Assembly (NCBI GenBank): GCA_001314545.1
Contig: LIHN01000019.1
Location: 192,150-256,149 of the forward strand
Reading direction: 5' to 3'
Origin: Bacteroidetes bacterium HLUCCA01
Lineage (GTDB): Bacteria; Bacteroidota; Rhodothermia; Balneolales; HLUCCA01
DNA: 64,000 bases
A model generated the notes under the pieces. It saw only the letters and a program-made list of their open reading frames with translations, was not told the origin of the DNA and did not search any database. Positions within the stretch are counted from its first letter, which is position 1, and every line of letters starts with the position of its first letter. Made by a program: the position numbers and the translations under genes. Positions 1 through 64,000 of this stretch are shown piece after piece.

Positions 1-822
1 ATTGAACACTACCGGGTATCTTATCAGAATTCACTCAGCGATCTTGTGCGCTTGCGCAACCGCAAACGCGGCACCGACTTCGCCCGTGAATTCACAGGTA
101 CAGCTATTTCCGATTTTGATTTCAACAACGGCATGACCCAGCTTGGAACCAGCAGATACCGTCTGGCCAGTCTCCCCTTCGCACGGGAGGAGATTCAGGA
201 GTCAGCCCGGATTTTATCAAGGTTTGGTCAGACAAAAACGCTGCTTAACGAGCAGGGAACGCCCGCACAAGTGCGCGCTGCGGCGCGTGACACCCGTATC
301 CTGCATATAGCCTCTCATAGTTTCGTTTATGACTCTGACCCGTTGTTTTCTGTGCTTCAGCTACACCCCGGACAGGATGGGCCTCAGTCTAATGGGCAGA
401 TTTATGCTTACGAATTGTTCACCGAGGAACTGACAAGTGAGCTGGTGGTACTCAGCTCATGTGAATCCGGTTCAGGATCTTATATCCAGGGCAGTGGCAT
501 TATCGGTATAGGCAGAGCGCTGAGTTACGCCGGTGCGCACGCACTGATTTTGAATCTGTGGTCGGTGCGCGACCTGGCTGCCTCCCAAATCATGACCGGC
601 TTCTACACCCATCTTGGCAGATACACCGACAAAGACCGGGCCATGCAGCAAGCAAAGATCCAGTTCATCAATTCGGTAAACAGTGACCCATCCGTATGGG
701 CTCCACTCATTGTATTCGGCGATCCGGGTTCAGTTTATGAACCGGTAAACTGGAAAGCTATACTTTTATTCAGTCTGCTTATCCTGTTGGGAGCAGGTGT
801 TTTTGCCTATTACCGCAGGTAG
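1..822 (+). CDS. CHAT-domain (caspase-like) protein, C-terminal fragment with C-terminal TM anchor; 5' end lies upstream of the window
   Basis: Frame 1 is open from nt 1 (IEHYRVSYQNSLSD...) into track ORF 46..822. His/Cys dyad contexts ILHIASHSF and VVLSSCESGSG are typical of CHAT domains. Hydrophobic tail AILLFSLLILLGAGVFAYYRR. Confidence 0.75.
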   Translation: MEHYRVSYQNSLSDLVRLRNRKRGTDFAREFTGTAISDFDFNNGMTQLGTSRYRLASLPFAREEIQESARILSRFGQTKTLLNEQGTPAQVRAAARDTRILHIASHSFVYDSDPLFSVLQLHPGQDGPQSNGQIYAYELFTEELTSELVVLSSCESGSGSYIQGSGIIGIGRALSYAGAHALILNLWSVRDLAASQIMTGFYTHLGRYTDKDRAMQQAKIQFINSVNSDPSVWAPLIVFGDPGSVYEPVNWKAILLFSLLILLGAGVFAYYRR

Positions 823-1568
823 TTCAGATACTGTCGTGCCGCCCTGCTATGGGCTCCGCCGTAGTCTGCTACCGTGCCCATCGTTTGTCTTGCCTGTTCA
901 ACCTTGCCCTGAGCCAGGTAGGACTGTGCCAGATACCAGGTAGACCGCTCAAGTAAGAGTATATCGGCCGTGTACGTCCGGACCAGCTCTTCAAAGCGTA
1001 ATTCAGCGGCCTGAAATGCTCCCCTGTTGTATTCAATAATACCAATATTCAACAGGGCCTGAGCTTTGTCATATTCCAGTCCGGTCGATTCGTACAAATC
1101 CTGCAGCTGATAAATTGCCGCGTCAGGAGATCCTTGCTGAGACAATACAATAGCCTCCTGAATTTGGTCGCGGGCAGCATCGCTGGATTCGAACCCGGCA
1201 TTTCCCCGAACCGTTGCATAATCCAGCACAGCGAGCGGTGCCAGTCCCGAAGTGGTTTCCAATGAGTACCAATAAATGGATCCTACTCCCACAACCAGGC
1301 TGATTCCTGCAGCCGCAGCAATGTTCCGGATACGCTGATAGCGTGCATCCCGCGTACGGTTGCGTTTTTCAGTTGATTCAGCAGCGGTATAAGGCGACTC
1401 CACACTGAAATAGCGATTGAGGGCAACGGCTGTTTTCAGGTAATTGTATTTCGCTTTGTCTTCAATAACTTCAACCCACAGATCATTTATCTGATCCTGT
1501 GCTAATTTGCGAATGACAAAGCGGTCAACTCTCTCCTCGAAAGTAAGGCCTTGTTCGTTTCTTTCCAC
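810..1568 (-). CDS. Membrane-anchored TPR-like protein (hypothetical; anti-sigma/YfgM-like topology)
   Basis: 252-aa ORF with GTG start. About 90 cytoplasmic residues, one TM (IAAAAGISLVVGVGSIYWY), then helical-repeat/TPR-like C-terminus (ALLNIGIIEYNRGAFQAAELRFEELV...WYLAQSYLAQGKVEQA). Its 3' end overlaps the CHAT gene convergently by 13 nt. Confidence 0.6.
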   Translation of the reverse strand: MERNEQGLTFEERVDRFVIRKLAQDQINDLWVEVIEDKAKYNYLKTAVALNRYFSVESPYTAAESTEKRNRTRDARYQRIRNIAAAAGISLVVGVGSIYWYSLETTSGLAPLAVLDYATVRGNAGFESSDAARDQIQEAIVLSQQGSPDAAIYQLQDLYESTGLEYDKAQALLNIGIIEYNRGAFQAAELRFEELVRTYTADILLLERSTWYLAQSYLAQGKVEQARQTMGTVADYGGAHSRAARQYLNYLR

Positions 1569-1618
1569 GATAGTAGTACGTTTAGTAAATTATTCAGGGA
1601 ACCTGCTGTTCCCGGAAG

Positions 1619-1999
1619 TCAGATGGCGGTGCTTCTTCTCTCCAGTACGAAATTAATCGTATTGATGAGGTCATCCTTGCGAAAGGGTTTGGGCAGAAAG
1701 GCATCCATTCCGGCCTGAAGACAGTGGTCTCGGGTCTGTGAAGACAGGTTTGCCGTTACTGCAATGATGGGTACCTCTTTGTAGGTGTCCATCTGGCGAA
1801 TCTGGCGAGCCGTTTCAATACCGTCAATCCCTTCACCAAGGTTGATATCCATGATGATTACATCATAGTTCTCTTGCCTGACCAAATCAAGGGCACTGTT
1901 TCCGTCTTCAGCGAAATTGATATCGTATTGCTTTCGAAGGAAATAATTTACTATAGAACGTATCTCCGCATTGTCTTCAACATGCAGCGTCTTGGGCAT
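1619..1999 (-). CDS. Single-domain response regulator (CheY-like receiver)
   Basis: Receiver motifs: HVEDN acidic pocket, phospho-Asp context VIIMDINL, AVTA, conserved Lys in LPKPF. I prefer ATG at 1999 (MPKTLHVEDN, 126 aa). The track ORF extends to 2194 with a 65-aa low-complexity N-extension of doubtful reality. Confidence 0.8.
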   Translation of the reverse strand: MPKTLHVEDNAEIRSIVNYFLRKQYDINFAEDGNSALDLVRQENYDVIIMDINLGEGIDGIETARQIRQMDTYKEVPIIAVTANLSSQTRDHCLQAGMDAFLPKPFRKDDLINTINFVLERRSTAI

Positions 2000-2496
2000 G
2001 TATACTTCTGAATTCACAGACACGGGCGATTCACTCTGGGTACTGGAGAGACTGGTGTGTTCTCCTGGTGTCCAGGTATATCCACCGGGCGACTTGCGTC
2101 CTTTGCCTTTGGTGTCAAAAATTACAGGTTGTATCAGCATGGTAACGAGTTGTTGAAAAATACGCTGTGTATGGTATCGGATGTGTTGTTCCATTTGTAA
2201 GGTCAGGCCGTTGATCAGGTCTGTATACTATAAAGAGTGTTTAGCACCCAATTTGTTACAAACTTTTTTTTCGGGCCGGCATCCGACGCATCATACTTGC
2301 TTAAAATAACCAGCACACAACAGGAATGTTACTGATACCACAAACCTAAAAATACTCTAATATTGGCTCCAGCGTAGAATAAAGGCCGTTTTTAACGCCA
2401 TCCTCAACAACATTAAAGGATTCTATACTTCCTGCGATATAAATAATCGTCACGTCAATCCGATGAAAAAAAAATTCTGGAAAAATGCGGTTTTTT

Positions 2497-4182
2497 TTAA
2501 TCGATCAAATCGATGAATTTCCGCTCCGACTCGTAATCACCGATCAACGTGATTTCTGTACCGTTCCGAAGTACCGTTTCGGGGTGGGGATTAATCTGCA
2601 TATCGTCTTTATCCTGAATGGCGATAATACTACATCCGGTCAATTTTCGAATACCACATGCTGCGATGGTTTTGCCTTGAAATTGTTTGGGAGTTTGCAT
2701 GCGAAACACATTCAGTCCCTCGGCAATCATGAGCACCTCATCACGCTCAAGAACGTTGAAAATGGCATTGGCTCCCATGGATGCGTACGACATCACAAAA
2801 TCGGCTCCGGCACGATGTAAGGTGTTCACATTTCGATCGAGGGTAGAACGCGAAATAATTTGAATATCCGGTCGGAGTCGGCGGCAATACAGCGTCAGGT
2901 ATATATTTACATCATCACTGTGGGTTGTGATAATGACCGTATGGGCCTTGTCGATGCCGGCACGGGTCAGGACCTCACGGTCTGCTGCATCACCGATGAT
3001 TGTATGCGAGCATTTGGCGGCCATAACCGGATCTTTTTCAACTACCACAAATTCCATCTGCCGGTCATTGAGCGACTTGGCCGTAGCGCGTCCCACTTTA
3101 CCGGCACCAATTATGACTACGGGTCCGTCTTTGACGTTGAAAATCCCGAAGTAATCATCGTAGTTACGGAGCTGTTCTACAGATCCTCCGAGAACCAGCA
3201 CAGACAAGTCCGTTATCAGGGTATCCGGTTGGGCAATACGGAACACACCCCGCTCCCAGATTCCGACTACATTCACACCAATTACTTCTCTTAAGCGTGT
3301 TTCAGCGAGGGTCTTACCCACCAACGGGGTCCCTGTTGCCGGTGCTTCCCCGATAATCAACTGGTCGAACCGGCCAATCACGTGCACTCGGGCATTTCCT
3401 CCCAGAGTCCTGCGGGCCAGTGAGTGCCCCATAAGAGCGCCAAGCTGTACTACATGATCACTTCCTGCCAACTTGAGAATGTCAACCGAATCAACACTGT
3501 GAGCAAGACTGACGATGGGAATATCCGGACAGATCTCACGTGCCGTGAACACGACGTTGGTGTTGATCATATCATTGCCGGTGGCAACCAGCATGGCTGC
3601 TTTGGAGACCCTGGCTTTGTTGTAGGTATTGGGATCATCCAGCTCCCCGAGCATTACCTTCACCCCCTGATCATTCAGGTTTAAAGCCTGCTGAAGATCA
3701 CTGACAAGTACAAAGTATTTATAACCGTAATCCTCAAGTTTTGTGATAAGGGTTCGGGTAATTGGATCATGATTAGTGATAAGAACATGCCCTTCCAGGT
3801 TTTCATCCAGCTCCAGTGGAGCTTTACTCCTGTTCTGCGCCTCGAGCCAGGGTGCATAAAAAAACTGAATGAAGGTAAAGGGCAGCAGTACCAGCAGGAA
3901 TACAATACCAGACAGCAGCACCACCATGGAAAAAAGTCTGCCCAGATCTGACGCGAAGGTTATATCGCCGAAGCCAAGCGTTGACATCACGGTCAGGGTC
4001 CAGTAGAATCCGGTAAGCCATGAAAACTTCTGCCCTTCATGCTCCATGAGGATATGAAACAAGACCGAATAGACTACAATAAGCAGGAAAAGGATGGCAA
4101 CGAACTTTAAGAGCCGACCAATATTGGTTTTAGCCTTTCGATTCTGCAGAAAATAGGCAACTTGTGCGGAGACAAACTTCAT
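2497..4182 (-). CDS. Potassium channel (2-TM pore) with two tandem RCK (TrkA-N/TrkA-C) domains
   Basis: K+ selectivity filter signature MSTLGFGD between two TM helices. Two Rossmann-type RCK starts (HVLITNHD..., PVVIIGAGKVGRA), each followed by a TrkA-C-like segment. 561 aa. Confidence 0.85.
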   Translation of the reverse strand: MKFVSAQVAYFLQNRKAKTNIGRLLKFVAILFLLIVVYSVLFHILMEHEGQKFSWLTGFYWTLTVMSTLGFGDITFASDLGRLFSMVVLLSGIVFLLVLLPFTFIQFFYAPWLEAQNRSKAPLELDENLEGHVLITNHDPITRTLITKLEDYGYKYFVLVSDLQQALNLNDQGVKVMLGELDDPNTYNKARVSKAAMLVATGNDMINTNVVFTAREICPDIPIVSLAHSVDSVDILKLAGSDHVVQLGALMGHSLARRTLGGNARVHVIGRFDQLIIGEAPATGTPLVGKTLAETRLREVIGVNVVGIWERGVFRIAQPDTLITDLSVLVLGGSVEQLRNYDDYFGIFNVKDGPVVIIGAGKVGRATAKSLNDRQMEFVVVEKDPVMAAKCSHTIIGDAADREVLTRAGIDKAHTVIITTHSDDVNIYLTLYCRRLRPDIQIISRSTLDRNVNTLHRAGADFVMSYASMGANAIFNVLERDEVLMIAEGLNVFRMQTPKQFQGKTIAACGIRKLTGCSIIAIQDKDDMQINPHPETVLRNGTEITLIGDYESERKFIDLID

Positions 4183-4259
4183 GAGTATAAATAAACCGGC
4201 TTGACTTGGTGGGATATCCTCGCCAAATTTACTTTTTTAATATCACACTACACAGCATT

Positions 4260-5609
4260 TTGAAAATTGTAATCATTGGCTCCGGCGATGTTGGAATTGA
4301 TTTGTCGCTCATGCTCTCCGGAGAGCGTCAGGATGTGACCATTATTGATCAGAGCCGCGAAGCGCTCAAGCGCTGTGCTGAGTCCAGCGATATCCTCGTC
4401 ATTGAGGGCAACGGCACCTCCCCTGATATTCTTGTTAAAGCCGGAGTCCCCACCTGCGATCTGGTCATTGCCGCCACCAACAGCGATGAGGTTAACATCG
4501 TAGCGTCCATGATGAGTAAACGACTGGGCGCAAAAAAGGTAATAGCACGCGTTCGTAATGAGGAATTACTGGGCGAGGCGGCACCGGTAAAGCCAGCCGA
4601 TCTTGGTATCGATGTTATTATCAATCCGGAATTTAGTCTGGCTGGTGAAATTACACTGCTGGTCAAAAGAGCAGCGGCCTCAGACCTGATTGAAATTGCC
4701 GGGGGCAGAATGCAGGTAATCGGGATACGGCTGCCTGCCGGGTCTCCGCTGATCGGGTTGAGTATGGAAGAGTATGCCGGGAACAATGCAAATATTGATT
4801 TCAGGGTGGTAGCTATTTACCGGGGCGGAATCACCATCATCCCCCGTGGAAATCACCTTTTCAGGGCAAATGACCAAATTTTCGTCATCTCGCTTTCCGA
4901 ACACATCAAACAGATAATCCGGTCAACCGGCGTCGGAGAGCAATCCGTTCAGAATATCATGATTGTCGGGGGAACCCGGGTAGGACAGCGTGTTGCCCAA
5001 TTGCTTTGCCAACAGGACCGGGGCTGGAAAATTAAACTCATAGAGCCCAGTTATGAGGCTTCCTACCAGATAGCCAGCGAAAACCGGAATATTCTTGTCT
5101 TGCAGGGTGACCCAACCGATCCCGGATTGCTGGCCAGCGAGGGAATTACGGACACCGATGTGTTTATCGCCGTTACTGATGACGAGGAATCCAATATCAT
5201 TTCCTGTCTGATGGCCAAACACCTGAAAGTTCCCAAGGTAATTGCGATGGTATCCAAGCCTGACTACATCCCCTTGAGCCAGACCATAGGACTTGACGCT
5301 TCGGTGAACAAAAAAACTTCCATTGCCAATGAAATTCACCGCTATGTACTTGGCAGTAACCTTATGCAGGTTGCCGGTCTGCACGGTATTGACGCTGAAA
5401 TTCTGCAGTTGAAAATATCCGCAAACTCCAATGTTGCCGGAAAACAAATTAAACACCTACGTTTGCCTGAAGGATGTATGATTGGTGGAATTGTTCATGA
5501 TCAGAGCGTTTCCGTAGCCACTGGCGACGACACACTGAACCCCGGTGATTCCGTGTTTGTGTTTTGTCGCCACGCCGTTATCAATGCCGTTGCTGATTAT
5601 CTGCGATGA
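4260..5609 (+). CDS. trkA: Trk system potassium uptake protein TrkA (tandem RCK NAD-binding protein)
   Basis: Two Rossmann N-termini (KIVIIGSGDVG and IMIVGGTRVG) with TrkA-C segments. Preferred TTG start at 4260 gives 449 aa with the GxGxxG at the N-terminus (track start 4206 is also TTG). ATGA overlap with the downstream trkH. Confidence 0.9.
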   Translation: MKIVIIGSGDVGIDLSLMLSGERQDVTIIDQSREALKRCAESSDILVIEGNGTSPDILVKAGVPTCDLVIAATNSDEVNIVASMMSKRLGAKKVIARVRNEELLGEAAPVKPADLGIDVIINPEFSLAGEITLLVKRAAASDLIEIAGGRMQVIGIRLPAGSPLIGLSMEEYAGNNANIDFRVVAIYRGGITIIPRGNHLFRANDQIFVISLSEHIKQIIRSTGVGEQSVQNIMIVGGTRVGQRVAQLLCQQDRGWKIKLIEPSYEASYQIASENRNILVLQGDPTDPGLLASEGITDTDVFIAVTDDEESNIISCLMAKHLKVPKVIAMVSKPDYIPLSQTIGLDASVNKKTSIANEIHRYVLGSNLMQVAGLHGIDAEILQLKISANSNVAGKQIKHLRLPEGCMIGGIVHDQSVSVATGDDTLNPGDSVFVFCRHAVINAVADYLR

Positions 5610-7126
5610 GCCATCTGTTTAACACAGCCCGATCGGTGTCACGACCTAAAATAGATTTCAGGCTGATCACCGGTGTTCTGGGACTCTTCACATTCTTTAT
5701 GGGCTTTGCCCTGCTTACACCGATCCCCATTGCGCTGATTTACGGCGAAAGCATCTGGTGGACGTACCTGGCAGGTGCAGCGGCGGCATTTGTTGTGGGC
5801 GGCAGCGCCTGGATACTATTTAAACCCACCGAAGATATCCGTCCCCGCGAAGCCTTTTTCATCGTGTCCGTAACCTGGATTGTTTTATCCGTATTCGGCG
5901 CCATACCCTTTTGGCTCAGCGGGAGTCTGGAGAGTATAGCAGACGCCTTTTTCGAAACAATAAGCGGCCTCACCACCACCGGTGCTACGGTTTTCGGGGG
6001 CGTATCGCACAACGGTCAGATGAATGTTTACATTGAAGATCTTGACCTGAGTCTGGTTTTCTGGCGTTCCATGCTGCACTGGATCGGGGGTATGGGTTTC
6101 ATTGTACTTTCCCTGGCCATCCTCCCCTTCGTAGGGTTGGGTACAGGCAATCTGTTTCAGGCTGAAAGCAGCGTACAGGAAACCGATAAGCTGACTCCAC
6201 GGGTACAGCAAACGGCAACCTATCTGTGGACCGTCTACATCGCTTTTACATTGCTGCATTTTATCCTGCTCTGGGTACACCCCTCCATGAACTGGTTCGA
6301 TGCGATTAATCATGCGATGTCTACGCTGGCAACCGGAGGATTTTCTACGAAAGACAGCAGCGTCGGGTATTTCGACTCAGCCTATGTTGACTACGTAATT
6401 ATTGTTTTCATGTATCTGGCCGGCATCAGCTTTGCGATGCATTTCAGGTTACTTCAGGGTAAGACCAAACAATTTTTCAACAACAGGGAAACCCAGTTTT
6501 TCACCATAATCTCCCTGCTGGCCATCCTGGCTATATCTCTGGGACTGTGGCTTCAGCATGACTACACTCCGTCCGACGCCCTGCGTTACGGAGCATTTCA
6601 GGCGATGTCTATTCTGACTACTACCGGTTACGGAACCGACAACTACGAGACCTGGTCTGCCTTTCCCCTCGTCATTTTAATTACCTTGTACTTCGCAGGC
6701 GGATGTGCCGGATCCACGAGCGGTGGAATCAAAATGTTCCGTCATCTGATTATGTTAAAGGCGATAAGCAGAGAAGTACGACAGACGGTGCACCCCAGAG
6801 CTGTAATTCCGCTGCGCATCGGTGAGCGAATCATAGAACCCCCGATTGTCAGAAAGATTCTGAGTTTTTTCATGCTCTACCTGCTGCTGTTTATTACCGG
6901 TGGCATTGCACTATCCGCCATGGGCGTTGATTACATATCAGCCTTCAGTGCCAGCATTGCCAGCCTCGGCAGCATTGGTCCTGCGCTGGGCGATTTTGGT
7001 CCAACCGATAATTTTGCCAGTCTTCCGGCAGCCGGCAAATGGCTTATGAGCCTTTTTATGCTGGTTGGTCGACTTGAACTGTTCACAATCATCGTCCTGT
7101 TTTCATTGCCTTTCTGGAGAGAATAA
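5606..7126 (+). CDS. trkH: Trk system potassium uptake protein TrkH
   Basis: 506-aa polytopic membrane protein with the four TrkH/KtrB pore-loop glycine motifs (LTTTGATV, LATGGFST, LTTTGYGT, GSTSGGIK). Translationally coupled to trkA. Confidence 0.92.
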   Translation: MSHLFNTARSVSRPKIDFRLITGVLGLFTFFMGFALLTPIPIALIYGESIWWTYLAGAAAAFVVGGSAWILFKPTEDIRPREAFFIVSVTWIVLSVFGAIPFWLSGSLESIADAFFETISGLTTTGATVFGGVSHNGQMNVYIEDLDLSLVFWRSMLHWIGGMGFIVLSLAILPFVGLGTGNLFQAESSVQETDKLTPRVQQTATYLWTVYIAFTLLHFILLWVHPSMNWFDAINHAMSTLATGGFSTKDSSVGYFDSAYVDYVIIVFMYLAGISFAMHFRLLQGKTKQFFNNRETQFFTIISLLAILAISLGLWLQHDYTPSDALRYGAFQAMSILTTTGYGTDNYETWSAFPLVILITLYFAGGCAGSTSGGIKMFRHLIMLKAISREVRQTVHPRAVIPLRIGERIIEPPIVRKILSFFMLYLLLFITGGIALSAMGVDYISAFSASIASLGSIGPALGDFGPTDNFASLPAAGKWLMSLFMLVGRLELFTIIVLFSLPFWRE

Positions 7127-7214
7127 CCCTTAGTAGTTGATTTTACAGCGATTTTACCCTGTAATCATTATCTTGTTGTATTAACTAGTATTGATCAACT
7201 AAACGGAAAGTATT

Positions 7215-7643
7215 TTGTCTACTGTAAAATCAACGGACACTGTGCGTGTTCACTATACCGGTACAACTGATGACGGCGTAACTTTTGACAGCTCAAGAGA
7301 GCGTGAACCCCTTGAATTCACGATGGGACAAGGACAACTGATTCCAGGCTTCGAAAAAGCTGTGGAAGGCATGACCGTGGGAGATTCCACAACGGTTCGC
7401 ATACCTGCCGAGGAAGCCTATGGCGAAGTTCGTGATGAGATGGTAGTTGATGTTGAGCGAGGTAAATTCCCGGAGGATATCACCCCTGAGGTAGGGCTTC
7501 AGCTTCAAATTCAACAGCCCAACGGGCAGCCAATGCCCGTTGTGGTCAAGGCAGTCAACGATACCCATGTCACCCTTGATGCCAATCACCCGCTGGCCGG
7601 GCAGGCACTCAACTTTGACATTGAGCTTGTTGAAATCAAATAA
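7215..7643 (+). CDS. FKBP-type peptidyl-prolyl cis-trans isomerase (SlyD-like, short form)
   Basis: VRVHYTGTTDDGVTFDSS...LEFTMGQGQLIPGFEKAVEGMTVGD...IPAEEAYG is the FKBP core. The insert-in-flap segment and LNFDIELVEI end are SlyD-like. TTG start. Confidence 0.85.
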   Translation: MSTVKSTDTVRVHYTGTTDDGVTFDSSREREPLEFTMGQGQLIPGFEKAVEGMTVGDSTTVRIPAEEAYGEVRDEMVVDVERGKFPEDITPEVGLQLQIQQPNGQPMPVVVKAVNDTHVTLDANHPLAGQALNFDIELVEIK

Positions 7644-7659
7644 GTCTCATGCATATATA

Positions 7660-7698
7660 AAAAAAAGCGTGACTGCCCGGGGCAATCACGCTTTTTTT
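7660..7698. terminator. Bidirectional rho-independent terminator between the FKBP gene (+) and pgk (-)
   Basis: aaaaaaGCGTGACTGCCCcgGGGCAATCACGCttttttt: a roughly 11-bp GC-rich stem flanked by an A-run and a T-run. Confidence 0.75.
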
Positions 7699-7714
7699 AT
7701 GTCATACAGATACC

Positions 7715-8908
7715 TTACTTATCAGTAAGCGCTGTAATACCCGGAAGCTCTTTACCTTCCAGATATTCCAGGCTGGCTCCTCCGCCCGTGGAAACGTGGG
7801 TAACTTTATCGTCAAGCCCCGCTTTTTTAATAGCTGCGGCAGAGTCACCACCGCCAATGATGGAAATAGTCCCTTTTGCGGTAGCTTCCGCCAGAGACCT
7901 GGCTACAGCGAAGGTCCCGTTGCTGAAATTGCTCATTTCAAAAACACCCATCGGACCGTTCCAAATTACAGTACCGGCCTGACGGATAACATCGGAAAAC
8001 AGACTCACAGATTTCGGACCGATATCCAGGGCCATCCATCCGTCTTCAATTCCGTCCTCTTCTACCGTCTTGATCGGCGTGTCGTTGCTGAATTCCTGTG
8101 AAACTACGGAGTCTACCGGAAGCAACAGCTTCACACCCTTGGCCTCGGCCTTCCTCATCAGCTCACCGGCCAGTTCCACGCGGTCTTCTTCCAGCTTGGA
8201 GTTTCCGATAGGCAGCCCCTTGGCTTTGTAAAAGGTGTAGGTCATGCCTCCCCCCACAATAATGGTATCGACCTTGGAAATCAGGTTCTCGATTACCGGA
8301 ATTTTATCGGAGACTTTGGCCCCTCCCAATACGGCAACGAAGGGTCGTTTCGGAGCATTGACGCTGTCGCTGAGGTATCGGATTTCCTTTTCCAGAAGGT
8401 ATCCTGCGGCGGCGGGCTGCAAAAACCCGGTAATACCGGCCACCGAAGAGTGCGCACGGTGGGAGCTGCCGAACGCGTCATTGACAAAGACGTCACCGTG
8501 TGCTGCAAGGGCTTTTGAAAATTCAATATCATTTTTGGTTTCCCCCTTGTGAAAACGGACGTTTTCAAGCAAGACAATCTCGCCGAAACCGGCTTCATTA
8601 ATCACACGGGTTGCCTCCTCACCAATGCAGTCGCCGGCGAAGTGGACTTTCGCAGCCACTTTACCTGCCAGATAATCGGCTACCAGTTTAAGGCTGAATT
8701 CTTTGTCGTCCGGGCTTTTCGGCCGACCAAAATGGGAGAGCAGAATAACTTTCCCGCCCCGCTCGGTCACATAATTAATACTCTTCAGCGCCGCCGTAAT
8801 TCGGTTATCATCGGTGATGACACCATCGGCAACGGGCACGTTAAAATCAACGCGCATTACCACATTTTTACCCTTTACATCCAGATCTTCAATAGTCAGT
8901 TTTGCCAT
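7715..8908 (-). CDS. pgk: Phosphoglycerate kinase
   Basis: 397 aa. Begins [25 protein letters not shown]...DDNRI, contains SHFGRPK, and ends ...[18 protein letters not shown]. Confidence 0.97.
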
Positions 8909-9113
8909 AATTCTACTTGATTTAAGAAATAATTACTGTATTCACAGGCTTTTGGTAAGATACCGAAAAACCAGCACTTCAGACAGTAAAACCGGCAGAA
9001 TTACACCACACCTGTACGACATCGGTGCACATCGGGCTGGCACGGACAGCCCGATTGACCCGTATTTTATGTGTATATTTCATACCGGCAAATTTTTTCC
9101 TCAAACCAAGGCG

Positions 9114-10277
9114 ATGCAAAACAAAATTTACACGGATAATGCAGCAACAACGGCCATGGACCCACGGGTTCTGGATGCTATGCTGCCCTATTTTCTGGAT
9201 GTTTATGCCAATGCCAATTCGGCCCATCAGCCCGGACGGCAAGCGCATGTTGCCGTGGAGGAGTCTCGTGAGAAAATTGCCGGAATAATCGGTGCTGAAC
9301 CCGCTGAAATCGTTTTTACCAGCGGTGGTACCGAGAGCAACAATGCCGCCATCGGGGGTGTTTTGGCTGCAACCGGCAAATCGCATGTAATCACTTCCAA
9401 TGCAGAGCATCACGCGGTTTTGCATCCTGTAGCCAGCGCAGCGAACCGTGGAATTGACTCAACCCTGCTGCCGGTTGACCAGACCGGCAAGGTCAGCGCC
9501 GCGGATGTAGCCGCCGCCATCGGACCACATACGGCGCTGGTTTCACTCATGCACGGCAATAATGAAGTCGGCACCCTGAATCCTATCGATGAAATTGCAG
9601 CGGTCTGCAGAAGCAACGGCGTCCTTTTTCATAGTGATACCGTGCAGACCGTCGGAAAAATTCCCGTGCATGTTGACGCGTTGGGTGTGGATTTTCTTAG
9701 CATGAGTGCACATAAATTTTACGGTCCGAAGGGCGTCGGCGCCCTGTATATCCGCTCCGGGTCTGCATGGAAACCCTGGATGGAGGGAGGCTCGCAGGAA
9801 CGCCGAAGACGCGGCGGGACCCTCAATGTTCCGGGTATCGTGGGTATGGGGAAAGCCCTGGAACTGGCCGCCTCGGAAATGCTGGAAAACCGCACCCATG
9901 TAGAAAAACTAAAACATGCCCTGATGCAAGGGCTCACAGAACGACTGGGTACAGCCGTGCAGTTTAACGGTGATCCGCAGAACGGACTTTTCAATATTGT
10001 GAACTGTTCGTTTGTACACCCTGCTGAACGAGCCATAGACGGTGAAATGTTACTGTTGAATCTGGATATTGAAGGCATCTATTGCTCCAACGGATCGGCT
10101 TGTACCTCCGGAGCCATCGAGGCCTCTCATGTACTGCTGGCTCTGGGCATTCCCTATGATATGGCCAAATCGAGCATTCGTTTCAGCCTGGGTAAAAACA
10201 ACACCATTGATGAAATTCCGCTCATCATTGACAAAACCGAGGCCATTTTGCGCCGCATGACATCCCAAAAACTATGA
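9114..10277 (+). CDS. Cysteine desulfurase (NifS/IscS class, PLP-dependent)
   Basis: Preferred ATG at 9114 (MQNKIYTDNAATTAMDPRV, 387 aa). PLP-lysine context SAHKFYGPKG, catalytic Cys loop SNGSACTSG. The track ORF (from 8814) runs antisense into pgk and is over-extended. Confidence 0.9.
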   Translation: MQNKIYTDNAATTAMDPRVLDAMLPYFLDVYANANSAHQPGRQAHVAVEESREKIAGIIGAEPAEIVFTSGGTESNNAAIGGVLAATGKSHVITSNAEHHAVLHPVASAANRGIDSTLLPVDQTGKVSAADVAAAIGPHTALVSLMHGNNEVGTLNPIDEIAAVCRSNGVLFHSDTVQTVGKIPVHVDALGVDFLSMSAHKFYGPKGVGALYIRSGSAWKPWMEGGSQERRRRGGTLNVPGIVGMGKALELAASEMLENRTHVEKLKHALMQGLTERLGTAVQFNGDPQNGLFNIVNCSFVHPAERAIDGEMLLLNLDIEGIYCSNGSACTSGAIEASHVLLALGIPYDMAKSSIRFSLGKNNTIDEIPLIIDKTEAILRRMTSQKL

Positions 10278-10864
10278 AATCCTCATCTATCAAACGGGTC
10301 TGCGTATACTGCGGATCCTCGCCCGGCAGTCAGGAAGCCTACACCGCAGCAGCGCGTGAACTGGGTAAGCTTCTGGCTGAAAACCACATAGAACTGGTGT
10401 ACGGCGGGGCGTCTATTGGGGTGATGGGAGCCGTTGCCAATGCTGTAATGGAAAACGGTGGCAGGGTCACGGGCATCATTCCCCACGGTTTATTTCAGCG
10501 GGAGGTAGCCCATGAGGGGATTTCATCGCTCCTTGTAGTTGATTCTATGCATGAGCGCAAGGCCATCATGGCCGGCATGGCCGACGCGCTGGTAACCCTG
10601 CCGGGCGGATTCGGCACCCTGGAAGAGCTCTTCGAAATGGTCACCTGGAATCAGATCGGCATCCACGACAAACCCATTTTTTTGCTGAACACGATGGGTT
10701 TTTACAATCCGCTGCTCAAATTCATTGAACACACCGTGACGCAGGGTTTTGTCAGGCGCGGACAGGAGTCGCTCATGCGCACCGCTGAAAATCCGACCGA
10801 ACTTATACATTTGATCAAAACGGCGACGGCCGGACAGGAAACTTACCAGGAACTCAGACCCTAA
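10274..10864 (+). CDS. LOG family protein (TIGR00730-type Rossmann fold; cytokinin riboside 5'-monophosphate phosphoribohydrolase-like)
   Basis: VYGGASIGVMG and the PGGFGTLEELFE motif. ATGA overlap with the upstream cysteine desulfurase stop. Confidence 0.85.
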   Translation: MKSSSIKRVCVYCGSSPGSQEAYTAAARELGKLLAENHIELVYGGASIGVMGAVANAVMENGGRVTGIIPHGLFQREVAHEGISSLLVVDSMHERKAIMAGMADALVTLPGGFGTLEELFEMVTWNQIGIHDKPIFLLNTMGFYNPLLKFIEHTVTQGFVRRGQESLMRTAENPTELIHLIKTATAGQETYQELRP

Positions 10865-10868
10865 CACT

Positions 10869-11612
10869 ATGAAACTCGATGTACTGGCCATTGCGGCCCA
10901 TCCGGATGACACCGAACTCAGCTGCTCCGGCACACTGGCCGCCATGGTGCAGCAAGGCAGGCGGGTCGGTGTGCTGGATCTGACCCGCGGTGAGATGGGA
11001 ACACGGGGAACGCCGGAACTTCGACTGCAGGAGGCCGCGGCGGCCGCTGAAATTCTGGGACTTACCCTCAGGCACAATTTGAGTCTGCCCGATGCAGGAC
11101 TCACCAACACCGCTGAGCATCGAAATGCCATCATTCAGGCTGTGCGCACCTACCAACCCGACATCTGCCTGATCAACAGCCCGGACGATCGTCACCCCGA
11201 CCATGGCAATGCAGCCCGTCTTACCCTGGATGCACTGTTCTACAGCGGACTGCGAAAAATTGAAACACGCGATGACGATGGGGAACTTCAGAAGATATGG
11301 CGACCGTACCACACCCTGCATTACATGCAGGACCGTTCGTTCAACCCTACCCTTGTATTCGACATCACCGACACCATTGGGCTCAAAGAAAAAGCCATAC
11401 TGGCTTTTTCCTCCCAGTTTAACGTAACCAATCCGGGTAACGAACCGGAAACCTACATCAGTTCATCTGCATTTTTCGAGGCCCTGCGCGCCCGGGCAAT
11501 GCATTTCGGACATATGATTGGTGTTCGTTATGGAGAACCCTTTCTGTATCACGGGGGACCTCTTCCGGCCGGAGGAATGGATTTTCTGTTCCGTCACAAA
11601 CCGGTACGCTGA
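10869..11612 (+). CDS. bshB1: Bacillithiol biosynthesis deacetylase BshB1 (LmbE/PIG-L family)
   Basis: MKLDVLAIAAHPDDTELSCSGTLA...VLDLTRGEMGTRG...HPDHGNA: LmbE zinc motifs and a BshB1-like N-terminus. Lies 4 nt after LOG. Confidence 0.85.
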   Translation: MKLDVLAIAAHPDDTELSCSGTLAAMVQQGRRVGVLDLTRGEMGTRGTPELRLQEAAAAAEILGLTLRHNLSLPDAGLTNTAEHRNAIIQAVRTYQPDICLINSPDDRHPDHGNAARLTLDALFYSGLRKIETRDDDGELQKIWRPYHTLHYMQDRSFNPTLVFDITDTIGLKEKAILAFSSQFNVTNPGNEPETYISSSAFFEALRARAMHFGHMIGVRYGEPFLYHGGPLPAGGMDFLFRHKPVR

Positions 11613-11620
11613 TATGGTGG

Positions 11621-12790
11621 TCAGACTTTAATGATAATTTTGCGTCGGTACATGAACAGCAGAATCAGGTACCATAAAAACACCCAGAGTATACTGTAAC
11701 CCAGGGAGGCATTGATGGTACTCAGCCAGGAATCGAAGAAGGTACGGAATATCCACTGTTGAGCCGATATAGTAGCCCCGTCGGCAAGCGTTATATCAAT
11801 GAGTCCGAGCGTACGGGCGATGATACCGCTCATAAAAAATACAGTAATGGCATTTACGCCGTAGACTACAAACGGCTCGGTCCAGCCTTTATAGCCTTTC
11901 ACGTCGATGAACCAGTAGCAAAGCGCCAGACCTACCATAGCCTGTCCCCCGGTCATAACTGCATAGGAGCTGCTCCAGATGGGTTTGTTGATGGGGAAGT
12001 GCCAGGCCCAGATGTATCCGATGATAATGAGCAGACTGCCGGTAACCATGAGTTCAGCGGTCTTGCGGATTTCATCGGTTTCCCTGTTACGCAGGATGTG
12101 ACCGGCCCAGACGCCCAACAAGGTAGTGGAAATAGCCGGAAAGGTGCTCAGCAACCCTTCTGGATCCCACTGCCGTCCGGTCCCCACCCATAAATGTTGT
12201 CCGAGTATGGCGCGGTCTACAAAAGCCGCCAGGTTATTGATTTTGTCATCAATCAGACCGGCGCCGTGTCCCGGAACGGGGATCAAAAACATAACAGCCC
12301 AATACAGCAGCACGAAAGCGGCGGCCCAGTACAGCTGAACCCGCGGTCTGAAATACAGAAATATGGCCGACGCGATGAAGTAACAGATGGCAATGCGCTG
12401 CAATACCCCCATGATACGAATCATATCCAGCCCGTCACGCAACCCGAATGAGGGTTCCAGCTGAAAGAAAGGGTACGAAGCCAGGATAAGCCCCAGCAGA
12501 AAGAGCACCCCCGATCGCTTGAGCGCCTTGATCAGCAACGGCCCGCGGTCTTCACCCTTCTCCAGCTTTCCGGAGAAAGCGAAGACAATGGCTACACCCA
12601 CAATGAACAGAAAGAAGGGGAATATCAGGTCTGTTGGCGTCCATCCATGCCAGTCGGCATGTTTCAGCGGACCGTACATGGCGCTCCAGGTGCCCGGATT
12701 GTTGACAAGAATCATCCCCATAATGGTGATACCACGGAAAGTGTCCAGGGAAAGCAGCCGTTTCGATGCCAGCGGTTGATTGGGAGTCAT
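11621..12790 (-). CDS. Heparan-alpha-glucosaminide N-acetyltransferase-like membrane acyltransferase (DUF5009/DUF1624 family)
   Basis: RLLSLDTFRGITIMGMILVNNPG...LKHADWHGWTPTDLIFPFFLFIVGVAI closely parallels the conserved N-terminal block of HGSNAT-family proteins. About 11 TM segments. Confidence 0.85.
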   Translation of the reverse strand: MTPNQPLASKRLLSLDTFRGITIMGMILVNNPGTWSAMYGPLKHADWHGWTPTDLIFPFFLFIVGVAIVFAFSGKLEKGEDRGPLLIKALKRSGVLFLLGLILASYPFFQLEPSFGLRDGLDMIRIMGVLQRIAICYFIASAIFLYFRPRVQLYWAAAFVLLYWAVMFLIPVPGHGAGLIDDKINNLAAFVDRAILGQHLWVGTGRQWDPEGLLSTFPAISTTLLGVWAGHILRNRETDEIRKTAELMVTGSLLIIIGYIWAWHFPINKPIWSSSYAVMTGGQAMVGLALCYWFIDVKGYKGWTEPFVVYGVNAITVFFMSGIIARTLGLIDITLADGATISAQQWIFRTFFDSWLSTINASLGYSILWVFLWYLILLFMYRRKIIIKV

Positions 12791-12915
12791 AGTGAGGTGA
12801 AATTAAGGTGCCGGGATTCAGACAAGCCGTCCGGACAGCTAAAAAAGCGGACCGGCGGACTTCTGAAATAATCGATGATAAATCTATGACATAGTACGTA
12901 TTGCCGGAATCTGAA

Positions 12916-14865
12916 TCAACGCAAAACTACGGGAACCCAGGTAGTTGCATTGCCGATGTAGGGGCGTTGCTGCAGCATGAAATTCACCAGTTGTACCTCT
13001 CCGTTGACCCGAACCCTGCTGTTCACCGATAGGGCCACAGCGGTCTCGTCCTGACCGGCGAGGGGAAGTGCGATTTCAGCGGTGTAGCCATCGCGACCAG
13101 CCTGCACCTGCCAGCGCATCCCCTCCAGCATAGCCTGATTGTCCGGGTGAACCGGTCCGGCAAAGTGGGCAAAAAAACTACTGAAGGTACGCATCGTGAT
13201 GTCGGATATACCCCGCTGTGAAAACGGGGTAAGGTACATCCCGCCTGTAAGATGGGTCTGCTCACTACCCGGCGGTCGCAGCAGTAAGGTAAAATCCGCA
13301 GGCTCCATCCAGGTGGATTCCCTGCGCGGGGTTTGATCAACAATTACCAGAATCTGCTCCCCTCCGGACCAGCCGGATTGTGATGCCGGCACAACAGGCA
13401 AACCGGTTTTAACGTCAACGGCAACATAGAGGGTATCGGCCCGGAATCGAAATGCGGCCCGGACCCGGCCTTCGGCCCCTGCTGCTGCCGGAACGAGTTC
13501 CGTAAACTCGCCATCCTCCCATTCCCGCACCTCACCATCAGGTACTGCCGCAGCACCGGTTGCCAGAATTTCCTCACGGGACCGCTGGTAAACCAGAAAC
13601 CCTTCCGGGTCAACACGATACATAGGATCATCCATGAGTTTTCTGAACTGCTCACGGGTATTCCGGGCGAAGGGTTCCAGCTCCGGAATAATTTGTTGCA
13701 CATACCGGTTCTCCTTAAAGCGGTCATCGCGCAACTCAGAGAGCGTCTGGTCAAAAAGATCCAGCGACTCGGCGATGGTTTGAATATTCAGCGGTTTACC
13801 CGGTGTATAGAGCGGGGTAAATACATTGTCCGTCCAGCCATAGTCCATATACAGCCGCAGCAGTGGTCGTAAAACCTGATAGGCATCGTTTCCGGCCAGA
13901 TGCTCAATGGCGTCCCTCCAGGCATCCTCAGGATTGTAGGAGAAGGGGCGACGGGCGTATTGTCCCACCGTGTAGAGCGGTATCATGGAAAGGTAAGGCG
14001 TGTCCATCGGGTTGGCGATGATGCCCAGGGTGGTTTGTGAAAGCGCCGGCTCACGACCTGTAACCGGACCGACTATAGGTCGCCAGGTTTCGAAATCATT
14101 TACCGGGAAGTTATCCCACAACAACGGTTTGCGACCGATGTAGTCTGCCCAAAGTTCAGCATCTTCGCGGGTGATTTGTGCAGGGGCGATGTCAGAACCG
14201 GTCCAGAACAGTGGTATGTCATCGGGAATGCCTTCAGAAAGCGTACGCAGGTAGTCGCGATTGCCCCATGCGGCCGTGTAGGTTGTGGGACAGACAATCA
14301 ACGGCACGTCACGCATACGAAGGTCTTCCCGCAGCCGACGGACCAGATGGGCATGCGCCTCGCCCAGACTGGCAAACTGTTCGCGATCATCGGCATGCTG
14401 CAGGGTCTCCGGCACATCATCCAGGAACAGAGCGATATGTGCTACGCCCAGGTTAAGCATATCCGATACTTTAGCCAGCAGGGCGGCATAATCTTCCTCG
14501 CTGGAATAGGTAATCGACAATCCCGGACTTATGGCAAACCATAACACAACATCAGCCTCTTCGGCGGCACGGATATAGTCCTTGAATCGGTCAAGGTGTT
14601 CACCGGTGTACGGCTCTCTCCAGCGTGTACGATGAAATGGATCATCTTTGGGAGCGTAGAAATAGTGTTTGAGCCCGGCCTCTCCCATGAAATCAATCAT
14701 ATCGAGGCGGGCTTCGTGCGACCATGGCGTGCCGTAAAAACCTTCTACAACACCTGTGTACTCAAAACGCTGGGCATTTTCCCAGGTACGCCAGGCGAAA
14801 ACAACCAGCAGAAAAACGCCGGTAACGGCGGCGATGACGTAACGACTGAAATTAGACCGGTCCAT
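12916..14865 (-). CDS. GH84 beta-N-acetylglucosaminidase (O-GlcNAcase/NagJ-like) with C-terminal CBM9/DOMON-like domain, N-terminal membrane anchor or signal
   Basis: GVVEGFYGTPWSHEARLDMIDFMGEAGLKHYFYAPKDDPFHR and catalytic Asp-Asp in IALFLDDVPE are GH84 hallmarks. The C-terminal ~200 aa are beta-rich (RVRAAFRFRADTLYVAVDV...). Confidence 0.85.
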   Translation of the reverse strand: MDRSNFSRYVIAAVTGVFLLVVFAWRTWENAQRFEYTGVVEGFYGTPWSHEARLDMIDFMGEAGLKHYFYAPKDDPFHRTRWREPYTGEHLDRFKDYIRAAEEADVVLWFAISPGLSITYSSEEDYAALLAKVSDMLNLGVAHIALFLDDVPETLQHADDREQFASLGEAHAHLVRRLREDLRMRDVPLIVCPTTYTAAWGNRDYLRTLSEGIPDDIPLFWTGSDIAPAQITREDAELWADYIGRKPLLWDNFPVNDFETWRPIVGPVTGREPALSQTTLGIIANPMDTPYLSMIPLYTVGQYARRPFSYNPEDAWRDAIEHLAGNDAYQVLRPLLRLYMDYGWTDNVFTPLYTPGKPLNIQTIAESLDLFDQTLSELRDDRFKENRYVQQIIPELEPFARNTREQFRKLMDDPMYRVDPEGFLVYQRSREEILATGAAAVPDGEVREWEDGEFTELVPAAAGAEGRVRAAFRFRADTLYVAVDVKTGLPVVPASQSGWSGGEQILVIVDQTPRRESTWMEPADFTLLLRPPGSEQTHLTGGMYLTPFSQRGISDITMRTFSSFFAHFAGPVHPDNQAMLEGMRWQVQAGRDGYTAEIALPLAGQDETAVALSVNSRVRVNGEVQLVNFMLQQRPYIGNATTWVPVVLR

Positions 14866-14900
14866 AGGCGTTTAAATCAGTTTGAAGTGTAAAGTTTAGC

Positions 14901-15716
14901 TCAGGATACGGCCTTTCGCAGCTCCGCGCGGATGTTGGCGAGGATTGTCTGCTGAAGGTAGGCATGAATAGAAGGATTTCCCGCAGTAATACGTTTTCCC
15001 GTCAGCCATTGCTCCCCTCCGTCCCAGTCTGTAACCAGACCGCCGGCCTCACGAATCAGTAAAGCCCCGGCGCCGACATCCCAGGGCGCCAGCGCATATT
15101 CATAGAATCCATCGTACCTGCCCGCCGCCACATAGGCCATATCATAGGCTGCCGATCCGGGTCGTCGAACACCGTGTGTTTCACGCATAAGTACATGAAA
15201 AACCTTCATATAATCTTCCAGCACACTCAGGTCGCGGTACGGAAACCCGGTGCCAATAAGGGCTTCAGCCGGTTCGGTGGTCTGGCTTACCCGAATGGAG
15301 TGACCGTTCAGTCGCGTCCCTTGTCCGGCCTCAGCCGTAAAGAGTTCGTCTTGCGCAACGCCCAGGACCAATGCCACCGCTGGTTCCTGCTTAATCCACA
15401 GGGCGATGGATACGGAATAAAAGGGCACACCATGCGCGAAATTCGTGGTTCCATCGATGGGATCGATAATCCAGGTACGGGCATCGGTAAGTCCGTCACC
15501 GCCGTGCGATTCCTCGGCAAGCATCTGATCATCCGGATACATCCGTCGTATCACAGATTTTATAGCATTTTCGCTGGCTACATCGGCCTCGGTCACCAGG
15601 TCGTGACGACCCTTGAGCTCAAATGACTGGGCGCGGCTGCGTTGGGTGTAGGTGGAAATGACCGCTGCTCCGGCACGGGCAGCTTCAACGGCAGTTTGCA
15701 ATTCCTGACTTGGCAT
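14901..15716 (-). CDS. Inositol monophosphatase family protein (SuhB-like)
   Basis: Motifs LAEESHG, WIIDPIDGTTNFAHG and WDVGAGALLIREAGG. Confidence 0.9.
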   Translation of the reverse strand: MPSQELQTAVEAARAGAAVISTYTQRSRAQSFELKGRHDLVTEADVASENAIKSVIRRMYPDDQMLAEESHGGDGLTDARTWIIDPIDGTTNFAHGVPFYSVSIALWIKQEPAVALVLGVAQDELFTAEAGQGTRLNGHSIRVSQTTEPAEALIGTGFPYRDLSVLEDYMKVFHVLMRETHGVRRPGSAAYDMAYVAAGRYDGFYEYALAPWDVGAGALLIREAGGLVTDWDGGEQWLTGKRITAGNPSIHAYLQQTILANIRAELRKAVS

Positions 15717-15746
15717 ATGAAGGGGCTGATTTGGTACGTATTAGAT

Positions 15747-17921
15747 TCAAATTTGATCGGGGTTGGGAAACAGGCGATCCAGGAGTTCCTGTTCGTAGCG
15801 CAGCCGTTCCCTTGACACTTCCATGAGAAGTTGCTGACACGTCTTCTTTTCCTCGATATCCGCAGCCTGCGCGTACTGCTGCTGAAACTCCTGTTTGAGC
15901 TTGTCGAGATAGTGCAGTTTCAGGGAGCGAAGTTCCCCTTTGGCAATTTTATGGACATCTTTTTTGCGCTGCATCTCCAGGGCTTCCTGTTTGCGGGCGC
16001 TGGGCGTGTAGCGGTCCATCATGACTTCTCCCACCAGTGCCGGCCACGGACTGGGCAGGGCCGTGTACACACTTACCGAAATGGGTTTACCGGTTTCATA
16101 GCGGGCAATCATATCGGCAAAAAGCATGCGATATTCTTCATCCTGAAAATGGTCTTCGTTACACTGTGAACCGATGTATTCAACCATGGGATGTCCATGA
16201 CGCAGCATCAGACGAAGCAGCTCCCGCTCGTAGCCGGGTTTACGGCCCGTAGGTGCAACCGGCGGCTGAACGGCAGGGGCAGATTCGCCCGGCCAGGGTC
16301 CGGCATCAAAGGGGGTACCCTCCCTGCCGGACTCCGTGGGAATATCCAGCCAGTCTGGCGGCGGACCTGTCTGTGGATTATCTGTATGGGACTGTAATTC
16401 TTTCCCGTCACCAACGGGCGGACCAAAGCGGTCTTGCGGCACCCCGGTGTAAGCCTGCCTGCCTGACGAACCGGTGGGATTATTGGCCTGTTGCCGGCCA
16501 CGGGCAGCAGGTTCCTGCCCTGTCCCCTGATCCTGAACATTCCGTGCGCTGACCGTATCACGTCTGCGATCCCGTTGGTTGGCTTTGTCACGGGCCCTGG
16601 CAACCTCGGCACGCTGCAGGTTCAATTGTTCAAACAGTGCACGGTCGCCCATCCCGGTCAGCGAGGAGAGCCGTTGCACCCAGGCCTGCTGGGCGATTTC
16701 GTCGGGGATTTCAGCGATGGAACGAAGGATACTCCCTATAGTGGCTGTCCGGTGGAAGGGATCATCCCACTTGCCGGCCAGGCGGGTTTTATCAATGAGA
16801 AATGCTACAAAATCACGGGCTTGTTCATTACGGTATTGTACGAAGGAGTCCCGACCAAAGCGCCGCACAAACGAATCGGGGTCTTCCCCATCGGGCAGCT
16901 GGAGCAGTCGTACATCCAGTCCTTCCCGAAGCGCCAGGTCAACCGAACGGCTCATGGCATTTTGTCCGGCCAGGTCGCTGTCGTAAATCATCAGCAACGT
17001 CTCCCCATACCGATGCATGACCTTCAGCTGTTCGGCGGTGAGCGCGGTACCGCTGGTCGCAACGGCATTGCTGATACCGGCCTGATGCATAGAAAGCACA
17101 TCGGTATAGCCTTCTACAAGAATCACTTCCCGATGCTTACGGATTTCATTTTTGGCGACATGAATACCGTAGAGCACCTCGCTCTTGTTGTAGACCAGCG
17201 TCTGGGGGGAGTTGATGTATTTGGGAGCCTTCCGCCCGTCGGATACCGGAACGTTCTCCATTATTCGTCCTCCGAAAGCAATTACCTTGCCCGAAGCGTT
17301 AAAAATGGGGAACATAATCCGGCTTCGGAACACATCGAAGGCCGTTTCTCCGTTTCTGCCGAATTTGATAAGTCCGGCCTGCTCGAGGTAGTGTTCATTC
17401 ACCCCTGCCTTTCGTGCGGCGTTCAGTAAGGTATCATACGCGGCAGGAGCGTAGCCAATTCCATATTTTCGCACCGTCTGGCCGGTAAAGCCGCGTTTGT
17501 CCAGATATTTTCGCGCTTCCAGGGCCTCCGGATTTTCCGTGAGCTGCTTGAAAAAGAAACGGCCTGCAAAAGCCAGTGCATGGTAGATGCCTTCTTTTTC
17601 CCGGTAGCGTTCGTCATTTTCAGGCTGCGACTCTTCGGGTACATCCACACCAAAGCGCGCCCCGAGCGACCGGATGGCCTCCGTAAAACTCACCCCGTCC
17701 TGTTTCATGACGAAACTGATTACGTCACCGGATTCGCCGCAGCCGAAACACTTGTAAATACCCAGATTGGGTGAGACGTTGAATGAGGGCGATTTTTCAT
17801 TATGAAAAGGGCACAATCCCTGGAAATTGCTGCCTGTGCGCCGCAATTTAACATAGTCGGAGACCACTTCCACGATATCGGCTGCGGCTTTGACTTCTTC
17901 TTTGATGTGATCAGGAATCAT
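15747..17921 (-). CDS. dnaG: DNA primase DnaG (with long low-complexity linker)
   Basis: Zn-finger CPFHNEKSPSFNVSPNLGIYKCFGCGESGD, Toprim region VILVEGYTDVLSMHQAG...IYDSDLAGQNA. A ~120-aa Pro/Gly/Gln/Arg-rich linker precedes the C-terminal helical domain. Confidence 0.95.
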   Translation of the reverse strand: MIPDHIKEEVKAAADIVEVVSDYVKLRRTGSNFQGLCPFHNEKSPSFNVSPNLGIYKCFGCGESGDVISFVMKQDGVSFTEAIRSLGARFGVDVPEESQPENDERYREKEGIYHALAFAGRFFFKQLTENPEALEARKYLDKRGFTGQTVRKYGIGYAPAAYDTLLNAARKAGVNEHYLEQAGLIKFGRNGETAFDVFRSRIMFPIFNASGKVIAFGGRIMENVPVSDGRKAPKYINSPQTLVYNKSEVLYGIHVAKNEIRKHREVILVEGYTDVLSMHQAGISNAVATSGTALTAEQLKVMHRYGETLLMIYDSDLAGQNAMSRSVDLALREGLDVRLLQLPDGEDPDSFVRRFGRDSFVQYRNEQARDFVAFLIDKTRLAGKWDDPFHRTATIGSILRSIAEIPDEIAQQAWVQRLSSLTGMGDRALFEQLNLQRAEVARARDKANQRDRRRDTVSARNVQDQGTGQEPAARGRQQANNPTGSSGRQAYTGVPQDRFGPPVGDGKELQSHTDNPQTGPPPDWLDIPTESGREGTPFDAGPWPGESAPAVQPPVAPTGRKPGYERELLRLMLRHGHPMVEYIGSQCNEDHFQDEEYRMLFADMIARYETGKPISVSVYTALPSPWPALVGEVMMDRYTPSARKQEALEMQRKKDVHKIAKGELRSLKLHYLDKLKQEFQQQYAQAADIEEKKTCQQLLMEVSRERLRYEQELLDRLFPNPDQI

Positions 17922-18062
17922 GAAATTAAGATAGCAGATTTACCGGTGACCGTACAGAACTAATCGGCGGTATCGCTTTCATAAGTCGGCGGCTGTGGGT
18001 ATATTCGTGCCTGATATTTTTACGCAAAAAACCTCCCAATATTAATTAAACAGGATCAACGC

Positions 18063-18935
18063 ATGAGCGTTTTAGTTGGAAAAGATACCCGTCTGGTAGT
18101 ACAGGGGTTCACCGGTAAGGAAGGCAGTTTTCACGCCGAACAAATGATTGAATACGGAACACCGGTCATTGGTGGTGTAACACCCGGCAAAGGCGGAACC
18201 CGTCACCTGGACCGGCCGGTATTCAATACCGTTGCGGATGCCGTTGCACAGGAAGGTGCCAACACCTCTGTGATTTTTGTACCTCCGGCCTTCGCATCCG
18301 ACGCCATCATTGAATCAGCTCTTGCCGGTATTAAAGTTATCATCTGCATTACCGAGGGGATTCCGGTCAAGGATATGATTGTGGCCAAAGATGTGGTCAA
18401 TCGCACCGGTGCCACGCTGATTGGTCCGAACTGTCCGGGCGTTATCACTCCGGGTGAGGCAAAGGTTGGCATTATGCCGGGTAATATCTTCACCCCCGGA
18501 CCCATCGGGTTGATTTCCCGTTCCGGTACCCTGACCTATGAAGCCGTTGACCAGCTCAGTAAAGCCGGTCTGGGACAAACCACCGCCATTGGTATCGGTG
18601 GTGATCCGGTAATTGGCACCACCCATACGGATGCCGTGAAGCTGCTGAACGAAGATCCTGACACCGAAGCCATCATGCTTATTGGTGAGATTGGTGGTAC
18701 GGCCGAAGAAGAAGCGGCGGCCTACATCAAAGAGCACGTCAGCAAGCCTGTAGTAGCCTTCATCGCCGGACAGACCGCCCCTCCGGGTCGACGTATGGGT
18801 CATGCCGGTGCCATTGTATCCGGTGGCAAAGGCACGGCCGAAGACAAGATGAAAGCGCTGGCCGCTGCGGGTATCACAGTATGTGAAAGTCCGGCAGTCA
18901 TGGGAGAAACCATGAAATCGCTGCTGGGCCGCTAA
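18063..18935 (+). CDS. sucD: Succinate--CoA ligase subunit alpha
   Basis: [24 protein letters not shown]...[12 protein letters not shown]...SRSGTLTYE...[15 protein letters not shown] (phosphohistidine loop). No sucC adjacent. Confidence 0.97.
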
Positions 18936-18957
18936 AAATCACCGACCATCCTGGTAA

Positions 18958-18998
18958 AAGCCGGTGCCGCCCGTTTCGGATGCTCCGGCTTTTTTTTT
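18958..18998 (+). terminator. Rho-independent terminator after sucD
   Basis: aAGCCGGtgccgcccgtttcggatgctCCGGCTtttttttt: hairpin followed by a T9 run. Confidence 0.7.
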
Positions 18999-19032
18999 GC
19001 ATCGACCGAACAACCCCTAACCTTCACAGATT

Positions 19033-19725
19033 GTGACCAACCTTACAGATACCGTCAAAGAGGTGGTCATGGGTGTTTTACCCATGGCTGCTGTGGTTTT
19101 TGCGCTGCAATTTACCATCATCTGGGTGGACTGGGTCATCTTTATCCAGTTCGTTGCCGGTCTGGCCATGGTCATGGGCGGACTGATTTTGTTTTTGCTG
19201 GGAGTTCATGTGGGTTTGCTTCCCATAGGCGAGCGTATTGGCTCGGCCCTGCCGCAAACCGGTAAGCTATGGGTCATTCTGGTGGCCAGTGTAGTACTCG
19301 GATTCGTTGTTACGATTGCAGAACCCGATGTGAGGGTGCTGGCCTCCTATGTAGACACAGCCTCTCAGGGCGTTATTGACCGAAGCATTCTGGTCTTCGC
19401 CGTTGCCGTGGGGCTGGCCCTGTTTGTGGGGATTTCGATGCTCAAAATCACGCTGGGAATACCAATCAGGTACCTGCTCACCGGTGGATATACGGTGGTT
19501 TTCATCCTGGCGTGGTTTTCTGCACCACAATACCTGCCCATCTCCTTCGATGCCGGCGGGGTCACTACCGGTCCGATGGCTGTACCATTTATTCTGGCCC
19601 TGGGCGTTGGTGTAGCCTCCGTTCTTAAAAGCAAATCGGGGTCGGGTGAAGGCTTCGGACTGGTTGCCCTGGCCTCCATCGGTCCTATCATTGCTGTACT
19701 CATTCTGGGGATGTTCTACGCATGA
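19033..19725 (+). CDS. DUF1538-like polytopic membrane protein, paralog A
   Basis: 230 aa, about 6 TM. Shares blocks with the next ORF: LFLLGVHVGLLPIGE, TIAEPDVRVL, FDAGGVTTGPMAVPFILALGVG. GTG start (an ATG 12 codons downstream is possible). ATGA overlap with paralog B. Confidence 0.8.
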   Translation: MTNLTDTVKEVVMGVLPMAAVVFALQFTIIWVDWVIFIQFVAGLAMVMGGLILFLLGVHVGLLPIGERIGSALPQTGKLWVILVASVVLGFVVTIAEPDVRVLASYVDTASQGVIDRSILVFAVAVGLALFVGISMLKITLGIPIRYLLTGGYTVVFILAWFSAPQYLPISFDAGGVTTGPMAVPFILALGVGVASVLKSKSGSGEGFGLVALASIGPIIAVLILGMFYA

Positions 19726-20453
19726 GTGAGCTGAATCTGTTCAAAGGCCTGGGCCACGTTGTCATTGAAGTCAGTTTTGCACTGGCTCCTCTGCTGCTTT
19801 TTTTCCTGTTTTTTCAGGTCTTCTTTCTCAAACTACCCCGAAAGAAAATCACCGATATTCTCAAGGGCGTAGTACTCACCTTTTTCGGACTGGTACTTTT
19901 TCTGCACGGTGTACATGTAGGTTTTCTGCCCTTCGGCGAGGCCATGGGGCACAAATTTGCCGCCTTGCCCTACAAATGGATCATCATCCCGGTTGGTTTC
20001 CTGCTCGGATTTGTGGCCACCTTTGCCGAGCCGGCCGTGCGTATTCTCAACCACGAGGTCGATAAAGTAACCGCCGGGTACATCCCGCAGCGACTCATGC
20101 TCCTGACCCTGTCGCTGGGCGTGGGTATTTCCATTGCCCTGAGTATGGCCCGGGTCATCTACGACCTGCCCCTGATGTATTTTGTGGTACCGGGCTATGT
20201 GCTGGTACTCATCCTCTCCTGGTTCACCAGCGAAACCTTCACTGCCATAGCCTTCGATTCCGGTGGAGTGGCTACCGGACCCATGACCGTTACGTTCATT
20301 ACCGCACTGTCTTTAGGACTTGCATCAGCCGGTGATGGTCCGGACAGTGCCATCGATGGCTTCGGGATGATAGCCCTGGTTGCATTGGCGCCTATTCTTT
20401 GCGTTCTTATTCTGGGCGTGCTGTATAAACTGAAAGAAAGACAAAACATGTAA
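19722..20453 (+). CDS. DUF1538-like polytopic membrane protein, paralog B
   Basis: 243 aa. Blocks LFLHGVHVGFLPFGE, TFAEPAVRIL and FDSGGVATGPMTVTFITALSLG are paralogous to ORF A. Confidence 0.8.
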   Translation: MSELNLFKGLGHVVIEVSFALAPLLLFFLFFQVFFLKLPRKKITDILKGVVLTFFGLVLFLHGVHVGFLPFGEAMGHKFAALPYKWIIIPVGFLLGFVATFAEPAVRILNHEVDKVTAGYIPQRLMLLTLSLGVGISIALSMARVIYDLPLMYFVVPGYVLVLILSWFTSETFTAIAFDSGGVATGPMTVTFITALSLGLASAGDGPDSAIDGFGMIALVALAPILCVLILGVLYKLKERQNM

Positions 20454-20455
20454 TC

Positions 20456-21166
20456 ATGCTGCAGGAAACACAAGACCCAAAACGTCACAAGCTCGTGTTC
20501 ACGGTGGTCAAAAAGGGGGCTGCATCCAAGGTCATAGCTGCAGCCCGCACAGCCGGCGCTGAAGGGGCCACGACCCTGCCCGGACTGGGAACTGCACCGC
20601 CCGGCACCTACACCTTCTGGGGAATTGATATGGGTCCCGAGAAAGAAATTGTCATCATTATGGCACGCGCTGATGTGGCCCATGATGTTTTTACCGCCAT
20701 CCGCCGCATCCTTAAGCTGCACCGGCCAGGAAGCGGCATATCCTTCACGCTTGACCTGCTCTATCTGGCAGGCTGCGTTCATATGGGACGAAAAACCCAC
20801 AAACTTCCCCGTAAAACCACTACCTCCGAGACCATGCAACCTACCGATACCTACGACCTCATAGTAACCATCGTCAACGATGGATTCAGCGGCGATGTCA
20901 TTGACGCATCACGCCAGGCCGGCGCCGAAGGCGGAACCATCATGCATGGCCGGGGCTCGGGAATTCATGAAACCGGCAAACTATTTTCCCTGAACATTGA
21001 ACCGGAGAAGGAAATCGTATTCACTCTGGTACCCCGCACCATCAGTGAACGTGTTTTACAGACCATCATCGAAAAAACACAGCTCAATGAGCCCGGCAAA
21101 GGCATTGCCTTTATGATTGAAGTGGAAGATGTGGCCGGTATAGCCCACAAGCTCACCGAAGAGTAA
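20456..21166 (+). CDS. Fused tandem P-II (GlnB)-like signal-transduction protein
   Basis: Two ~100-aa modules (res ~11-106 and ~134-231), each with P-II-like layout. N-terminal beta-alpha: KLVFTVVKKGAASKVIAAARTAGAEG / DLIVTIVNDGFSGDVIDASRQAGAEG. T-loop-like G.G...PEKE. B-loop-like PGSGISF / PGKGIAF. Starts 2 nt after paralog B. Confidence 0.75.
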   Translation: MLQETQDPKRHKLVFTVVKKGAASKVIAAARTAGAEGATTLPGLGTAPPGTYTFWGIDMGPEKEIVIIMARADVAHDVFTAIRRILKLHRPGSGISFTLDLLYLAGCVHMGRKTHKLPRKTTTSETMQPTDTYDLIVTIVNDGFSGDVIDASRQAGAEGGTIMHGRGSGIHETGKLFSLNIEPEKEIVFTLVPRTISERVLQTIIEKTQLNEPGKGIAFMIEVEDVAGIAHKLTEE

Positions 21167-21174
21167 CGGAATGG

Positions 21175-21846
21175 TCAGCCGGTAGTCAGCAAAATTTTTC
21201 GGGCGATGTCGGCCGGAACCAGTAATCGCTCAGCATCCAGCACAATCCGCACACCATCGGGCTCGCGGCGGATAACATTCAGTTTTTTGCCAAGCATCAG
21301 ACCAAGTCGGGTCAGCACGTTGAGAAAATCGGCATCCTGAGAGCGAACCCGATAAATGATGCCGGAGGCACCATCCTGTAAATCCAGCAGGGAAACCGTA
21401 GCCGGCTGATCCGGGAATTTCAGATCGGCTGAAGGAATGGGGTCGCCGTGAGGATCGTGAGTAGGGTGTCCCAGCTTTTCGGCAATACGTGCTTCAAACT
21501 TTTCACTGATATGGTGCTCGAGCCGTTCAGCTTCCTCATGGATTTCATCCCAGGTGTATCCCAGCACTTCGGAAAGATACATTTCAATGAGACGATGATG
21601 CCGCAGAATCTGAACGGCAATCTTTTCGCCGGCAGCCGTAAGCTCAACACCGTGATACTTCTCATAATCAACCAGAGAGAGCTCCGAAAGCTTTCGCAAC
21701 ATTCCCGTAACCGAGGCGGGTTTCACATTCAGATGATCTGCCAGTGCCTGGGTAGTCACGTGCGGCATAACTTCACCGAGCTCGAAAATCTTCTTCAGGT
21801 AGTCTTCCTGCGACTCGGTGAGTTTATTTCGGGTTTTGTCTGTCAT
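21175..21846 (-). CDS. DtxR/MntR-family metal-dependent transcriptional regulator with C-terminal FeoA/SH3-like domain
   Basis: ESQEDYLKKIFEL...TTQALADHLNVKPASVTGMLRKL (wHTH), metal-site region HRLIEMYL...EEAERLEH, and a C-terminal FeoA-like segment. Confidence 0.85.
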   Translation of the reverse strand: MTDKTRNKLTESQEDYLKKIFELGEVMPHVTTQALADHLNVKPASVTGMLRKLSELSLVDYEKYHGVELTAAGEKIAVQILRHHRLIEMYLSEVLGYTWDEIHEEAERLEHHISEKFEARIAEKLGHPTHDPHGDPIPSADLKFPDQPATVSLLDLQDGASGIIYRVRSQDADFLNVLTRLGLMLGKKLNVIRREPDGVRIVLDAERLLVPADIARKILLTTG

Positions 21847-21932
21847 GTTTAAAGATACAAAAAATGATTTAGTAGCATCAAAGTTCGTAGTTTTGGGGCT
21901 TGTTTATAAACTCTTCTATCATTTTCAACTCC

Positions 21933-22691
21933 ATGTTATCCACCCGCATTATTCCATGCCTCGACATCAAGAACGGAAGAACGGTCAAAGGAGTGAATTT
22001 CGAAGGATTACGGGATGCAGGTGACCCGGTGGAACTGGCCCGCAGATACTCCGCCGAAGGCGCCGATGAGCTGGTCTTTCTGGACATTACAGCGACCAAT
22101 GAACGCCGCAAAACCCTCATCGAACTCGTTCGTGCGATCGCCCGTGAAATCAGCATACCTTTCACCGTGGGTGGCGGAATAACCTCCGTCGATGAAATTG
22201 CGGATCTGCTGCACGCCGGAGCCGATAAAGTATCCCTGAACAGCAGTATTGTCCGGGACCCGGACCTGATTACCCGCGCCGCAGCACGATTCGGTTCCCA
22301 ATGTATCGTTGCGGCCCTGGATGCCAAACGAACCAACGGCAGCTGGAATATATTTGTAAAAGCCGGTACGGAAGATACCGGACTAGACACCCTTGACTGG
22401 GCCCTGGAAGTCTACCGAAGGGGTGCCGGTGAAATATTGTTAACCAGTATGGATAAAGACGGCACCAAGTCGGGCTTTGATAACGACCTGCTCAGCCGGG
22501 TTTCCGCCCTCGTTCCCATTCCCCTGGTAGCCAGCGGAGGTGCAGGTACCATCTCGCATTGTATCGATGCGGTGCAACTAGGTAAAGCCGACGCCGTGCT
22601 GGCGGCATCCATCTTTCATTTCAGGGAAATCGAAATTCACGACCTGAAAGTGCAGATGCAGCAGTCCGGAATTCCGGTGCGACTGAGCTGA
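21933..22691 (+). CDS. hisF: Imidazole glycerol phosphate synthase cyclase subunit HisF
   Basis: Preferred ATG 21933 ([23 protein letters not shown]..., 252 aa). Also [16 protein letters not shown] and LAASIFHF. Confidence 0.95.
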
Positions 22692-23084
22692 GCCAGCTGT
22701 TTACATAAATTTACACCCACGCTCGAAGCGGTTTCACAAAACCCCGGTGATGCGAAACGTCTGCGTCACCCACACACAAAGTCAGGCAGATTGTAAGCGC
22801 TTTTCCTCTGTTGCTAACCCTGCAACCCGGATACTCCCGGATTATCAGTGCGATGGGAACCGTATGAAATACCGCCGAAACCAGTTGCAAAATCACGTCA
22901 TTTTTGGGGTTTAAATAGCTGTAAAGCAGATTATTGGCGGTAAGCATTCTTGACAAGACCAGTTTTTTTTGGGTTATTGCAAAGCGGTCACCTGTTTTAG
23001 GGATTTTAGGGACACATTCTTTTCCACATCTACGCACGACCGTCTTCGCCATAATTGCCAGTTGTTAAATTGTTAGGAGTAAAC

Positions 23085-26000
23085 ATGAGTTACGAATTCT
23101 CAAGTACCGAGAAATCGGCTTGCGGCGTTGGGTTTATAGCCAGCCTCAAGAACAAGTTCAGCCATACCCACCTTCGTAAAGGCCTGCATGCCTTGCGCTG
23201 CGTTGAACACAGAGGTGCCTGCGCCGCCGATCAGATAACCGGTGACGGCGCTGGAATTATGACCGATATACCCTTCGAGCTCTTCGGTTACGAGAAAGAC
23301 TCCGTTGCCGTGGCTTCCCTGTTTACCCCCACACATCCCGAACGCAAGCGTATCGCCCTGCGTGTATTTGAGGAAACCTTCGCCTTTCTAGGGCTCAAGG
23401 TGATCGAATACCGCCAGGTACCGGTAGACCCCACTGTACTGGGTCCGGAGGCGCGTGAGGCCATGCCAGGCATTCTGCACGCCATCATCCAGCGGCCCGA
23501 CCACTGCCGTACCAACTCCTCCTTTGACAAACTCCTGTACGCGGCCAAACAGCTGACCCGGACCCGTGAAAAAGAACACGGAATCAGCAAGGAATTCTTC
23601 TTCACATCCCTTTCGGCAAACTCCATCAATTACAAGGCACTCACCCGATCCAAAGACCTGGACCGCTTCTACCTTGACCTTCAGAATCCGGCCTACAAAA
23701 CACGTTTCGTACTGTACCACCGACGATTTTCCACCAACACCAAAACATCCTGGGATAAAGTCCAGCCCTTCCGGCTTATCGGTCACAACGGCGAAATCAA
23801 CACCATCGCAGGAAACCGATCCTGGGCCTACTCGCGTGAGCGCTATCTGGGGCTTCGTGAAGATGAATTGCTGACCCATGAAGGAATCAGCGACTCCGGC
23901 TCGCTCAATGAAATGGTGGAAGCGCTCATGTACCGCAGCTCCATTCCCAATGTTGAAGATATTCTGGCCCTGATGATGCCTCCGGCGGACGGCCGAAATC
24001 CATTCTATAAATTCTGGAGCCGGGCGATGGAGCCCTGGGACGGTCCGGCCTTTGTAACCTACTCTGATGGCAGATCAATCGGTGCCCGACTGGACCGTAA
24101 CGGCTTCCGCCCCTGCCGCTGGACCCTTACGGACGACCATTTCTACCTCTCCTCGGAGGCAGGCTCCTTTGAGGTGGATGAATCCACCATCCTGAAGAAA
24201 GGGTCCCTGCACGCAGGTACCGGAGTACGCGTAGATATGGACAAAGGTGAGGTACACTTCCGTGATCCAAGTCAGTCGCGCGAGAATTACGATGCCAACT
24301 TTGACCCGCGTCTTGCCCCCATAAAATCGCTCGAACTCGCAGAAAAACCCGAACTCCTGCACAAAAAGCATCTGTTCAGCTACTCTGATGAGGACATCAA
24401 ACGCATGCTCATCCCCAGCATAGTGGAAGGCAAGGAACCCATCGGCTCCATGGGCGATACGGCGAGGCCGGCTATACTTTCCGACGAACCCCGCTCCTTC
24501 TTCGATTATTTCTATCAGAATTTCGCCCAGGTGACCAACCCTCCTCTGGACTACATCCGTGAGGAAATGGTAACAGATCTGAGCGTACATCTTGGTAAAA
24601 AACCCAACATTTTTGAAAAGAAAGAACTGATCCCCCCAGCCGTTGCCTATGAATTAAAAAGTCCGGTTGTAAGCCTCGGTGAAATGGGATACATCCGCAC
24701 ACTGGACGGCAAGGTTGACAAGCACCTTCGTATCAAAACACGCGTTCTTGACATCACCTTCGATATATCACATGGCGTTGTGGGCCTGCGTTCGCGCCTG
24801 GAAAAACTGGCCGAGGAAGCCCGTAAAGCCGTAAGTGATGAATACTCCATTCTGGTGCTCAGCGACGAAAAAGCCGGTTTTGATCGCGCGCCCATCCCCA
24901 GTTTACTCGCGCTTCGGTCTCTGGTAAACAGCCTCAACGAGACCGGACAGCGACTCAACGCCTCCATCGTGGTGCACTCCGGTGAGATCAAATCAACCCA
25001 TCACGTAGCCGCCCTGATTGGATTCGGCGCTTCGGCGGTATGTCCGTACATCGCCCTGGAAATGGCGCGCTTTGAAGATGACCGTGCCTTGCGTGACCTC
25101 GACCCTGACACCCGCGAGAGAAATCTGATAAAGGCGTTTGAGTCCGGACTGCTTAAAGTCATGGCAAAAATGGGTATTTCTGTGGTTCGCAGCTATCAAA
25201 GCTCGAAACTCTTTACAGCGGTTGGAATCGGCAAAAAACTGACCAGTGAATTCTTCCCCGGTCTATACTCGCCCATCGGAGGAATTGAACTGGAGCACGT
25301 GGTAAACGACATCGTACGAAAACTGCAGCTGGCCCGGGAGGCGACCGAATCCGATAAAGTCATCAAGACCTACTTCTGGAAAGAGCATAACCGCGGCAAG
25401 GAGGGTGAAAAACACTCCATGACCAATTCCCGCTCCAAAATTATCCACCAGCTTGTGCGCGAGACGGGTTTCAGCCTGCAGTCTACGGAGTTGTTCAATG
25501 AATACCTGAAACTAGGTGAGGATGATTCGCCGGTGAATCTGAGGCATCTGTTTGACCTGAAATCCGCTGAACAGCCTTTGGAAATTGATCAGGTACAGCC
25601 CCGCGAAGACATTCTGAAAACATTCGGAAGCGGAGCCATGTCGTTCGGCGCCATCAGTGCCGAATCGCAGCGGGATATTTTCCTGGCCATGAGGGAAATC
25701 GGCGGTCGTTCGAATAGTGGCGAGGGTGGCGAGAACCCATTTTATTTCACCGATGGTATCACGGCTTCTGCCAAGCAGGTAGCCTCCGGCAGATTTGGCG
25801 TGACAGCGGAGTATCTGGTATCCGGCAATGAGTTTCAGATTAAAATTGCCCAGGGTGCCAAGCCCGGTGAAGGGGGTCAGCTCATGGGGGTAAAAGTCAA
25901 CGAAGACATCGCCCGGGCCCGTTATGCCAATGTTGGAGTAGATCTTATCTCCCCCCCGCCCCTGCACGATATTTATTCCATTGAGGACCTCAAGCAGCTT

Positions 26001-27494
26001 ATTTACGAGCTCAAGCAGCTCAAGCCCGATGCAACCGTGAATGTAAAATTGGTAGCCGGAGCACACATCGGCACCATTGCAGTTGGTGTTGCCAAAGCCG
26101 GAGCCGATGTAATCCACGTTTCCGGCGGTGATGGCGGAACCGGTGCAGCCACGCTGACTTCCATGAAACACGCCGGACTGCCCTTTGAATTGGGGCTGGT
26201 TGAAGTGCACAAGGCACTGATTGCCAATAATCTGCGCAAAAATGTGAAACTCCGCACCGATGGTGGTCTTCACACCGGAAAAGACATCGTTACCGCTGCC
26301 ATTCTGGGCGCAGAAGAATTTGAATTCGGCAAACTTCTGCTGGTGGCTGAGGGCTGCGTGATGGCACGAATCTGTGAGAAGAATACATGCCCGACCGGAA
26401 TCGCCACCCACGATCCGAAATTCAAAGCCAAGTACAAGGGACATAAAGACCACGTGGTTGCCACCCTGCAGTACATAGCCGAAGACGTGCGTCGTTACCT
26501 GGCCAGGATGGGCGTAACCACGCTGGATGAGCTGCGCGGCAGGACCGATTTGCTCATGGTCAGCGAACGGCACGGTGAGCTGGTATCAAACCGCCGGCTG
26601 GATTTGAGCTTCTTCCTGGGTGAAAGCACCCAGGATGACTCCCTGCGAACGAACTTGTACTTTGAAGGTGTGAACCCATTGAATCAACAGCTTATCGATG
26701 ACTGCTCGGATGCAATCGCTTCGGCTGGTACCGTTCATCTGGATTACGAAATCACGACAACCGACCGGGCTGCGCTGGCCACGCTTTCAGGTCAGATCGC
26801 ACGAAAAATCCATGAGGAGCGACTGGCCAAAATCAAGGTCGGTGACCCGTCGCATCAGAACGTACGCTTCGACGGTAAGATCGAGCTTAACTTTAAAGGA
26901 AGCGCAGGCCAAGGTTTCGGCGTGTTCATGGTTGAAGGCATCCATACCACACTGCAGGGCGAAGCCAATGATTCGGTATGCAAGGCGATGTCTGGCGGAT
27001 TGGCGGTCATCCGGCCGCTGCCAACGGCTACCTACCGTCCGGAAGAGAATGCCATCATCGGCAATTGCGCCTTATATGGCGCTACCGGCGGCACATTGTA
27101 TGTGAACGGACTGGCGGGCGACCGGTTTGCGGTGCGTAACTCCGGAGCCACAGCTGTAGTAGAGGGCACGGGATTACATGCCTGCGAGTACATGACCAAC
27201 GGAACCGTTGTCATTCTGGGCAGCACCTCCAGCAATATCGGAGCCGGAATGACCGGCGGACAGCTGCTGATTTTTGGCGACCAGGATGCCAACATCAACA
27301 AGCATTACCTCAGCCAGGTACCACTGGATTCCACCGATGAAGATGCATTGCTGGTCTTACTGCAGGATTACCGCGACAAAACCGGCAGCAATACAGCCAC
27401 TACCATTCTGAACGACTGGAATACACTGAAGAAGCGCTTCATGAAATACCTGCCGGTAAAACAAGCTGAAAAACAGCAGGAAGAGGCCGCCTGA
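23085..27494 (+). CDS. gltB: Glutamate synthase large subunit (GltB)
   Basis: Preferred ATG 23085, with a short propeptide before the Ntn-Cys (KSA-CGVGFIA). FMN/Fe-S region and the C-terminal GXGXG beta-helix domain ([36 protein letters not shown]) are present. No gltD follows. Confidence 0.95.
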   Translation: MSYEFSSTEKSACGVGFIASLKNKFSHTHLRKGLHALRCVEHRGACAADQITGDGAGIMTDIPFELFGYEKDSVAVASLFTPTHPERKRIALRVFEETFAFLGLKVIEYRQVPVDPTVLGPEAREAMPGILHAIIQRPDHCRTNSSFDKLLYAAKQLTRTREKEHGISKEFFFTSLSANSINYKALTRSKDLDRFYLDLQNPAYKTRFVLYHRRFSTNTKTSWDKVQPFRLIGHNGEINTIAGNRSWAYSRERYLGLREDELLTHEGISDSGSLNEMVEALMYRSSIPNVEDILALMMPPADGRNPFYKFWSRAMEPWDGPAFVTYSDGRSIGARLDRNGFRPCRWTLTDDHFYLSSEAGSFEVDESTILKKGSLHAGTGVRVDMDKGEVHFRDPSQSRENYDANFDPRLAPIKSLELAEKPELLHKKHLFSYSDEDIKRMLIPSIVEGKEPIGSMGDTARPAILSDEPRSFFDYFYQNFAQVTNPPLDYIREEMVTDLSVHLGKKPNIFEKKELIPPAVAYELKSPVVSLGEMGYIRTLDGKVDKHLRIKTRVLDITFDISHGVVGLRSRLEKLAEEARKAVSDEYSILVLSDEKAGFDRAPIPSLLALRSLVNSLNETGQRLNASIVVHSGEIKSTHHVAALIGFGASAVCPYIALEMARFEDDRALRDLDPDTRERNLIKAFESGLLKVMAKMGISVVRSYQSSKLFTAVGIGKKLTSEFFPGLYSPIGGIELEHVVNDIVRKLQLAREATESDKVIKTYFWKEHNRGKEGEKHSMTNSRSKIIHQLVRETGFSLQSTELFNEYLKLGEDDSPVNLRHLFDLKSAEQPLEIDQVQPREDILKTFGSGAMSFGAISAESQRDIFLAMREIGGRSNSGEGGENPFYFTDGITASAKQVASGRFGVTAEYLVSGNEFQIKIAQGAKPGEGGQLMGVKVNEDIARARYANVGVDLISPPPLHDIYSIEDLKQLIYELKQLKPDATVNVKLVAGAHIGTIAVGVAKAGADVIHVSGGDGGTGAATLTSMKHAGLPFELGLVEVHKALIANNLRKNVKLRTDGGLHTGKDIVTAAILGAEEFEFGKLLLVAEGCVMARICEKNTCPTGIATHDPKFKAKYKGHKDHVVATLQYIAEDVRRYLARMGVTTLDELRGRTDLLMVSERHGELVSNRRLDLSFFLGESTQDDSLRTNLYFEGVNPLNQQLIDDCSDAIASAGTVHLDYEITTTDRAALATLSGQIARKIHEERLAKIKVGDPSHQNVRFDGKIELNFKGSAGQGFGVFMVEGIHTTLQGEANDSVCKAMSGGLAVIRPLPTATYRPEENAIIGNCALYGATGGTLYVNGLAGDRFAVRNSGATAVVEGTGLHACEYMTNGTVVILGSTSSNIGAGMTGGQLLIFGDQDANINKHYLSQVPLDSTDEDALLVLLQDYRDKTGSNTATTILNDWNTLKKRFMKYLPVKQAEKQQEEAA

Positions 27495-27496
27495 CC

Positions 27497-27793
27497 TTAT
27501 TTGTGGCGGGATTTCAGTTCGCTGACAAGGTCTTCAATACGCATACCGCGGTCCGTCAGGAGCACCATGAGATGAAACAACAGATCGGAGGCTTCATAAC
27601 GAAGCTCTTCGTTGTTGTTTTTGGCCGCGATGACGGTTTCAACGGCTTCCTCGCCCACTTTTTGAGCTATTTTGTCGGTACCTTTATCAAAAAGACGGGT
27701 TGTATACGAACCCTCGGGCCGGTCTGACTTGCGGGTTTCCAGCAGGTCCTGAAGGTCAGATAAAAATCCGATTCGGTTGGATTCAGTTTGCAT
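27497..27793 (-). CDS. hisE: Phosphoribosyl-ATP pyrophosphatase HisE (separate cistron)
   Basis: MQTESNRIGFLSDLQDLLETRKSDRPEGSYTTRLFDKGTDKIAQKVGEEAVETVIAAK...EASDLLFHLMVLL is the HisE/MazG-like fold. ATG 27793 lies 10 nt after the hisI stop. The track ORF extension to 27880 overlaps hisI out of frame. Confidence 0.85.
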   Translation of the reverse strand: MQTESNRIGFLSDLQDLLETRKSDRPEGSYTTRLFDKGTDKIAQKVGEEAVETVIAAKNNNEELRYEASDLLFHLMVLLTDRGMRIEDLVSELKSRHK

Positions 27794-27803
27794 AAGATAA
27801 TAT

Positions 27804-28154
27804 TCAGCTAAAACGTTTGGGTGGCGACTGCACAACCTGACCTTCCGGGTCGGTTTCGTCAAAGCAGGTGGTTGTGCCACGATGGCATGCAGGTCCGGTG
27901 GGGTGGACCATCACGAGCAATGTATCCTGATCACAGTCGATATAATATTCTTTAAGGCGCAGATAATTTCCGGAGGTCTCACCCTTTATCCAGAGTTCAC
28001 CCCGTGACCGGCTCCAAAAGGTGACATTCCCTGTTTCCAGTGTTATTTGCCAGGCCTGTTCATTGGTGTAGCCCAGCATAAGTACCTGTAGTGTATCAGC
28101 ATCCTGAACAATTACCGGTACCAGACCGTCTGATTTGGCAAAATCAATGTTCAT
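27804..28154 (-). CDS. hisI: Phosphoribosyl-AMP cyclohydrolase HisI
   Basis: LVPVIVQDADTLQVLMLGYTNEQAW...FWSRSRGELWIKGETSGNYL...IDCDQDTLLVMV.PTGPACHRGTTTCF is the HisI core. ATGA overlap with the upstream receiver gene. Confidence 0.9.
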   Translation of the reverse strand: MNIDFAKSDGLVPVIVQDADTLQVLMLGYTNEQAWQITLETGNVTFWSRSRGELWIKGETSGNYLRLKEYYIDCDQDTLLVMVHPTGPACHRGTTTCFDETDPEGQVVQSPPKRFS

Positions 28155-28531
28155 GCACGCAGATGGGTTTTGAGAATCTGGTCCAGATTTTCCACGTCAA
28201 TAGGTTTAATCATGTAGTCGGTCATTCCGGCGCGCATGCATGCCTCCTTCTCATCAGGCATAATACCGGCGGATAAGCCTACAATAGGAAGATGCGTAAA
28301 TGCGGGTAGCTGCCGGATTTCAGCGGTAGCCTCCAGACCGTTCATCACCGGCATCTGGATGTCCATGAAAACGATATCCGGCTGCAGGTCGCTTACGGTA
28401 TCCAGGGCCACTTTTCCGTTTTCCGCCACGTGGATTTCAGCGTCGGGGTAGCGCAGCGAAAGCAGTTTTCGCAGCAGCATCGCATTTACCGGGATATCTT
28501 CAACAATCAGAAAGGCGGGGGTAGCATTCAT
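28151..28531 (-). CDS. Single-domain response regulator (CheY-like receiver), first gene of the receiver-hisI-hisE operon
   Basis: LIVEDIP, phospho-Asp context IVFMDIQMP, GLSA, and conserved Lys in MIKPI. 126 aa. Its TGA stop overlaps the hisI ATG. Confidence 0.85.
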   Translation of the reverse strand: MNATPAFLIVEDIPVNAMLLRKLLSLRYPDAEIHVAENGKVALDTVSDLQPDIVFMDIQMPVMNGLEATAEIRQLPAFTHLPIVGLSAGIMPDEKEACMRAGMTDYMIKPIDVENLDQILKTHLRA

Positions 28532-28587
28532 TGCAAGCGTAGATGGAGGCAGATTTATTCTCGCTTAAATATAGGGTATTTAACGAC

Positions 28588-28626
28588 AAAAGGCAGTACC
28601 GGCCTTCTGCCGGACTGCCTTTTGAA
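28588..28626 (-). terminator. Rho-independent terminator after gap
   Basis: On the minus strand: aaaGGCAGTCCGGCagaaGGCCGGTACTGCCtttt. It separates gap from the receiver-hisIE operon promoter region. Confidence 0.65.
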
Positions 28627-28647
28627 CCTATAAGCTTGCAACCAGCC

Positions 28648-29751
<1,104 letters not shown>

Positions 29752-29913
29752 TTATCTGTTACAGGGCTTTATTAGCCCATTTTTATAGTTATACAAACTA
29801 CTCTTTATATAGGCCATTATCAAGAAAAACTAGGGCCTTCACAAGGTTTAAAGGTCTGGAAGCGCTCCCTTTTGTATCTTCTTGTGTGAGTTATTCATTC
29901 AAATGAGTTTACT

Positions 29914-31518
29914 ATGAAACCCTATACCATTGAATCCTATCTGGACTTCACGGATCCTACCTTTGACACCGCCCAGAAAGCAGCCATAAACAGCGTACGG
30001 GACGCATTTGGCAAAACCTATCCCCTTTTTATTGATGGCAAACGGATAGACGGCGCACACAGCCCCTTTACCAGTATTAATCCTTCGAATACGGCAGAGG
30101 TCATCGGCACCTTTCAGTCGGCCAGCCGGGACCAGGCCCTGCAGGCACTTGACGCTGCCTGGAAAGCCTATGCCACCTGGCAGTATGTGCCCGCCGCAAA
30201 ACGGGCCGCCTATCTGTTCAGGGCCGCCGAAATCGCGCGCCGTCGCCGGCTTGAAATCAATGCCTGGATGATTTCTGAGGCTGGAAAGAACTATGCCGAA
30301 GCCGACGCCGATACCGCCGAGGGAATCGACTTCCTGGAGTACTACGCCCATGAAGCTTTACGCTACGATGAGGGTATGCCGGTTGTAGAAGAAACCACCG
30401 GCGGCGATATCAATCGTACCATCTACATTCCTCTGGGAGCTGGGGTGTCCATATCACCCTGGAATTTCCCCTTTGCCATTTGCCTGGGGATGGCCGCCGC
30501 CCCCATCGCTGCCGGGAATACCGTGGTAGCCAAACCTGCTCCGGACACGCCCATGATGGGGTGGATTATCACCGAGATTTTCGAGGAGGCCGGTCTTCCG
30601 GCCGGAGTGTTCAATTTCCTAACCGGTGACAATCTGGAGGTTGGTGAAACCCTGACCACCAGCCCCGATACCCGTTTCATCAATTTCACCGGATCCCTCG
30701 GTGTCGGGCAACACATCACCGAAGTTGCGGCTAAATCCAGTCCTGCCAGCCGTTTTATCAAGCGCGTATTTACCGAACTGGGGGGTAAAAATGCCATTGT
30801 GGTGGATGAAGATGCCGATCTGGATACAGCGGCCTCGGAAATCGTAAAGGGTGCGTTCGGCTTTCAGGGACAAAAATGCTCGGCTGCATCCCGCGTTATC
30901 GTCCACCAGAAGGTCTATGACGCCCTGCTGGAGAAAACCGCACAGCTAACCCGTGCCCTTCAGGTGGGCGATGCCCGGAACAACGCCCCGTCAGGACCGG
31001 TTATAAACCAGAAGGCCGTGGATAAGATCATGGGATATATCGAGGTAGGAAAAACCGAAGGCCGGTTGGTTACCGGCGGGAAGCGGGCAAACCCCGGTGT
31101 TGATGGATTCTACATTGAACCAACGCTGTTTGCCGATGTACCTGCCGATGCACGCATTGCCCAGGAGGAGATTTTCGGACCGGTTACGGCCTTCATAAAA
31201 GCCCGCGATCTGGATCATGCGTTCGAGATTGCCAACGGAACCCGATTTGGCCTTACCGGCGGATTTTTCTCCCGGAACAAAGCGCACATCGACCGGGCCC
31301 TTCGGGAGTTTCATGTGGGTAATCTCTACATCAATCGGAAGAATACCGGGGCGCTGGTAGGGGCACAGCCCTTTGGCGGCTTTAACCTGAGTGGTACGGA
31401 TTCCAAAGCCGGCGGAAGGGATTACCTGCTGTGCTTCCTTCAGGCCAAGTCGCTCACCGAACGGCCTGCATTCGGCGAGACGCAGGTGCGAAGTTTCAGC
31501 TATGCAACCGAAGGTTAA
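29914..31518 (+). CDS. pruA: L-glutamate gamma-semialdehyde (1-pyrroline-5-carboxylate) dehydrogenase
   Basis: Near-colinear match to the P5CDH family as I recall it: PLGAGVSISPWNFPFAI, FTELGGKNAIVVD, FGFQGQKCSAASR, EEIFGPV, FHVGNLYINRKNTGALVGAQPFGGFNLSGT. Confidence 0.92.
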   Translation: MKPYTIESYLDFTDPTFDTAQKAAINSVRDAFGKTYPLFIDGKRIDGAHSPFTSINPSNTAEVIGTFQSASRDQALQALDAAWKAYATWQYVPAAKRAAYLFRAAEIARRRRLEINAWMISEAGKNYAEADADTAEGIDFLEYYAHEALRYDEGMPVVEETTGGDINRTIYIPLGAGVSISPWNFPFAICLGMAAAPIAAGNTVVAKPAPDTPMMGWIITEIFEEAGLPAGVFNFLTGDNLEVGETLTTSPDTRFINFTGSLGVGQHITEVAAKSSPASRFIKRVFTELGGKNAIVVDEDADLDTAASEIVKGAFGFQGQKCSAASRVIVHQKVYDALLEKTAQLTRALQVGDARNNAPSGPVINQKAVDKIMGYIEVGKTEGRLVTGGKRANPGVDGFYIEPTLFADVPADARIAQEEIFGPVTAFIKARDLDHAFEIANGTRFGLTGGFFSRNKAHIDRALREFHVGNLYINRKNTGALVGAQPFGGFNLSGTDSKAGGRDYLLCFLQAKSLTERPAFGETQVRSFSYATEG

Positions 31519-31642
31519 CACGGTCTGCGGCGACAATGCGGGACCCCGGGCAGGCAACTGAGACTACCTGACCAGTGTACCAACTCCGAAGTGCTGTCTG
31601 CTGAGAACCATCCCCTGCTGGTGCAGCACCCTGATGAACAAC

Positions 31643-31676
31643 GAAGGCTGACCTCCTCCTGCGGAAGTCAGCCTTC
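31643..31676. terminator. Hairpin between convergent pruA and the ankyrin gene (possible bidirectional terminator)
   Basis: GAAGGCTGAC-14 nt loop-GTCAGCCTTC, a 10-bp perfect stem. The flanking U-tracts are weak on both strands. Confidence 0.4.
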
Positions 31677-31707
31677 TTAATTTGCCTGTCAGAAACCGGG
31701 CCTGTTG

Positions 31708-32400
31708 TTATTCGATATCTTCTTCTGAAATATCGTCCGGAGAGATATTTTCTTCGGTTTCCGGTGTATCATCAATGTCGTCATCGTCATCGTCGTCTTC
31801 GGGTGGCGGAGGTGGTGCCACTTTTTTCTTGGCTTTTTCTTCGGTAGCGCCGGCTCGTTTGAGCAGCATCCCCACTTCAAGCTGGTCCATTTCATTGGCC
31901 ATGTTCAGCGCCGTATCTCCGTTTTTGTCGCGCGCACGCACATCGGCACCCTTGTGAATAAGGTAACGAACAATGTCGGCATGGCCTTCCTTGGCTGCCA
32001 GCATGAGGGGGGTATGTCCCCAGTTTGAGGACGTATTCACATCGGCGCCGTGCTCTACAAGAAGTTTAACCGCCGCAAGTTTACCTCCCCTGGCGGCAAT
32101 ATTCAGCACCAACGGACCGATTTCACATCCGTTTTCCAGCAGAAATTTCATCAGATCGATGTTGGCGTTGTCAGCGGCCCGGTTTAAAGCCGTTCCCCCT
32201 ACTTTGTTTTTCAGGTTGACATCGGCTCCCTTGGATACCAGATATTTGACCACGTCATTGTGATCGTTCTGAGAGGCAAAAATCAGAGCCGTTGAGCCGT
32301 TTTTAGCCGTTTCGTTGATGTCGGTACCGGAGGACAGATAGTGTTTAACCTGCTCCAGGTTGCCGTCGAAGGCGGCTTGTAAGAAATCGGATAATTCCAT
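31708..32400 (-). CDS. Ankyrin-repeat protein with Pro/Asp/Glu-rich C-terminal tail
   Basis: About five ANK repeats (NGSTALIFASQNDHNDVVKYLVSKGADVN; GGTALNRAA..; GHTPLMLAAKEGHADIVRYLIHKGADV; NGDTALNMA). Tail KKKVAPPPPPEDDDDDDDIDDTPETEENISPDDISEEDIE. No signal peptide. Confidence 0.85.
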   Translation of the reverse strand: MELSDFLQAAFDGNLEQVKHYLSSGTDINETAKNGSTALIFASQNDHNDVVKYLVSKGADVNLKNKVGGTALNRAADNANIDLMKFLLENGCEIGPLVLNIAARGGKLAAVKLLVEHGADVNTSSNWGHTPLMLAAKEGHADIVRYLIHKGADVRARDKNGDTALNMANEMDQLEVGMLLKRAGATEEKAKKKVAPPPPPEDDDDDDDIDDTPETEENISPDDISEEDIE

Positions 32401-32594
32401 AATCGGGTTGATACAAATCAGGATTTAGTTAGCCCGCAACACATTCAGGTTGTGAGACCATTGGTGGCGGCAGTACCGGGTACCGGTGTTAACGTGCCGA
32501 AATATAGAGAATTTCACAAGGTGTTTATAACCAAATTTGCAGGGTATTGCGGGTGATTTTTACAGACTAAAGAACGGCTGAAACAGCGCTGAAA

Positions 32595-33527
32595 TCAGCC
32601 TGAGCCGGACGATGTAATCCGGCCATCCCCGGTGTAGCCATTAAAAAATGATGCACCGTCCACGGGTTTTTTCCCTTCCAGCTGCACCTTTTCCAGGGCG
32701 ATGGTCGTGTTATCGGCACAAGCTACCAGTAGTTTACCATCGTGAAAGTGTATCCGTCCGCTTTCCAGGTGCATGGCTGGTCCCGGCTGCGACTGCTGAA
32801 CCTTCAGGCGTTTATCGTCCAGCCAGGTGTGTGCGCCGGGAAATGGTGTGAGTCCGCGGATCTGGTTATGTACAACCGAAGCGGGCCTGGTGAAATCAAT
32901 CACGCAGTCGGGGGCGTAGAGTTTGGGTGCAGCCGTTGCAAGGGCCTCATCCTGTTGAGTCAACGTGTAGGTACCGGCCTGGATTTGTTTAACGGAGTGT
33001 ACCAGCAGCTGGGCACCCAGATGCATGAGCCTTTCGTATACCTGACCGGTAGTTTCATCGGGGTCTATGAAAGTCTGGCACTGTGCGATGTAGCTTCCGG
33101 TATCAACGCGCTCATCCAGAAAAAAAACGGTTGTTCCGGTCCGGGTTTCCCCATTCATAACGGCCCGGTGGATGGGTGCCGCTCCACGGTAGGCGGGCAG
33201 CAGGGATGCGTGCAGGTTGACTGCTCCCCGGGTGGGAATATCCAGAATGGTTCGGGGCAGCACACGGAAAGCAACCACGACCAGTAAGTCCGGTTTTAAT
33301 GCTCTGAGCTGGTCTGCAAAATCGGGATTACGCAGATCATCAACCTCAATGACGGGCAGGTTGTAACGCAGTGCGGCGGACTTTACCGGTGTTGCAGAGT
33401 GCGCTGTGCCCCTGCCCCGACGTTTATCGGGTCCGGTGACCACGGAGACGATAGAAAACCCTGCGTCTGCCAGTGCCTCCAGCGAGGCGACGGCAAAGTC
33501 AGGACTCCCCATGAAAACTATTCGCAT
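32595..33527 (-). CDS. fmt: Methionyl-tRNA formyltransferase
   Basis: MRIVFMGSPDFAV..L, and HASLLPAYRGAAPIHRAVMNGE. 1-nt overlap (TGATG) with def. Confidence 0.95.
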   Translation of the reverse strand: MRIVFMGSPDFAVASLEALADAGFSIVSVVTGPDKRRGRGTAHSATPVKSAALRYNLPVIEVDDLRNPDFADQLRALKPDLLVVVAFRVLPRTILDIPTRGAVNLHASLLPAYRGAAPIHRAVMNGETRTGTTVFFLDERVDTGSYIAQCQTFIDPDETTGQVYERLMHLGAQLLVHSVKQIQAGTYTLTQQDEALATAAPKLYAPDCVIDFTRPASVVHNQIRGLTPFPGAHTWLDDKRLKVQQSQPGPAMHLESGRIHFHDGKLLVACADNTTIALEKVQLEGKKPVDGASFFNGYTGDGRITSSGSG

Positions 33528-34093
33528 CAGGATTGTGGATTACGCTCGCGTACCGGGTATTCGGTTTCAACGGCACCCTCATCGATGAGCTGAAGCCGAC
33601 GGGCAATGAGTCTTTTTTTGAATGATCCGAGGTAGTCGAAGAAAAGCACCCCGTCAAGATGATCCAGTTCGTGCTGAAATACCCGGGACATCCAGCCGGT
33701 GAAGGTCATGTGCTGCTCCCGGAAATCGCGATCCAGAAATTTGACCGTGATTTCATCGGGTCGGGCGATATTTTCACGAAGTTCGGGCAGGCTCAGACAC
33801 CCTTCCTCAATGATAATCTGCTGGTTGTCTTTGCTGTGTATTTCGGGATTGATGAACGCCATGGGACCGTAGGCCTGCTCATCGGTGTCTTCTACCATGA
33901 CATCGGCATCCACTACAAAAACACGCAGTGACCGACCCACCTGGGGTGCGGCCAATCCAACTCCACTGGCTTCGTACATGGTTTCAAAAAGGTCGTCTAT
34001 GAAAACCTGGAGCTCTTTGGAATCCGTTTTTACGGGTTCGGCTTTCTGGCGAAGAACCGGGTCGTTGTATAATACTATGGGCAATACGGCCAT
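33527..34093 (-). CDS. def: Peptide deformylase
   Basis: Motifs GVGLAAPQVG, EGCLSLP and QHELDHLDG. Confidence 0.95.
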   Translation of the reverse strand: MAVLPIVLYNDPVLRQKAEPVKTDSKELQVFIDDLFETMYEASGVGLAAPQVGRSLRVFVVDADVMVEDTDEQAYGPMAFINPEIHSKDNQQIIIEEGCLSLPELRENIARPDEITVKFLDRDFREQHMTFTGWMSRVFQHELDHLDGVLFFDYLGSFKKRLIARRLQLIDEGAVETEYPVRERNPQS

Positions 34094-34096
34094 ATC

Positions 34097-34516
34097 TCAG
34101 CGATTTTGACGATCAAGATAAGATTGTAACAGGATGGCGGCGGCAATGGTGTCAACCAGCCCTTTTTCCTGCCTTTTCTTTTTGGAAGGAACGGCAGACC
34201 GGATGGTCTGATTGGCGAGCGTTGAGGTAAAGCGCTCATCCAGCAGTTCCGTTGTGATACCGGGCAGCTTTTTGGCCATTCGGGCCAGAAACTGTTCTAC
34301 CATATCCGTGGCCGACCCGGTGTGTCCTTTCATTGAAAGCGGCCAGCCGACAATGACGTGTTCAATCCGGCTTTCATCGACCTTAAGCCTGGCAAACAGT
34401 TCGGATTCGGAGAATGTACCAACCGGAGAGGCAATGGTACGGGTTGGATCAGACTGAGCCAACCCGATTCGTTTCATCCCGACGTCAATCCCCAATATCC
34501 GCTTGGTATATATCAA
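34097..34516 (-). CDS. ruvX: Holliday junction resolvase-like protein RuvX (YqgF)
   Basis: ILGIDVGMKRIGLAQSD...VGWPLSMKG...DERFTS...D..AA.ILQSYL. Confidence 0.9.
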   Translation of the reverse strand: MIYTKRILGIDVGMKRIGLAQSDPTRTIASPVGTFSESELFARLKVDESRIEHVIVGWPLSMKGHTGSATDMVEQFLARMAKKLPGITTELLDERFTSTLANQTIRSAVPSKKKRQEKGLVDTIAAAILLQSYLDRQNR

Positions 34517-34519
34517 GTA

Positions 34520-34840
34520 TCACTCCTGGGTGATGTTCTCGTTAACAGGTTGACGCAAAAACTCTTTGAGCAGTTTACTTGGCTTGAAGTGTGTCTTACG
34601 ATGTTCCGGCACGTAGATGACCTCATTGGTCTTCGGATTACGCGCTTTGGGCTTGGCCTTGGTCAGCTTGACTTCAAATACGCCGAAATCACGGATTTCA
34701 ATGCGGCAGGTTGGACTGGCCTCCATCATAGTATCGCGCAGACTGGCTATCACAGCGTCTACCCAGGGTTCTACCTGGACCATCGGAACATCCATTTGTT
34801 CGGAGATGCGCCGAACGATATCACGTTTAGTGTATGTCAT
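34520..34840 (-). CDS. HU/IHF-family DNA-binding protein
   Basis: TKRDIVRRISEQ...VIASLRDTM...IEIRDFGVFEV....KARNPKTNEVIYVPEHRKTHFKPSKLL is the IHF/HU fold with a beta-arm Pro. Confidence 0.85.
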   Translation of the reverse strand: MTYTKRDIVRRISEQMDVPMVQVEPWVDAVIASLRDTMMEASPTCRIEIRDFGVFEVKLTKAKPKARNPKTNEVIYVPEHRKTHFKPSKLLKEFLRQPVNENITQE

Positions 34841-35026
34841 AATTTCCTTTTTAAAAACCGAATAATAAACATTATAACGGTAACGAAGCTGACGGGCATT
34901 TAGTACAATAAATTCAATGTTCTAGAGCGCTCAGATATGCTGTTGCCGCCGCTTTCCGATACCTTAAATACAGCCTGCAAAATTAGGCAAAGTTTCCGTC
35001 AACCTAAAGTGAAAAAGATGTAATAG

Positions 35027-37270
35027 TTATTCAAACCGGTACGCCTGCTTGACTCCGGGCACCTTCAGAATGCGTTTAATGACCCGTTCCAGGTGGGCAA
35101 TGTCTTCTACATAGATGATAAGCGTACCCTCAAACATGCCCTCCTCGCTGTTCACATTAATGCCTTTCATATTGGTTTTCATCGACTGGGAAATCAGCGT
35201 GGTTATATCATTTACCAGGCCCACCCGGTCTTCCCCGATAATGCGCACCGCACCAATGAACTGGTCGGTCCGGGCCTTGGGCCAGCCGATTTCAACCATG
35301 CGTTCACTGTCGTTTTTCAGCAGATAGGTCACATTGTTGCAGTTGGTACGGTGAATTTTTACATCACCGTTTCTGCTCAGAAACCCGATTACATCATCGC
35401 CGGGAATGGGATTGCAGCATTTGGAATAGGAATATTTTACATCGGTTAGTTCTCCGTTTACCAGCAGTCCGCGCATAGAGCCGGCTGTACGGGCATTGTC
35501 GTAGTACTGATCCTGGATTTCCTCATCCGTGATACGCTCCAGCCGGACCTTTTCTTCTTCAATCCGGCCCCTGCTCAGAAAGTCTTTGACGCCGCGTGCC
35601 AGGGTGTTAACATCAAAAGCACCCAGCCCCATGTCATAGTAAAGTTTGTTGATACTGGGGTATTTGAGCTTGTTGGCTACTTTAACCAGATCCTGATCGG
35701 ATATCTCCAGATTTTGCTTCCCGGCTTTTTTGACCCAGATTTCGCGACCATCCTCAATGGCTTTGCGCTCCTTCATGTTGATGAACTGGCGGATGCGCGA
35801 TTTCGCCTTGTGGGTTACTACATCGTTAATCCAGTCGGGATTAAGATTCGAGTTTTTGCCGGTTATGATTTCAACCTGGTCGCCGCTTTGCAGCTTTTGA
35901 CGCAGCGGTACCATTTTGCCATTAACCTTGGCGGCAAGGGCCCGCTCGCCTACTTCACTGTGCACTTCGAAGGCAAAATCGATGGGTGTTGCGCCCTTTG
36001 GGAGGGTTAACAACTGGCCCTTAGGGGTAAAGATGTAGATTTCATCGGAAAAAAGATTGAGGGCAAAGTCCTGGACGAACTCGGAGGCCGCATCCGGTCT
36101 GGGATTGTCAAGCACGTCGCGCACCCAGTGAACGAAGCGGTCGATGGAGCTGCTTCCTCCGGATCCTTCCTTGTACTTCCAGTGTGCAGCCAGGCCCTTC
36201 TCGGCAATTTCATCCATCTGGCGGGTACGGATCTGAATCTCAACTTTGGCGCCGTTTCGGGAGAATACGGTAGTGTGCAACGACTGGTACCCGTTGGCTT
36301 TGGGTACGCTGAGAAAGTCGCGAAAGCGCTCGGGGATGGGCGTGTAGGTATCGGTGATGTAGGAGTAAACCCTCCAGCAGTCTTCCCGGGTGTGGGGCGG
36401 ATCCAGTATGATGCGAATGGCGAAAAGATCGTAAATATCCTCGAAGGGTTTCTGCTGGGTGACCATCTTCCGGTAGATGGAGTAGATGGATTTGGGGCGA
36501 CCTTTAATCTCGAAATTGAATCCGACCTTATAGAGCTGGTCGCGGATTGGCTGCATGAATTCTTCGATGAATTTTTCGCGGGCATCTTTTTTTTCACGCA
36601 GTTTTCGGGAGATAAATCGATATCCCTGAGAGTCAATTGCCCGGAATGAGAGGTCTTCGAGCTCGCTTTTGAGTCGGAAAAGGCCGAAACGATGGGCCAG
36701 CGGGGCGTAGAGTTCGGCCGTTTCGGTAGCAATTTTGATTTGCTTGGCCTTGGGCAGGTGCTTGAGCGTGCGCATGTTGTGCAGACGGTCAGAGAATTTG
36801 ATCAGCACCACCCGGAGGTCTTCGGCCATGCTCATGAGCAGTTTCATGAAGGTTTCGGCCTGCTTGGATTCCCGGCTTTTCAGTACGCCTGAAATTTTGG
36901 TCATCCCGTCTATGAGATGGGCAACCACAGTACCGAATTCCGTTTTGATTTCAGCCAGACTGATACTGGTATCTTCTACGGTGTCATGGAGCAGTGCTGC
37001 GGCAACGGAGACATCATCCAGTGACATTTCCCTTATAACGATGTGGGCAACTTCCAGGGGATGCAGGTAATAGGGTTCTCCGGAAGCACGGATGGTATCC
37101 CTGTGCGACAGATAACTCAGGACAAATGCCCGATGGATCAGGTCGTCATCGGTTTCGTCAAAATTGGCATGACATTGGGCGAGCAGATCATCAAGTTCCT
37201 GACGCTGCTTGGGCTCAAGTTCGTACGAACGAAGTTCGCTGAAATCTATAGTTACGATATGATCTGCCAC
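35027..37270 (-). CDS. relA: Bifunctional (p)ppGpp synthetase/hydrolase (RelA/SpoT homolog)
   Basis: HD hydrolase motif (HPLEVAHIV...LLHDTVEDT), synthetase block (GRPKSIYSIYRKM...DLFAIRIIL...YQSLHTTV), and TGS and ACT C-terminal domains. GTG start. Confidence 0.95.
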   Translation of the reverse strand: MADHIVTIDFSELRSYELEPKQRQELDDLLAQCHANFDETDDDLIHRAFVLSYLSHRDTIRASGEPYYLHPLEVAHIVIREMSLDDVSVAAALLHDTVEDTSISLAEIKTEFGTVVAHLIDGMTKISGVLKSRESKQAETFMKLLMSMAEDLRVVLIKFSDRLHNMRTLKHLPKAKQIKIATETAELYAPLAHRFGLFRLKSELEDLSFRAIDSQGYRFISRKLREKKDAREKFIEEFMQPIRDQLYKVGFNFEIKGRPKSIYSIYRKMVTQQKPFEDIYDLFAIRIILDPPHTREDCWRVYSYITDTYTPIPERFRDFLSVPKANGYQSLHTTVFSRNGAKVEIQIRTRQMDEIAEKGLAAHWKYKEGSGGSSSIDRFVHWVRDVLDNPRPDAASEFVQDFALNLFSDEIYIFTPKGQLLTLPKGATPIDFAFEVHSEVGERALAAKVNGKMVPLRQKLQSGDQVEIITGKNSNLNPDWINDVVTHKAKSRIRQFINMKERKAIEDGREIWVKKAGKQNLEISDQDLVKVANKLKYPSINKLYYDMGLGAFDVNTLARGVKDFLSRGRIEEEKVRLERITDEEIQDQYYDNARTAGSMRGLLVNGELTDVKYSYSKCCNPIPGDDVIGFLSRNGDVKIHRTNCNNVTYLLKNDSERMVEIGWPKARTDQFIGAVRIIGEDRVGLVNDITTLISQSMKTNMKGINVNSEEGMFEGTLIIYVEDIAHLERVIKRILKVPGVKQAYRFE

Positions 37271-37405
37271 GTGCCGTCCTGTGGTGAGTTGTCGTGTTAC
37301 CCTGAATTTTGCATGGGTAGATTATCGGAATAGCCGAAGTATTGCTGAATCCCTTAACAGTTTAAAGTACGTCAATTTCAGGCAATTTTGCATCTTTACC
37401 TTGTC

Positions 37406-37445
37406 TAAATAAAAAAGGGGTACCACCCTACGGCGATACCCCTTT
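37406..37445 (-). terminator. Rho-independent terminator after the 1529-aa T9SS cargo gene
   Basis: Minus strand: AAAGGGGTAtcgccgtagggtggTACCCCTTTTTT. Confidence 0.7.
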
Positions 37446-37468
37446 GTAGAAGCTGATGCTTTATCTGC

Positions 37469-40400
37469 TTACTTGATAAGCGTCATTTTCTGGGTTTGTA
37501 CGAAATCACCGGCCATGATGCGGTAGATGTACACGCCGGAGGCCAGCTGTGTAGCATCAAAGTTGACCTGGTGTGTACCAGCCGGACGCACATCGTTGAC
37601 CAGCGTGGCAACGAGCTGACCGGTAACGGTGTATACGTTCAGACGAACCTGAGCTTCAACCGGGAGCTGATAGCTGATGGTGGTTGTCGGGTTGAACGGA
37701 TTCGGATAGTTCTGATTCAGGGCGAAGGCCATCGGCATTTCGTCCGTGTTCAGATTGGTTCCGAATGCATCACCTTCGAAGGCACCTTTGTACGGCTCGG
37801 TATCAGATCGCTCGTTACCATCGATATCAAACGGAATGATTTCGATAGGTACACCGGCCAGGTTACGGTCGCCGATGGACGATCCGGTCAGACGCAGGTC
37901 GGTCAGTGACACAAACTCTACACTGCCGGTAGTGGAAATGTTGTCATTTCCGGTGGCATCCGCAAAAGCGGCTAGCGTAGCGTAGGTATCGGTACCTACC
38001 TGAGCAATGGCTCCGTTACCTCCGTTGAAGAAGTGGTTGGAGTTGGCGTCCAGCGAGGAGCCTTCCCACAGGTATCCGTAGGTATTGGCATCGGAGCGTT
38101 CCAGTGAAACGATGTTGTTCACAAAGTTCATCTGTGCGCCTGCTGCTGCACCGGAGGTACGGGCAACGGCTGCATGAATTCCCGAGTTACCGGTATCGGT
38201 AATGCGGAAGGTGTTGTGCAGGGTAATGAACGCTGAGAGTGATGCACCGCCTTCGTGACGGAATCCGTAGAAGTTGTGGTTGGCTTCGGTGCCGGTGTAT
38301 CCGCCGGTAGTGAAGGTATTGTTAACCACATAGACTTCGTCAATCAACGTATTGGTTGCCTGGAACCCAATGAAGGTTGTTTCGTCCGTACGGGCTGTGC
38401 TCACAAACGACAGCTCGTTGTTGGAGAACTCAAAGGATTCAATCGGGGTGTTCAATCGCATGAGCGATTGCTCCGAGGCGAACCCATATCCGTAGAACTG
38501 GTTACCACTGATAACCGTGTTCACGTGAGTTTGGGTTCTGAAACCACTGCGACCAACGTGGAACTCACTTTCATAGACACCGGTGTTCAGGTGGACTACA
38601 TCAGCAGCGCCGGTAGTGGATCCGAACAGCCAGATACCATCATTCCATGGTTTATCGGCAGAACCGAAAGCCACGTTTTCAATGTACAGGTTTTCCGATT
38701 TTCCGGTATCAACAGTTCCGCTCTCACGACGGTTTACAATCATGGCGTAGGTTGCTGCGCCGAGATCATCTTCGTAGGTGAGGGTTACATGGGCAAACTC
38801 CAGATCCAGTGTGTTGCTGAAAAATCCGACCAGGCCACCGGCTCCGCCGTTTTTCATCAGGGTGAGGTTACGATCACCTTCGCCGTCATTGGATCCGTCA
38901 ACGGTGATGAATCCGGTATCAACGAAGCTGAGCAACGGCAGGGAGACGGTTACATCTTTACCCGGAGCCGGAGCAATCGTTACCCGTGTTTCCTCAGTGA
39001 GGTCGCCACGATTGAAACGAACGGTTTCGGTCTCGGTAAGGTCGCCGTCAATCAGGAGCAATACAGGAGCTACTGCACCAGCTTCATTAAGGTCCGCAAC
39101 GGCATCGCTGAGCGAAGCAAATCCGCGCTCGTTATCGCCCTGGGGAATATAATAGGTTCCGGACAGGGGCAGCGCGGGCAGGATCACATCCGTTGCGTTG
39201 ACCGGATAGAGCTGGTAGGTTCCGCGGAAGTTGCCGACAACACCTTCGAAGGTGAATTCACGATCCGGGATGGCAACACCAACAATGCGTGTATTGTTCT
39301 GGTTGGGTACACGGAAATCAACTTCACCGGCATTGGTGGTAGCATCAAAGATGGTGTAAGTCTTGCCAGAACCTGAACCGGCGCTGAAAGTCACATCGCC
39401 GTCAGGATCAATGGAGATTCCCTCCACGCGTACCAGTTCTCCTTCATAGTCAGCACCGTTATCGCGAAGCTCTGCAAGAGTAACCAGCTGGGCTTCAGGA
39501 AGTGCATTGTCCCGTGAAATGACCTCGAATGATGTGATACTGCTTACCTGCAGCTGATCATTGAAAGCACCGCGAGTACCGGTCATACGCACAAGGTCTC
39601 CCTCAGCCACATCACCGTCATTAACTGCTGTACCGTAATCGGTAGAGCTGCCGGCGAAGGTATTGATGGCTGCCGTTTCGTCCTGAATACGGGTTTCTGC
39701 GCCACCGGCACGGGTAATTACACCCTCGATGGTAACCAAACTTCCGCTTTCCAGGGCACGGGCTTCAGCGATGGTGTAGGTATCAAATACTTCGCCGCGG
39801 GTCAGTACCACGGAGGCAACATCCCCGAAGGTCAGGGCGCTACCGTCTGTGCTGATTGCACGGTGGTAAAGCGTAACGGTTTCGTTGACTGCCACGTTAT
39901 TCTCGGCCAGAAGCGCATCAACGGCACTCATAGTCAGTTCGGCAGATGTTTCTGTTCCGGCACTGATGTTGAGCAAGGTTGATCCAAAGGTTGGCTCAGT
40001 TGAAAGCTGCCATACGTAGGCAACGAGGTCGTCGTCGTCATCGGTAGCTGCAGCCCAGGTTGGCACAAACGGTGTCAGGGCAAAGCCCTCGATGGTGATT
40101 TCAGCCTGATCTGCAGGTGCTACAATAGCAGAAGCAGCAGGTGCGGTATTCGGATCAACCAGAAGCTGACCACGAACTTCACCGGCAGGGAACTCGTCTG
40201 TATGGATGTTTACATAGTAGACACCGGCAGCCAGCTCAGCGGTCTGGGTAGCATCCAGCGTGAAGGTATTGCTCGCAGCCTCAAAGGTGAGCTCGTTGTT
40301 ATCAACGGTCGGATTCAAGGCGAAAACTACACCGCCATTGGTACCGTTTACACCGGTATGGATGTGCGACATGGTGTAATTGCCGGTCAGACCGCTAACC

Positions 40401-42058
40401 GAACCGGTTACTACCAGCTGGTCTTCAGTAAGTACCGCGTTCAGGGTACCGGTACCGGCGCTGGCGTTGGCTGGCACTTCAGCAAGACCACTTACAGTGG
40501 TTACGAAGTTGGATGGTACCACGGGTTCTTCTCCGCCTTCACCTGTAAATTCCGTGATTGCGAAGTCGTCGATATTCAGACGGTTGTTACTGGTACCAGT
40601 TTCGGTTTCACGCTTGACCCGGAATCGTATCGGATCAGCTGAATTGATTTCAGCGGAAAACGTCTGAACATCATCACTGGCAGGAGCGGTAAATGGAGCA
40701 CCAACCAGGGTCCATGTAGTTCCGCCATCCGTACTGGATTCAACACGCCAGTCAACCTGGGTGTCAGAACCGTAACGACGGTACTGAAAACGTACCTCAC
40801 CGGCTGAGGTTACATCATCCAGCATAGAAATCGAAGAAACACCATGACCACGAAGTCGTACAGACAGCGAACCGTTTTTCCAGTCACCATCCAAACCTCC
40901 AATCAGTGCCTCGGTCATATTCCATTGAACGCCGTTTAACGTAACTTCACCACTGGCATACGAACCTTTGCCACCTTCTTCAAAGTCGGTTGAATACACC
41001 AGGGTTTCAGCAGGCTCTTCAGGTACGGCCACCAGTGCATTATCAGAAGTATAGGCTCCTACTCCGTTATTGGTGCTCAGAACAAAAAACTTGACTTTAC
41101 CGTCGGCAAGGACACGTGTTGCCAGATCACCGGCGCCGTTGCCATTAGTCTGGGCACCTAATGTTGCAGTAGAACCAACAACCACAGGATTGGCATAATC
41201 GCCTGCTTCTACTGAGAAGATTACTGCTTTCTCATTATTGGCACCGTAGGTGTACGTGGCTACCAATTCCTTGTCACCATCAAAGCCAAGGTGTTCAATA
41301 GCGTTGGAACCGGTTGTAATGGCTGTTGAAGGTGTTGTTCCAACCAGCGTACCGGTTGCATCGTATTTTTTCGGAGTACTTCCGTTGTAGTTGTGCCAGA
41401 ATGATCCGTCAGGTAACGGACCAACAGCGGCACTTCCGCCTGTAGCATTATCACTCAGCGTAATAACATTTGGAGTTGCATCAAACGAGCCGTTTTCCAT
41501 AGACCAGACATAAACCTTGCCCTGTCCACCTGTTGCGCTGGAAGCCCAGATCTGGGCTGTACCGTCTGCAACGGAGCCGACTACGGTAAATTTGTCACCC
41601 AAACGGACAGCATCACTCAGGGTGGCACTGACAGCAACGACCGGGTCTGCGGATTCATCGTTCCACTGATAGACCTTAAACGGACTTGCGGATGCGTCAG
41701 TAGTCATGTTAGCGGCAAAGATGACACCGTCAGCGGATATATTGGCATCATTTACGGCAAAAACCCCACCGGTAATTCCGGTTGCACTCAGTGTGGTTAC
41801 ATCACTGCCATCAGCTGCATTCATGACACGCAAGTTGATGCCTGCATTGCGGCTTACCACAACGACCCGATCGTTTTCACCAATCGTTCCAAAGGCAAAA
41901 CCACGCTCTGTATCGGCTCCAAACCAGCTGGGCAGGTCAGTAGACGAAACGGCACGCTGCCAATCCGCTGTAAACTGCGCTTTAGCCTGAGGCACAGCCC
42001 CAAACAAAAACGCCATCATCGCTATTCCCAAAAAGGAATATCGTAGGTCAAATCGCAT
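37469..42058 (-). CDS. Giant multidomain secreted protein with T9SS C-terminal sorting domain. Domains in order: N-terminal domain shared with the next gene, beta-sandwich module, CHRD domain, tandem OB-like modules, parallel beta-helix
   Basis: Preferred ATG 42058 ([28 protein letters not shown] signal peptide). CHRD-like block ([16 protein letters not shown]...[17 protein letters not shown]...[17 protein letters not shown]). Repetitive NN.F/NNI.S beta-helix rungs. C-terminus [19 protein letters not shown]...[23 protein letters not shown] is a TIGR04183-type CTD. Confidence 0.85.
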
Positions 42059-42280
42059 ATTCGACTCCATAAGTTTGTTAGTATTGTCTTTTCCAGCCGC
42101 CAACGGTTTGTCTGAACGGCTGATGTAGTGATCTGTAGATGTGCAGCGGCGCGTCTGTCTGAAACCGCTACCAACCTCAGCGACAAGGTAGCATTAAGAT
42201 TGTTCTCGTTCCAATTTTTTTCACAGTTGCACTCCGCAGACAAAAAAACCGGATAATCGCCACCCACATACTGTGTAAAT

Positions 42281-42319
42281 AAAAAAAAGCCCCGTTCTGT
42301 CAGTAAAACGGGGCTTTTT
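42281..42319. terminator. Rho-independent terminator after the 708-aa T9SS cargo gene (bidirectional shape)
   Basis: aaaaaaaaGCCCCGTTctgtcagtaaAACGGGGCttttt. Confidence 0.8.
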
Positions 42320-42338
42320 ATAACGGCAACTGGCTGCG

Positions 42339-44465
42339 TTACTTCACAAGCATCATTTTCTGTGAAGCCGTCATGTCACCATTTGTGATGCGGTAAATGT
42401 ATACACCCGACGACAAGCTGGAAGCGTCGAAGTTTACCGTGTGACGTCCGGCCGGCATGGTCTGACTGACCAGCGTAGCCACGCGCTGACCGGTTACCGT
42501 ATAGACCGCCAGTTCCACCATACCTGACTCAGCAATACTGTAGCTGATACTGGTAGTCGGGTTAAACGGATTCGGAAAGTTTTGCTCCAGGGCAAACTCG
42601 AACGGATTTTCACCAAGCTCTAATGATGTTGACTGCGGCACATCCAGATCAATGGTCCATACCTGCTCGGCAAACCGGACTTCCTCACCGAACTCTGCAG
42701 TCACAGTCCAGGCACCGTTAAACAGTCCGGCAGGAATTTCCAGCTCTTCAACTTCTGCCAGAATAGCGCCCACTGTAAGGATCACGGAGTTCGTGCCACC
42801 CACGGGAATACTCAGGGCAGGCGGATCAAAGCTTCCGGTTACCGCATCCAGGTGCCAGGTGTAGGTAACTTCCTGGAACGACTCCCACTCGTTGAATCCT
42901 TCATCAAGCAGCGCGTTACCCGATGCATCTTCTACCCGAACGTCGTCAAAGTAGGCCGCTCCCTGAATGTTGTCGCCGTACACAACAATGCGCACATAGG
43001 TTTCGCCCGTGGCATTCAGATCAGCCGATACCTGCTTCCAGTCCAGGTTAATGTCGCCGCTTCCACCTGAAAGCGCCTCAAGGGTGGCAACGGTCTCCCA
43101 GGTCTCACCATCGCTGGATTTATCAACATCCACAGACAAAACGGTAGCGTTGCTGTACGTTGCGGCCCACATGCTGATACTGGCCGGTGAATCAAGTAAC
43201 GGAAGGGCAATAACCGATGCTTGTCCTAGATTACTACCGACGTAGCCACCCGTTCCGTTGGCACCATCGCCGCCATGTGCAAAACTGTCAAATACAAATG
43301 AAGCATTCTCGCGCGACCAGGCAGCGGTGGATGCAGCCGCTTCCCACTCGACGGTTATCTCGGTTTCAGCAGGCAGAGAAAGCGAAAGCTCAGTACCGTC
43401 GGCCGGGCTCAGCAGATTGAAAGCCTGAATGGTTTCTTCTACAGGAATATAGGCGCTGATGTCATAGGCGCTGATAGCATTGTTGGAGGCCATCAGGTAC
43501 ATCATACCATTGGGGATGTCAAAGATGGGTCCGCCCGTTCCGTTGGCATTGCTATTGGCTCCGGCAACCGTATAGGCAATTTCTTCACCGGTGGCCAGGT
43601 CAATGATCGAAGCCGACTGTCCGGATGCCGTGAGGTTGGAAGGAAACACCCCTGCCAGTTCACGACCGTTGGCATTGGCGTAGTCTACCCAGAGTGCTTC
43701 TTTGGTCGGGAAAACACCTTCAGGAACAATGGTACCGGTTTCGCCGGTAGTCAAACTGACTTTTCGCAGATTGAACTCAAATTCATTCACCCAGATGCTG
43801 TCCTGACCCGCAATGCTGGACATGCCGCGAACCGCACGGAGCTCCAGCGGATCAAATGCCAGAACCCGTACAGCGGAGATCGTATCCAGAGCGGCATCGT
43901 AGGTAAATACGCCCAGATTCGGGTTACCCGAACCCCCGCCCAGCAGATAGGTGTTACCATCGGTAAAGTCAGCCATAAAACTGTCACCAAACCGGAAGCC
44001 GGTTTCATTGACGTTGCCGGCATAAATCAGCTTCGGTGCAGCCGACTCATTGGCCCAGCTGTAAATACGATACGGACTATCTACGGCATTGAGCGTCAGG
44101 TTGGCCGCAAAAATCCGTCCATCAGGTGATACATCAATCAGGGATGCCGGAAAGGTGCCCCCACCGATACCGGTGACATCCAGCACGCCCAGAGAATCTC
44201 CGGTTGCCGCATCCAGAATAACGGGTTTTAGTCCGCCGGTGCGACTAAACACAATCAGATTACCGGTTGCCTCATTGAAGGCAAACCCCCGGGTGTTGTT
44301 ATCATTGGCAAACCAGTTTTTGCTATCGGCCGGTATAGACCAGACCGGATTATCCAGCACGTCCTGGGCCTGAGCCCCGGTTGGCAGTGCAACCGCAGCC
44401 ATAAGCAGGGCGGCGGCAGTGCCTTTCAGCCATCGTGTAAATGTAGGTTGTAGCGACATCGTCAT
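42339..44465 (-). CDS. Secreted protein with T9SS C-terminal sorting domain; N-terminal domain paralogous to the 1529-aa neighbour
   Basis: Signal peptide (LKGTAAALLMAAVALPTGAQAQ). N-domain blocks WFANDNNTRGFAF...VFSRTGG...DAATGDSLGVLDVTGIGGGTF...VSPDGRIFAANLT...SPYRIYSW.NESAAP align with the neighbour. [19 protein letters not shown]...[23 protein letters not shown]. Confidence 0.85.
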   Translation of the reverse strand: MTMSLQPTFTRWLKGTAAALLMAAVALPTGAQAQDVLDNPVWSIPADSKNWFANDNNTRGFAFNEATGNLIVFSRTGGLKPVILDAATGDSLGVLDVTGIGGGTFPASLIDVSPDGRIFAANLTLNAVDSPYRIYSWANESAAPKLIYAGNVNETGFRFGDSFMADFTDGNTYLLGGGSGNPNLGVFTYDAALDTISAVRVLAFDPLELRAVRGMSSIAGQDSIWVNEFEFNLRKVSLTTGETGTIVPEGVFPTKEALWVDYANANGRELAGVFPSNLTASGQSASIIDLATGEEIAYTVAGANSNANGTGGPIFDIPNGMMYLMASNNAISAYDISAYIPVEETIQAFNLLSPADGTELSLSLPAETEITVEWEAAASTAAWSRENASFVFDSFAHGGDGANGTGGYVGSNLGQASVIALPLLDSPASISMWAATYSNATVLSVDVDKSSDGETWETVATLEALSGGSGDINLDWKQVSADLNATGETYVRIVVYGDNIQGAAYFDDVRVEDASGNALLDEGFNEWESFQEVTYTWHLDAVTGSFDPPALSIPVGGTNSVILTVGAILAEVEELEIPAGLFNGAWTVTAEFGEEVRFAEQVWTIDLDVPQSTSLELGENPFEFALEQNFPNPFNPTTSISYSIAESGMVELAVYTVTGQRVATLVSQTMPAGRHTVNFDASSLSSGVYIYRITNGDMTASQKMMLVK

Positions 44466-44778
44466 AGTACCTCGTTTATAGTTTGTAGTATAGGACGTAT
44501 CTGCACAAAGCGGTACAAGTCCGGCTTTCAGGAACAGAATCAGCGTCCGTGTTCTTTGTTGGTATGGATGATTTGCAGCTGCATCATAAATTGATGCAAG
44601 CGGTATGTTGATCCGGTGTTTACCGGACCCAACCCGGCATATACCGGGTCTCTCGCTGCGCCTTTTGCGGGTGTGACTCCTTGGCGCGATCAGTTACTTT
44701 ATTCGGATGAAATTTTGTTGGTATGTATCCAACGTGAACAATCTACCATATTACCGGCAAACTGCCAAATAACCAGAC

Positions 44779-45885
44779 TTAGCCAAGTAAATTATCGGGA
44801 TTTAACACCGCCAGCTCCTCGTCAACAAAAAGCCGCCCTTTTCTGACGAGCTTCCCGTCGAGATATACATCAGGACCGATACAAACCAGATCCCAGTGGA
44901 TGTTACTGTGATTCCCGTTGGGAGCGATTTCATAGTCGTTACCCAGGGTCAGGTGGTTCGAGCCATATATTTTCTCATCGAACAGAATATCGTACATGGG
45001 CTGCTCAATAACCGGATTGGTTCCGAAACTGAATTCCCCAAACCGCGAAGCCCCCTGATCGGTGGCCAGGATTTCCTCAAGTGCGGCGTTGTTGGAAGAG
45101 TCAAAATTGACGACTACCCCGTTTTCTACATGCAGTTCCACAAATTCAAACGGTTTACCCTGATACACGGAGGGTGCATAGCGAATGTGACCATTGACAC
45201 TGTCCAGTATCGGAGAGGAAAACAGTTCCCCGTCCGGAATGTTCCGCTTGCCTGTGCAGGGAATCCAGTTCTGGCCTTCCACGGAAAACCGGATATCCGT
45301 GCCATTGCCCTGCAAATGAATTTCGCGGGTGGTGCGGAGCCGTTCCTCCAGAGGCTTCATTGCTTCGGCCAGTCGGTTGTAGTCGAGCAGGCAGGATTGA
45401 TAGAAGAAATCTATAAACCGCGAGGTGGGCATTTTCGCGTTCATGGCAAATGCCTCAGAGGGGTAGCGCATAATACACCATCGGGTGTTGTTGACACGCT
45501 CCTGAAAATGGACCGGATCCAGCAATCCTTTGGCATAGGCCTTGTTTGCCGCACCGCTCACGTCGGCTTGTTCGTAAATATTCTGGCTGGCCCTGATTCC
45601 GACATAGGCATCCATCTGCTTCATGAGGGGAAGCTGATCTACCGACGCCTGCCGTTCCCAGAAAGCGAGATCACCGGAAGTCAGGAGCAGACGCTGAATT
45701 TCTGTGTCAACGATATCGATGAAGGGATGGGCCTGCATCGCCCGGGCCACCTCAACCATAGCGCGTAGCAATCCTATTCCGTTAAGACCGACCAGCTGAA
45801 GCATTACATTCTCGCCGGGCTGCAGCTCAACGCTGTATTCCAGAATTTTTTTTGCCAGTGCCTTGTCGTTGTCAGAATACATCAT
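44779..45885 (-). CDS. Aminopeptidase, M29 (AmpS/PepS) family
   Basis: 368 aa. N-terminus LAKKILEYSVELQPGENVMLQ and C-terminal metal-site region (GEFSFGTN...HLTLGN...SNIHWDL), typical of thermophilic-metalloprotease M29. Confidence 0.8.
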   Translation of the reverse strand: MMYSDNDKALAKKILEYSVELQPGENVMLQLVGLNGIGLLRAMVEVARAMQAHPFIDIVDTEIQRLLLTSGDLAFWERQASVDQLPLMKQMDAYVGIRASQNIYEQADVSGAANKAYAKGLLDPVHFQERVNNTRWCIMRYPSEAFAMNAKMPTSRFIDFFYQSCLLDYNRLAEAMKPLEERLRTTREIHLQGNGTDIRFSVEGQNWIPCTGKRNIPDGELFSSPILDSVNGHIRYAPSVYQGKPFEFVELHVENGVVVNFDSSNNAALEEILATDQGASRFGEFSFGTNPVIEQPMYDILFDEKIYGSNHLTLGNDYEIAPNGNHSNIHWDLVCIGPDVYLDGKLVRKGRLFVDEELAVLNPDNLLG

Positions 45886-45897
45886 AGGTAGAATAGA

Positions 45898-46509
45898 TTA
45901 AGCTATGGTAAAAATGGTGTCGCACAGGTCCAGCTCGCGCGTATCATTGCTGGCGATGATGGTCAGTGCTTGGTGCCGTCGGGCAGATACCAGGCCGGAC
46001 ACGTACGCCATTCCGTTTTGGTCGAGGTTGGTTCCGGGTTCATCCAGCATCAGAATGTCCGGGTTGTGCAGCGTTGCTGCGGTAAGTTTGATACGTTGCT
46101 GCTGGCCGGAAGACAGCGATTTATACGCGGCATGCGCTTTGGCACCGATACCGAGTTGGTCGAGGGCGCCAAGCAGGACCCCCTCTTCGGCCGGTTTGCC
46201 ACGTGAATCCATCAAAAATTGCAGGTTTTCCAGGCAGGTGAGCTCAGCGTAGTGGTGAATGTACGGAGCGGCGAATCCGCTTTGCCTGCGGAACGCCTCC
46301 CTGTTGAGCGTGGCCTGCCCCTCCTGCCAGGTTACCGAACCGCTGTCAGGCGCGTACAGACCCGCCAGGCACCGGATCAGGGTAGACTTCCCCGAGCCGT
46401 TAAGTCCGGCAATGCCCAGTACACCACCGGTCACCGACAGGTTCACATCGCGGAAAATCCATCGGTAGCCGAAATGCTTACCCAGGTTTTGAACACTCAA
46501 CGTTATCAT
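45898..46509 (-). CDS. ABC transporter ATP-binding protein (short, CcmA-like), no permease adjacent
   Basis: Walker A GLNGSGKST, signature LSSGQQQR, Walker B ILMLDEPGTNLD. 203 aa, 12 nt upstream of the M29 gene. Confidence 0.85.
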   Translation of the reverse strand: MITLSVQNLGKHFGYRWIFRDVNLSVTGGVLGIAGLNGSGKSTLIRCLAGLYAPDSGSVTWQEGQATLNREAFRRQSGFAAPYIHHYAELTCLENLQFLMDSRGKPAEEGVLLGALDQLGIGAKAHAAYKSLSSGQQQRIKLTAATLHNPDILMLDEPGTNLDQNGMAYVSGLVSARRHQALTIIASNDTRELDLCDTIFTIA

Positions 46510-46627
46510 AGTTTAAAAGTACGGAATCAGCCGGCAACGCCAAATTTGAAATCGTCAAATGCCCTGCCTTTCGGTTTGATTGAGGCGGACTGTAGACCTA
46601 TATTTCAGCTATATATTCAACACTTTT

Positions 46628-48058
46628 ATGCAACATTACATACGATCCATTACCATCAGTCTGCTTGAGCGCGTTTCCGGCGACCAGCTTCACTACACCC
46701 CCGCTGAATTATCAGAGTCCGGCTACCCGGAATTTGTAGTCAACCGCATCCGCCTTGAGCTCCAGCGTAACCTGGCCGAATCGGTCACCCTGCCTGAAAG
46801 CGATTGGGCCGACATGCAGGCCGATCCCGTTCAGGACGCCTGGGACCGATTCCTGGAGGCCATTAATGCGGAAACACGGATTCCGGAAAGTTACCTGCGT
46901 TCGGTTACGGAAAACGCTGTAGAAGACATCCTCGAACAGCTCGCTGAACCTGAAAAGTTTGTGCTGGACACCCTGTTCCGCCATGAAAGGGAGGTCTCTG
47001 TGCTGGAAATGCATGCCCGACGGGAATGGATTGTACTGAACGGTCACCTGGCTGATGCCGTGCTGCGCTTTATGCAGCGGCGGGACCTGAAAACCATCAC
47101 GCGCGACCGTGCCGCCGGTATCATCCGCCAGATCGACCAGCACCTTGCTTCCGGGTATACCCCCCTGAAATGGGCGCAGGCACTGGATATCTGCTTCAAG
47201 CTCATGGGAAGCCAGGTCCCCTCCACCCTGTTTTCACGGTATTTTGCCGACAAAGGGCTTGACGATGTTGCCGAACGAATGCTCCGGGCGGATGAAGAAC
47301 TGACCCGAAGCAGGCTGATTGAACTGCTCTCCTCCCCCGGTCTTGACTGGAGGCGGAAGGATACTTCAGCTGTTGAAAAGCCGGCCGGGGAGGCTGAGCA
47401 GAAAGCAACTGATACCGTGCAGGCTGACACCGCCCCCGAAAATACGCCCGAACCTGCCAACACCGACATCTGTCATGACGATGACCGTGCAACTGCGTTC
47501 GATGAAGCGATGCAAGAAGATAGCGCTTCGGCTGAAACCGGTACCTCTGATGATGAAGTAATCCCCGAGCTCAACCAATCTGATGGTGATGAGGAGGAAT
47601 TACCCATTTGGATGCGTTTTCTGGATGCAGACGCCGGGGATGACGAAACCGACCAGACCCATCCCCCTTCTGAAGCGATTCCGGATCATGGCCAAACCCC
47701 GGATGATTCCTTCGAGGAACCGCTCATTCAGCGTTTTCAGCAGGAGGAGTCCGAGGAGGAATCGTGGGAGCCGGAAGAAAACCCGGATACTTCCTCACGA
47801 AACTTGCTCACCGATGCCTCCAAAGAACTGCTGGACCGCATGGGAGCCCACGCAGACCTGTTTCTGCAGGACTTTTTCAACAATGAACTAGACGACTTTT
47901 ACACCTCCCTGAACGCTCTGACCAGCTTCCATACCTGGCAGGAAGCCGGAACCTACCTGACCCGTGAGATATTCATACCCCGGGAAATCGACATCTACTC
48001 TGGTGAAGCCGTTCTTTTTGTAGACCTGCTCCAACAGTATTTCGAAGAAACATCGTAA
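46628..48058 (+). CDS. Hypothetical protein with central ~170-aa acidic low-complexity region
   Basis: Preferred ATG 46628 (track start 46580 is TTG). Ordered-looking N-terminal ~240 aa and C-terminal ~80 aa flank a D/E/P/T-rich stretch ([14 protein letters not shown]...[18 protein letters not shown]...[15 protein letters not shown]). No family recognised. Confidence 0.6.
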
Positions 48059-48069
48059 TCTACCTAACC

Positions 48070-49620
48070 ATGTCAAAACAAGCTAAATTCGACCGGCTGG
48101 CAGAACTTCGGGAACAATCCAAACTCGGCGGGGGTCCCGATCGCATCAAAAAGCAGCACGAAAGCGGTAAACTGACCGCCCGTGAACGACTTGAAATACT
48201 GCTGGATAAGGGCAGTTTCGAGGAAACCGGTGCATTTGTTCAGCATCGCAGCAAAGATTTCGGGCTGGACAAGCAGCAGTATCCCGGTGACGGCGTTGTT
48301 ACCGGTTTCGGGAAAATTGACGGCAGACCGGTTTATGTATACAGTCAGGATTTCACGGTACTGGGGGGTTCACTTTCTGAAACCCATGCCGAAAAAATCT
48401 GCAAAGTCATGGATCTTGCCCTGAAAAACGGCGTTCCGGTCATTGGACTGAACGATTCCGGGGGTGCGCGTATTCAGGAGGGCGTGGTTTCTCTGGGTGG
48501 ATATGCCGAGGTATTCTGGCGCAACAGTATGGCCTCCGGGGTAATACCCCAGCTCAGTGCCGTCATGGGTCCGTGTGCGGGAGGGGCTGTGTACTCACCG
48601 GCCATTACCGATTTCATATTCATGGTGCAGGATACCAGTTTCATGTTTGTCACCGGTCCGAACGTGGTAAAAACTGTGACCCATGAAGAAGTCAGCAGCG
48701 AAGACCTGGGCGGGGCTTCAGCACACAGCACCAAATCGGGCGTGTGTCATTTCACCAGTGACAACGATGCAGAGTGCCTGATGCAGCTTCGCAGGCTTTA
48801 CGCCTATCTGCCGCTGAATTGTGAGGAAAAAGCTCCCCGGTCTGCCGGAACCGACCCGGATAAGAGCAAAGCAGACGCACTGGATTTCATCATACCGGAT
48901 AATCCCAACAAGCCCTACGACATCAAGGATGTGATCAATGGTATCATCGATGCCGGTTCATTCATGGAAGTGCATGAACACTACGCTGATAATATTGTTG
49001 TCGGGTTTGCCCGGCTGGATGGTCGCTCTGTGGGGATTGTTGCCAACCAGCCGCTTTCACTGGCCGGCTGCCTGGACATCAACGCCTCCATCAAAGGTGC
49101 CCGTTTTGTGCGTTTTTGCGATGCCTTCAATATCCCGCTGGTGGTCTTTGAAGACGTGCCCGGGTTCCTGCCCGGCACCGATCAGGAATGGGGCGGCATC
49201 ATCAAACACGGGGCAAAGCTGCTGTATGCGTTCTGTGAGGCCACGGTACCCAAAGTTACGGTCATCACCAGGAAGGCTTACGGCGGAGCCTACGATGTGA
49301 TGAATTCCAAGCACATTCGGGCCGACTACAACGTAGCCTGGCCAACCGCTGAAATTGCCGTCATGGGTACCAAGGGAGCCGTTGAAATTATCTTCCGACG
49401 AGAAATCGGCAAATCTGAAGATCCTGCAGCACGTCAGGCCGAACTGGAAGCCAGTTACGAAGAAACCTTCGCCAATCCCTACCGCGCCGCCGCCCATGGG
49501 TACGTTGATGATGTTATTTATCCCCGTGAAACCCGTCAGAAACTGATCAGGGTTCTGGAGGTCATACAACATAAAGCCGACACGGTACCGCGCAAGAAAC
49601 ATGATAATCTGCCCCTGTAG
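48070..49620 (+). CDS. Acyl-CoA carboxylase carboxyltransferase (beta) subunit (propionyl-CoA carboxylase beta / methylmalonyl-CoA carboxyltransferase type)
   Basis: [63 protein letters not shown]. 516 aa. Confidence 0.92.
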
Positions 49621-50987
49621 TGAGTTTATTCGACCCACCGGAATCCGATTCCGGCAGTAAGCACAGCCGAAGTGAAGGCCGGCGTTTCGAGCCCCTGGCT
49701 ACACGGATGCGTCCGCGGAATATTGATGAGTATGCCGGTCAGCAGCACCTTTTAGGGCCCGGCAAACTGCTTCGAAGGGCCATCGAGAGCAAGATGATCG
49801 GGTCTATGATATTTCACGGACCGCCGAGCAGTGGCAAAACCACCCTCGCCCTGGTCATTTCCACCGAAATGGATGCCCGTTTCGTCACGCTCAACGCGGT
49901 GCTGGATGGCGTGAAGGAGTTGCGCTCAGCCGTAGCCCAGGCCGAGCATTACCAGAAGACCAACGGTCAGGCTACCATTTTATTCGTCGATGAAATCCAT
50001 CGCTGGAACAAAGCCCAGCAGGATGCCTTGCTGCCGCATATTGAGTCGGGTCTGCTCACGCTGATCGGGGCCACCACCGAAAACCCCTACTACTCCCTGG
50101 TGGGTCCGCTGCTCTCACGCTGCCAGATGTTCGAGCTGGAACCGTTTACCCGGGATGACATCCGTTTGCTGCTGCAGCGGGCCCTGGACGATGACGATCG
50201 CGGACTGGGCCATTTCAAGGTTAAAATCGATGAGGATGCCCTCGATCATTTTGCCTCCTACGCCGGAGGGGATATCCGCAACGCCCTGAATGCCCTGGAT
50301 ATTGCTACCCGGACCCTGGGTCCGGCGGCCGATGGGTTCAGGCACATCACCCTGGACATAGCCCGGGAGTCTATCCAAAAACGGGTAGTCCGCTACGACG
50401 GCAGCGGCGATGAACACTATCATTACGCCTCGGCCTTTATCAAATCCATGCGCGGATCCGACCCGGATGCCGCGCTTTACTGGATGGCAGCCATGCTGGA
50501 GGGTGGTGAAGATCCGATGTTCATATTCCGCCGAATGCTCATTTTTGCCTCTGAAGATGTGGGTATGGCCGATTCTTTTGCGCTGACCTTCACCGTCAGC
50601 GCCCAGGACGCCTTCGAACGCACCGGTATGCCTGAGGGACTGTACTATCTGGCACATACCTGCATCTACCTGAGTCTGGCACCTAAAAGCAACAGTACCG
50701 GGGCCGTTTTCCAGGTCATGGCCGATATCCGCAGCAAGGGAACCGGCAAGGTACCTCCACACCTGCGCGACAAAACAGCCAGCGGCAAACAGTCGCGATA
50801 CACGGGACAGGAAAATCCGTCTGAATCGTATCAATATCCGCACATCTATCCCTCCCACTGGGTAGAGCAACAATACCTGCCGGATGAGAAAAAAGACACC
50901 GTCTGGTTCAAGGCCAGCAATCAGGGACGGGAAAAAGCCTTGTGGGAGCGCCTGCTGAAAATCAGGGAAACGTATGGGAAATACTAG
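49620..50987 (+). CDS. rarA: Replication-associated recombination protein A (RarA/MgsA AAA+ ATPase)
   Basis: [29 protein letters not shown], Walker [10 protein letters not shown], Walker [20 protein letters not shown], and C-terminal MgsA block ([23 protein letters not shown]). The GTG start overlaps the preceding stop by 1 nt. Confidence 0.92.
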
Positions 50988-51163
50988 TCTGATGAAGGTA
51001 GAAAACATAAAACAAGCTGCCCCGGGGTCAACCGGAACAGCTTGATTGGAGGCTTGCGACTAAGCCTCGTCTTCGCCAGAGTTGTTACATTTTAGAAAAG
51101 GTACAAACCCGCTCACGGTCGATAAGGGCACGTGTACCTTGCAGATCCGGGTTACAAGACCTC

Positions 51164-51835
51164 CTACAGACTGAATCCAACCAGGAAAAATGCATTTTCC
51201 TGATAGGGATTAATCAGAAATGAACCGTTAAGGGTCAGGGAGAACATCTCGGTAAGGACAATTTCACGGGAGGTTCCCAGTCCGGCCGATACGATACCGG
51301 CACCGGTTGTGCCATACATAGCCGAGGCGGACGGTGTCATCCCCAGCGACAGTTCGATGTTGCTGATACTGTAACCCAGTTCAGCGTACACAGAATAGTC
51401 ATCGTCGTTGGTCACAAAAACCCCGGTAAACAGGGTTAATGGCAGGTTCTCGGTCCCACCGTAGGCCAGACCCAGCTCAACAAAGTGCGCCTCGGAGGTA
51501 AAATAATTTCCCGTTGGGGACTCAGGGAACGTATAATCGGTAATCATAAGGTCGAAGTTGCCGATACCGGTTTCCAGACTATAGGAAGCGAACAAATCGA
51601 TTTCGCTGCCCGCAGGGTTCCCGTTGCTTGCAAAAGCGGCCCAGCCCCCGACGGTAAAATTACCGGCTGAATAACTGATTTGCGGCTGAAATGAGGGTGA
51701 ATTTCCAAAATCAGTACCTCTCCATACATAGCGGCTGTTCACATCCAGTCCCAGATCAACCTGCGCATAGGCAGGCATCGCAATGCCCAGCATCACGATC
51801 ATCATTCCCAAACCAATTTTCAAGGGATTTTTCAT
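51164..51835 (-). CDS. Outer-membrane beta-barrel protein (TorF/Gcw-like putative porin) downstream of amt
   Basis: Signal peptide ending AYAQ. Alternating beta-strand pattern (NSRYVWRGTDFGNSPSFQPQISYSAGNFTVGGWAAFA...). C-terminal aromatic residue (..LVGFSL). Confidence 0.7.
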   Translation of the reverse strand: MKNPLKIGLGMMIVMLGIAMPAYAQVDLGLDVNSRYVWRGTDFGNSPSFQPQISYSAGNFTVGGWAAFASNGNPAGSEIDLFASYSLETGIGNFDLMITDYTFPESPTGNYFTSEAHFVELGLAYGGTENLPLTLFTGVFVTNDDDYSVYAELGYSISNIELSLGMTPSASAMYGTTGAGIVSAGLGTSREIVLTEMFSLTLNGSFLINPYQENAFFLVGFSL

Positions 51836-51947
51836 ACGGCATTCTCTCCATTTATCTATTTACGACCCTAACCTTAGTAATGAGCGGGAGGGTTTAAGCC
51901 CCCCCGCCTGAGTTTTTCTCAGTTTCCTACTTCCGACACGAATTACC

Positions 51948-53375
51948 TTATTTCGATAAGAGCTCAACACCGGCAAAGCTGGGGTAAGCATTGTTCCCAT
52001 GCTCTTCCAGGTCCAGTCCGCCAAGTTCTACTTCCGGTGATACACGCACACCCATGGTGAATTTAAGCGCTGCAAATACCGCAAAGGAGAACACAAAGGT
52101 AAAGGCCACAACCGCAGTGGTACCGATGAGCTGGGTTACAAAGCTGTATTCAGCAGAGAAGATGCCCACGGCGAGCGTACCCCAGACCCCGCAGATTCCG
52201 TGCACCGATATGGCTCCAACCGGATCATCTACACGGAGTTTATCGAACATATTGATTGACAATACCACCAGTATACCGGCAAGCAGACCAATCATCATGG
52301 CGGAGGTCGGTGAAACCACATCGGCTCCGGCGGTGATACCGACCAGGCCGGCCAGGATTCCGTTCAATGCCATGGGAGCATCCAGTTTATGCATGGTCAC
52401 ATAGGTGGCTACCATCGCAGCCAGAGCACCAGCGGCAGCAGCCAGAGCTGTATTTACGAATACGAAAGAAATGGCCGTCGGGTCAGCGCTCAGTACGGAA
52501 CCGCCGTTGAAACCGAACCATCCGAACCATAGCAGGAAGATACCCACCGTTGCCAGGGGAATATTGTGTCCCGGAATCAGATTGACTTTGCCGTTATCAT
52601 ATTTCCCGGCGCGGGCACCCAGCAACAGGACGCAGGCGAGTCCGGCGAATCCTCCCACAGCATGCACCAGGGTAGACCCGGCAAAATCGTAGAAGCCAAG
52701 GGAGTCGAGCCATCCTCCACCCCATTTCCAGCTGCCGGTTATAGGATAGGAAATGGCCACCAGCAGCGCACCGAAAATCATGAATGCCGGTAACTTGATC
52801 CTGCCTGTAACACATCCCGACACAATTGTTGCGGCCGTTGCGGCAAACATGGCCTGAAATATAAAGTCGGTCCATATGGTCATGTCCAGTCCGTAGGCTG
52901 GAGTGAGCATGCCGATGGGGTCGGCCGCATCATAACCGATGCCAAATCCTCCGAAACCGAAAAATCCGTTGAAATCGCCCGGATACATGATTTGAAAACC
53001 GACCAGCGCATACGTAATGATACCGGTAGCCAGAATAAAGACATTCTTGTAAATCACATTCACGGAGTTTTTAGCCTGGGTAAATCCGCTTTCTACGGTG
53101 GCGAAACCCAGGTGCATAATAAAAACCAACGCGGCGGCCATGAGAACCCACAGGTTATCAATCATGAATTTCACGTAGCCCGCAGAAGCCTGAAATTCTT
53201 CTATACTGGCATACCCGGTTTCCTCAGCAACCTCGGGCTGCTCGACAGGAATTTCGGAAACCGTCTGCGTTACCTGCATTTCAACACCGGCAAGATCCCC
53301 CTCCTGCCCGGTTACGTATTGGGCTGCGAAGACAAGCAGCACCAAAGCGACTAATGTTTTTATGTATTTTACCAT
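51948..53375 (-). CDS. amt: Ammonium transporter (Amt family) with N-terminal signal/extension
   Basis: DNLWVLMAAALVFIMHLGFATVESG, AATIVSG, LVHAVGGFAGLA, GWFGFNGGS, VHGICGVWGTLAVGIF. 475 aa. Confidence 0.95.
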   Translation of the reverse strand: MVKYIKTLVALVLLVFAAQYVTGQEGDLAGVEMQVTQTVSEIPVEQPEVAEETGYASIEEFQASAGYVKFMIDNLWVLMAAALVFIMHLGFATVESGFTQAKNSVNVIYKNVFILATGIITYALVGFQIMYPGDFNGFFGFGGFGIGYDAADPIGMLTPAYGLDMTIWTDFIFQAMFAATAATIVSGCVTGRIKLPAFMIFGALLVAISYPITGSWKWGGGWLDSLGFYDFAGSTLVHAVGGFAGLACVLLLGARAGKYDNGKVNLIPGHNIPLATVGIFLLWFGWFGFNGGSVLSADPTAISFVFVNTALAAAAGALAAMVATYVTMHKLDAPMALNGILAGLVGITAGADVVSPTSAMMIGLLAGILVVLSINMFDKLRVDDPVGAISVHGICGVWGTLAVGIFSAEYSFVTQLIGTTAVVAFTFVFSFAVFAALKFTMGVRVSPEVELGGLDLEEHGNNAYPSFAGVELLSK

Positions 53376-53639
53376 AATTGACCTTTGTTGTTTAGTGGAT
53401 GACCTAATTTCTAGGCAATATCGAACAAAGTCAATAGTTTTTTAATTCATATAAATTATTTGCATTACTATTTTAGGCATCGATGTTGAAAAAGCGCTTT
53501 TTGTTCGAAAAAATAATTTATAAACCTGCACAATGTAGTGTGGGTGGTTGAACGGAACCAATAGCAGGTTCGGGGTGTTGGCTGTTGGCATAGAATCATT
53601 TACCGCTAATTTAATTCGGACTGACACTCAATAATATTT

Positions 53640-54206
53640 ATGAAACGCATAGTTATACTCGCCTGTACCGACCGACCTGAATCCAATACACTTCGCTTCT
53701 CGAAGTATCTGAAACCACACTATGAAAAACTGGGAGTACAGGCCAGCGTCGTCAGTCTTCAGGACTATCCACTGGAGCAGGTTGTGGGTGGCAAATACGG
53801 CGAAAAGATCCCCTCGGTAACGTCCTTCAACAATACCATACTTGAAGCCGACGGGCTGGTATTTGTCATACCCGAGTACAACGGGTCATTCCCCGGAATT
53901 TTCAAGATGTTTATCGACTATCTCCCATTTCCGGCCTCCTTCCTGGGTAAGCCTATCTCTTTTGTGGGAGTTGCCAACGGGGCATTCGGCGGACTGCGGG
54001 CCGTTGAACAGGCCCAGCAGGTTGTGGGCTACCGAAATGCGTATGTTTTCCCGGAACGTGTATTTCTGGCTCGTTTCAGCAAAAATTTTTCCGATGAAAA
54101 CGGTCTCACAGAGGAGATGCAGCAAAAATTACTCCGTTCACAGATGCGCAATTTCGTGACGTATATTAATCAGACGCTGCCCCCGGTCGACCTGGAGACT
54201 CCCTAG
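53640..54206 (+). CDS. NAD(P)H-dependent FMN reductase family oxidoreductase
   Basis: MKRIVILACTDRPESNT, and VFVIPEYNGSFPGIFKMFIDYL (flavodoxin-like FMN_red fold). Confidence 0.8.
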   Translation: MKRIVILACTDRPESNTLRFSKYLKPHYEKLGVQASVVSLQDYPLEQVVGGKYGEKIPSVTSFNNTILEADGLVFVIPEYNGSFPGIFKMFIDYLPFPASFLGKPISFVGVANGAFGGLRAVEQAQQVVGYRNAYVFPERVFLARFSKNFSDENGLTEEMQQKLLRSQMRNFVTYINQTLPPVDLETP

Positions 54207-54275
54207 GCATTCCGACGGGTAACATAGCCTTGATGAAGCGGGAACGGCCGCACCGGTTTGGTGATTACAGCATGT

Positions 54276-55442
54276 ATGTCGTCGATAACCCTCATAGGAT
54301 CCGGAGGAGCCGGACTGGCCTTCCTCCACCATTTCGCCAGTTCAGCTATTCGCCACTGGCCGCTAACGGTTATTGATCCGAATCCGCAATCTGCCCACTC
54401 CAAGACCTGGTGCTATTGGTCGGAACCCGGGGAATTGTCGCAGCTTACGCCGGATTTCAGCTGGACTGATTTTATGGTCAGCGGCACTACCGATGCAACG
54501 ACCTGTGAGCTGAATCGCTACAGGTATCATTGTGTTGGGGGGGCTTCCTTCCACCGGATAGTAATGAATCAGCTGAAATCCCTGCCCAATGTCCGATTCA
54601 TTCACGAAAAAGCCGAAAGCATATCCTGGAATCCGCAAAATACTACCGTGGAGGTTACCTTGAGCAATACCGAGGTCGTATCATCGGTATATTGCTTTAC
54701 CAGTGCACCGCACGAATCTCCGGAAAAACTGCAGCAAGACCGGGCTTCTTCACCCTTCCTGCAGCAATTTGCCGGCGGAATCGTTGCATTCGATAAGCCT
54801 GTGTTTGATGCTGATACCCTGACCCTGATGGATTTCAAGGTAGATCAGCACCCCGGTTCCGTGCATTTTGCCTATGTTCTGCCACACGACGCAAATAAGG
54901 CCCTCATCGAAATAACGGCCTTCACCCCTGAGTTATACAGCGAGGCTCACTTTCATAAGGCTTTTATCCGGTACGTTGAACGCATCGCATCGACCAAAAA
55001 CTGTGGGTACAGGCTCCTGGAACCGGAGCAGGGGGTCATTCCCATGCACATCGGCCACCATGCGCGCAAATTGAATCCCCATACCTTTACCCTCGGCACA
55101 CAGTCGGGTATGGTGAAACCGAGCACAGGCTATGCCTTTTTTGCGATGCATCAGCAGGCCCGGTTCTACATCAACGAACTGATGGCGGGTGGGGGCACAC
55201 TACGAGCCTACCCCGCCGTTCACGGCAGGTTCCGGTTCTATGATGCCCTGCTGCTGGATATACTTCGCGTTGACCCCCACCAAACCATATCCATATTTCA
55301 GACCCTGTTCAGAAACGTAAACACCGATCGCGTCATGGAATTTCTGCGCGAGTCGAGCAGCTTGCCGTATGAGATGCTCATGTTCAGCAAGCTTCCCAAA
55401 AAACCCTTTCTTAAGGCATTATGGCGCCACGTATTCTCCTGA
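54276..55442 (+). CDS. crtY: Lycopene cyclase family protein (CrtY-type)
   Basis: Preferred ATG 54276 puts the dinucleotide-binding motif ITLIGSGGAGLA at the N-terminus. Also MDFKVDQ....FAYVLP and a GMVKPSTGYAF-type block. About 388 aa. Confidence 0.75.
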   Translation: MSSITLIGSGGAGLAFLHHFASSAIRHWPLTVIDPNPQSAHSKTWCYWSEPGELSQLTPDFSWTDFMVSGTTDATTCELNRYRYHCVGGASFHRIVMNQLKSLPNVRFIHEKAESISWNPQNTTVEVTLSNTEVVSSVYCFTSAPHESPEKLQQDRASSPFLQQFAGGIVAFDKPVFDADTLTLMDFKVDQHPGSVHFAYVLPHDANKALIEITAFTPELYSEAHFHKAFIRYVERIASTKNCGYRLLEPEQGVIPMHIGHHARKLNPHTFTLGTQSGMVKPSTGYAFFAMHQQARFYINELMAGGGTLRAYPAVHGRFRFYDALLLDILRVDPHQTISIFQTLFRNVNTDRVMEFLRESSSLPYEMLMFSKLPKKPFLKALWRHVFS

Positions 55443-56290
55443 CTACCGTCCTGCTGACGGCACATCTGTTTTTCCCGGCACTCAGTGAATGGCTGGCAAT
55501 ACCGGTTTTCATCGGCTCTATTATAACGATTGGTATGCTCCATGGCGGACTGGACCACCTTACCGCATTCCGGCATTTCAGCCTGAACGATGAACAACGA
55601 AAATGGCCCTGGTTTCTCGGAGGATACATGGCCATTATTGGCATATACGGTCTGCTTTGGCTGATCTCAGTACCGTTGGGCTTAACCCTTTTTTTGTTGC
55701 TCTCCTGTTACCATTTCGGTCAGCTGGACATGCATGAGCAAGCCCGTTCCGCCTGGCGAAAACCGTTGTATCTGAGTCGGGGTGTGTTTCTGCTCGGACT
55801 GATGATAACGGCACAGATTGAATCGGTAGCCGGTGTAATTGAACCCGTGATGACTACCGGCTACTTGATTGAGTTCATCGGAAACTGGCAGGTCTGGCTT
55901 ATTGGATTCATTGTAGTGCAGCACCTGGTCCTGCTAGGGGTTGGCACGAAGAAACTGAATGCACCTTTACTGACAGACACCCTGATTACCGGACTGATGT
56001 TCGGTTTGTTGCCACCGTTGCTGAGTTTCGGGTTGTATTTTGCCTTGTGGCACAGCTGGGATCACCTGCAACTGCTCAACCGGTATCTCAAACTGCCCGA
56101 CTGGTGGTCGCTCATCCGCAATGCCCTGCCCTTCACCCTATTGGCGCTGGCAGGGATTGCTGGTATCCTGGTTTTATTCGGGCAGTCTTTGCAGCAACCG
56201 GACGCGGTCATTTATGCGTTAATCGGCATCAGTCTGCTGACCATGCCCCATATGTTGCTGGTCGACCGGGTTGTTGAGCACGATCACTAA
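55421..56290 (+). CDS. blh: Brp/Blh-family beta-carotene 15,15'-dioxygenase
   Basis: Polytopic membrane protein with the four conserved His contexts I associate with Blh: MLHGGLDHL, CYHFGQLD, ALWHSWDHL, MPHML. Overlaps the crtY 3' end by 22 nt. Confidence 0.7.
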   Translation: MAPRILLTTVLLTAHLFFPALSEWLAIPVFIGSIITIGMLHGGLDHLTAFRHFSLNDEQRKWPWFLGGYMAIIGIYGLLWLISVPLGLTLFLLLSCYHFGQLDMHEQARSAWRKPLYLSRGVFLLGLMITAQIESVAGVIEPVMTTGYLIEFIGNWQVWLIGFIVVQHLVLLGVGTKKLNAPLLTDTLITGLMFGLLPPLLSFGLYFALWHSWDHLQLLNRYLKLPDWWSLIRNALPFTLLALAGIAGILVLFGQSLQQPDAVIYALIGISLLTMPHMLLVDRVVEHDH

Positions 56291-56305
56291 GCTGGCAGGC
56301 GTCAT

Positions 56306-57007
56306 TCAGTTCAGTTTCAGCATGTAGCCTACCCCGTGCAGGGTAACCAGGTACCGGGGATCATCCGGTTGCATTTCGATTTTGGAGCGAAGTTTGGAGA
56401 TGTGCACATCCACGGTACGGGTGTTTGTGGAGTACTCGTAGCGCCAGACATGTTCCAGCAACACATCCCGGGAGACGGGTTCGTTGGCCTGGCCAACCAG
56501 AAACCGGATCAGCTCCACTTCCCGGGTAGTCAGTTCGAACTCTCCATCGGGACGGATAACCTGCGACTCATTCAGCTCAATGCGCACCGGTCCCAGGGTG
56601 ATTACATCCATCGGACCTGTTTTTGAGTAGGAATTGGCCCGGCGCAGTCGAGCCTGGATTCGCGCAAGCAACTCTTTGACGCCAAATGGCTTGGTCATGT
56701 AATCATCGGCCCCGATATTCAGACCGGTAACCTTATCAATTTCCTGGTCGCGGGCGGTGAGCATGATGATCGGAAAGGTAAATTTATCTTCACGAACCTG
56801 CTTGCAGATTTCAAAGCCGCTGGTACCGGGAAGCATCACATCCAGAATCATCAGATCCGGTTTGATATCATGTACCAGCTGAACCGCATCACTGCCGGTT
56901 TCGGAAATATGTACCTCGTAACCCTCGTTTTCCAGGGTATCCTGCAGGGTAAAAACCAAACTTGGTTCATCTTCCACAACAAGTATTTTTTTAGTCTTAG
57001 CTGGCAT
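56306..57007 (-). CDS. OmpR/PhoB-type response regulator
   Basis: Preferred ATG 57007 (MPAKTKKILVVEDEPS). Receiver motifs LMILDVMLPG, LTA and TKPF. Winged-helix output (LTTREVELIRFL...TRTVDVHISKLRSKIE...TLHGVGY). Confidence 0.9.
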   Translation of the reverse strand: MPAKTKKILVVEDEPSLVFTLQDTLENEGYEVHISETGSDAVQLVHDIKPDLMILDVMLPGTSGFEICKQVREDKFTFPIIMLTARDQEIDKVTGLNIGADDYMTKPFGVKELLARIQARLRRANSYSKTGPMDVITLGPVRIELNESQVIRPDGEFELTTREVELIRFLVGQANEPVSRDVLLEHVWRYEYSTNTRTVDVHISKLRSKIEMQPDDPRYLVTLHGVGYMLKLN

Positions 57008-58670
57008 ATTCAATCTTGGCGTTAGAGTTAACTGTGCGAGGCTCAGAGGCAGCACTGGCCTGGTATATCGGGAATGTTACTGAAAAAACGGAACCTTTCC
57101 GATAGGTGGATTCAACGGTGATGGTACCACCATTGAGTTCAACAAGATTCTTAACAATGGAAAGTCCCAAACCGTGCCCTTTCGTGCGGGCCGTAAGCGT
57201 ATCTTCTGCCCGGTAGAACTTATCAAAAATATGTTTTCGGGCGGCCGTCGGTATACCATGACCGTGGTCTTCAACCTCCAGAATCACTGCGCTGCGATTA
57301 CTTCGCAGCCGAACCGCCAGATACTTCTCCTCGCCGGAGTATTTCATGGCATTCTCCACCAGGTTACCCAGAATAGTCTGAAAATTTTCCCGATCTGCCA
57401 TAACATCGGGCAGGGGCGACTGCAGGTCAATGACCGGCTCAAATCCTGCCTGTGCAATCAACGTCTGATGTTCCTGCAGATAGGAGGCAACCAGTTCACC
57501 GAGGTTTACCCGTTCAGGATGGATACGTTGCTGACCGGCATCACTTTTAGCCACATCCAGCAATTTTTCAATCATACGTCGTAGTCGCATAGACTCGGTG
57601 TAGATATGCTCCCCGTAAACTTTAAGTCGTTCAGGCCTGGTTACGCGGCCATCGGCCAGATTTTCACCGGCAGCCTGCATAACAGCCAGGGGCGTTTTAA
57701 GTTCGTGTGTCACATTAGCCAGAAAACCAGCCTGACGCTCCATCAGGCTCCGCTCGCGCTGGGCGATGATAAACATGATGGTCAGGCTTCCCAGTAAGAG
57801 AACCAGAACCGCGCCCATGACAATCAAGTTTCGCTGCAGATTTCCGGCAGAGGCTAGTACCGCAGGATTCTCATCAAATACTACCTTGATATTCCAGTTA
57901 TCCAGCAAATCCGGAAAGCGCTGAATATACTCTACACCCCGGCGGTCGTACGGCGTGTCCGGATCATTGGTTGCCAGAACCTCGTTGAGCAGCCAGTCGT
58001 GCAGCCAAACCGTCATCCCGCTCTCATCGCGTGTACCAAACACATCCATGAGTTTACCGGCGAGATACTCGTTGACCAGATAATCCCGGTTAATGGAAAA
58101 TGACAAGTACCCTACAATTGAGGCTCCCCGGGGATTGATCAGCGCTACGTTCATGGTACGATGGGTATCAAATACAACCTTGGTATTCCACCGATAATCG
58201 TTAATGAGCACATTCATGCGGGTGCGTGTGAGGCTGATACCATCACAGGCCGATTGCGGAGGGAGACTCTCGTTCACAAACTGTCTGGTTCCGGTATCAA
58301 ATATTTTAATAGCTCCGGATTGCCCGCAGTCTTGAAAATCGGCACCGGCAAAGTATACCTTATCAAACAACGAATCTTCCATGGCTCTTGCCAGAACTTC
58401 GCCCAAGGCAGGATTCAGAGGAGCATTGCGGGCGATTTCATCATGCAACTGCTCCATGTTGAGCCGCCAGATCCCTTCAACCGGTGCCCGGAACCGGTTT
58501 CGGGTAGTGTAGGTAAAATCCGCGAGTTGTGTCTTCTGCCGGTCGGAAGCCGAACTGATGGTAGATTCATGCAGGGCGTACAGGGAATACACATTCATGA
58601 CCGTAAGACTGACAATGGCAAACAGAGCCATTCCAAGCATAATCCAGCGGATGGTCAGAAATTTCTTCAT
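56997..58670 (-). CDS. Sensor histidine kinase (periplasmic sensor, HisKA-HATPase_c)
   Basis: Preferred ATG 58670 (MKKFLTIRWIMLGMALFAIVSL). Second TM near residue 300, H-box FLANVTHELKTPL, N/G boxes (LVENAMKYS, DHGHGIP, GHGLGLSIV). Overlaps the response regulator start by 11 nt. Confidence 0.88.
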   Translation of the reverse strand: MKKFLTIRWIMLGMALFAIVSLTVMNVYSLYALHESTISSASDRQKTQLADFTYTTRNRFRAPVEGIWRLNMEQLHDEIARNAPLNPALGEVLARAMEDSLFDKVYFAGADFQDCGQSGAIKIFDTGTRQFVNESLPPQSACDGISLTRTRMNVLINDYRWNTKVVFDTHRTMNVALINPRGASIVGYLSFSINRDYLVNEYLAGKLMDVFGTRDESGMTVWLHDWLLNEVLATNDPDTPYDRRGVEYIQRFPDLLDNWNIKVVFDENPAVLASAGNLQRNLIVMGAVLVLLLGSLTIMFIIAQRERSLMERQAGFLANVTHELKTPLAVMQAAGENLADGRVTRPERLKVYGEHIYTESMRLRRMIEKLLDVAKSDAGQQRIHPERVNLGELVASYLQEHQTLIAQAGFEPVIDLQSPLPDVMADRENFQTILGNLVENAMKYSGEEKYLAVRLRSNRSAVILEVEDHGHGIPTAARKHIFDKFYRAEDTLTARTKGHGLGLSIVKNLVELNGGTITVESTYRKGSVFSVTFPIYQASAASEPRTVNSNAKIEYAS

Positions 58671-58874
58671 GGTTTGCGAACGGTTAGGCAAACGATTTTT
58701 CATGTTATTCACAGCAAAATACAAATTTTGCCTGATGCCGTTGTTTGCAGCAGCCAAGCCAGACTATTATTCATACGGTTTTACATCTTTTAGTGGATGT
58801 TACCGATTTGTTAACGCAATCTAGGGAAATTACGTTTACATTTTGTAATAAATACCGATTACCAGCACCTGCTT

Positions 58875-60734
58875 ATGATGCACCCTATATTCAAAACCTT
58901 TACAACATGTACGCTGGCAATACTGATTGCCGCCTCCACACTAACGGCCAATGATTCCCCATTTCTGATGTATTACTGGTCGTTCAACAACGAGACGACG
59001 TTCACAACGCCGGATATCGGTCTGGATGGAGCCGGTCTTGAAGCACAGCTTGCGGGTTTGACCGAACTCACCACCGGTGACGGCCAGGATTTCAGCGGAC
59101 TCAACGCGCGCAACGGCGACCCCGCCGGTACCCACCTGCGATTCAACAACCCGGTTGGTTCATCACTGACTTTCAGCGTTCCGACAACAGGGTTCGAAAA
59201 TATTGTCTTCAAGTACGAAACCCGCCGATCCAACAGTGGTGCCAATACCCAGTTCATTACCTACACGCTTGACGGTCAGACGTACCAGTCGTTCCGGATT
59301 CTGGAGGTCACCACGGTTCCAACCCTGATAACCCTCGACTTTTCCAGCATAGACGGGGCCGCCAACAACCCCGACTTCGCTGTTCGATTTGAGTTTAACG
59401 ACTCCAATAATCCACCCAACCTGGCCGGAAACAACCGTTTTGATAATGTAACGGTGGAAGGTACCGCACAGGATGGCGTCAATCTGCCGCCGGTGTTGGC
59501 CAACCCATTGAACGTGCTGGAGCTGAGCGCCGGCAACCTGATCAACACCACATCGCTGGCCTCTGCAATATTCGAAGATCCTGACCAGGACCCTCTCACC
59601 TTCACCATTCAGGTGCCGCAGGGCGCTCCGTTCAGCATCAATTACCCCAATGGTCCGGACGCTGCCGGAATTCTGAGTGCGGACCAACCGGGTGAAGACA
59701 CCATCGTCATCCTGGCTGATGACGGCACCAACACGCCGGTCAGCCTGACACTGCGGGTATTGGTTTATCCTGCGCCGGCGGATCTGTCTGCCAGAGCATT
59801 CTCCTTCACCCAATGGAGTCAGGATGCACCGGGTGGCACCTATCCGGAGCACATGATTTTCCTGCAGTCAGCCATGGATGATCCGGGCGTTTATGATGAT
59901 TTACTGTATGCCTACAACCTGACTGCGGACCAATACAATGACGTTGACTTGCTGAACATCGGGTTCCCCTACCGAAATACATCCCGTACACGGATAAACG
60001 GTCTGGGCGAGCGGGGAATCAGTTTCATCAATACCGGCCGTGGTCGGGATCTGGGCGGCGCCCTGGTTTCCCTTGACACGCGGGATGTGAACCGGGCTAC
60101 ATTCGACTTCAAGGCAGGAACCGAAGAACTGAACTCCCGGGTATACGCCATGCGGGTTCAATACCGCGTTGTTCAGCAGGCATCCGAACCGGACATGCCT
60201 GCAACCTATGGAGCATGGCAGGACCTGACCCTGCCCCTCGGCGAGGCCATCGAGTATAACCGGTCGTTCCAGGGGCAGGAAAGTCAGTTCCAGGGCCTGG
60301 ACCTGCCGCCAGAAGCCCTGGGTCAGCAGGAAGTACACCTGCTTTTCCGCTATTATTTCACAGGCATTCGACTGGATGAACTCAGCGGAGCACGTGACAA
60401 GCTTAGACTGGACGATATTGAAATCGCAGACCTCACCGGCGTATCCGCTGCAGATGAAATCCACACACCCGGCGCTTTCAGCCTGGAGCAGAACTATCCC
60501 AATCCGTTCAATCCCACAACAACCATCGGCTACACGCTCAGCGAGCCGGGTCCGGTGCGTATTTCGGTGTACAACAGTATGGGGCAGCAGGTAGCGGTAC
60601 TCACCGACGCGACCATGCCGGCCGGCTCCCACCGGGTACGTTTCGATGCTTCCGGTCTGTCCAGCGGCATGTATGTGTATCGTATGGAAACCGGCGATTT
60701 TTCAGCTGTCCGAAGCATGCTTCTTATCCGTTAA
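58875..60734 (+). CDS. Secreted hypothetical protein with T9SS C-terminal sorting domain
   Basis: Signal peptide (TCTLAILIAASTLTAND). Beta-sandwich module ending NNRFDNVTVEG. Cadherin-like segment (FEDPDQDPLTFTIQVP). [19 protein letters not shown]...SGMYVYRMETGDFSAVRSMLLIR. Confidence 0.8.
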   Translation: MMHPIFKTFTTCTLAILIAASTLTANDSPFLMYYWSFNNETTFTTPDIGLDGAGLEAQLAGLTELTTGDGQDFSGLNARNGDPAGTHLRFNNPVGSSLTFSVPTTGFENIVFKYETRRSNSGANTQFITYTLDGQTYQSFRILEVTTVPTLITLDFSSIDGAANNPDFAVRFEFNDSNNPPNLAGNNRFDNVTVEGTAQDGVNLPPVLANPLNVLELSAGNLINTTSLASAIFEDPDQDPLTFTIQVPQGAPFSINYPNGPDAAGILSADQPGEDTIVILADDGTNTPVSLTLRVLVYPAPADLSARAFSFTQWSQDAPGGTYPEHMIFLQSAMDDPGVYDDLLYAYNLTADQYNDVDLLNIGFPYRNTSRTRINGLGERGISFINTGRGRDLGGALVSLDTRDVNRATFDFKAGTEELNSRVYAMRVQYRVVQQASEPDMPATYGAWQDLTLPLGEAIEYNRSFQGQESQFQGLDLPPEALGQQEVHLLFRYYFTGIRLDELSGARDKLRLDDIEIADLTGVSAADEIHTPGAFSLEQNYPNPFNPTTTIGYTLSEPGPVRISVYNSMGQQVAVLTDATMPAGSHRVRFDASGLSSGMYVYRMETGDFSAVRSMLLIR

Positions 60735-60764
60735 AAACAAAATAGACTGGTTTTCAGACAGTGC

Positions 60765-60796
60765 AGGCATCCGGTTAATTCCGGATGCCTTTTTTG
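60765..60796 (+). terminator. Rho-independent terminator after the 619-aa T9SS cargo gene
   Basis: AGGCATCCGGttaattCCGGATGCCTtttttt, a 10-bp perfect stem plus a T-run. It lies inside the over-extended track ORF 60646..62121. Confidence 0.85.
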
Positions 60797-60873
60797 TTTG
60801 TTTAAAGAACGGGCACAACCTATTTTACCCTATCATCACCACGGAATTACCATCTACAGAAAAACGCACTATC

Positions 60874-62121
60874 ATGAAACTACTGTCCCTTTTTGCCTTG
60901 ATTGCCCTGTGCGCAATGGCTTGCTCCCAACCCGCCGTAAGCCAGCAGCAACCCGAAGTCCTCAACGGGCTGGATGTACTGGAACAGAACCAATTTGCTG
61001 AGCTGGAAGGCAAGCGGGTCGGACTGATAACCAACGCAACCGGTGTGAACAAAGACCTCATCTCCAACATCGATCTGCTCCACCAGTCTGAAAATGTACA
61101 GCTCGTAGCCCTTTTCGGTCCGGAACACGGGGTACGGGGCGATATCAACGCCGGCGACTACGTTGAAACCTATATTGATGAGAAAACCGGCATCACCGTC
61201 TTCTCTGTTTACGGTGCAACCCGCAAACCCACCCAGGAGATGCTGGAAGGTATTGATGTACTGATTTACGACATTCAGGACGTAGGTTCACGCTCGTACA
61301 CCTTTATTTCCACTATGGGACTGGCGATGGAAGCTGCAGCTGAAAAAGGCATCGAGTTCATGGTCCTGGACCGACCGAACCCACTGGGAGGCAAAATCGA
61401 GGGTAACCTTACCGAGCCCGACTACATCTCCTTCGTCTCACAATTTGAAATACCCTACGTGTATGGAATGACCTCCGGTGAACTGGCCCGAATGCTCAAC
61501 GCAGAAGGAATGCTCAACGGCGGCATGCAGGTGGACCTGACCGTTATCCCCATGACCGGATGGAACCGTAGCATGAGTTTTGAAGATACCGGTCTGCCCT
61601 GGGTACCCACATCCCCGCACATACCCCATCGTCATACAGCGGTCTACTACACCGCCACCGGCATCCTCGGCGAGCTGCATACCCTCAGCGAGGGGGTTGG
61701 CTACACCATGCCTTTTGAGGTATTCGGTGCGCCCTGGATTGATGCGCAGCTCATGGCTGAACGTATGAACAATCTCGGGCTGGAGGGTATCACCTTCCGT
61801 CCGAAAACCTGGCGACCGTATTATGGCAGAAATGAGGGTGAAGTGTTGCATGGCGTTCAACTGTACATTCACGATTTTTCCAAGGTGAATATCATGAGCC
61901 TTCAGTTTCTATTCATGCAGGAACACCACGTACTACACCCTGACAAGAACCCTTTTGACACCACGCCGGCCCGTATCCGCATGTTCGACCGTGTTGCGGG
62001 GTCGAGCACCGTACGGGAGCTGTTTTCCGAGAACTTCCTGTACGCTGATGTGGAGCCGTTTTTGAACAAAGACGTGGCGTCTTTCCGCGAGCGTTCGCAG
62101 CCGTACTACCTGTATCCGTAA
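60874..62121 (+). CDS. namZ: DUF1343-family exo-beta-N-acetylmuramidase (NamZ-like), lipoprotein or secreted
   Basis: Preferred ATG 60874 (MKLLSLFALIALCAMACSQ). GLDVLEQNQFAELEGKRVGLITNATGVN, LFGPEHGVRGD, IYDIQDVGSRSYTFISTM and VLDRPNPLGG are the DUF1343 blocks I recognise. Confidence 0.8.
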   Translation: MKLLSLFALIALCAMACSQPAVSQQQPEVLNGLDVLEQNQFAELEGKRVGLITNATGVNKDLISNIDLLHQSENVQLVALFGPEHGVRGDINAGDYVETYIDEKTGITVFSVYGATRKPTQEMLEGIDVLIYDIQDVGSRSYTFISTMGLAMEAAAEKGIEFMVLDRPNPLGGKIEGNLTEPDYISFVSQFEIPYVYGMTSGELARMLNAEGMLNGGMQVDLTVIPMTGWNRSMSFEDTGLPWVPTSPHIPHRHTAVYYTATGILGELHTLSEGVGYTMPFEVFGAPWIDAQLMAERMNNLGLEGITFRPKTWRPYYGRNEGEVLHGVQLYIHDFSKVNIMSLQFLFMQEHHVLHPDKNPFDTTPARIRMFDRVAGSSTVRELFSENFLYADVEPFLNKDVASFRERSQPYYLYP

Positions 62122-62232
62122 TGTTATTGCCGGCGAGGCGGCAACACGCTGCTTCCCTGAGATCGACCATCACTATCAATCCGAATTACCGCAGGCCGCT
62201 CAGACAACCGGGGCCTGCCCAAATCCTTTGCC

Positions 62233-64000
62233 ATGGCAGATCATAAAAAAAGCACCAACCCCTGGTCGTGGATACCCACCCTGTACTTCGCGCAAGGCAT
62301 CCCCTACGTGGTGGTCATGCTGGTTTCGGTTATTATGTACAAGCGACTGGGTATATCCAACGCCGAAATCGCCCTGTATACCAGCTGGCTATACCTGCCC
62401 TGGGTCATCAAACCGCTATGGAGTCCGCTTGTTGACCTGGTAAAAACCAAACGCTGGTGGGTGGTCACCATGCAGTTACTGGTGGGTGCCGGCCTTGCCG
62501 GGGTAGCTTTTTCCATTCCCGCACCCAACTTTTTTCAGTGGAGTCTTGCCTTCATGTGGCTGCTGGCCTTCAGCTCTGCCACACACGATATTGCCGCGGA
62601 CGGGCTGTATATGCTGGCGCTTTCCAAGCATAAACAAGCCTGGTTCGTGGGTGTTCGAAGCACCTTTTACCGCATCGCGATGATCACCGGTCAGGGACTC
62701 CTGATCATCTTTGCCGGGTATATTGAGTCGACCACCGGACTGGATACCGTTGAAATCGACGTCCAGACAACACAGACTGCATGGACGGCTCAACCCCACC
62801 CGTCTGAGCTGCAGATTACCTCCCAGGAGGGCCCTCTCCGGATCATTACATATCCCGATGCATTGGAGCTGAGTGTAGACCGCGTTCCCCGGGAACTGGC
62901 CGATTCCGTGCTCAGTGTGGCCCGCGACTGGAACGTACGGGGCAATTTCTATCAGATTGACGGCATGGAAGCCGGAGACGGACAGGAAGGCCTGCAGCAA
63001 ACCACACAGGCAGCACAGCAAGGATGGTGGTCCAGGCTGGTTGCTGTGCCCCTGGAAGACTTTCTGCAGCGATTTGCGCCGGAAACCGAGCCCCTGCGCG
63101 ATGACGGGATGACGGGCAATGTCGGCATCGTCTACCTGTACCTGTCCGGCGAACCGGCTGAAGGCGAAGAAATTGTCATTAATTTCGGTCGCGAAGCCGG
63201 TGACAACAGCATATCGTTGGTCGAGGGGGACCGCTTTGTATTCAACAGCAGCAACTGGAACACCCCGGCCATGGCCGTCATCCAGCTGGACAGCAAACTG
63301 GATTTCACCACCCAGGCCACCTTCCGCGGTCGGGCCGGAAACATCCCGCTGGCCTGGTCTATCACCTTCATGCTGCTCACCGGCATGTTCATCTTCTTTT
63401 TCCTGTATCACCGGTTTGTGTTGCCCCGTCCCGACTCGGACAAACCCGGGGTACGCTCGGCCGATCAAAGTATTTTTACCGAGTTTTTCCGCACCTTTGC
63501 ACTGTTTTTCAAACAAAAACAGATTGGTATCGTCCTGCTGTTTCTGCTGTTCTACCGCTTCGGCGAGGCCCAGCTGGTCAAACTGGCCTCGCCCTTCCTG
63601 CTGGACGCCCAGGAAGCCGGCGGACTGGCACTTACCACCGGTGAAGTAGGCTTTGTGTACGGAACCGTCGGGATTCTGGCCCTGACTGCCGGGGGGATTA
63701 TCGGCGGGATTCTGGCCGCCCGTCACGGACTCCGGTTCTGGTTGTGGCCCATGGTTATTGCCATCAACCTGCCCAATGCGGTCTACATCTACCTGGCCTA
63801 TGCCATGCCTGACAGCTTCCTGATTATCAATCTGGCTGTACTGATAGAACAATTTGGGTACGGATTCGGCTTCACGGCGTATATGCTTTACATGATTTAC
63901 GTGTCGGAAGGCGAGCATAAAACAGCGCATTTTGCCATTACCACCGGATTCATGGCCCTGGGTATGATGATTCCGGGGATGTTCAGCGGATGGATACAGG
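62233..64000 (+). CDS. ampG: AmpG-like MFS muropeptide permease with a ~200-aa insertion; 3' end beyond the window. Not in the supplied ORF track
   Basis: My own translation from ATG 62233 is stop-free to nt 64000. It reads MADHKKSTNPWSWIPTLYFAQGIPYVVVMLVSVIMYKRLGISNAEIALYTSWLYLPWVIKPLWSPLVD...LAFSSATHDIAADGLYM...FYRFGEAQLVKLASPFLLD...HKTAHFAITTGFMALGMMIPGMFSGWIQ. The only long track ORF here is the antisense 62476..63930, which I reject. Confidence 0.8.
   Translation, partial: MADHKKSTNPWSWIPTLYFAQGIPYVVVMLVSVIMYKRLGISNAEIALYTSWLYLPWVIKPLWSPLVDLVKTKRWWVVTMQLLVGAGLAGVAFSIPAPNFFQWSLAFMWLLAFSSATHDIAADGLYMLALSKHKQAWFVGVRSTFYRIAMITGQGLLIIFAGYIESTTGLDTVEIDVQTTQTAWTAQPHPSELQITSQEGPLRIITYPDALELSVDRVPRELADSVLSVARDWNVRGNFYQIDGMEAGDGQEGLQQTTQAAQQGWWSRLVAVPLEDFLQRFAPETEPLRDDGMTGNVGIVYLYLSGEPAEGEEIVINFGREAGDNSISLVEGDRFVFNSSNWNTPAMAVIQLDSKLDFTTQATFRGRAGNIPLAWSITFMLLTGMFIFFFLYHRFVLPRPDSDKPGVRSADQSIFTEFFRTFALFFKQKQIGIVLLFLLFYRFGEAQLVKLASPFLLDAQEAGGLALTTGEVGFVYGTVGILALTAGGIIGGILAARHGLRFWLWPMVIAINLPNAVYIYLAYAMPDSFLIINLAVLIEQFGYGFGFTAYMLYMIYVSEGEHKTAHFAITTGFMALGMMIPGMFSGWIQ

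Follow-up and report, generated by a model that had tools for sequence, protein, structure and literature searches.

The genes examined here lie on the plus strand at positions 19,033 to 21,166 of the window, that is, the whole 64,000-nucleotide stretch of Bacteroidetes bacterium HLUCCA01 DNA that was analysed, and all three open reading frames were present where the initial annotation had placed them. Gene A (19033..19725) encodes a DUF1538 A-type subunit of 230 amino acids from a GTG start, which agrees with the N-termini of its homologs in the alignment. Gene B (19722..20453) encodes a DUF1538 B-type subunit of 243 amino acids, and gene C (20456..21166) a tandem P-II-like protein of 236 amino acids. 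The ATGA shared by the stop of A and the start of B (GCATGAGTG) and the two nucleotides between the TAA of B and the start of C (TAATCATG) were verified in the sequence. Just past the sucD stop codon (18933-18935), a terminator-like hairpin (18956..18998, plus strand; GCCGG...CCGGC followed by T9) was read from the sequence, and its inner stem and T-run were also caught by a terminator scan; this hairpin sets sucD apart from the triad.

Both A (235 bits, E=6e-70) and B (259 bits, E=3e-77) matched the Pfam DUF1538 profile (PF07556, cutoff 22.6 bits) above the gathering score and end to end, covering profile positions 2-211 of 211, as had been anticipated from their sequences. In a pairwise comparison the two were 40% identical over 190 residues (E=3e-49), and all of the paralog motifs quoted in the initial annotation were recovered in A and in B. 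These comprise a shared block (LFLLGVHVGLLPIGE, residues 53-67 of A; LFLHGVHVGFLPFGE, residues 59-73 of B) and two motifs with charged residues, all on the plus strand, namely AEPDVRVL in A (19318..19341; residues 96-103, with E97 and R101) and AEPAVRIL in B (20025..20048; residues 102-109, with E103 and R107), and FDAGGVTTGPM in A (19546..19578; residues 172-182, with D173) and FDSGGVATGPM in B (20253..20285; residues 178-188, with D179). The E, P and R of AEPDVRVL in A were invariant in alignment A1, as were the F, D, GGV and TGP of FDAGGVTTGPM in the alignment. In the model of the fused homolog P0121 these two motifs fall at helix breaks, the first between helices 80-96 and 99-107 and the second between helices 161-173 and 179-191. 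An internal repeat inside a single DUF1538 domain was considered and rejected (hhalign probability below 4%, versus 99.8% for the A-versus-B control), and the long C-terminal extensions of some B subunits, considered as hidden P-II modules, were found to be acidic low-complexity tails instead.

Subunit A is predicted to have seven membrane helices with its N-terminus inside and its C-terminus outside, whilst B is predicted to have its N-terminus outside and its C-terminus inside. The K+R bias of the A-type subunits was 5.71 (N-side loops) versus 0.65, in 83 of 84 subunits, and that of the B-type subunits was 1.86 versus 6.30, likewise in 83 of 84. The model of a fused homolog (pLDDT 84) contained approximately seven helices per half, and the 29-residue linker between fused A and B halves was poor in K/R (1.1 K+R versus 3.9 D+E). 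The arrangement thus shows an opposite positive-inside bias, an odd number of helices and a short fusion linker of extracytoplasmic type. Because the positive-inside biases are opposite, A and B are predicted to form an antiparallel heterodimer of 7+7 helices, an orientation that is newly proposed here.

Antiparallel pairs of small transporters and their fusions are known from SMR pairs such as EbrAB, from Fluc/CrcB and from DUF606. The DUF1538 proteins share with these the adjacent paralogous genes, the opposite positive-inside bias and the fusions joined via an odd number of helices, and appear to have evolved towards an inverted-repeat transporter in the same way, whereas they differ in having seven rather than four helices per subunit, an unrelated fold and a dedicated cytoplasmic P-II partner. 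A Foldseek search of the PDB with the model of the membrane part returned no structural relative (best E 0.019, TM at most 0.19), and a profile search of PDB sequences with the membrane part returned no match. As modelled, the membrane part is a confidently predicted fold without a structural match in the PDB, which is reported here for the first time. The initial count of about six transmembrane segments per paralog is accordingly corrected to about seven. The heteromer proposed with that count is supported by the A-to-B fusions, by the opposing topology biases and by the co-immunoprecipitation that has been published for UmpA and UmpB (PMC5484666); its pseudo-12-TM architecture gives way to the antiparallel 7+7 arrangement.

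The third protein, C, was modelled by AlphaFold2 as two beta-alpha-beta-beta-alpha-beta P-II folds (pLDDT 80), in agreement with its first description as two P-II-like modules; Foldseek searches with this model placed GlnK structures on top (TM about 0.65-0.75), and the two halves are 34% identical to each other (E=2e-20). The expected match to Pfam P-II (PF00543, cutoff 25 bits) was obtained for the C-terminal half (44 bits within the full-length protein, 34 bits by itself) and fell below threshold for the N-terminal half (14 bits, E=0.058). When both halves, together with three single-module partners, were scanned permissively against Pfam (E up to 10), PF00543 was the sole P-II-type family returned, and C was not matched by PF06153, the profile of the DarA/PstA c-di-AMP receptor family. 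The N-terminal module (20486..20755, plus strand; residues 11-100) is degenerate, has low conservation across the family and carries GLGTAPPG at its T-loop base, where the family version is GRG(T/S)GIHE. The C-terminal module (20852..21136, plus strand; residues 133-227) has the conserved signature AGAEGGT, GRGSGIHE, IEPEKE, PGKGIAF and AGIAH, which recurs in single-module partners from other phyla and from archaea. Its T-loop region, GRGSGIHETGKLFSLNIEPEKE (20948..21013, plus strand; residues 165-186), is a candidate contact or ligand loop with low pLDDT in the AlphaFold2 model, as expected of a flexible loop, and R166, G167, G169, I170, H171, E172, L176, F177, P183, E184 and K185 of this module were invariant or at least 90% conserved in 105 homologs.

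In its T-loops, in its ligand residues and in its lack of a link to amtB or nitrogen genes, C departs from canonical GlnB/GlnK. Both of its T-loops are six residues shorter than that of E. coli GlnB and are without the Tyr motif for uridylylation/adenylylation, Y-[KR]-G-[AS]-[AE]-Y in PROSITE, which lies within a GlnB/GlnK T-loop of approximately 19 residues. The ATP/2-oxoglutarate ligands of GlnB/GlnK are R38, Q39, K90, R101 and R103, with G-[DY]-G-[KR]-[IV]-[FW] as the B-loop signature. Upon alignment to GlnB, R38/Q39 were replaced by S/G in the C-terminal module and by T/A in the N-terminal module, K90 was replaced by I, and R101 and R103 were absent; the B-loops of C read PGKGIAF or PGSGISF. 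Among PDB sequences, the closest to the C family profile was chain H of 9p1x (E=2e-6), a 105-aa P-II protein in a 12-chain entry, which has a short T-loop like C and to which the relatedness is weak.

The 80 loci retrieved via DUF1538 represent no fewer than 10 bacterial phyla as well as 4 archaeal lineages, and in 78 of them a P-II gene stood beside the DUF1538 pair amid differing flanking genes. It was positioned directly downstream on the same strand in 77 of the 80 loci and divergently upstream in one, and the layout was identical in three PGAP-annotated plasmid records. The two DUF1538 subunits are encoded either separately or by an A-to-B fusion gene, and the P-II part takes the form of a single gene, a gene pair or a tandem. 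Natural fusions had the A-type half first and the B-type half second, with A and B fused in 135 of the best 150 representatives of the family. Single A-B-PII polypeptides recurred at identical length in independent assemblies, and two A-B-PII-PII polypeptides were found, one of them with Pfam DUF1538 and P-II matches and no separate P-II gene. Three further apparent fusions of 660-690 aa (P0132-P0134) carried exact duplications within their own sequence and probably arose as errors of assembly. In the fusions P-II is joined at the C-terminus of B, the end that is predicted to be cytoplasmic; the attachment of P-II at this cytoplasmic terminus is a prediction new to this study. The DUF1538 and P-II module is real and widespread. 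The triad proves to be conserved as a unit across phyla, as had been surmised, and the adjacency and the fusions bear out the P-II-like protein as the dedicated partner of the pair. Many of the hosts are haloalkaliphiles, methanogens or anaerobes.

The wider neighbourhood had been called suggestive on account of sucD, gltB and amt, a view that is not upheld given the terminator-like hairpin of sucD, the lack of recurring neighbours and the distance to amt. When dnaG, sucD, mntR and hisF were considered as functional context, tblastn found no recurrence in 89 loci, the synteny being shared only by the two closest relatives, which lie outside that set, and all-against-all clustering of 1340 flanking open reading frames gave no conserved neighbour beyond close relatives. 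The upstream neighbour of the triad is divergent in one relative, L090, and the triad is therefore independent of sucD. The region upstream of A yielded no sigma-70-like promoter, and an upstream alignment of the window with L090 and L091 revealed no informative shared promoter motif. In 11 Firmicute loci whose upstream gaps are long, an Rfam scan yielded no relevant riboswitch or leader, and neither did a permissive scan of this region in the window.

An amt gene without an adjacent glnK (51948-53375, minus strand) and a gltB gene 1.9 kb downstream of C could be taken to mean that C is an ordinary nitrogen-regulatory GlnK/GlnB serving this amt or glutamate synthase, incidentally placed after DUF1538, and C-like proteins are indeed publicly annotated as 'P-II family nitrogen regulator'. 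However, the amt gene lies 31 kb from the triad, the gltB neighbourhood is common only to the closest relatives, and C is a tandem with short T-loops and without GlnB/GlnK signature residues; together with the adjacency to DUF1538 in 78 of 80 loci across phyla amid unrelated flanks and the fusion proteins, this makes an ordinary nitrogen regulator very improbable.

As regards substrate, UmpAB of Halomonas zhaodongensis, a DUF1538 pair, was described in 2017 as a Na+(Li+,K+)/H+ antiporter (PMC5484666). In that single study, which used heterologous complementation and vesicle assays, UmpA and UmpB co-immunoprecipitated, neither worked alone, K0.5 was 0.26-0.46 mM for Na+, Li+ and K+, and the optimum was pH 9 (PMC5484666). 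The pair was active in E. coli without any P-II; the paper is silent on P-II, and the cloned fragment stopped after umpB (PMC5484666). In addition, DUF1538 figures among the key gene families of pH adaptation singled out when optimal growth pH was modelled by machine learning (PMC13255231). The initial statement that no substrate had been assigned does not hold for this distant DUF1538 pair (PMC5484666), for which NCBIfam models also exist. The literature searches found no paper linking P-II with DUF1538.

UmpAB resembles the window pair in its adjacent, overlapping paralog genes with approximately seven predicted helices each, and in being a membrane hetero-oligomer that requires both subunits, the heteromer also proposed here. 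Its homolog table further lists pairs from Planococcus donghaensis and Enterococcus, genera in which P-II was found downstream in our loci. Nonetheless, the identity to the window proteins is only about 30-36%. Against the UmpA and UmpB equivalog models (NF041627 and NF041628, cutoffs 490 and 500 bits), A scored 110.9 and 107.8 bits and B scored 126.9 and 105.4 bits, far below the cutoffs, and ten other diverse A/B proteins scored 78-135 bits with no consistent mapping of A to UmpA and B to UmpB. The window pair was thus rejected as a UmpAB ortholog, and any functional transfer from UmpAB spans that degree of identity. Two codon-degenerate junction probes, built from the primers of the paper and searched against metagenomes for the Halomonas umpAB locus, gave L092 as their sole match, by chance, and a terminus-bait protein search for the same locus did not reach it.

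Cyanobacterial SbtA-SbtB, a Na+/bicarbonate symporter with a P-II-like regulator, likewise has a divergent non-nitrogen P-II-like protein that shares an operon with a single transporter. By this resemblance A/B could be an SbtA-like transporter of inorganic carbon, or of another anion or metabolite, with C sensing adenine nucleotides or second messengers as SbtB does and the antiport of UmpAB a side or clade-specific activity. The many soda-lake or alkaliphilic hosts, the distance of the window pair from UmpAB and a Methylocystis plasmid copy with the gene of a SulP anion transporter a few kb away would fit such a role. The transporter families differ, however, and most hosts here live as heterotrophs or methanogens: the module abounds among methanogens, Enterococcus and the heterotrophic Clostridia of the gut, and no carbon-concentrating genes lie near it. 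Moreover, the C profile matched SbtB chains at E=0.04-0.24, more weakly than GlnK/GlnB (about 1e-3), no sbtA is a neighbour, and the sole direct measurement in the family is of cation/proton antiport (PMC5484666). We regard an SbtA-like function as quite unlikely.

We consider it somewhat better than an even chance that the triad constitutes one membrane machine, a cation/proton exchanger under the control of a P-II protein of its own. A and B would insert in opposite orientation and pair as the antiparallel heterodimer, each subunit contributing two broken helices with invariant Glu/Arg (AEPxVR) and invariant Asp (FDxGGVxTGP), and these charged residues in the membrane core would provide putative ion and proton binding sites. 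The pair would exchange monovalent cations (Na+ and/or K+) for H+, the activity measured in UmpAB, its distant relative. The Mrp antiporter genes that adjoin the module in three Bacillales loci, the many haloalkaliphilic, methanogenic or anaerobic hosts and the place of DUF1538 among the pH-adaptation families also speak for this activity. C would dock on the cytoplasmic face by the C-terminus of B, where a small-molecule signal would switch the transporter; its C-terminal module is the likely sensor and its N-terminal module probably a scaffold. By analogy with AmtB-GlnK and SbtA-SbtB, binding of P-II may inhibit transport, and should the P-II modules trimerise, three A-B-C units may come together in one oligomer. 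Since the pair is not a UmpAB ortholog and C lacks the canonical ATP/2-oxoglutarate residues, we infer both substrate and ligand. These two points count against the proposal, as do the single study behind the UmpAB data and the activity of UmpAB without any P-II; moreover, a trimeric P-II has no obvious match to a pseudo-twofold heterodimer, and neither a riboswitch nor a conserved neighbour indicates the substrate.

The P-II modules might instead be an obligatory structural or gating subunit, such as an RCK or TrkA-type ring, in place of a reversible ligand-dependent plug, or A/B might be a channel and not an exchanger, in which case the likeness to GlnK and SbtB in mechanism would mislead. 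Covalent A-B-PII and A-B-PII-PII fusions imply constitutive association, the N-terminal module is degenerate and the canonical ligand residues are lost, and a membrane fold without a known relative would be compatible with either mode of transport. Nonetheless, the GAEGGT, GRGxG and PGxGI loops that frame the P-II nucleotide site are the best-conserved parts of the C-terminal module, and these glycine-rich loops argue for a retained ligand pocket; UmpAB was also active without P-II (PMC5484666), if that clade is comparable. Such a structural or channel role is in our view unlikely, though less so than an SbtA-like one.

For the exchanger switched by C, the closest precedent in layout is AmtB-GlnK, in which an ammonium channel is plugged by a co-transcribed P-II protein. 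The two would share a dedicated P-II gene beside the transporter, cytoplasmic docking and flexible T-loops as the likely contact. They differ in that the membrane proteins are unrelated, the homotrimer of AmtB fits the P-II trimer, and C is a tandem with shorter T-loops that lacks the modifiable Tyr and the ATP/2-oxoglutarate side chains. NifI1/NifI2, paired P-II paralogs that act together, resemble the module in the joint use of two distinct P-II modules, here two genes or one tandem, whereas here the target would be a membrane transporter and covalent fusion of the two modules is frequent.

Few signal transducers are as widespread as P-II proteins, yet to our knowledge just two families of transporters have been established as direct targets of P-II or P-II-like proteins, and the DUF1538 and P-II module is a candidate for a third. 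In a broader and tentative reading, which we hold to be possible and short of probable, the module would be an ancient, widespread P-II-controlled transporter class, the third beside AmtB-GlnK and SbtA-SbtB and the first for cation/proton exchange, with a new fold preserved in three evolutionary stages (antiparallel gene pair, fused inverted repeat, and fusion with the sensor) and a trimer of heterodimers around a P-II core. The divergent P-II protein would respond to something else than ATP/2-oxoglutarate, for instance to ADP/ATP alone, to some cyclic dinucleotide or to a ligand connected with ions or pH. With about 4000 clusters at 50% identity, the module reaches across numerous bacterial phyla and into the archaea, methanogens among them; its hosts include haloalkaliphiles and abundant gut Clostridia, and some copies lie on plasmids. 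If the cation/proton assignment is true, P-II signalling would be tied to sodium/potassium and pH homeostasis, and thousands of 'nitrogen regulator' annotations would be corrected. The membrane part would also offer a clean natural series for the origin of inverted-repeat transporters, and the single-chain A-B-PII-PII proteins ready-made constructs for structure determination.

The three genes lie on one strand at 19033-21166: gene A (19033-19725, 230 aa), gene B (19722-20453, 243 aa) and gene C (20456-21166, 236 aa). As read from the sequence, the stop codon of A and the start codon of B overlap as ATGA, and 2 nt separate the stop codon of B from the start of C; A begins with GTG, and the resulting N-terminus lines up with those of its homologues in alignments. 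The triad matched the window in GC content (0.533 and 0.522, respectively). Both A and B matched the whole Pfam DUF1538 profile (PF07556; E=6e-70 and E=3e-77, respectively) and shared 40% identity (E=3e-49), and all of the A/B motifs quoted in the initial annotation were found in the window. The Pfam P-II profile (PF00543) was matched in the C-terminal half of C only, the N-terminal half alone scoring a sub-threshold 14 bits; the two halves were homologous to each other (34% identity, E=2e-20). In an AlphaFold2 model of C (105-sequence alignment; pLDDT 80, pTM 0.76), residues 11-100 and 133-227 each formed a beta-alpha-beta-beta-alpha-beta module, while the linker was disordered and the T-loops were of low confidence. 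The top structural matches of this model were GlnK and GlnB structures (target-normalised TM ~0.65-0.75). Pfam, the A/B and half/half homologies and AlphaFold2 thus bore out the earlier description of two DUF1538 paralogues with a two-module P-II-like protein.

C-like tandem proteins were found in Balneolales and many Firmicutes, with 1880 proteins matched at E<=0.001, and in Carboxydothermus, Alkalicoccus and a Bacillus-like genome the C-like gene was downstream of two DUF1538 genes within unrelated flanks. A DUF1538-side scan of one genome per species gave at least 595 relatives, from which the best 80 loci were taken and every ORF in them was scored with HMMs built for this analysis; these 80 are the closest relatives of B, with the distant DUF1538 clades, including UmpAB, outside the sample. 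Among these best 80 (>=42% identity to B), a P-II gene was located beside the DUF1538 genes at 78 loci, directly downstream and on the same strand in 77 of the 78 (median distance ~-3 nt), and divergently upstream at L018. One of the two loci without P-II, L014, ends at a contig edge, leaving L037 (Metabacillus lacus) as the sole informative P-II-less locus; at 5273-9574 of that locus, a gene for a 313-aa membrane protein and an MgtE-like ORF come after the DUF1538 pair. Hosts included Bacillota, Balneolota, Bacteroidota, Desulfobacterota, Planctomycetota, Aminicenantes, Caldiserica, Dehalococcoidia and Alphaproteobacteria, along with archaea including Methanospirillum, Methanomicrobiales, Methanomassiliicoccales, Thermococci and Woesearchaeota. 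When 1340 flanking ORFs were clustered, no further gene emerged as a companion of the module. The triad, whose conservation as a unit the initial annotation had proposed to examine, is a conserved, self-contained module.

The same layout was present in three PGAP-annotated plasmid records, from Methylocystis, Chelativorans and Paraclostridium, where the partner is annotated as 'P-II family nitrogen regulator'. On the Methylocystis rosea plasmid (L085) the module sits between IS66/IS4 transposases, and on the Chelativorans conjugative plasmid (L086) gene A is cut to 90 aa; plasmid location and a truncated A suggest horizontal spread, with decay in some hosts. At L004, the gap upstream of the module contains a BsrF small-RNA match (81 bits; 4247-4356, minus strand), which runs opposite to the module.

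Across loci L001-L084 and the window, several architectures were distinguished. Two DUF1538 genes were accompanied by a tandem P-II gene, as in the window, in 23 cases, by two separate P-II genes in six, by one P-II gene in 19 (including archaea, Enterococcus, Dehalococcoidia and several Desulfobacterota) and by none in two; in one further case, a lone DUF1538 ORF, truncated where the contig ends, was paired with one P-II gene. A fused A-B protein (~500-550 aa), hosted mainly by gut Clostridia, occurred with a tandem P-II in 28 cases and with two separate P-II genes in six. Gene order was kept in these fusions, the N-terminal half matching best the profile of subunits resembling A (A-type) and the C-terminal half that of subunits resembling B (B-type).

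With a profile built from A and B of the window, 1.84 billion cluster representatives yielded 3998 DUF1538 clusters at E<=1e-3, of which 2434 reached E<=1e-10 and 750 reached E<=1e-30. The best 150 of the 3998 representatives included 135 A-B fusions, five A-B-PII fusions and two A-B-PII(N)-PII(C) fusions, P0359 (720 aa) and P0367 (709 aa). The A-B-PII fusions had identical lengths across independent NCBI, ENA and Logan assemblies; the four-module forms are less secure, as each occurs on one contig only. P0359 carries precomputed Pfam matches to both DUF1538 and P-II, its gene is directly followed by that for CTP synthase, and it has no separate P-II gene; the same lack of a separate P-II gene was seen for P0388. 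Three metagenomic 'DUF1538' proteins of 660-690 aa (P0132, P0133 and P0134) were rejected as three-domain proteins, being most likely assembly artefacts with exact internal duplications of 130-180 residues. The fusions constitute Rosetta-stone evidence for an action of the P-II modules on the DUF1538 pair, and the stoichiometry that they predict is a single A and a single B with one or two P-II modules.

The natural A-B fusion P0121 was confidently modelled with AlphaFold2 from a 101-sequence alignment (pLDDT 84, pTM 0.83) as an all-helical protein with ~7 membrane helices per half, in which helix breaks coincided exactly with the invariant AEPxVR and FDxGGVxTGP motifs. With an odd helix number and a short linker from A to B, the two halves must face opposite ways. 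The positive-inside rule is well established, and it was applied to 84 A-type and 84 B-type sequences. A-type subunits averaged 5.71 K+R in N-terminal-side loops versus 0.65 in the others (83/84), whilst B-type subunits showed the opposite direction, with 1.86 versus 6.30 (83/84), and the loop-by-loop alternation fitted seven spans. The 29-residue fusion linker held 1.1 K+R and 3.9 D+E, and the seven-residue loop 1-2 of B held 3.6 K+R. These opposite biases predict an N-in/C-out orientation for A and N-out/C-in for B, so that the pair would form an antiparallel 7+7-helix heterodimer; consistent with this topology, the C-terminus of B, where P-II modules are fused, is predicted to be cytoplasmic. 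Of the pseudo-12-TM heteromer previously envisaged, the heteromer was retained, and 12 helices gave way to 7+7 on the helix count and K+R bias. No internal repeat was found within one DUF1538 domain, hence it is the pairing alone that gives rise to the pseudo-symmetry. The family profile had no match among PDB sequences, and Foldseek, which is weakly sensitive for all-helical membrane proteins, returned no structural relative of the P0121 model (best E 0.019, all TM-scores <=0.19); it is safe to say only that these searches picked up no known transporter fold for the modelled membrane part. Low-complexity tails of 60-110 residues, highly acidic or lysine-rich, extend the C-terminus of B or fused A-B, on the predicted cytoplasmic side, in Syntrophomonadaceae from soda lakes and in certain other hosts (L030, L039, L045 and L018).

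Single-module P-II partners resembled the C-terminal module of window C and carried the signature GAEGGT, GRGTGIHE, IEPEKE, PGxGIAF and GIxH, whereas the first module of tandems was much less conserved; that of window C reads GLGTAPPG, with the GRG and IHE residues lost. Relative to E. coli GlnB, both C modules kept the glycine scaffold (GxxGxT, GxG, PGxG), but their T-loops were six residues shorter and GlnB R38/Q39 (S/G in the C-terminal module), K90 (I) and R101/R103, which in canonical P-II bind ATP and 2-oxoglutarate, were all replaced. The best PDB sequence match of the family profile was 9p1x chain H, a short-T-loop P-II of 105 aa (E=2e-6), followed by GlnK/GlnB (~1e-3) and, more weakly, SbtB (0.04-0.2); no P-II-like Pfam family other than PF00543 matched C. 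The near-invariant T-loop residues R166, H171, E172, L176, F177, E184 and K185 mark the loop as a candidate conserved site for contact or ligand binding, and C may bind a small ligand other than the GlnB pair of ATP and 2-oxoglutarate. C would then dock on the cytoplasmic face of the transporter and probably inhibit transport, as GlnK and SbtB inhibit their transporters. A P-II trimer has no obvious match in an A/B heterodimer.

The initial annotation held that no substrate had been assigned; a distant DUF1538 pair has in fact been characterized, in the sole experimental work on the family found in the literature (Meng et al. 2017, PMC5484666). The overlapping umpA and umpB genes of Halomonas zhaodongensis rescued E. 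coli KNabc on NaCl or LiCl and at alkaline pH only when together, their products co-immunoprecipitated, and everted vesicles displayed Na+, Li+ and K+/H+ antiport (K0.5 0.26, 0.46 and 0.41 mM, optimum pH 9); P-II is unmentioned and the clone stopped after umpB (PMC5484666). Pairs from Planococcus donghaensis and Enterococcus appear in Table S1 of that paper as UmpAB homologues (30-36% identity), and P-II was present at our loci from these genera (L017 and L083/L084). The window pair likewise overlaps, but A and B scored only 105-127 bits against the NCBIfam UmpA/UmpB equivalog models (cutoffs 490/500), and the scores of ten diverse A/B proteins (78-135 bits) did not map the subunits onto UmpA and UmpB in any consistent way. 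UmpAB thus forms a deep branch of its own, and functional transfer from it, and with it a role of the window pair as a cation/proton exchanger, is tentative. Hints for such exchange were invariant Glu, Arg and Asp residues where helices are broken in each subunit (alignment and P0121 model), the listing of DUF1538 among key pH-adaptation gene families selected when optimal growth pH was modelled by machine learning (PMC13255231), Mrp genes adjoining the module in three related Bacillales loci only, and the many haloalkaliphile, methanogen and anaerobe hosts, which presumably rely on sodium cycling. These Mrp/Mnh multi-subunit Na+/H+ antiporter genes (L012, L017 and L028; Virgibacillus, Planococcus and Planomicrobium) were assigned by eye.

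Public annotation already names the parts as 'DUF1538 domain-containing protein' and 'P-II family nitrogen regulator', so their adjacency is visible to anyone looking. Full-text searches, covering few subscription journals, found no paper linking P-II to DUF1538, and an earlier mention is possible. New here are the family-wide linkage, the transporter-sensor fusions, the predicted antiparallel topology, the membrane part with no known fold detected and the non-canonical sensor signature; the substrate and ligand of the module we infer.

In the window, sucD stops at 18935, and the GC-rich hairpin and nine-T run beyond it (18956-18998) lie only ~33 nt from the A start codon; no sigma-70-like promoter was found for the triad. 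The close relative L091 shares the order dnaG-sucD-A-B-C-mntR-hisF-gltB with the window, and in L090, another close relative, a divergent ORF replaces sucD, so that the triad there has its own promoter. The genes dnaG, sucD, mntR and hisF were absent from 89 more distant loci, and amt (51948-53375), correctly noted as having no adjacent glnK, is 31 kb from the triad. The nitrogen/TCA context (sucD, gltB, amt), formerly considered suggestive, is incidental. A DtxR/MntR-type metal regulator (21175-21846, minus strand; closest NCBIfam model MntR, at 286 bits against a cutoff of 350) converges on C with 8 nt between stop codons and no visible terminator, an arrangement kept in L090 (4715-5407) and L091 (4716-5441) and absent elsewhere. 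In L090, fmt (341-1279, with def) is directly upstream of the triad, whilst window fmt (32595-33527) lies on the opposite strand, 12 kb downstream of the triad, with sucD/dnaG upstream instead, which indicates local rearrangement between close relatives.

Elsewhere in the window, a second cation-homeostasis system, unlinked to the triad in other genomes, was a potassium-transport cluster (2497-7126) comprising a minus-strand 561-aa protein with an ion-channel domain and two TrkA_N/TrkA_C (RCK) units, then divergent TrkA (467 aa) and TrkH (506 aa). At 51164-53375 (minus strand), the 475-aa amt product has a ~75-residue N-terminal extension before its Pfam domain, and amt is followed by a 223-aa ORF of beta-barrel/porin-like appearance without a Pfam match. 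ORFs of 492 and 484 aa (46580-48058 and 62476-63930) had no Pfam match at E<=0.001. A 230-aa protein (31708-32400, minus strand) consists nearly entirely of ankyrin repeats, unusual for a free-living bacterium. Three large proteins (37469-42103, 42339-44465 and 58875-60734), one of them 1544 aa and also bearing a CHRD domain, end in a type IX secretion C-terminal sorting domain, which fits a Bacteroidota/Balneolota-type host.
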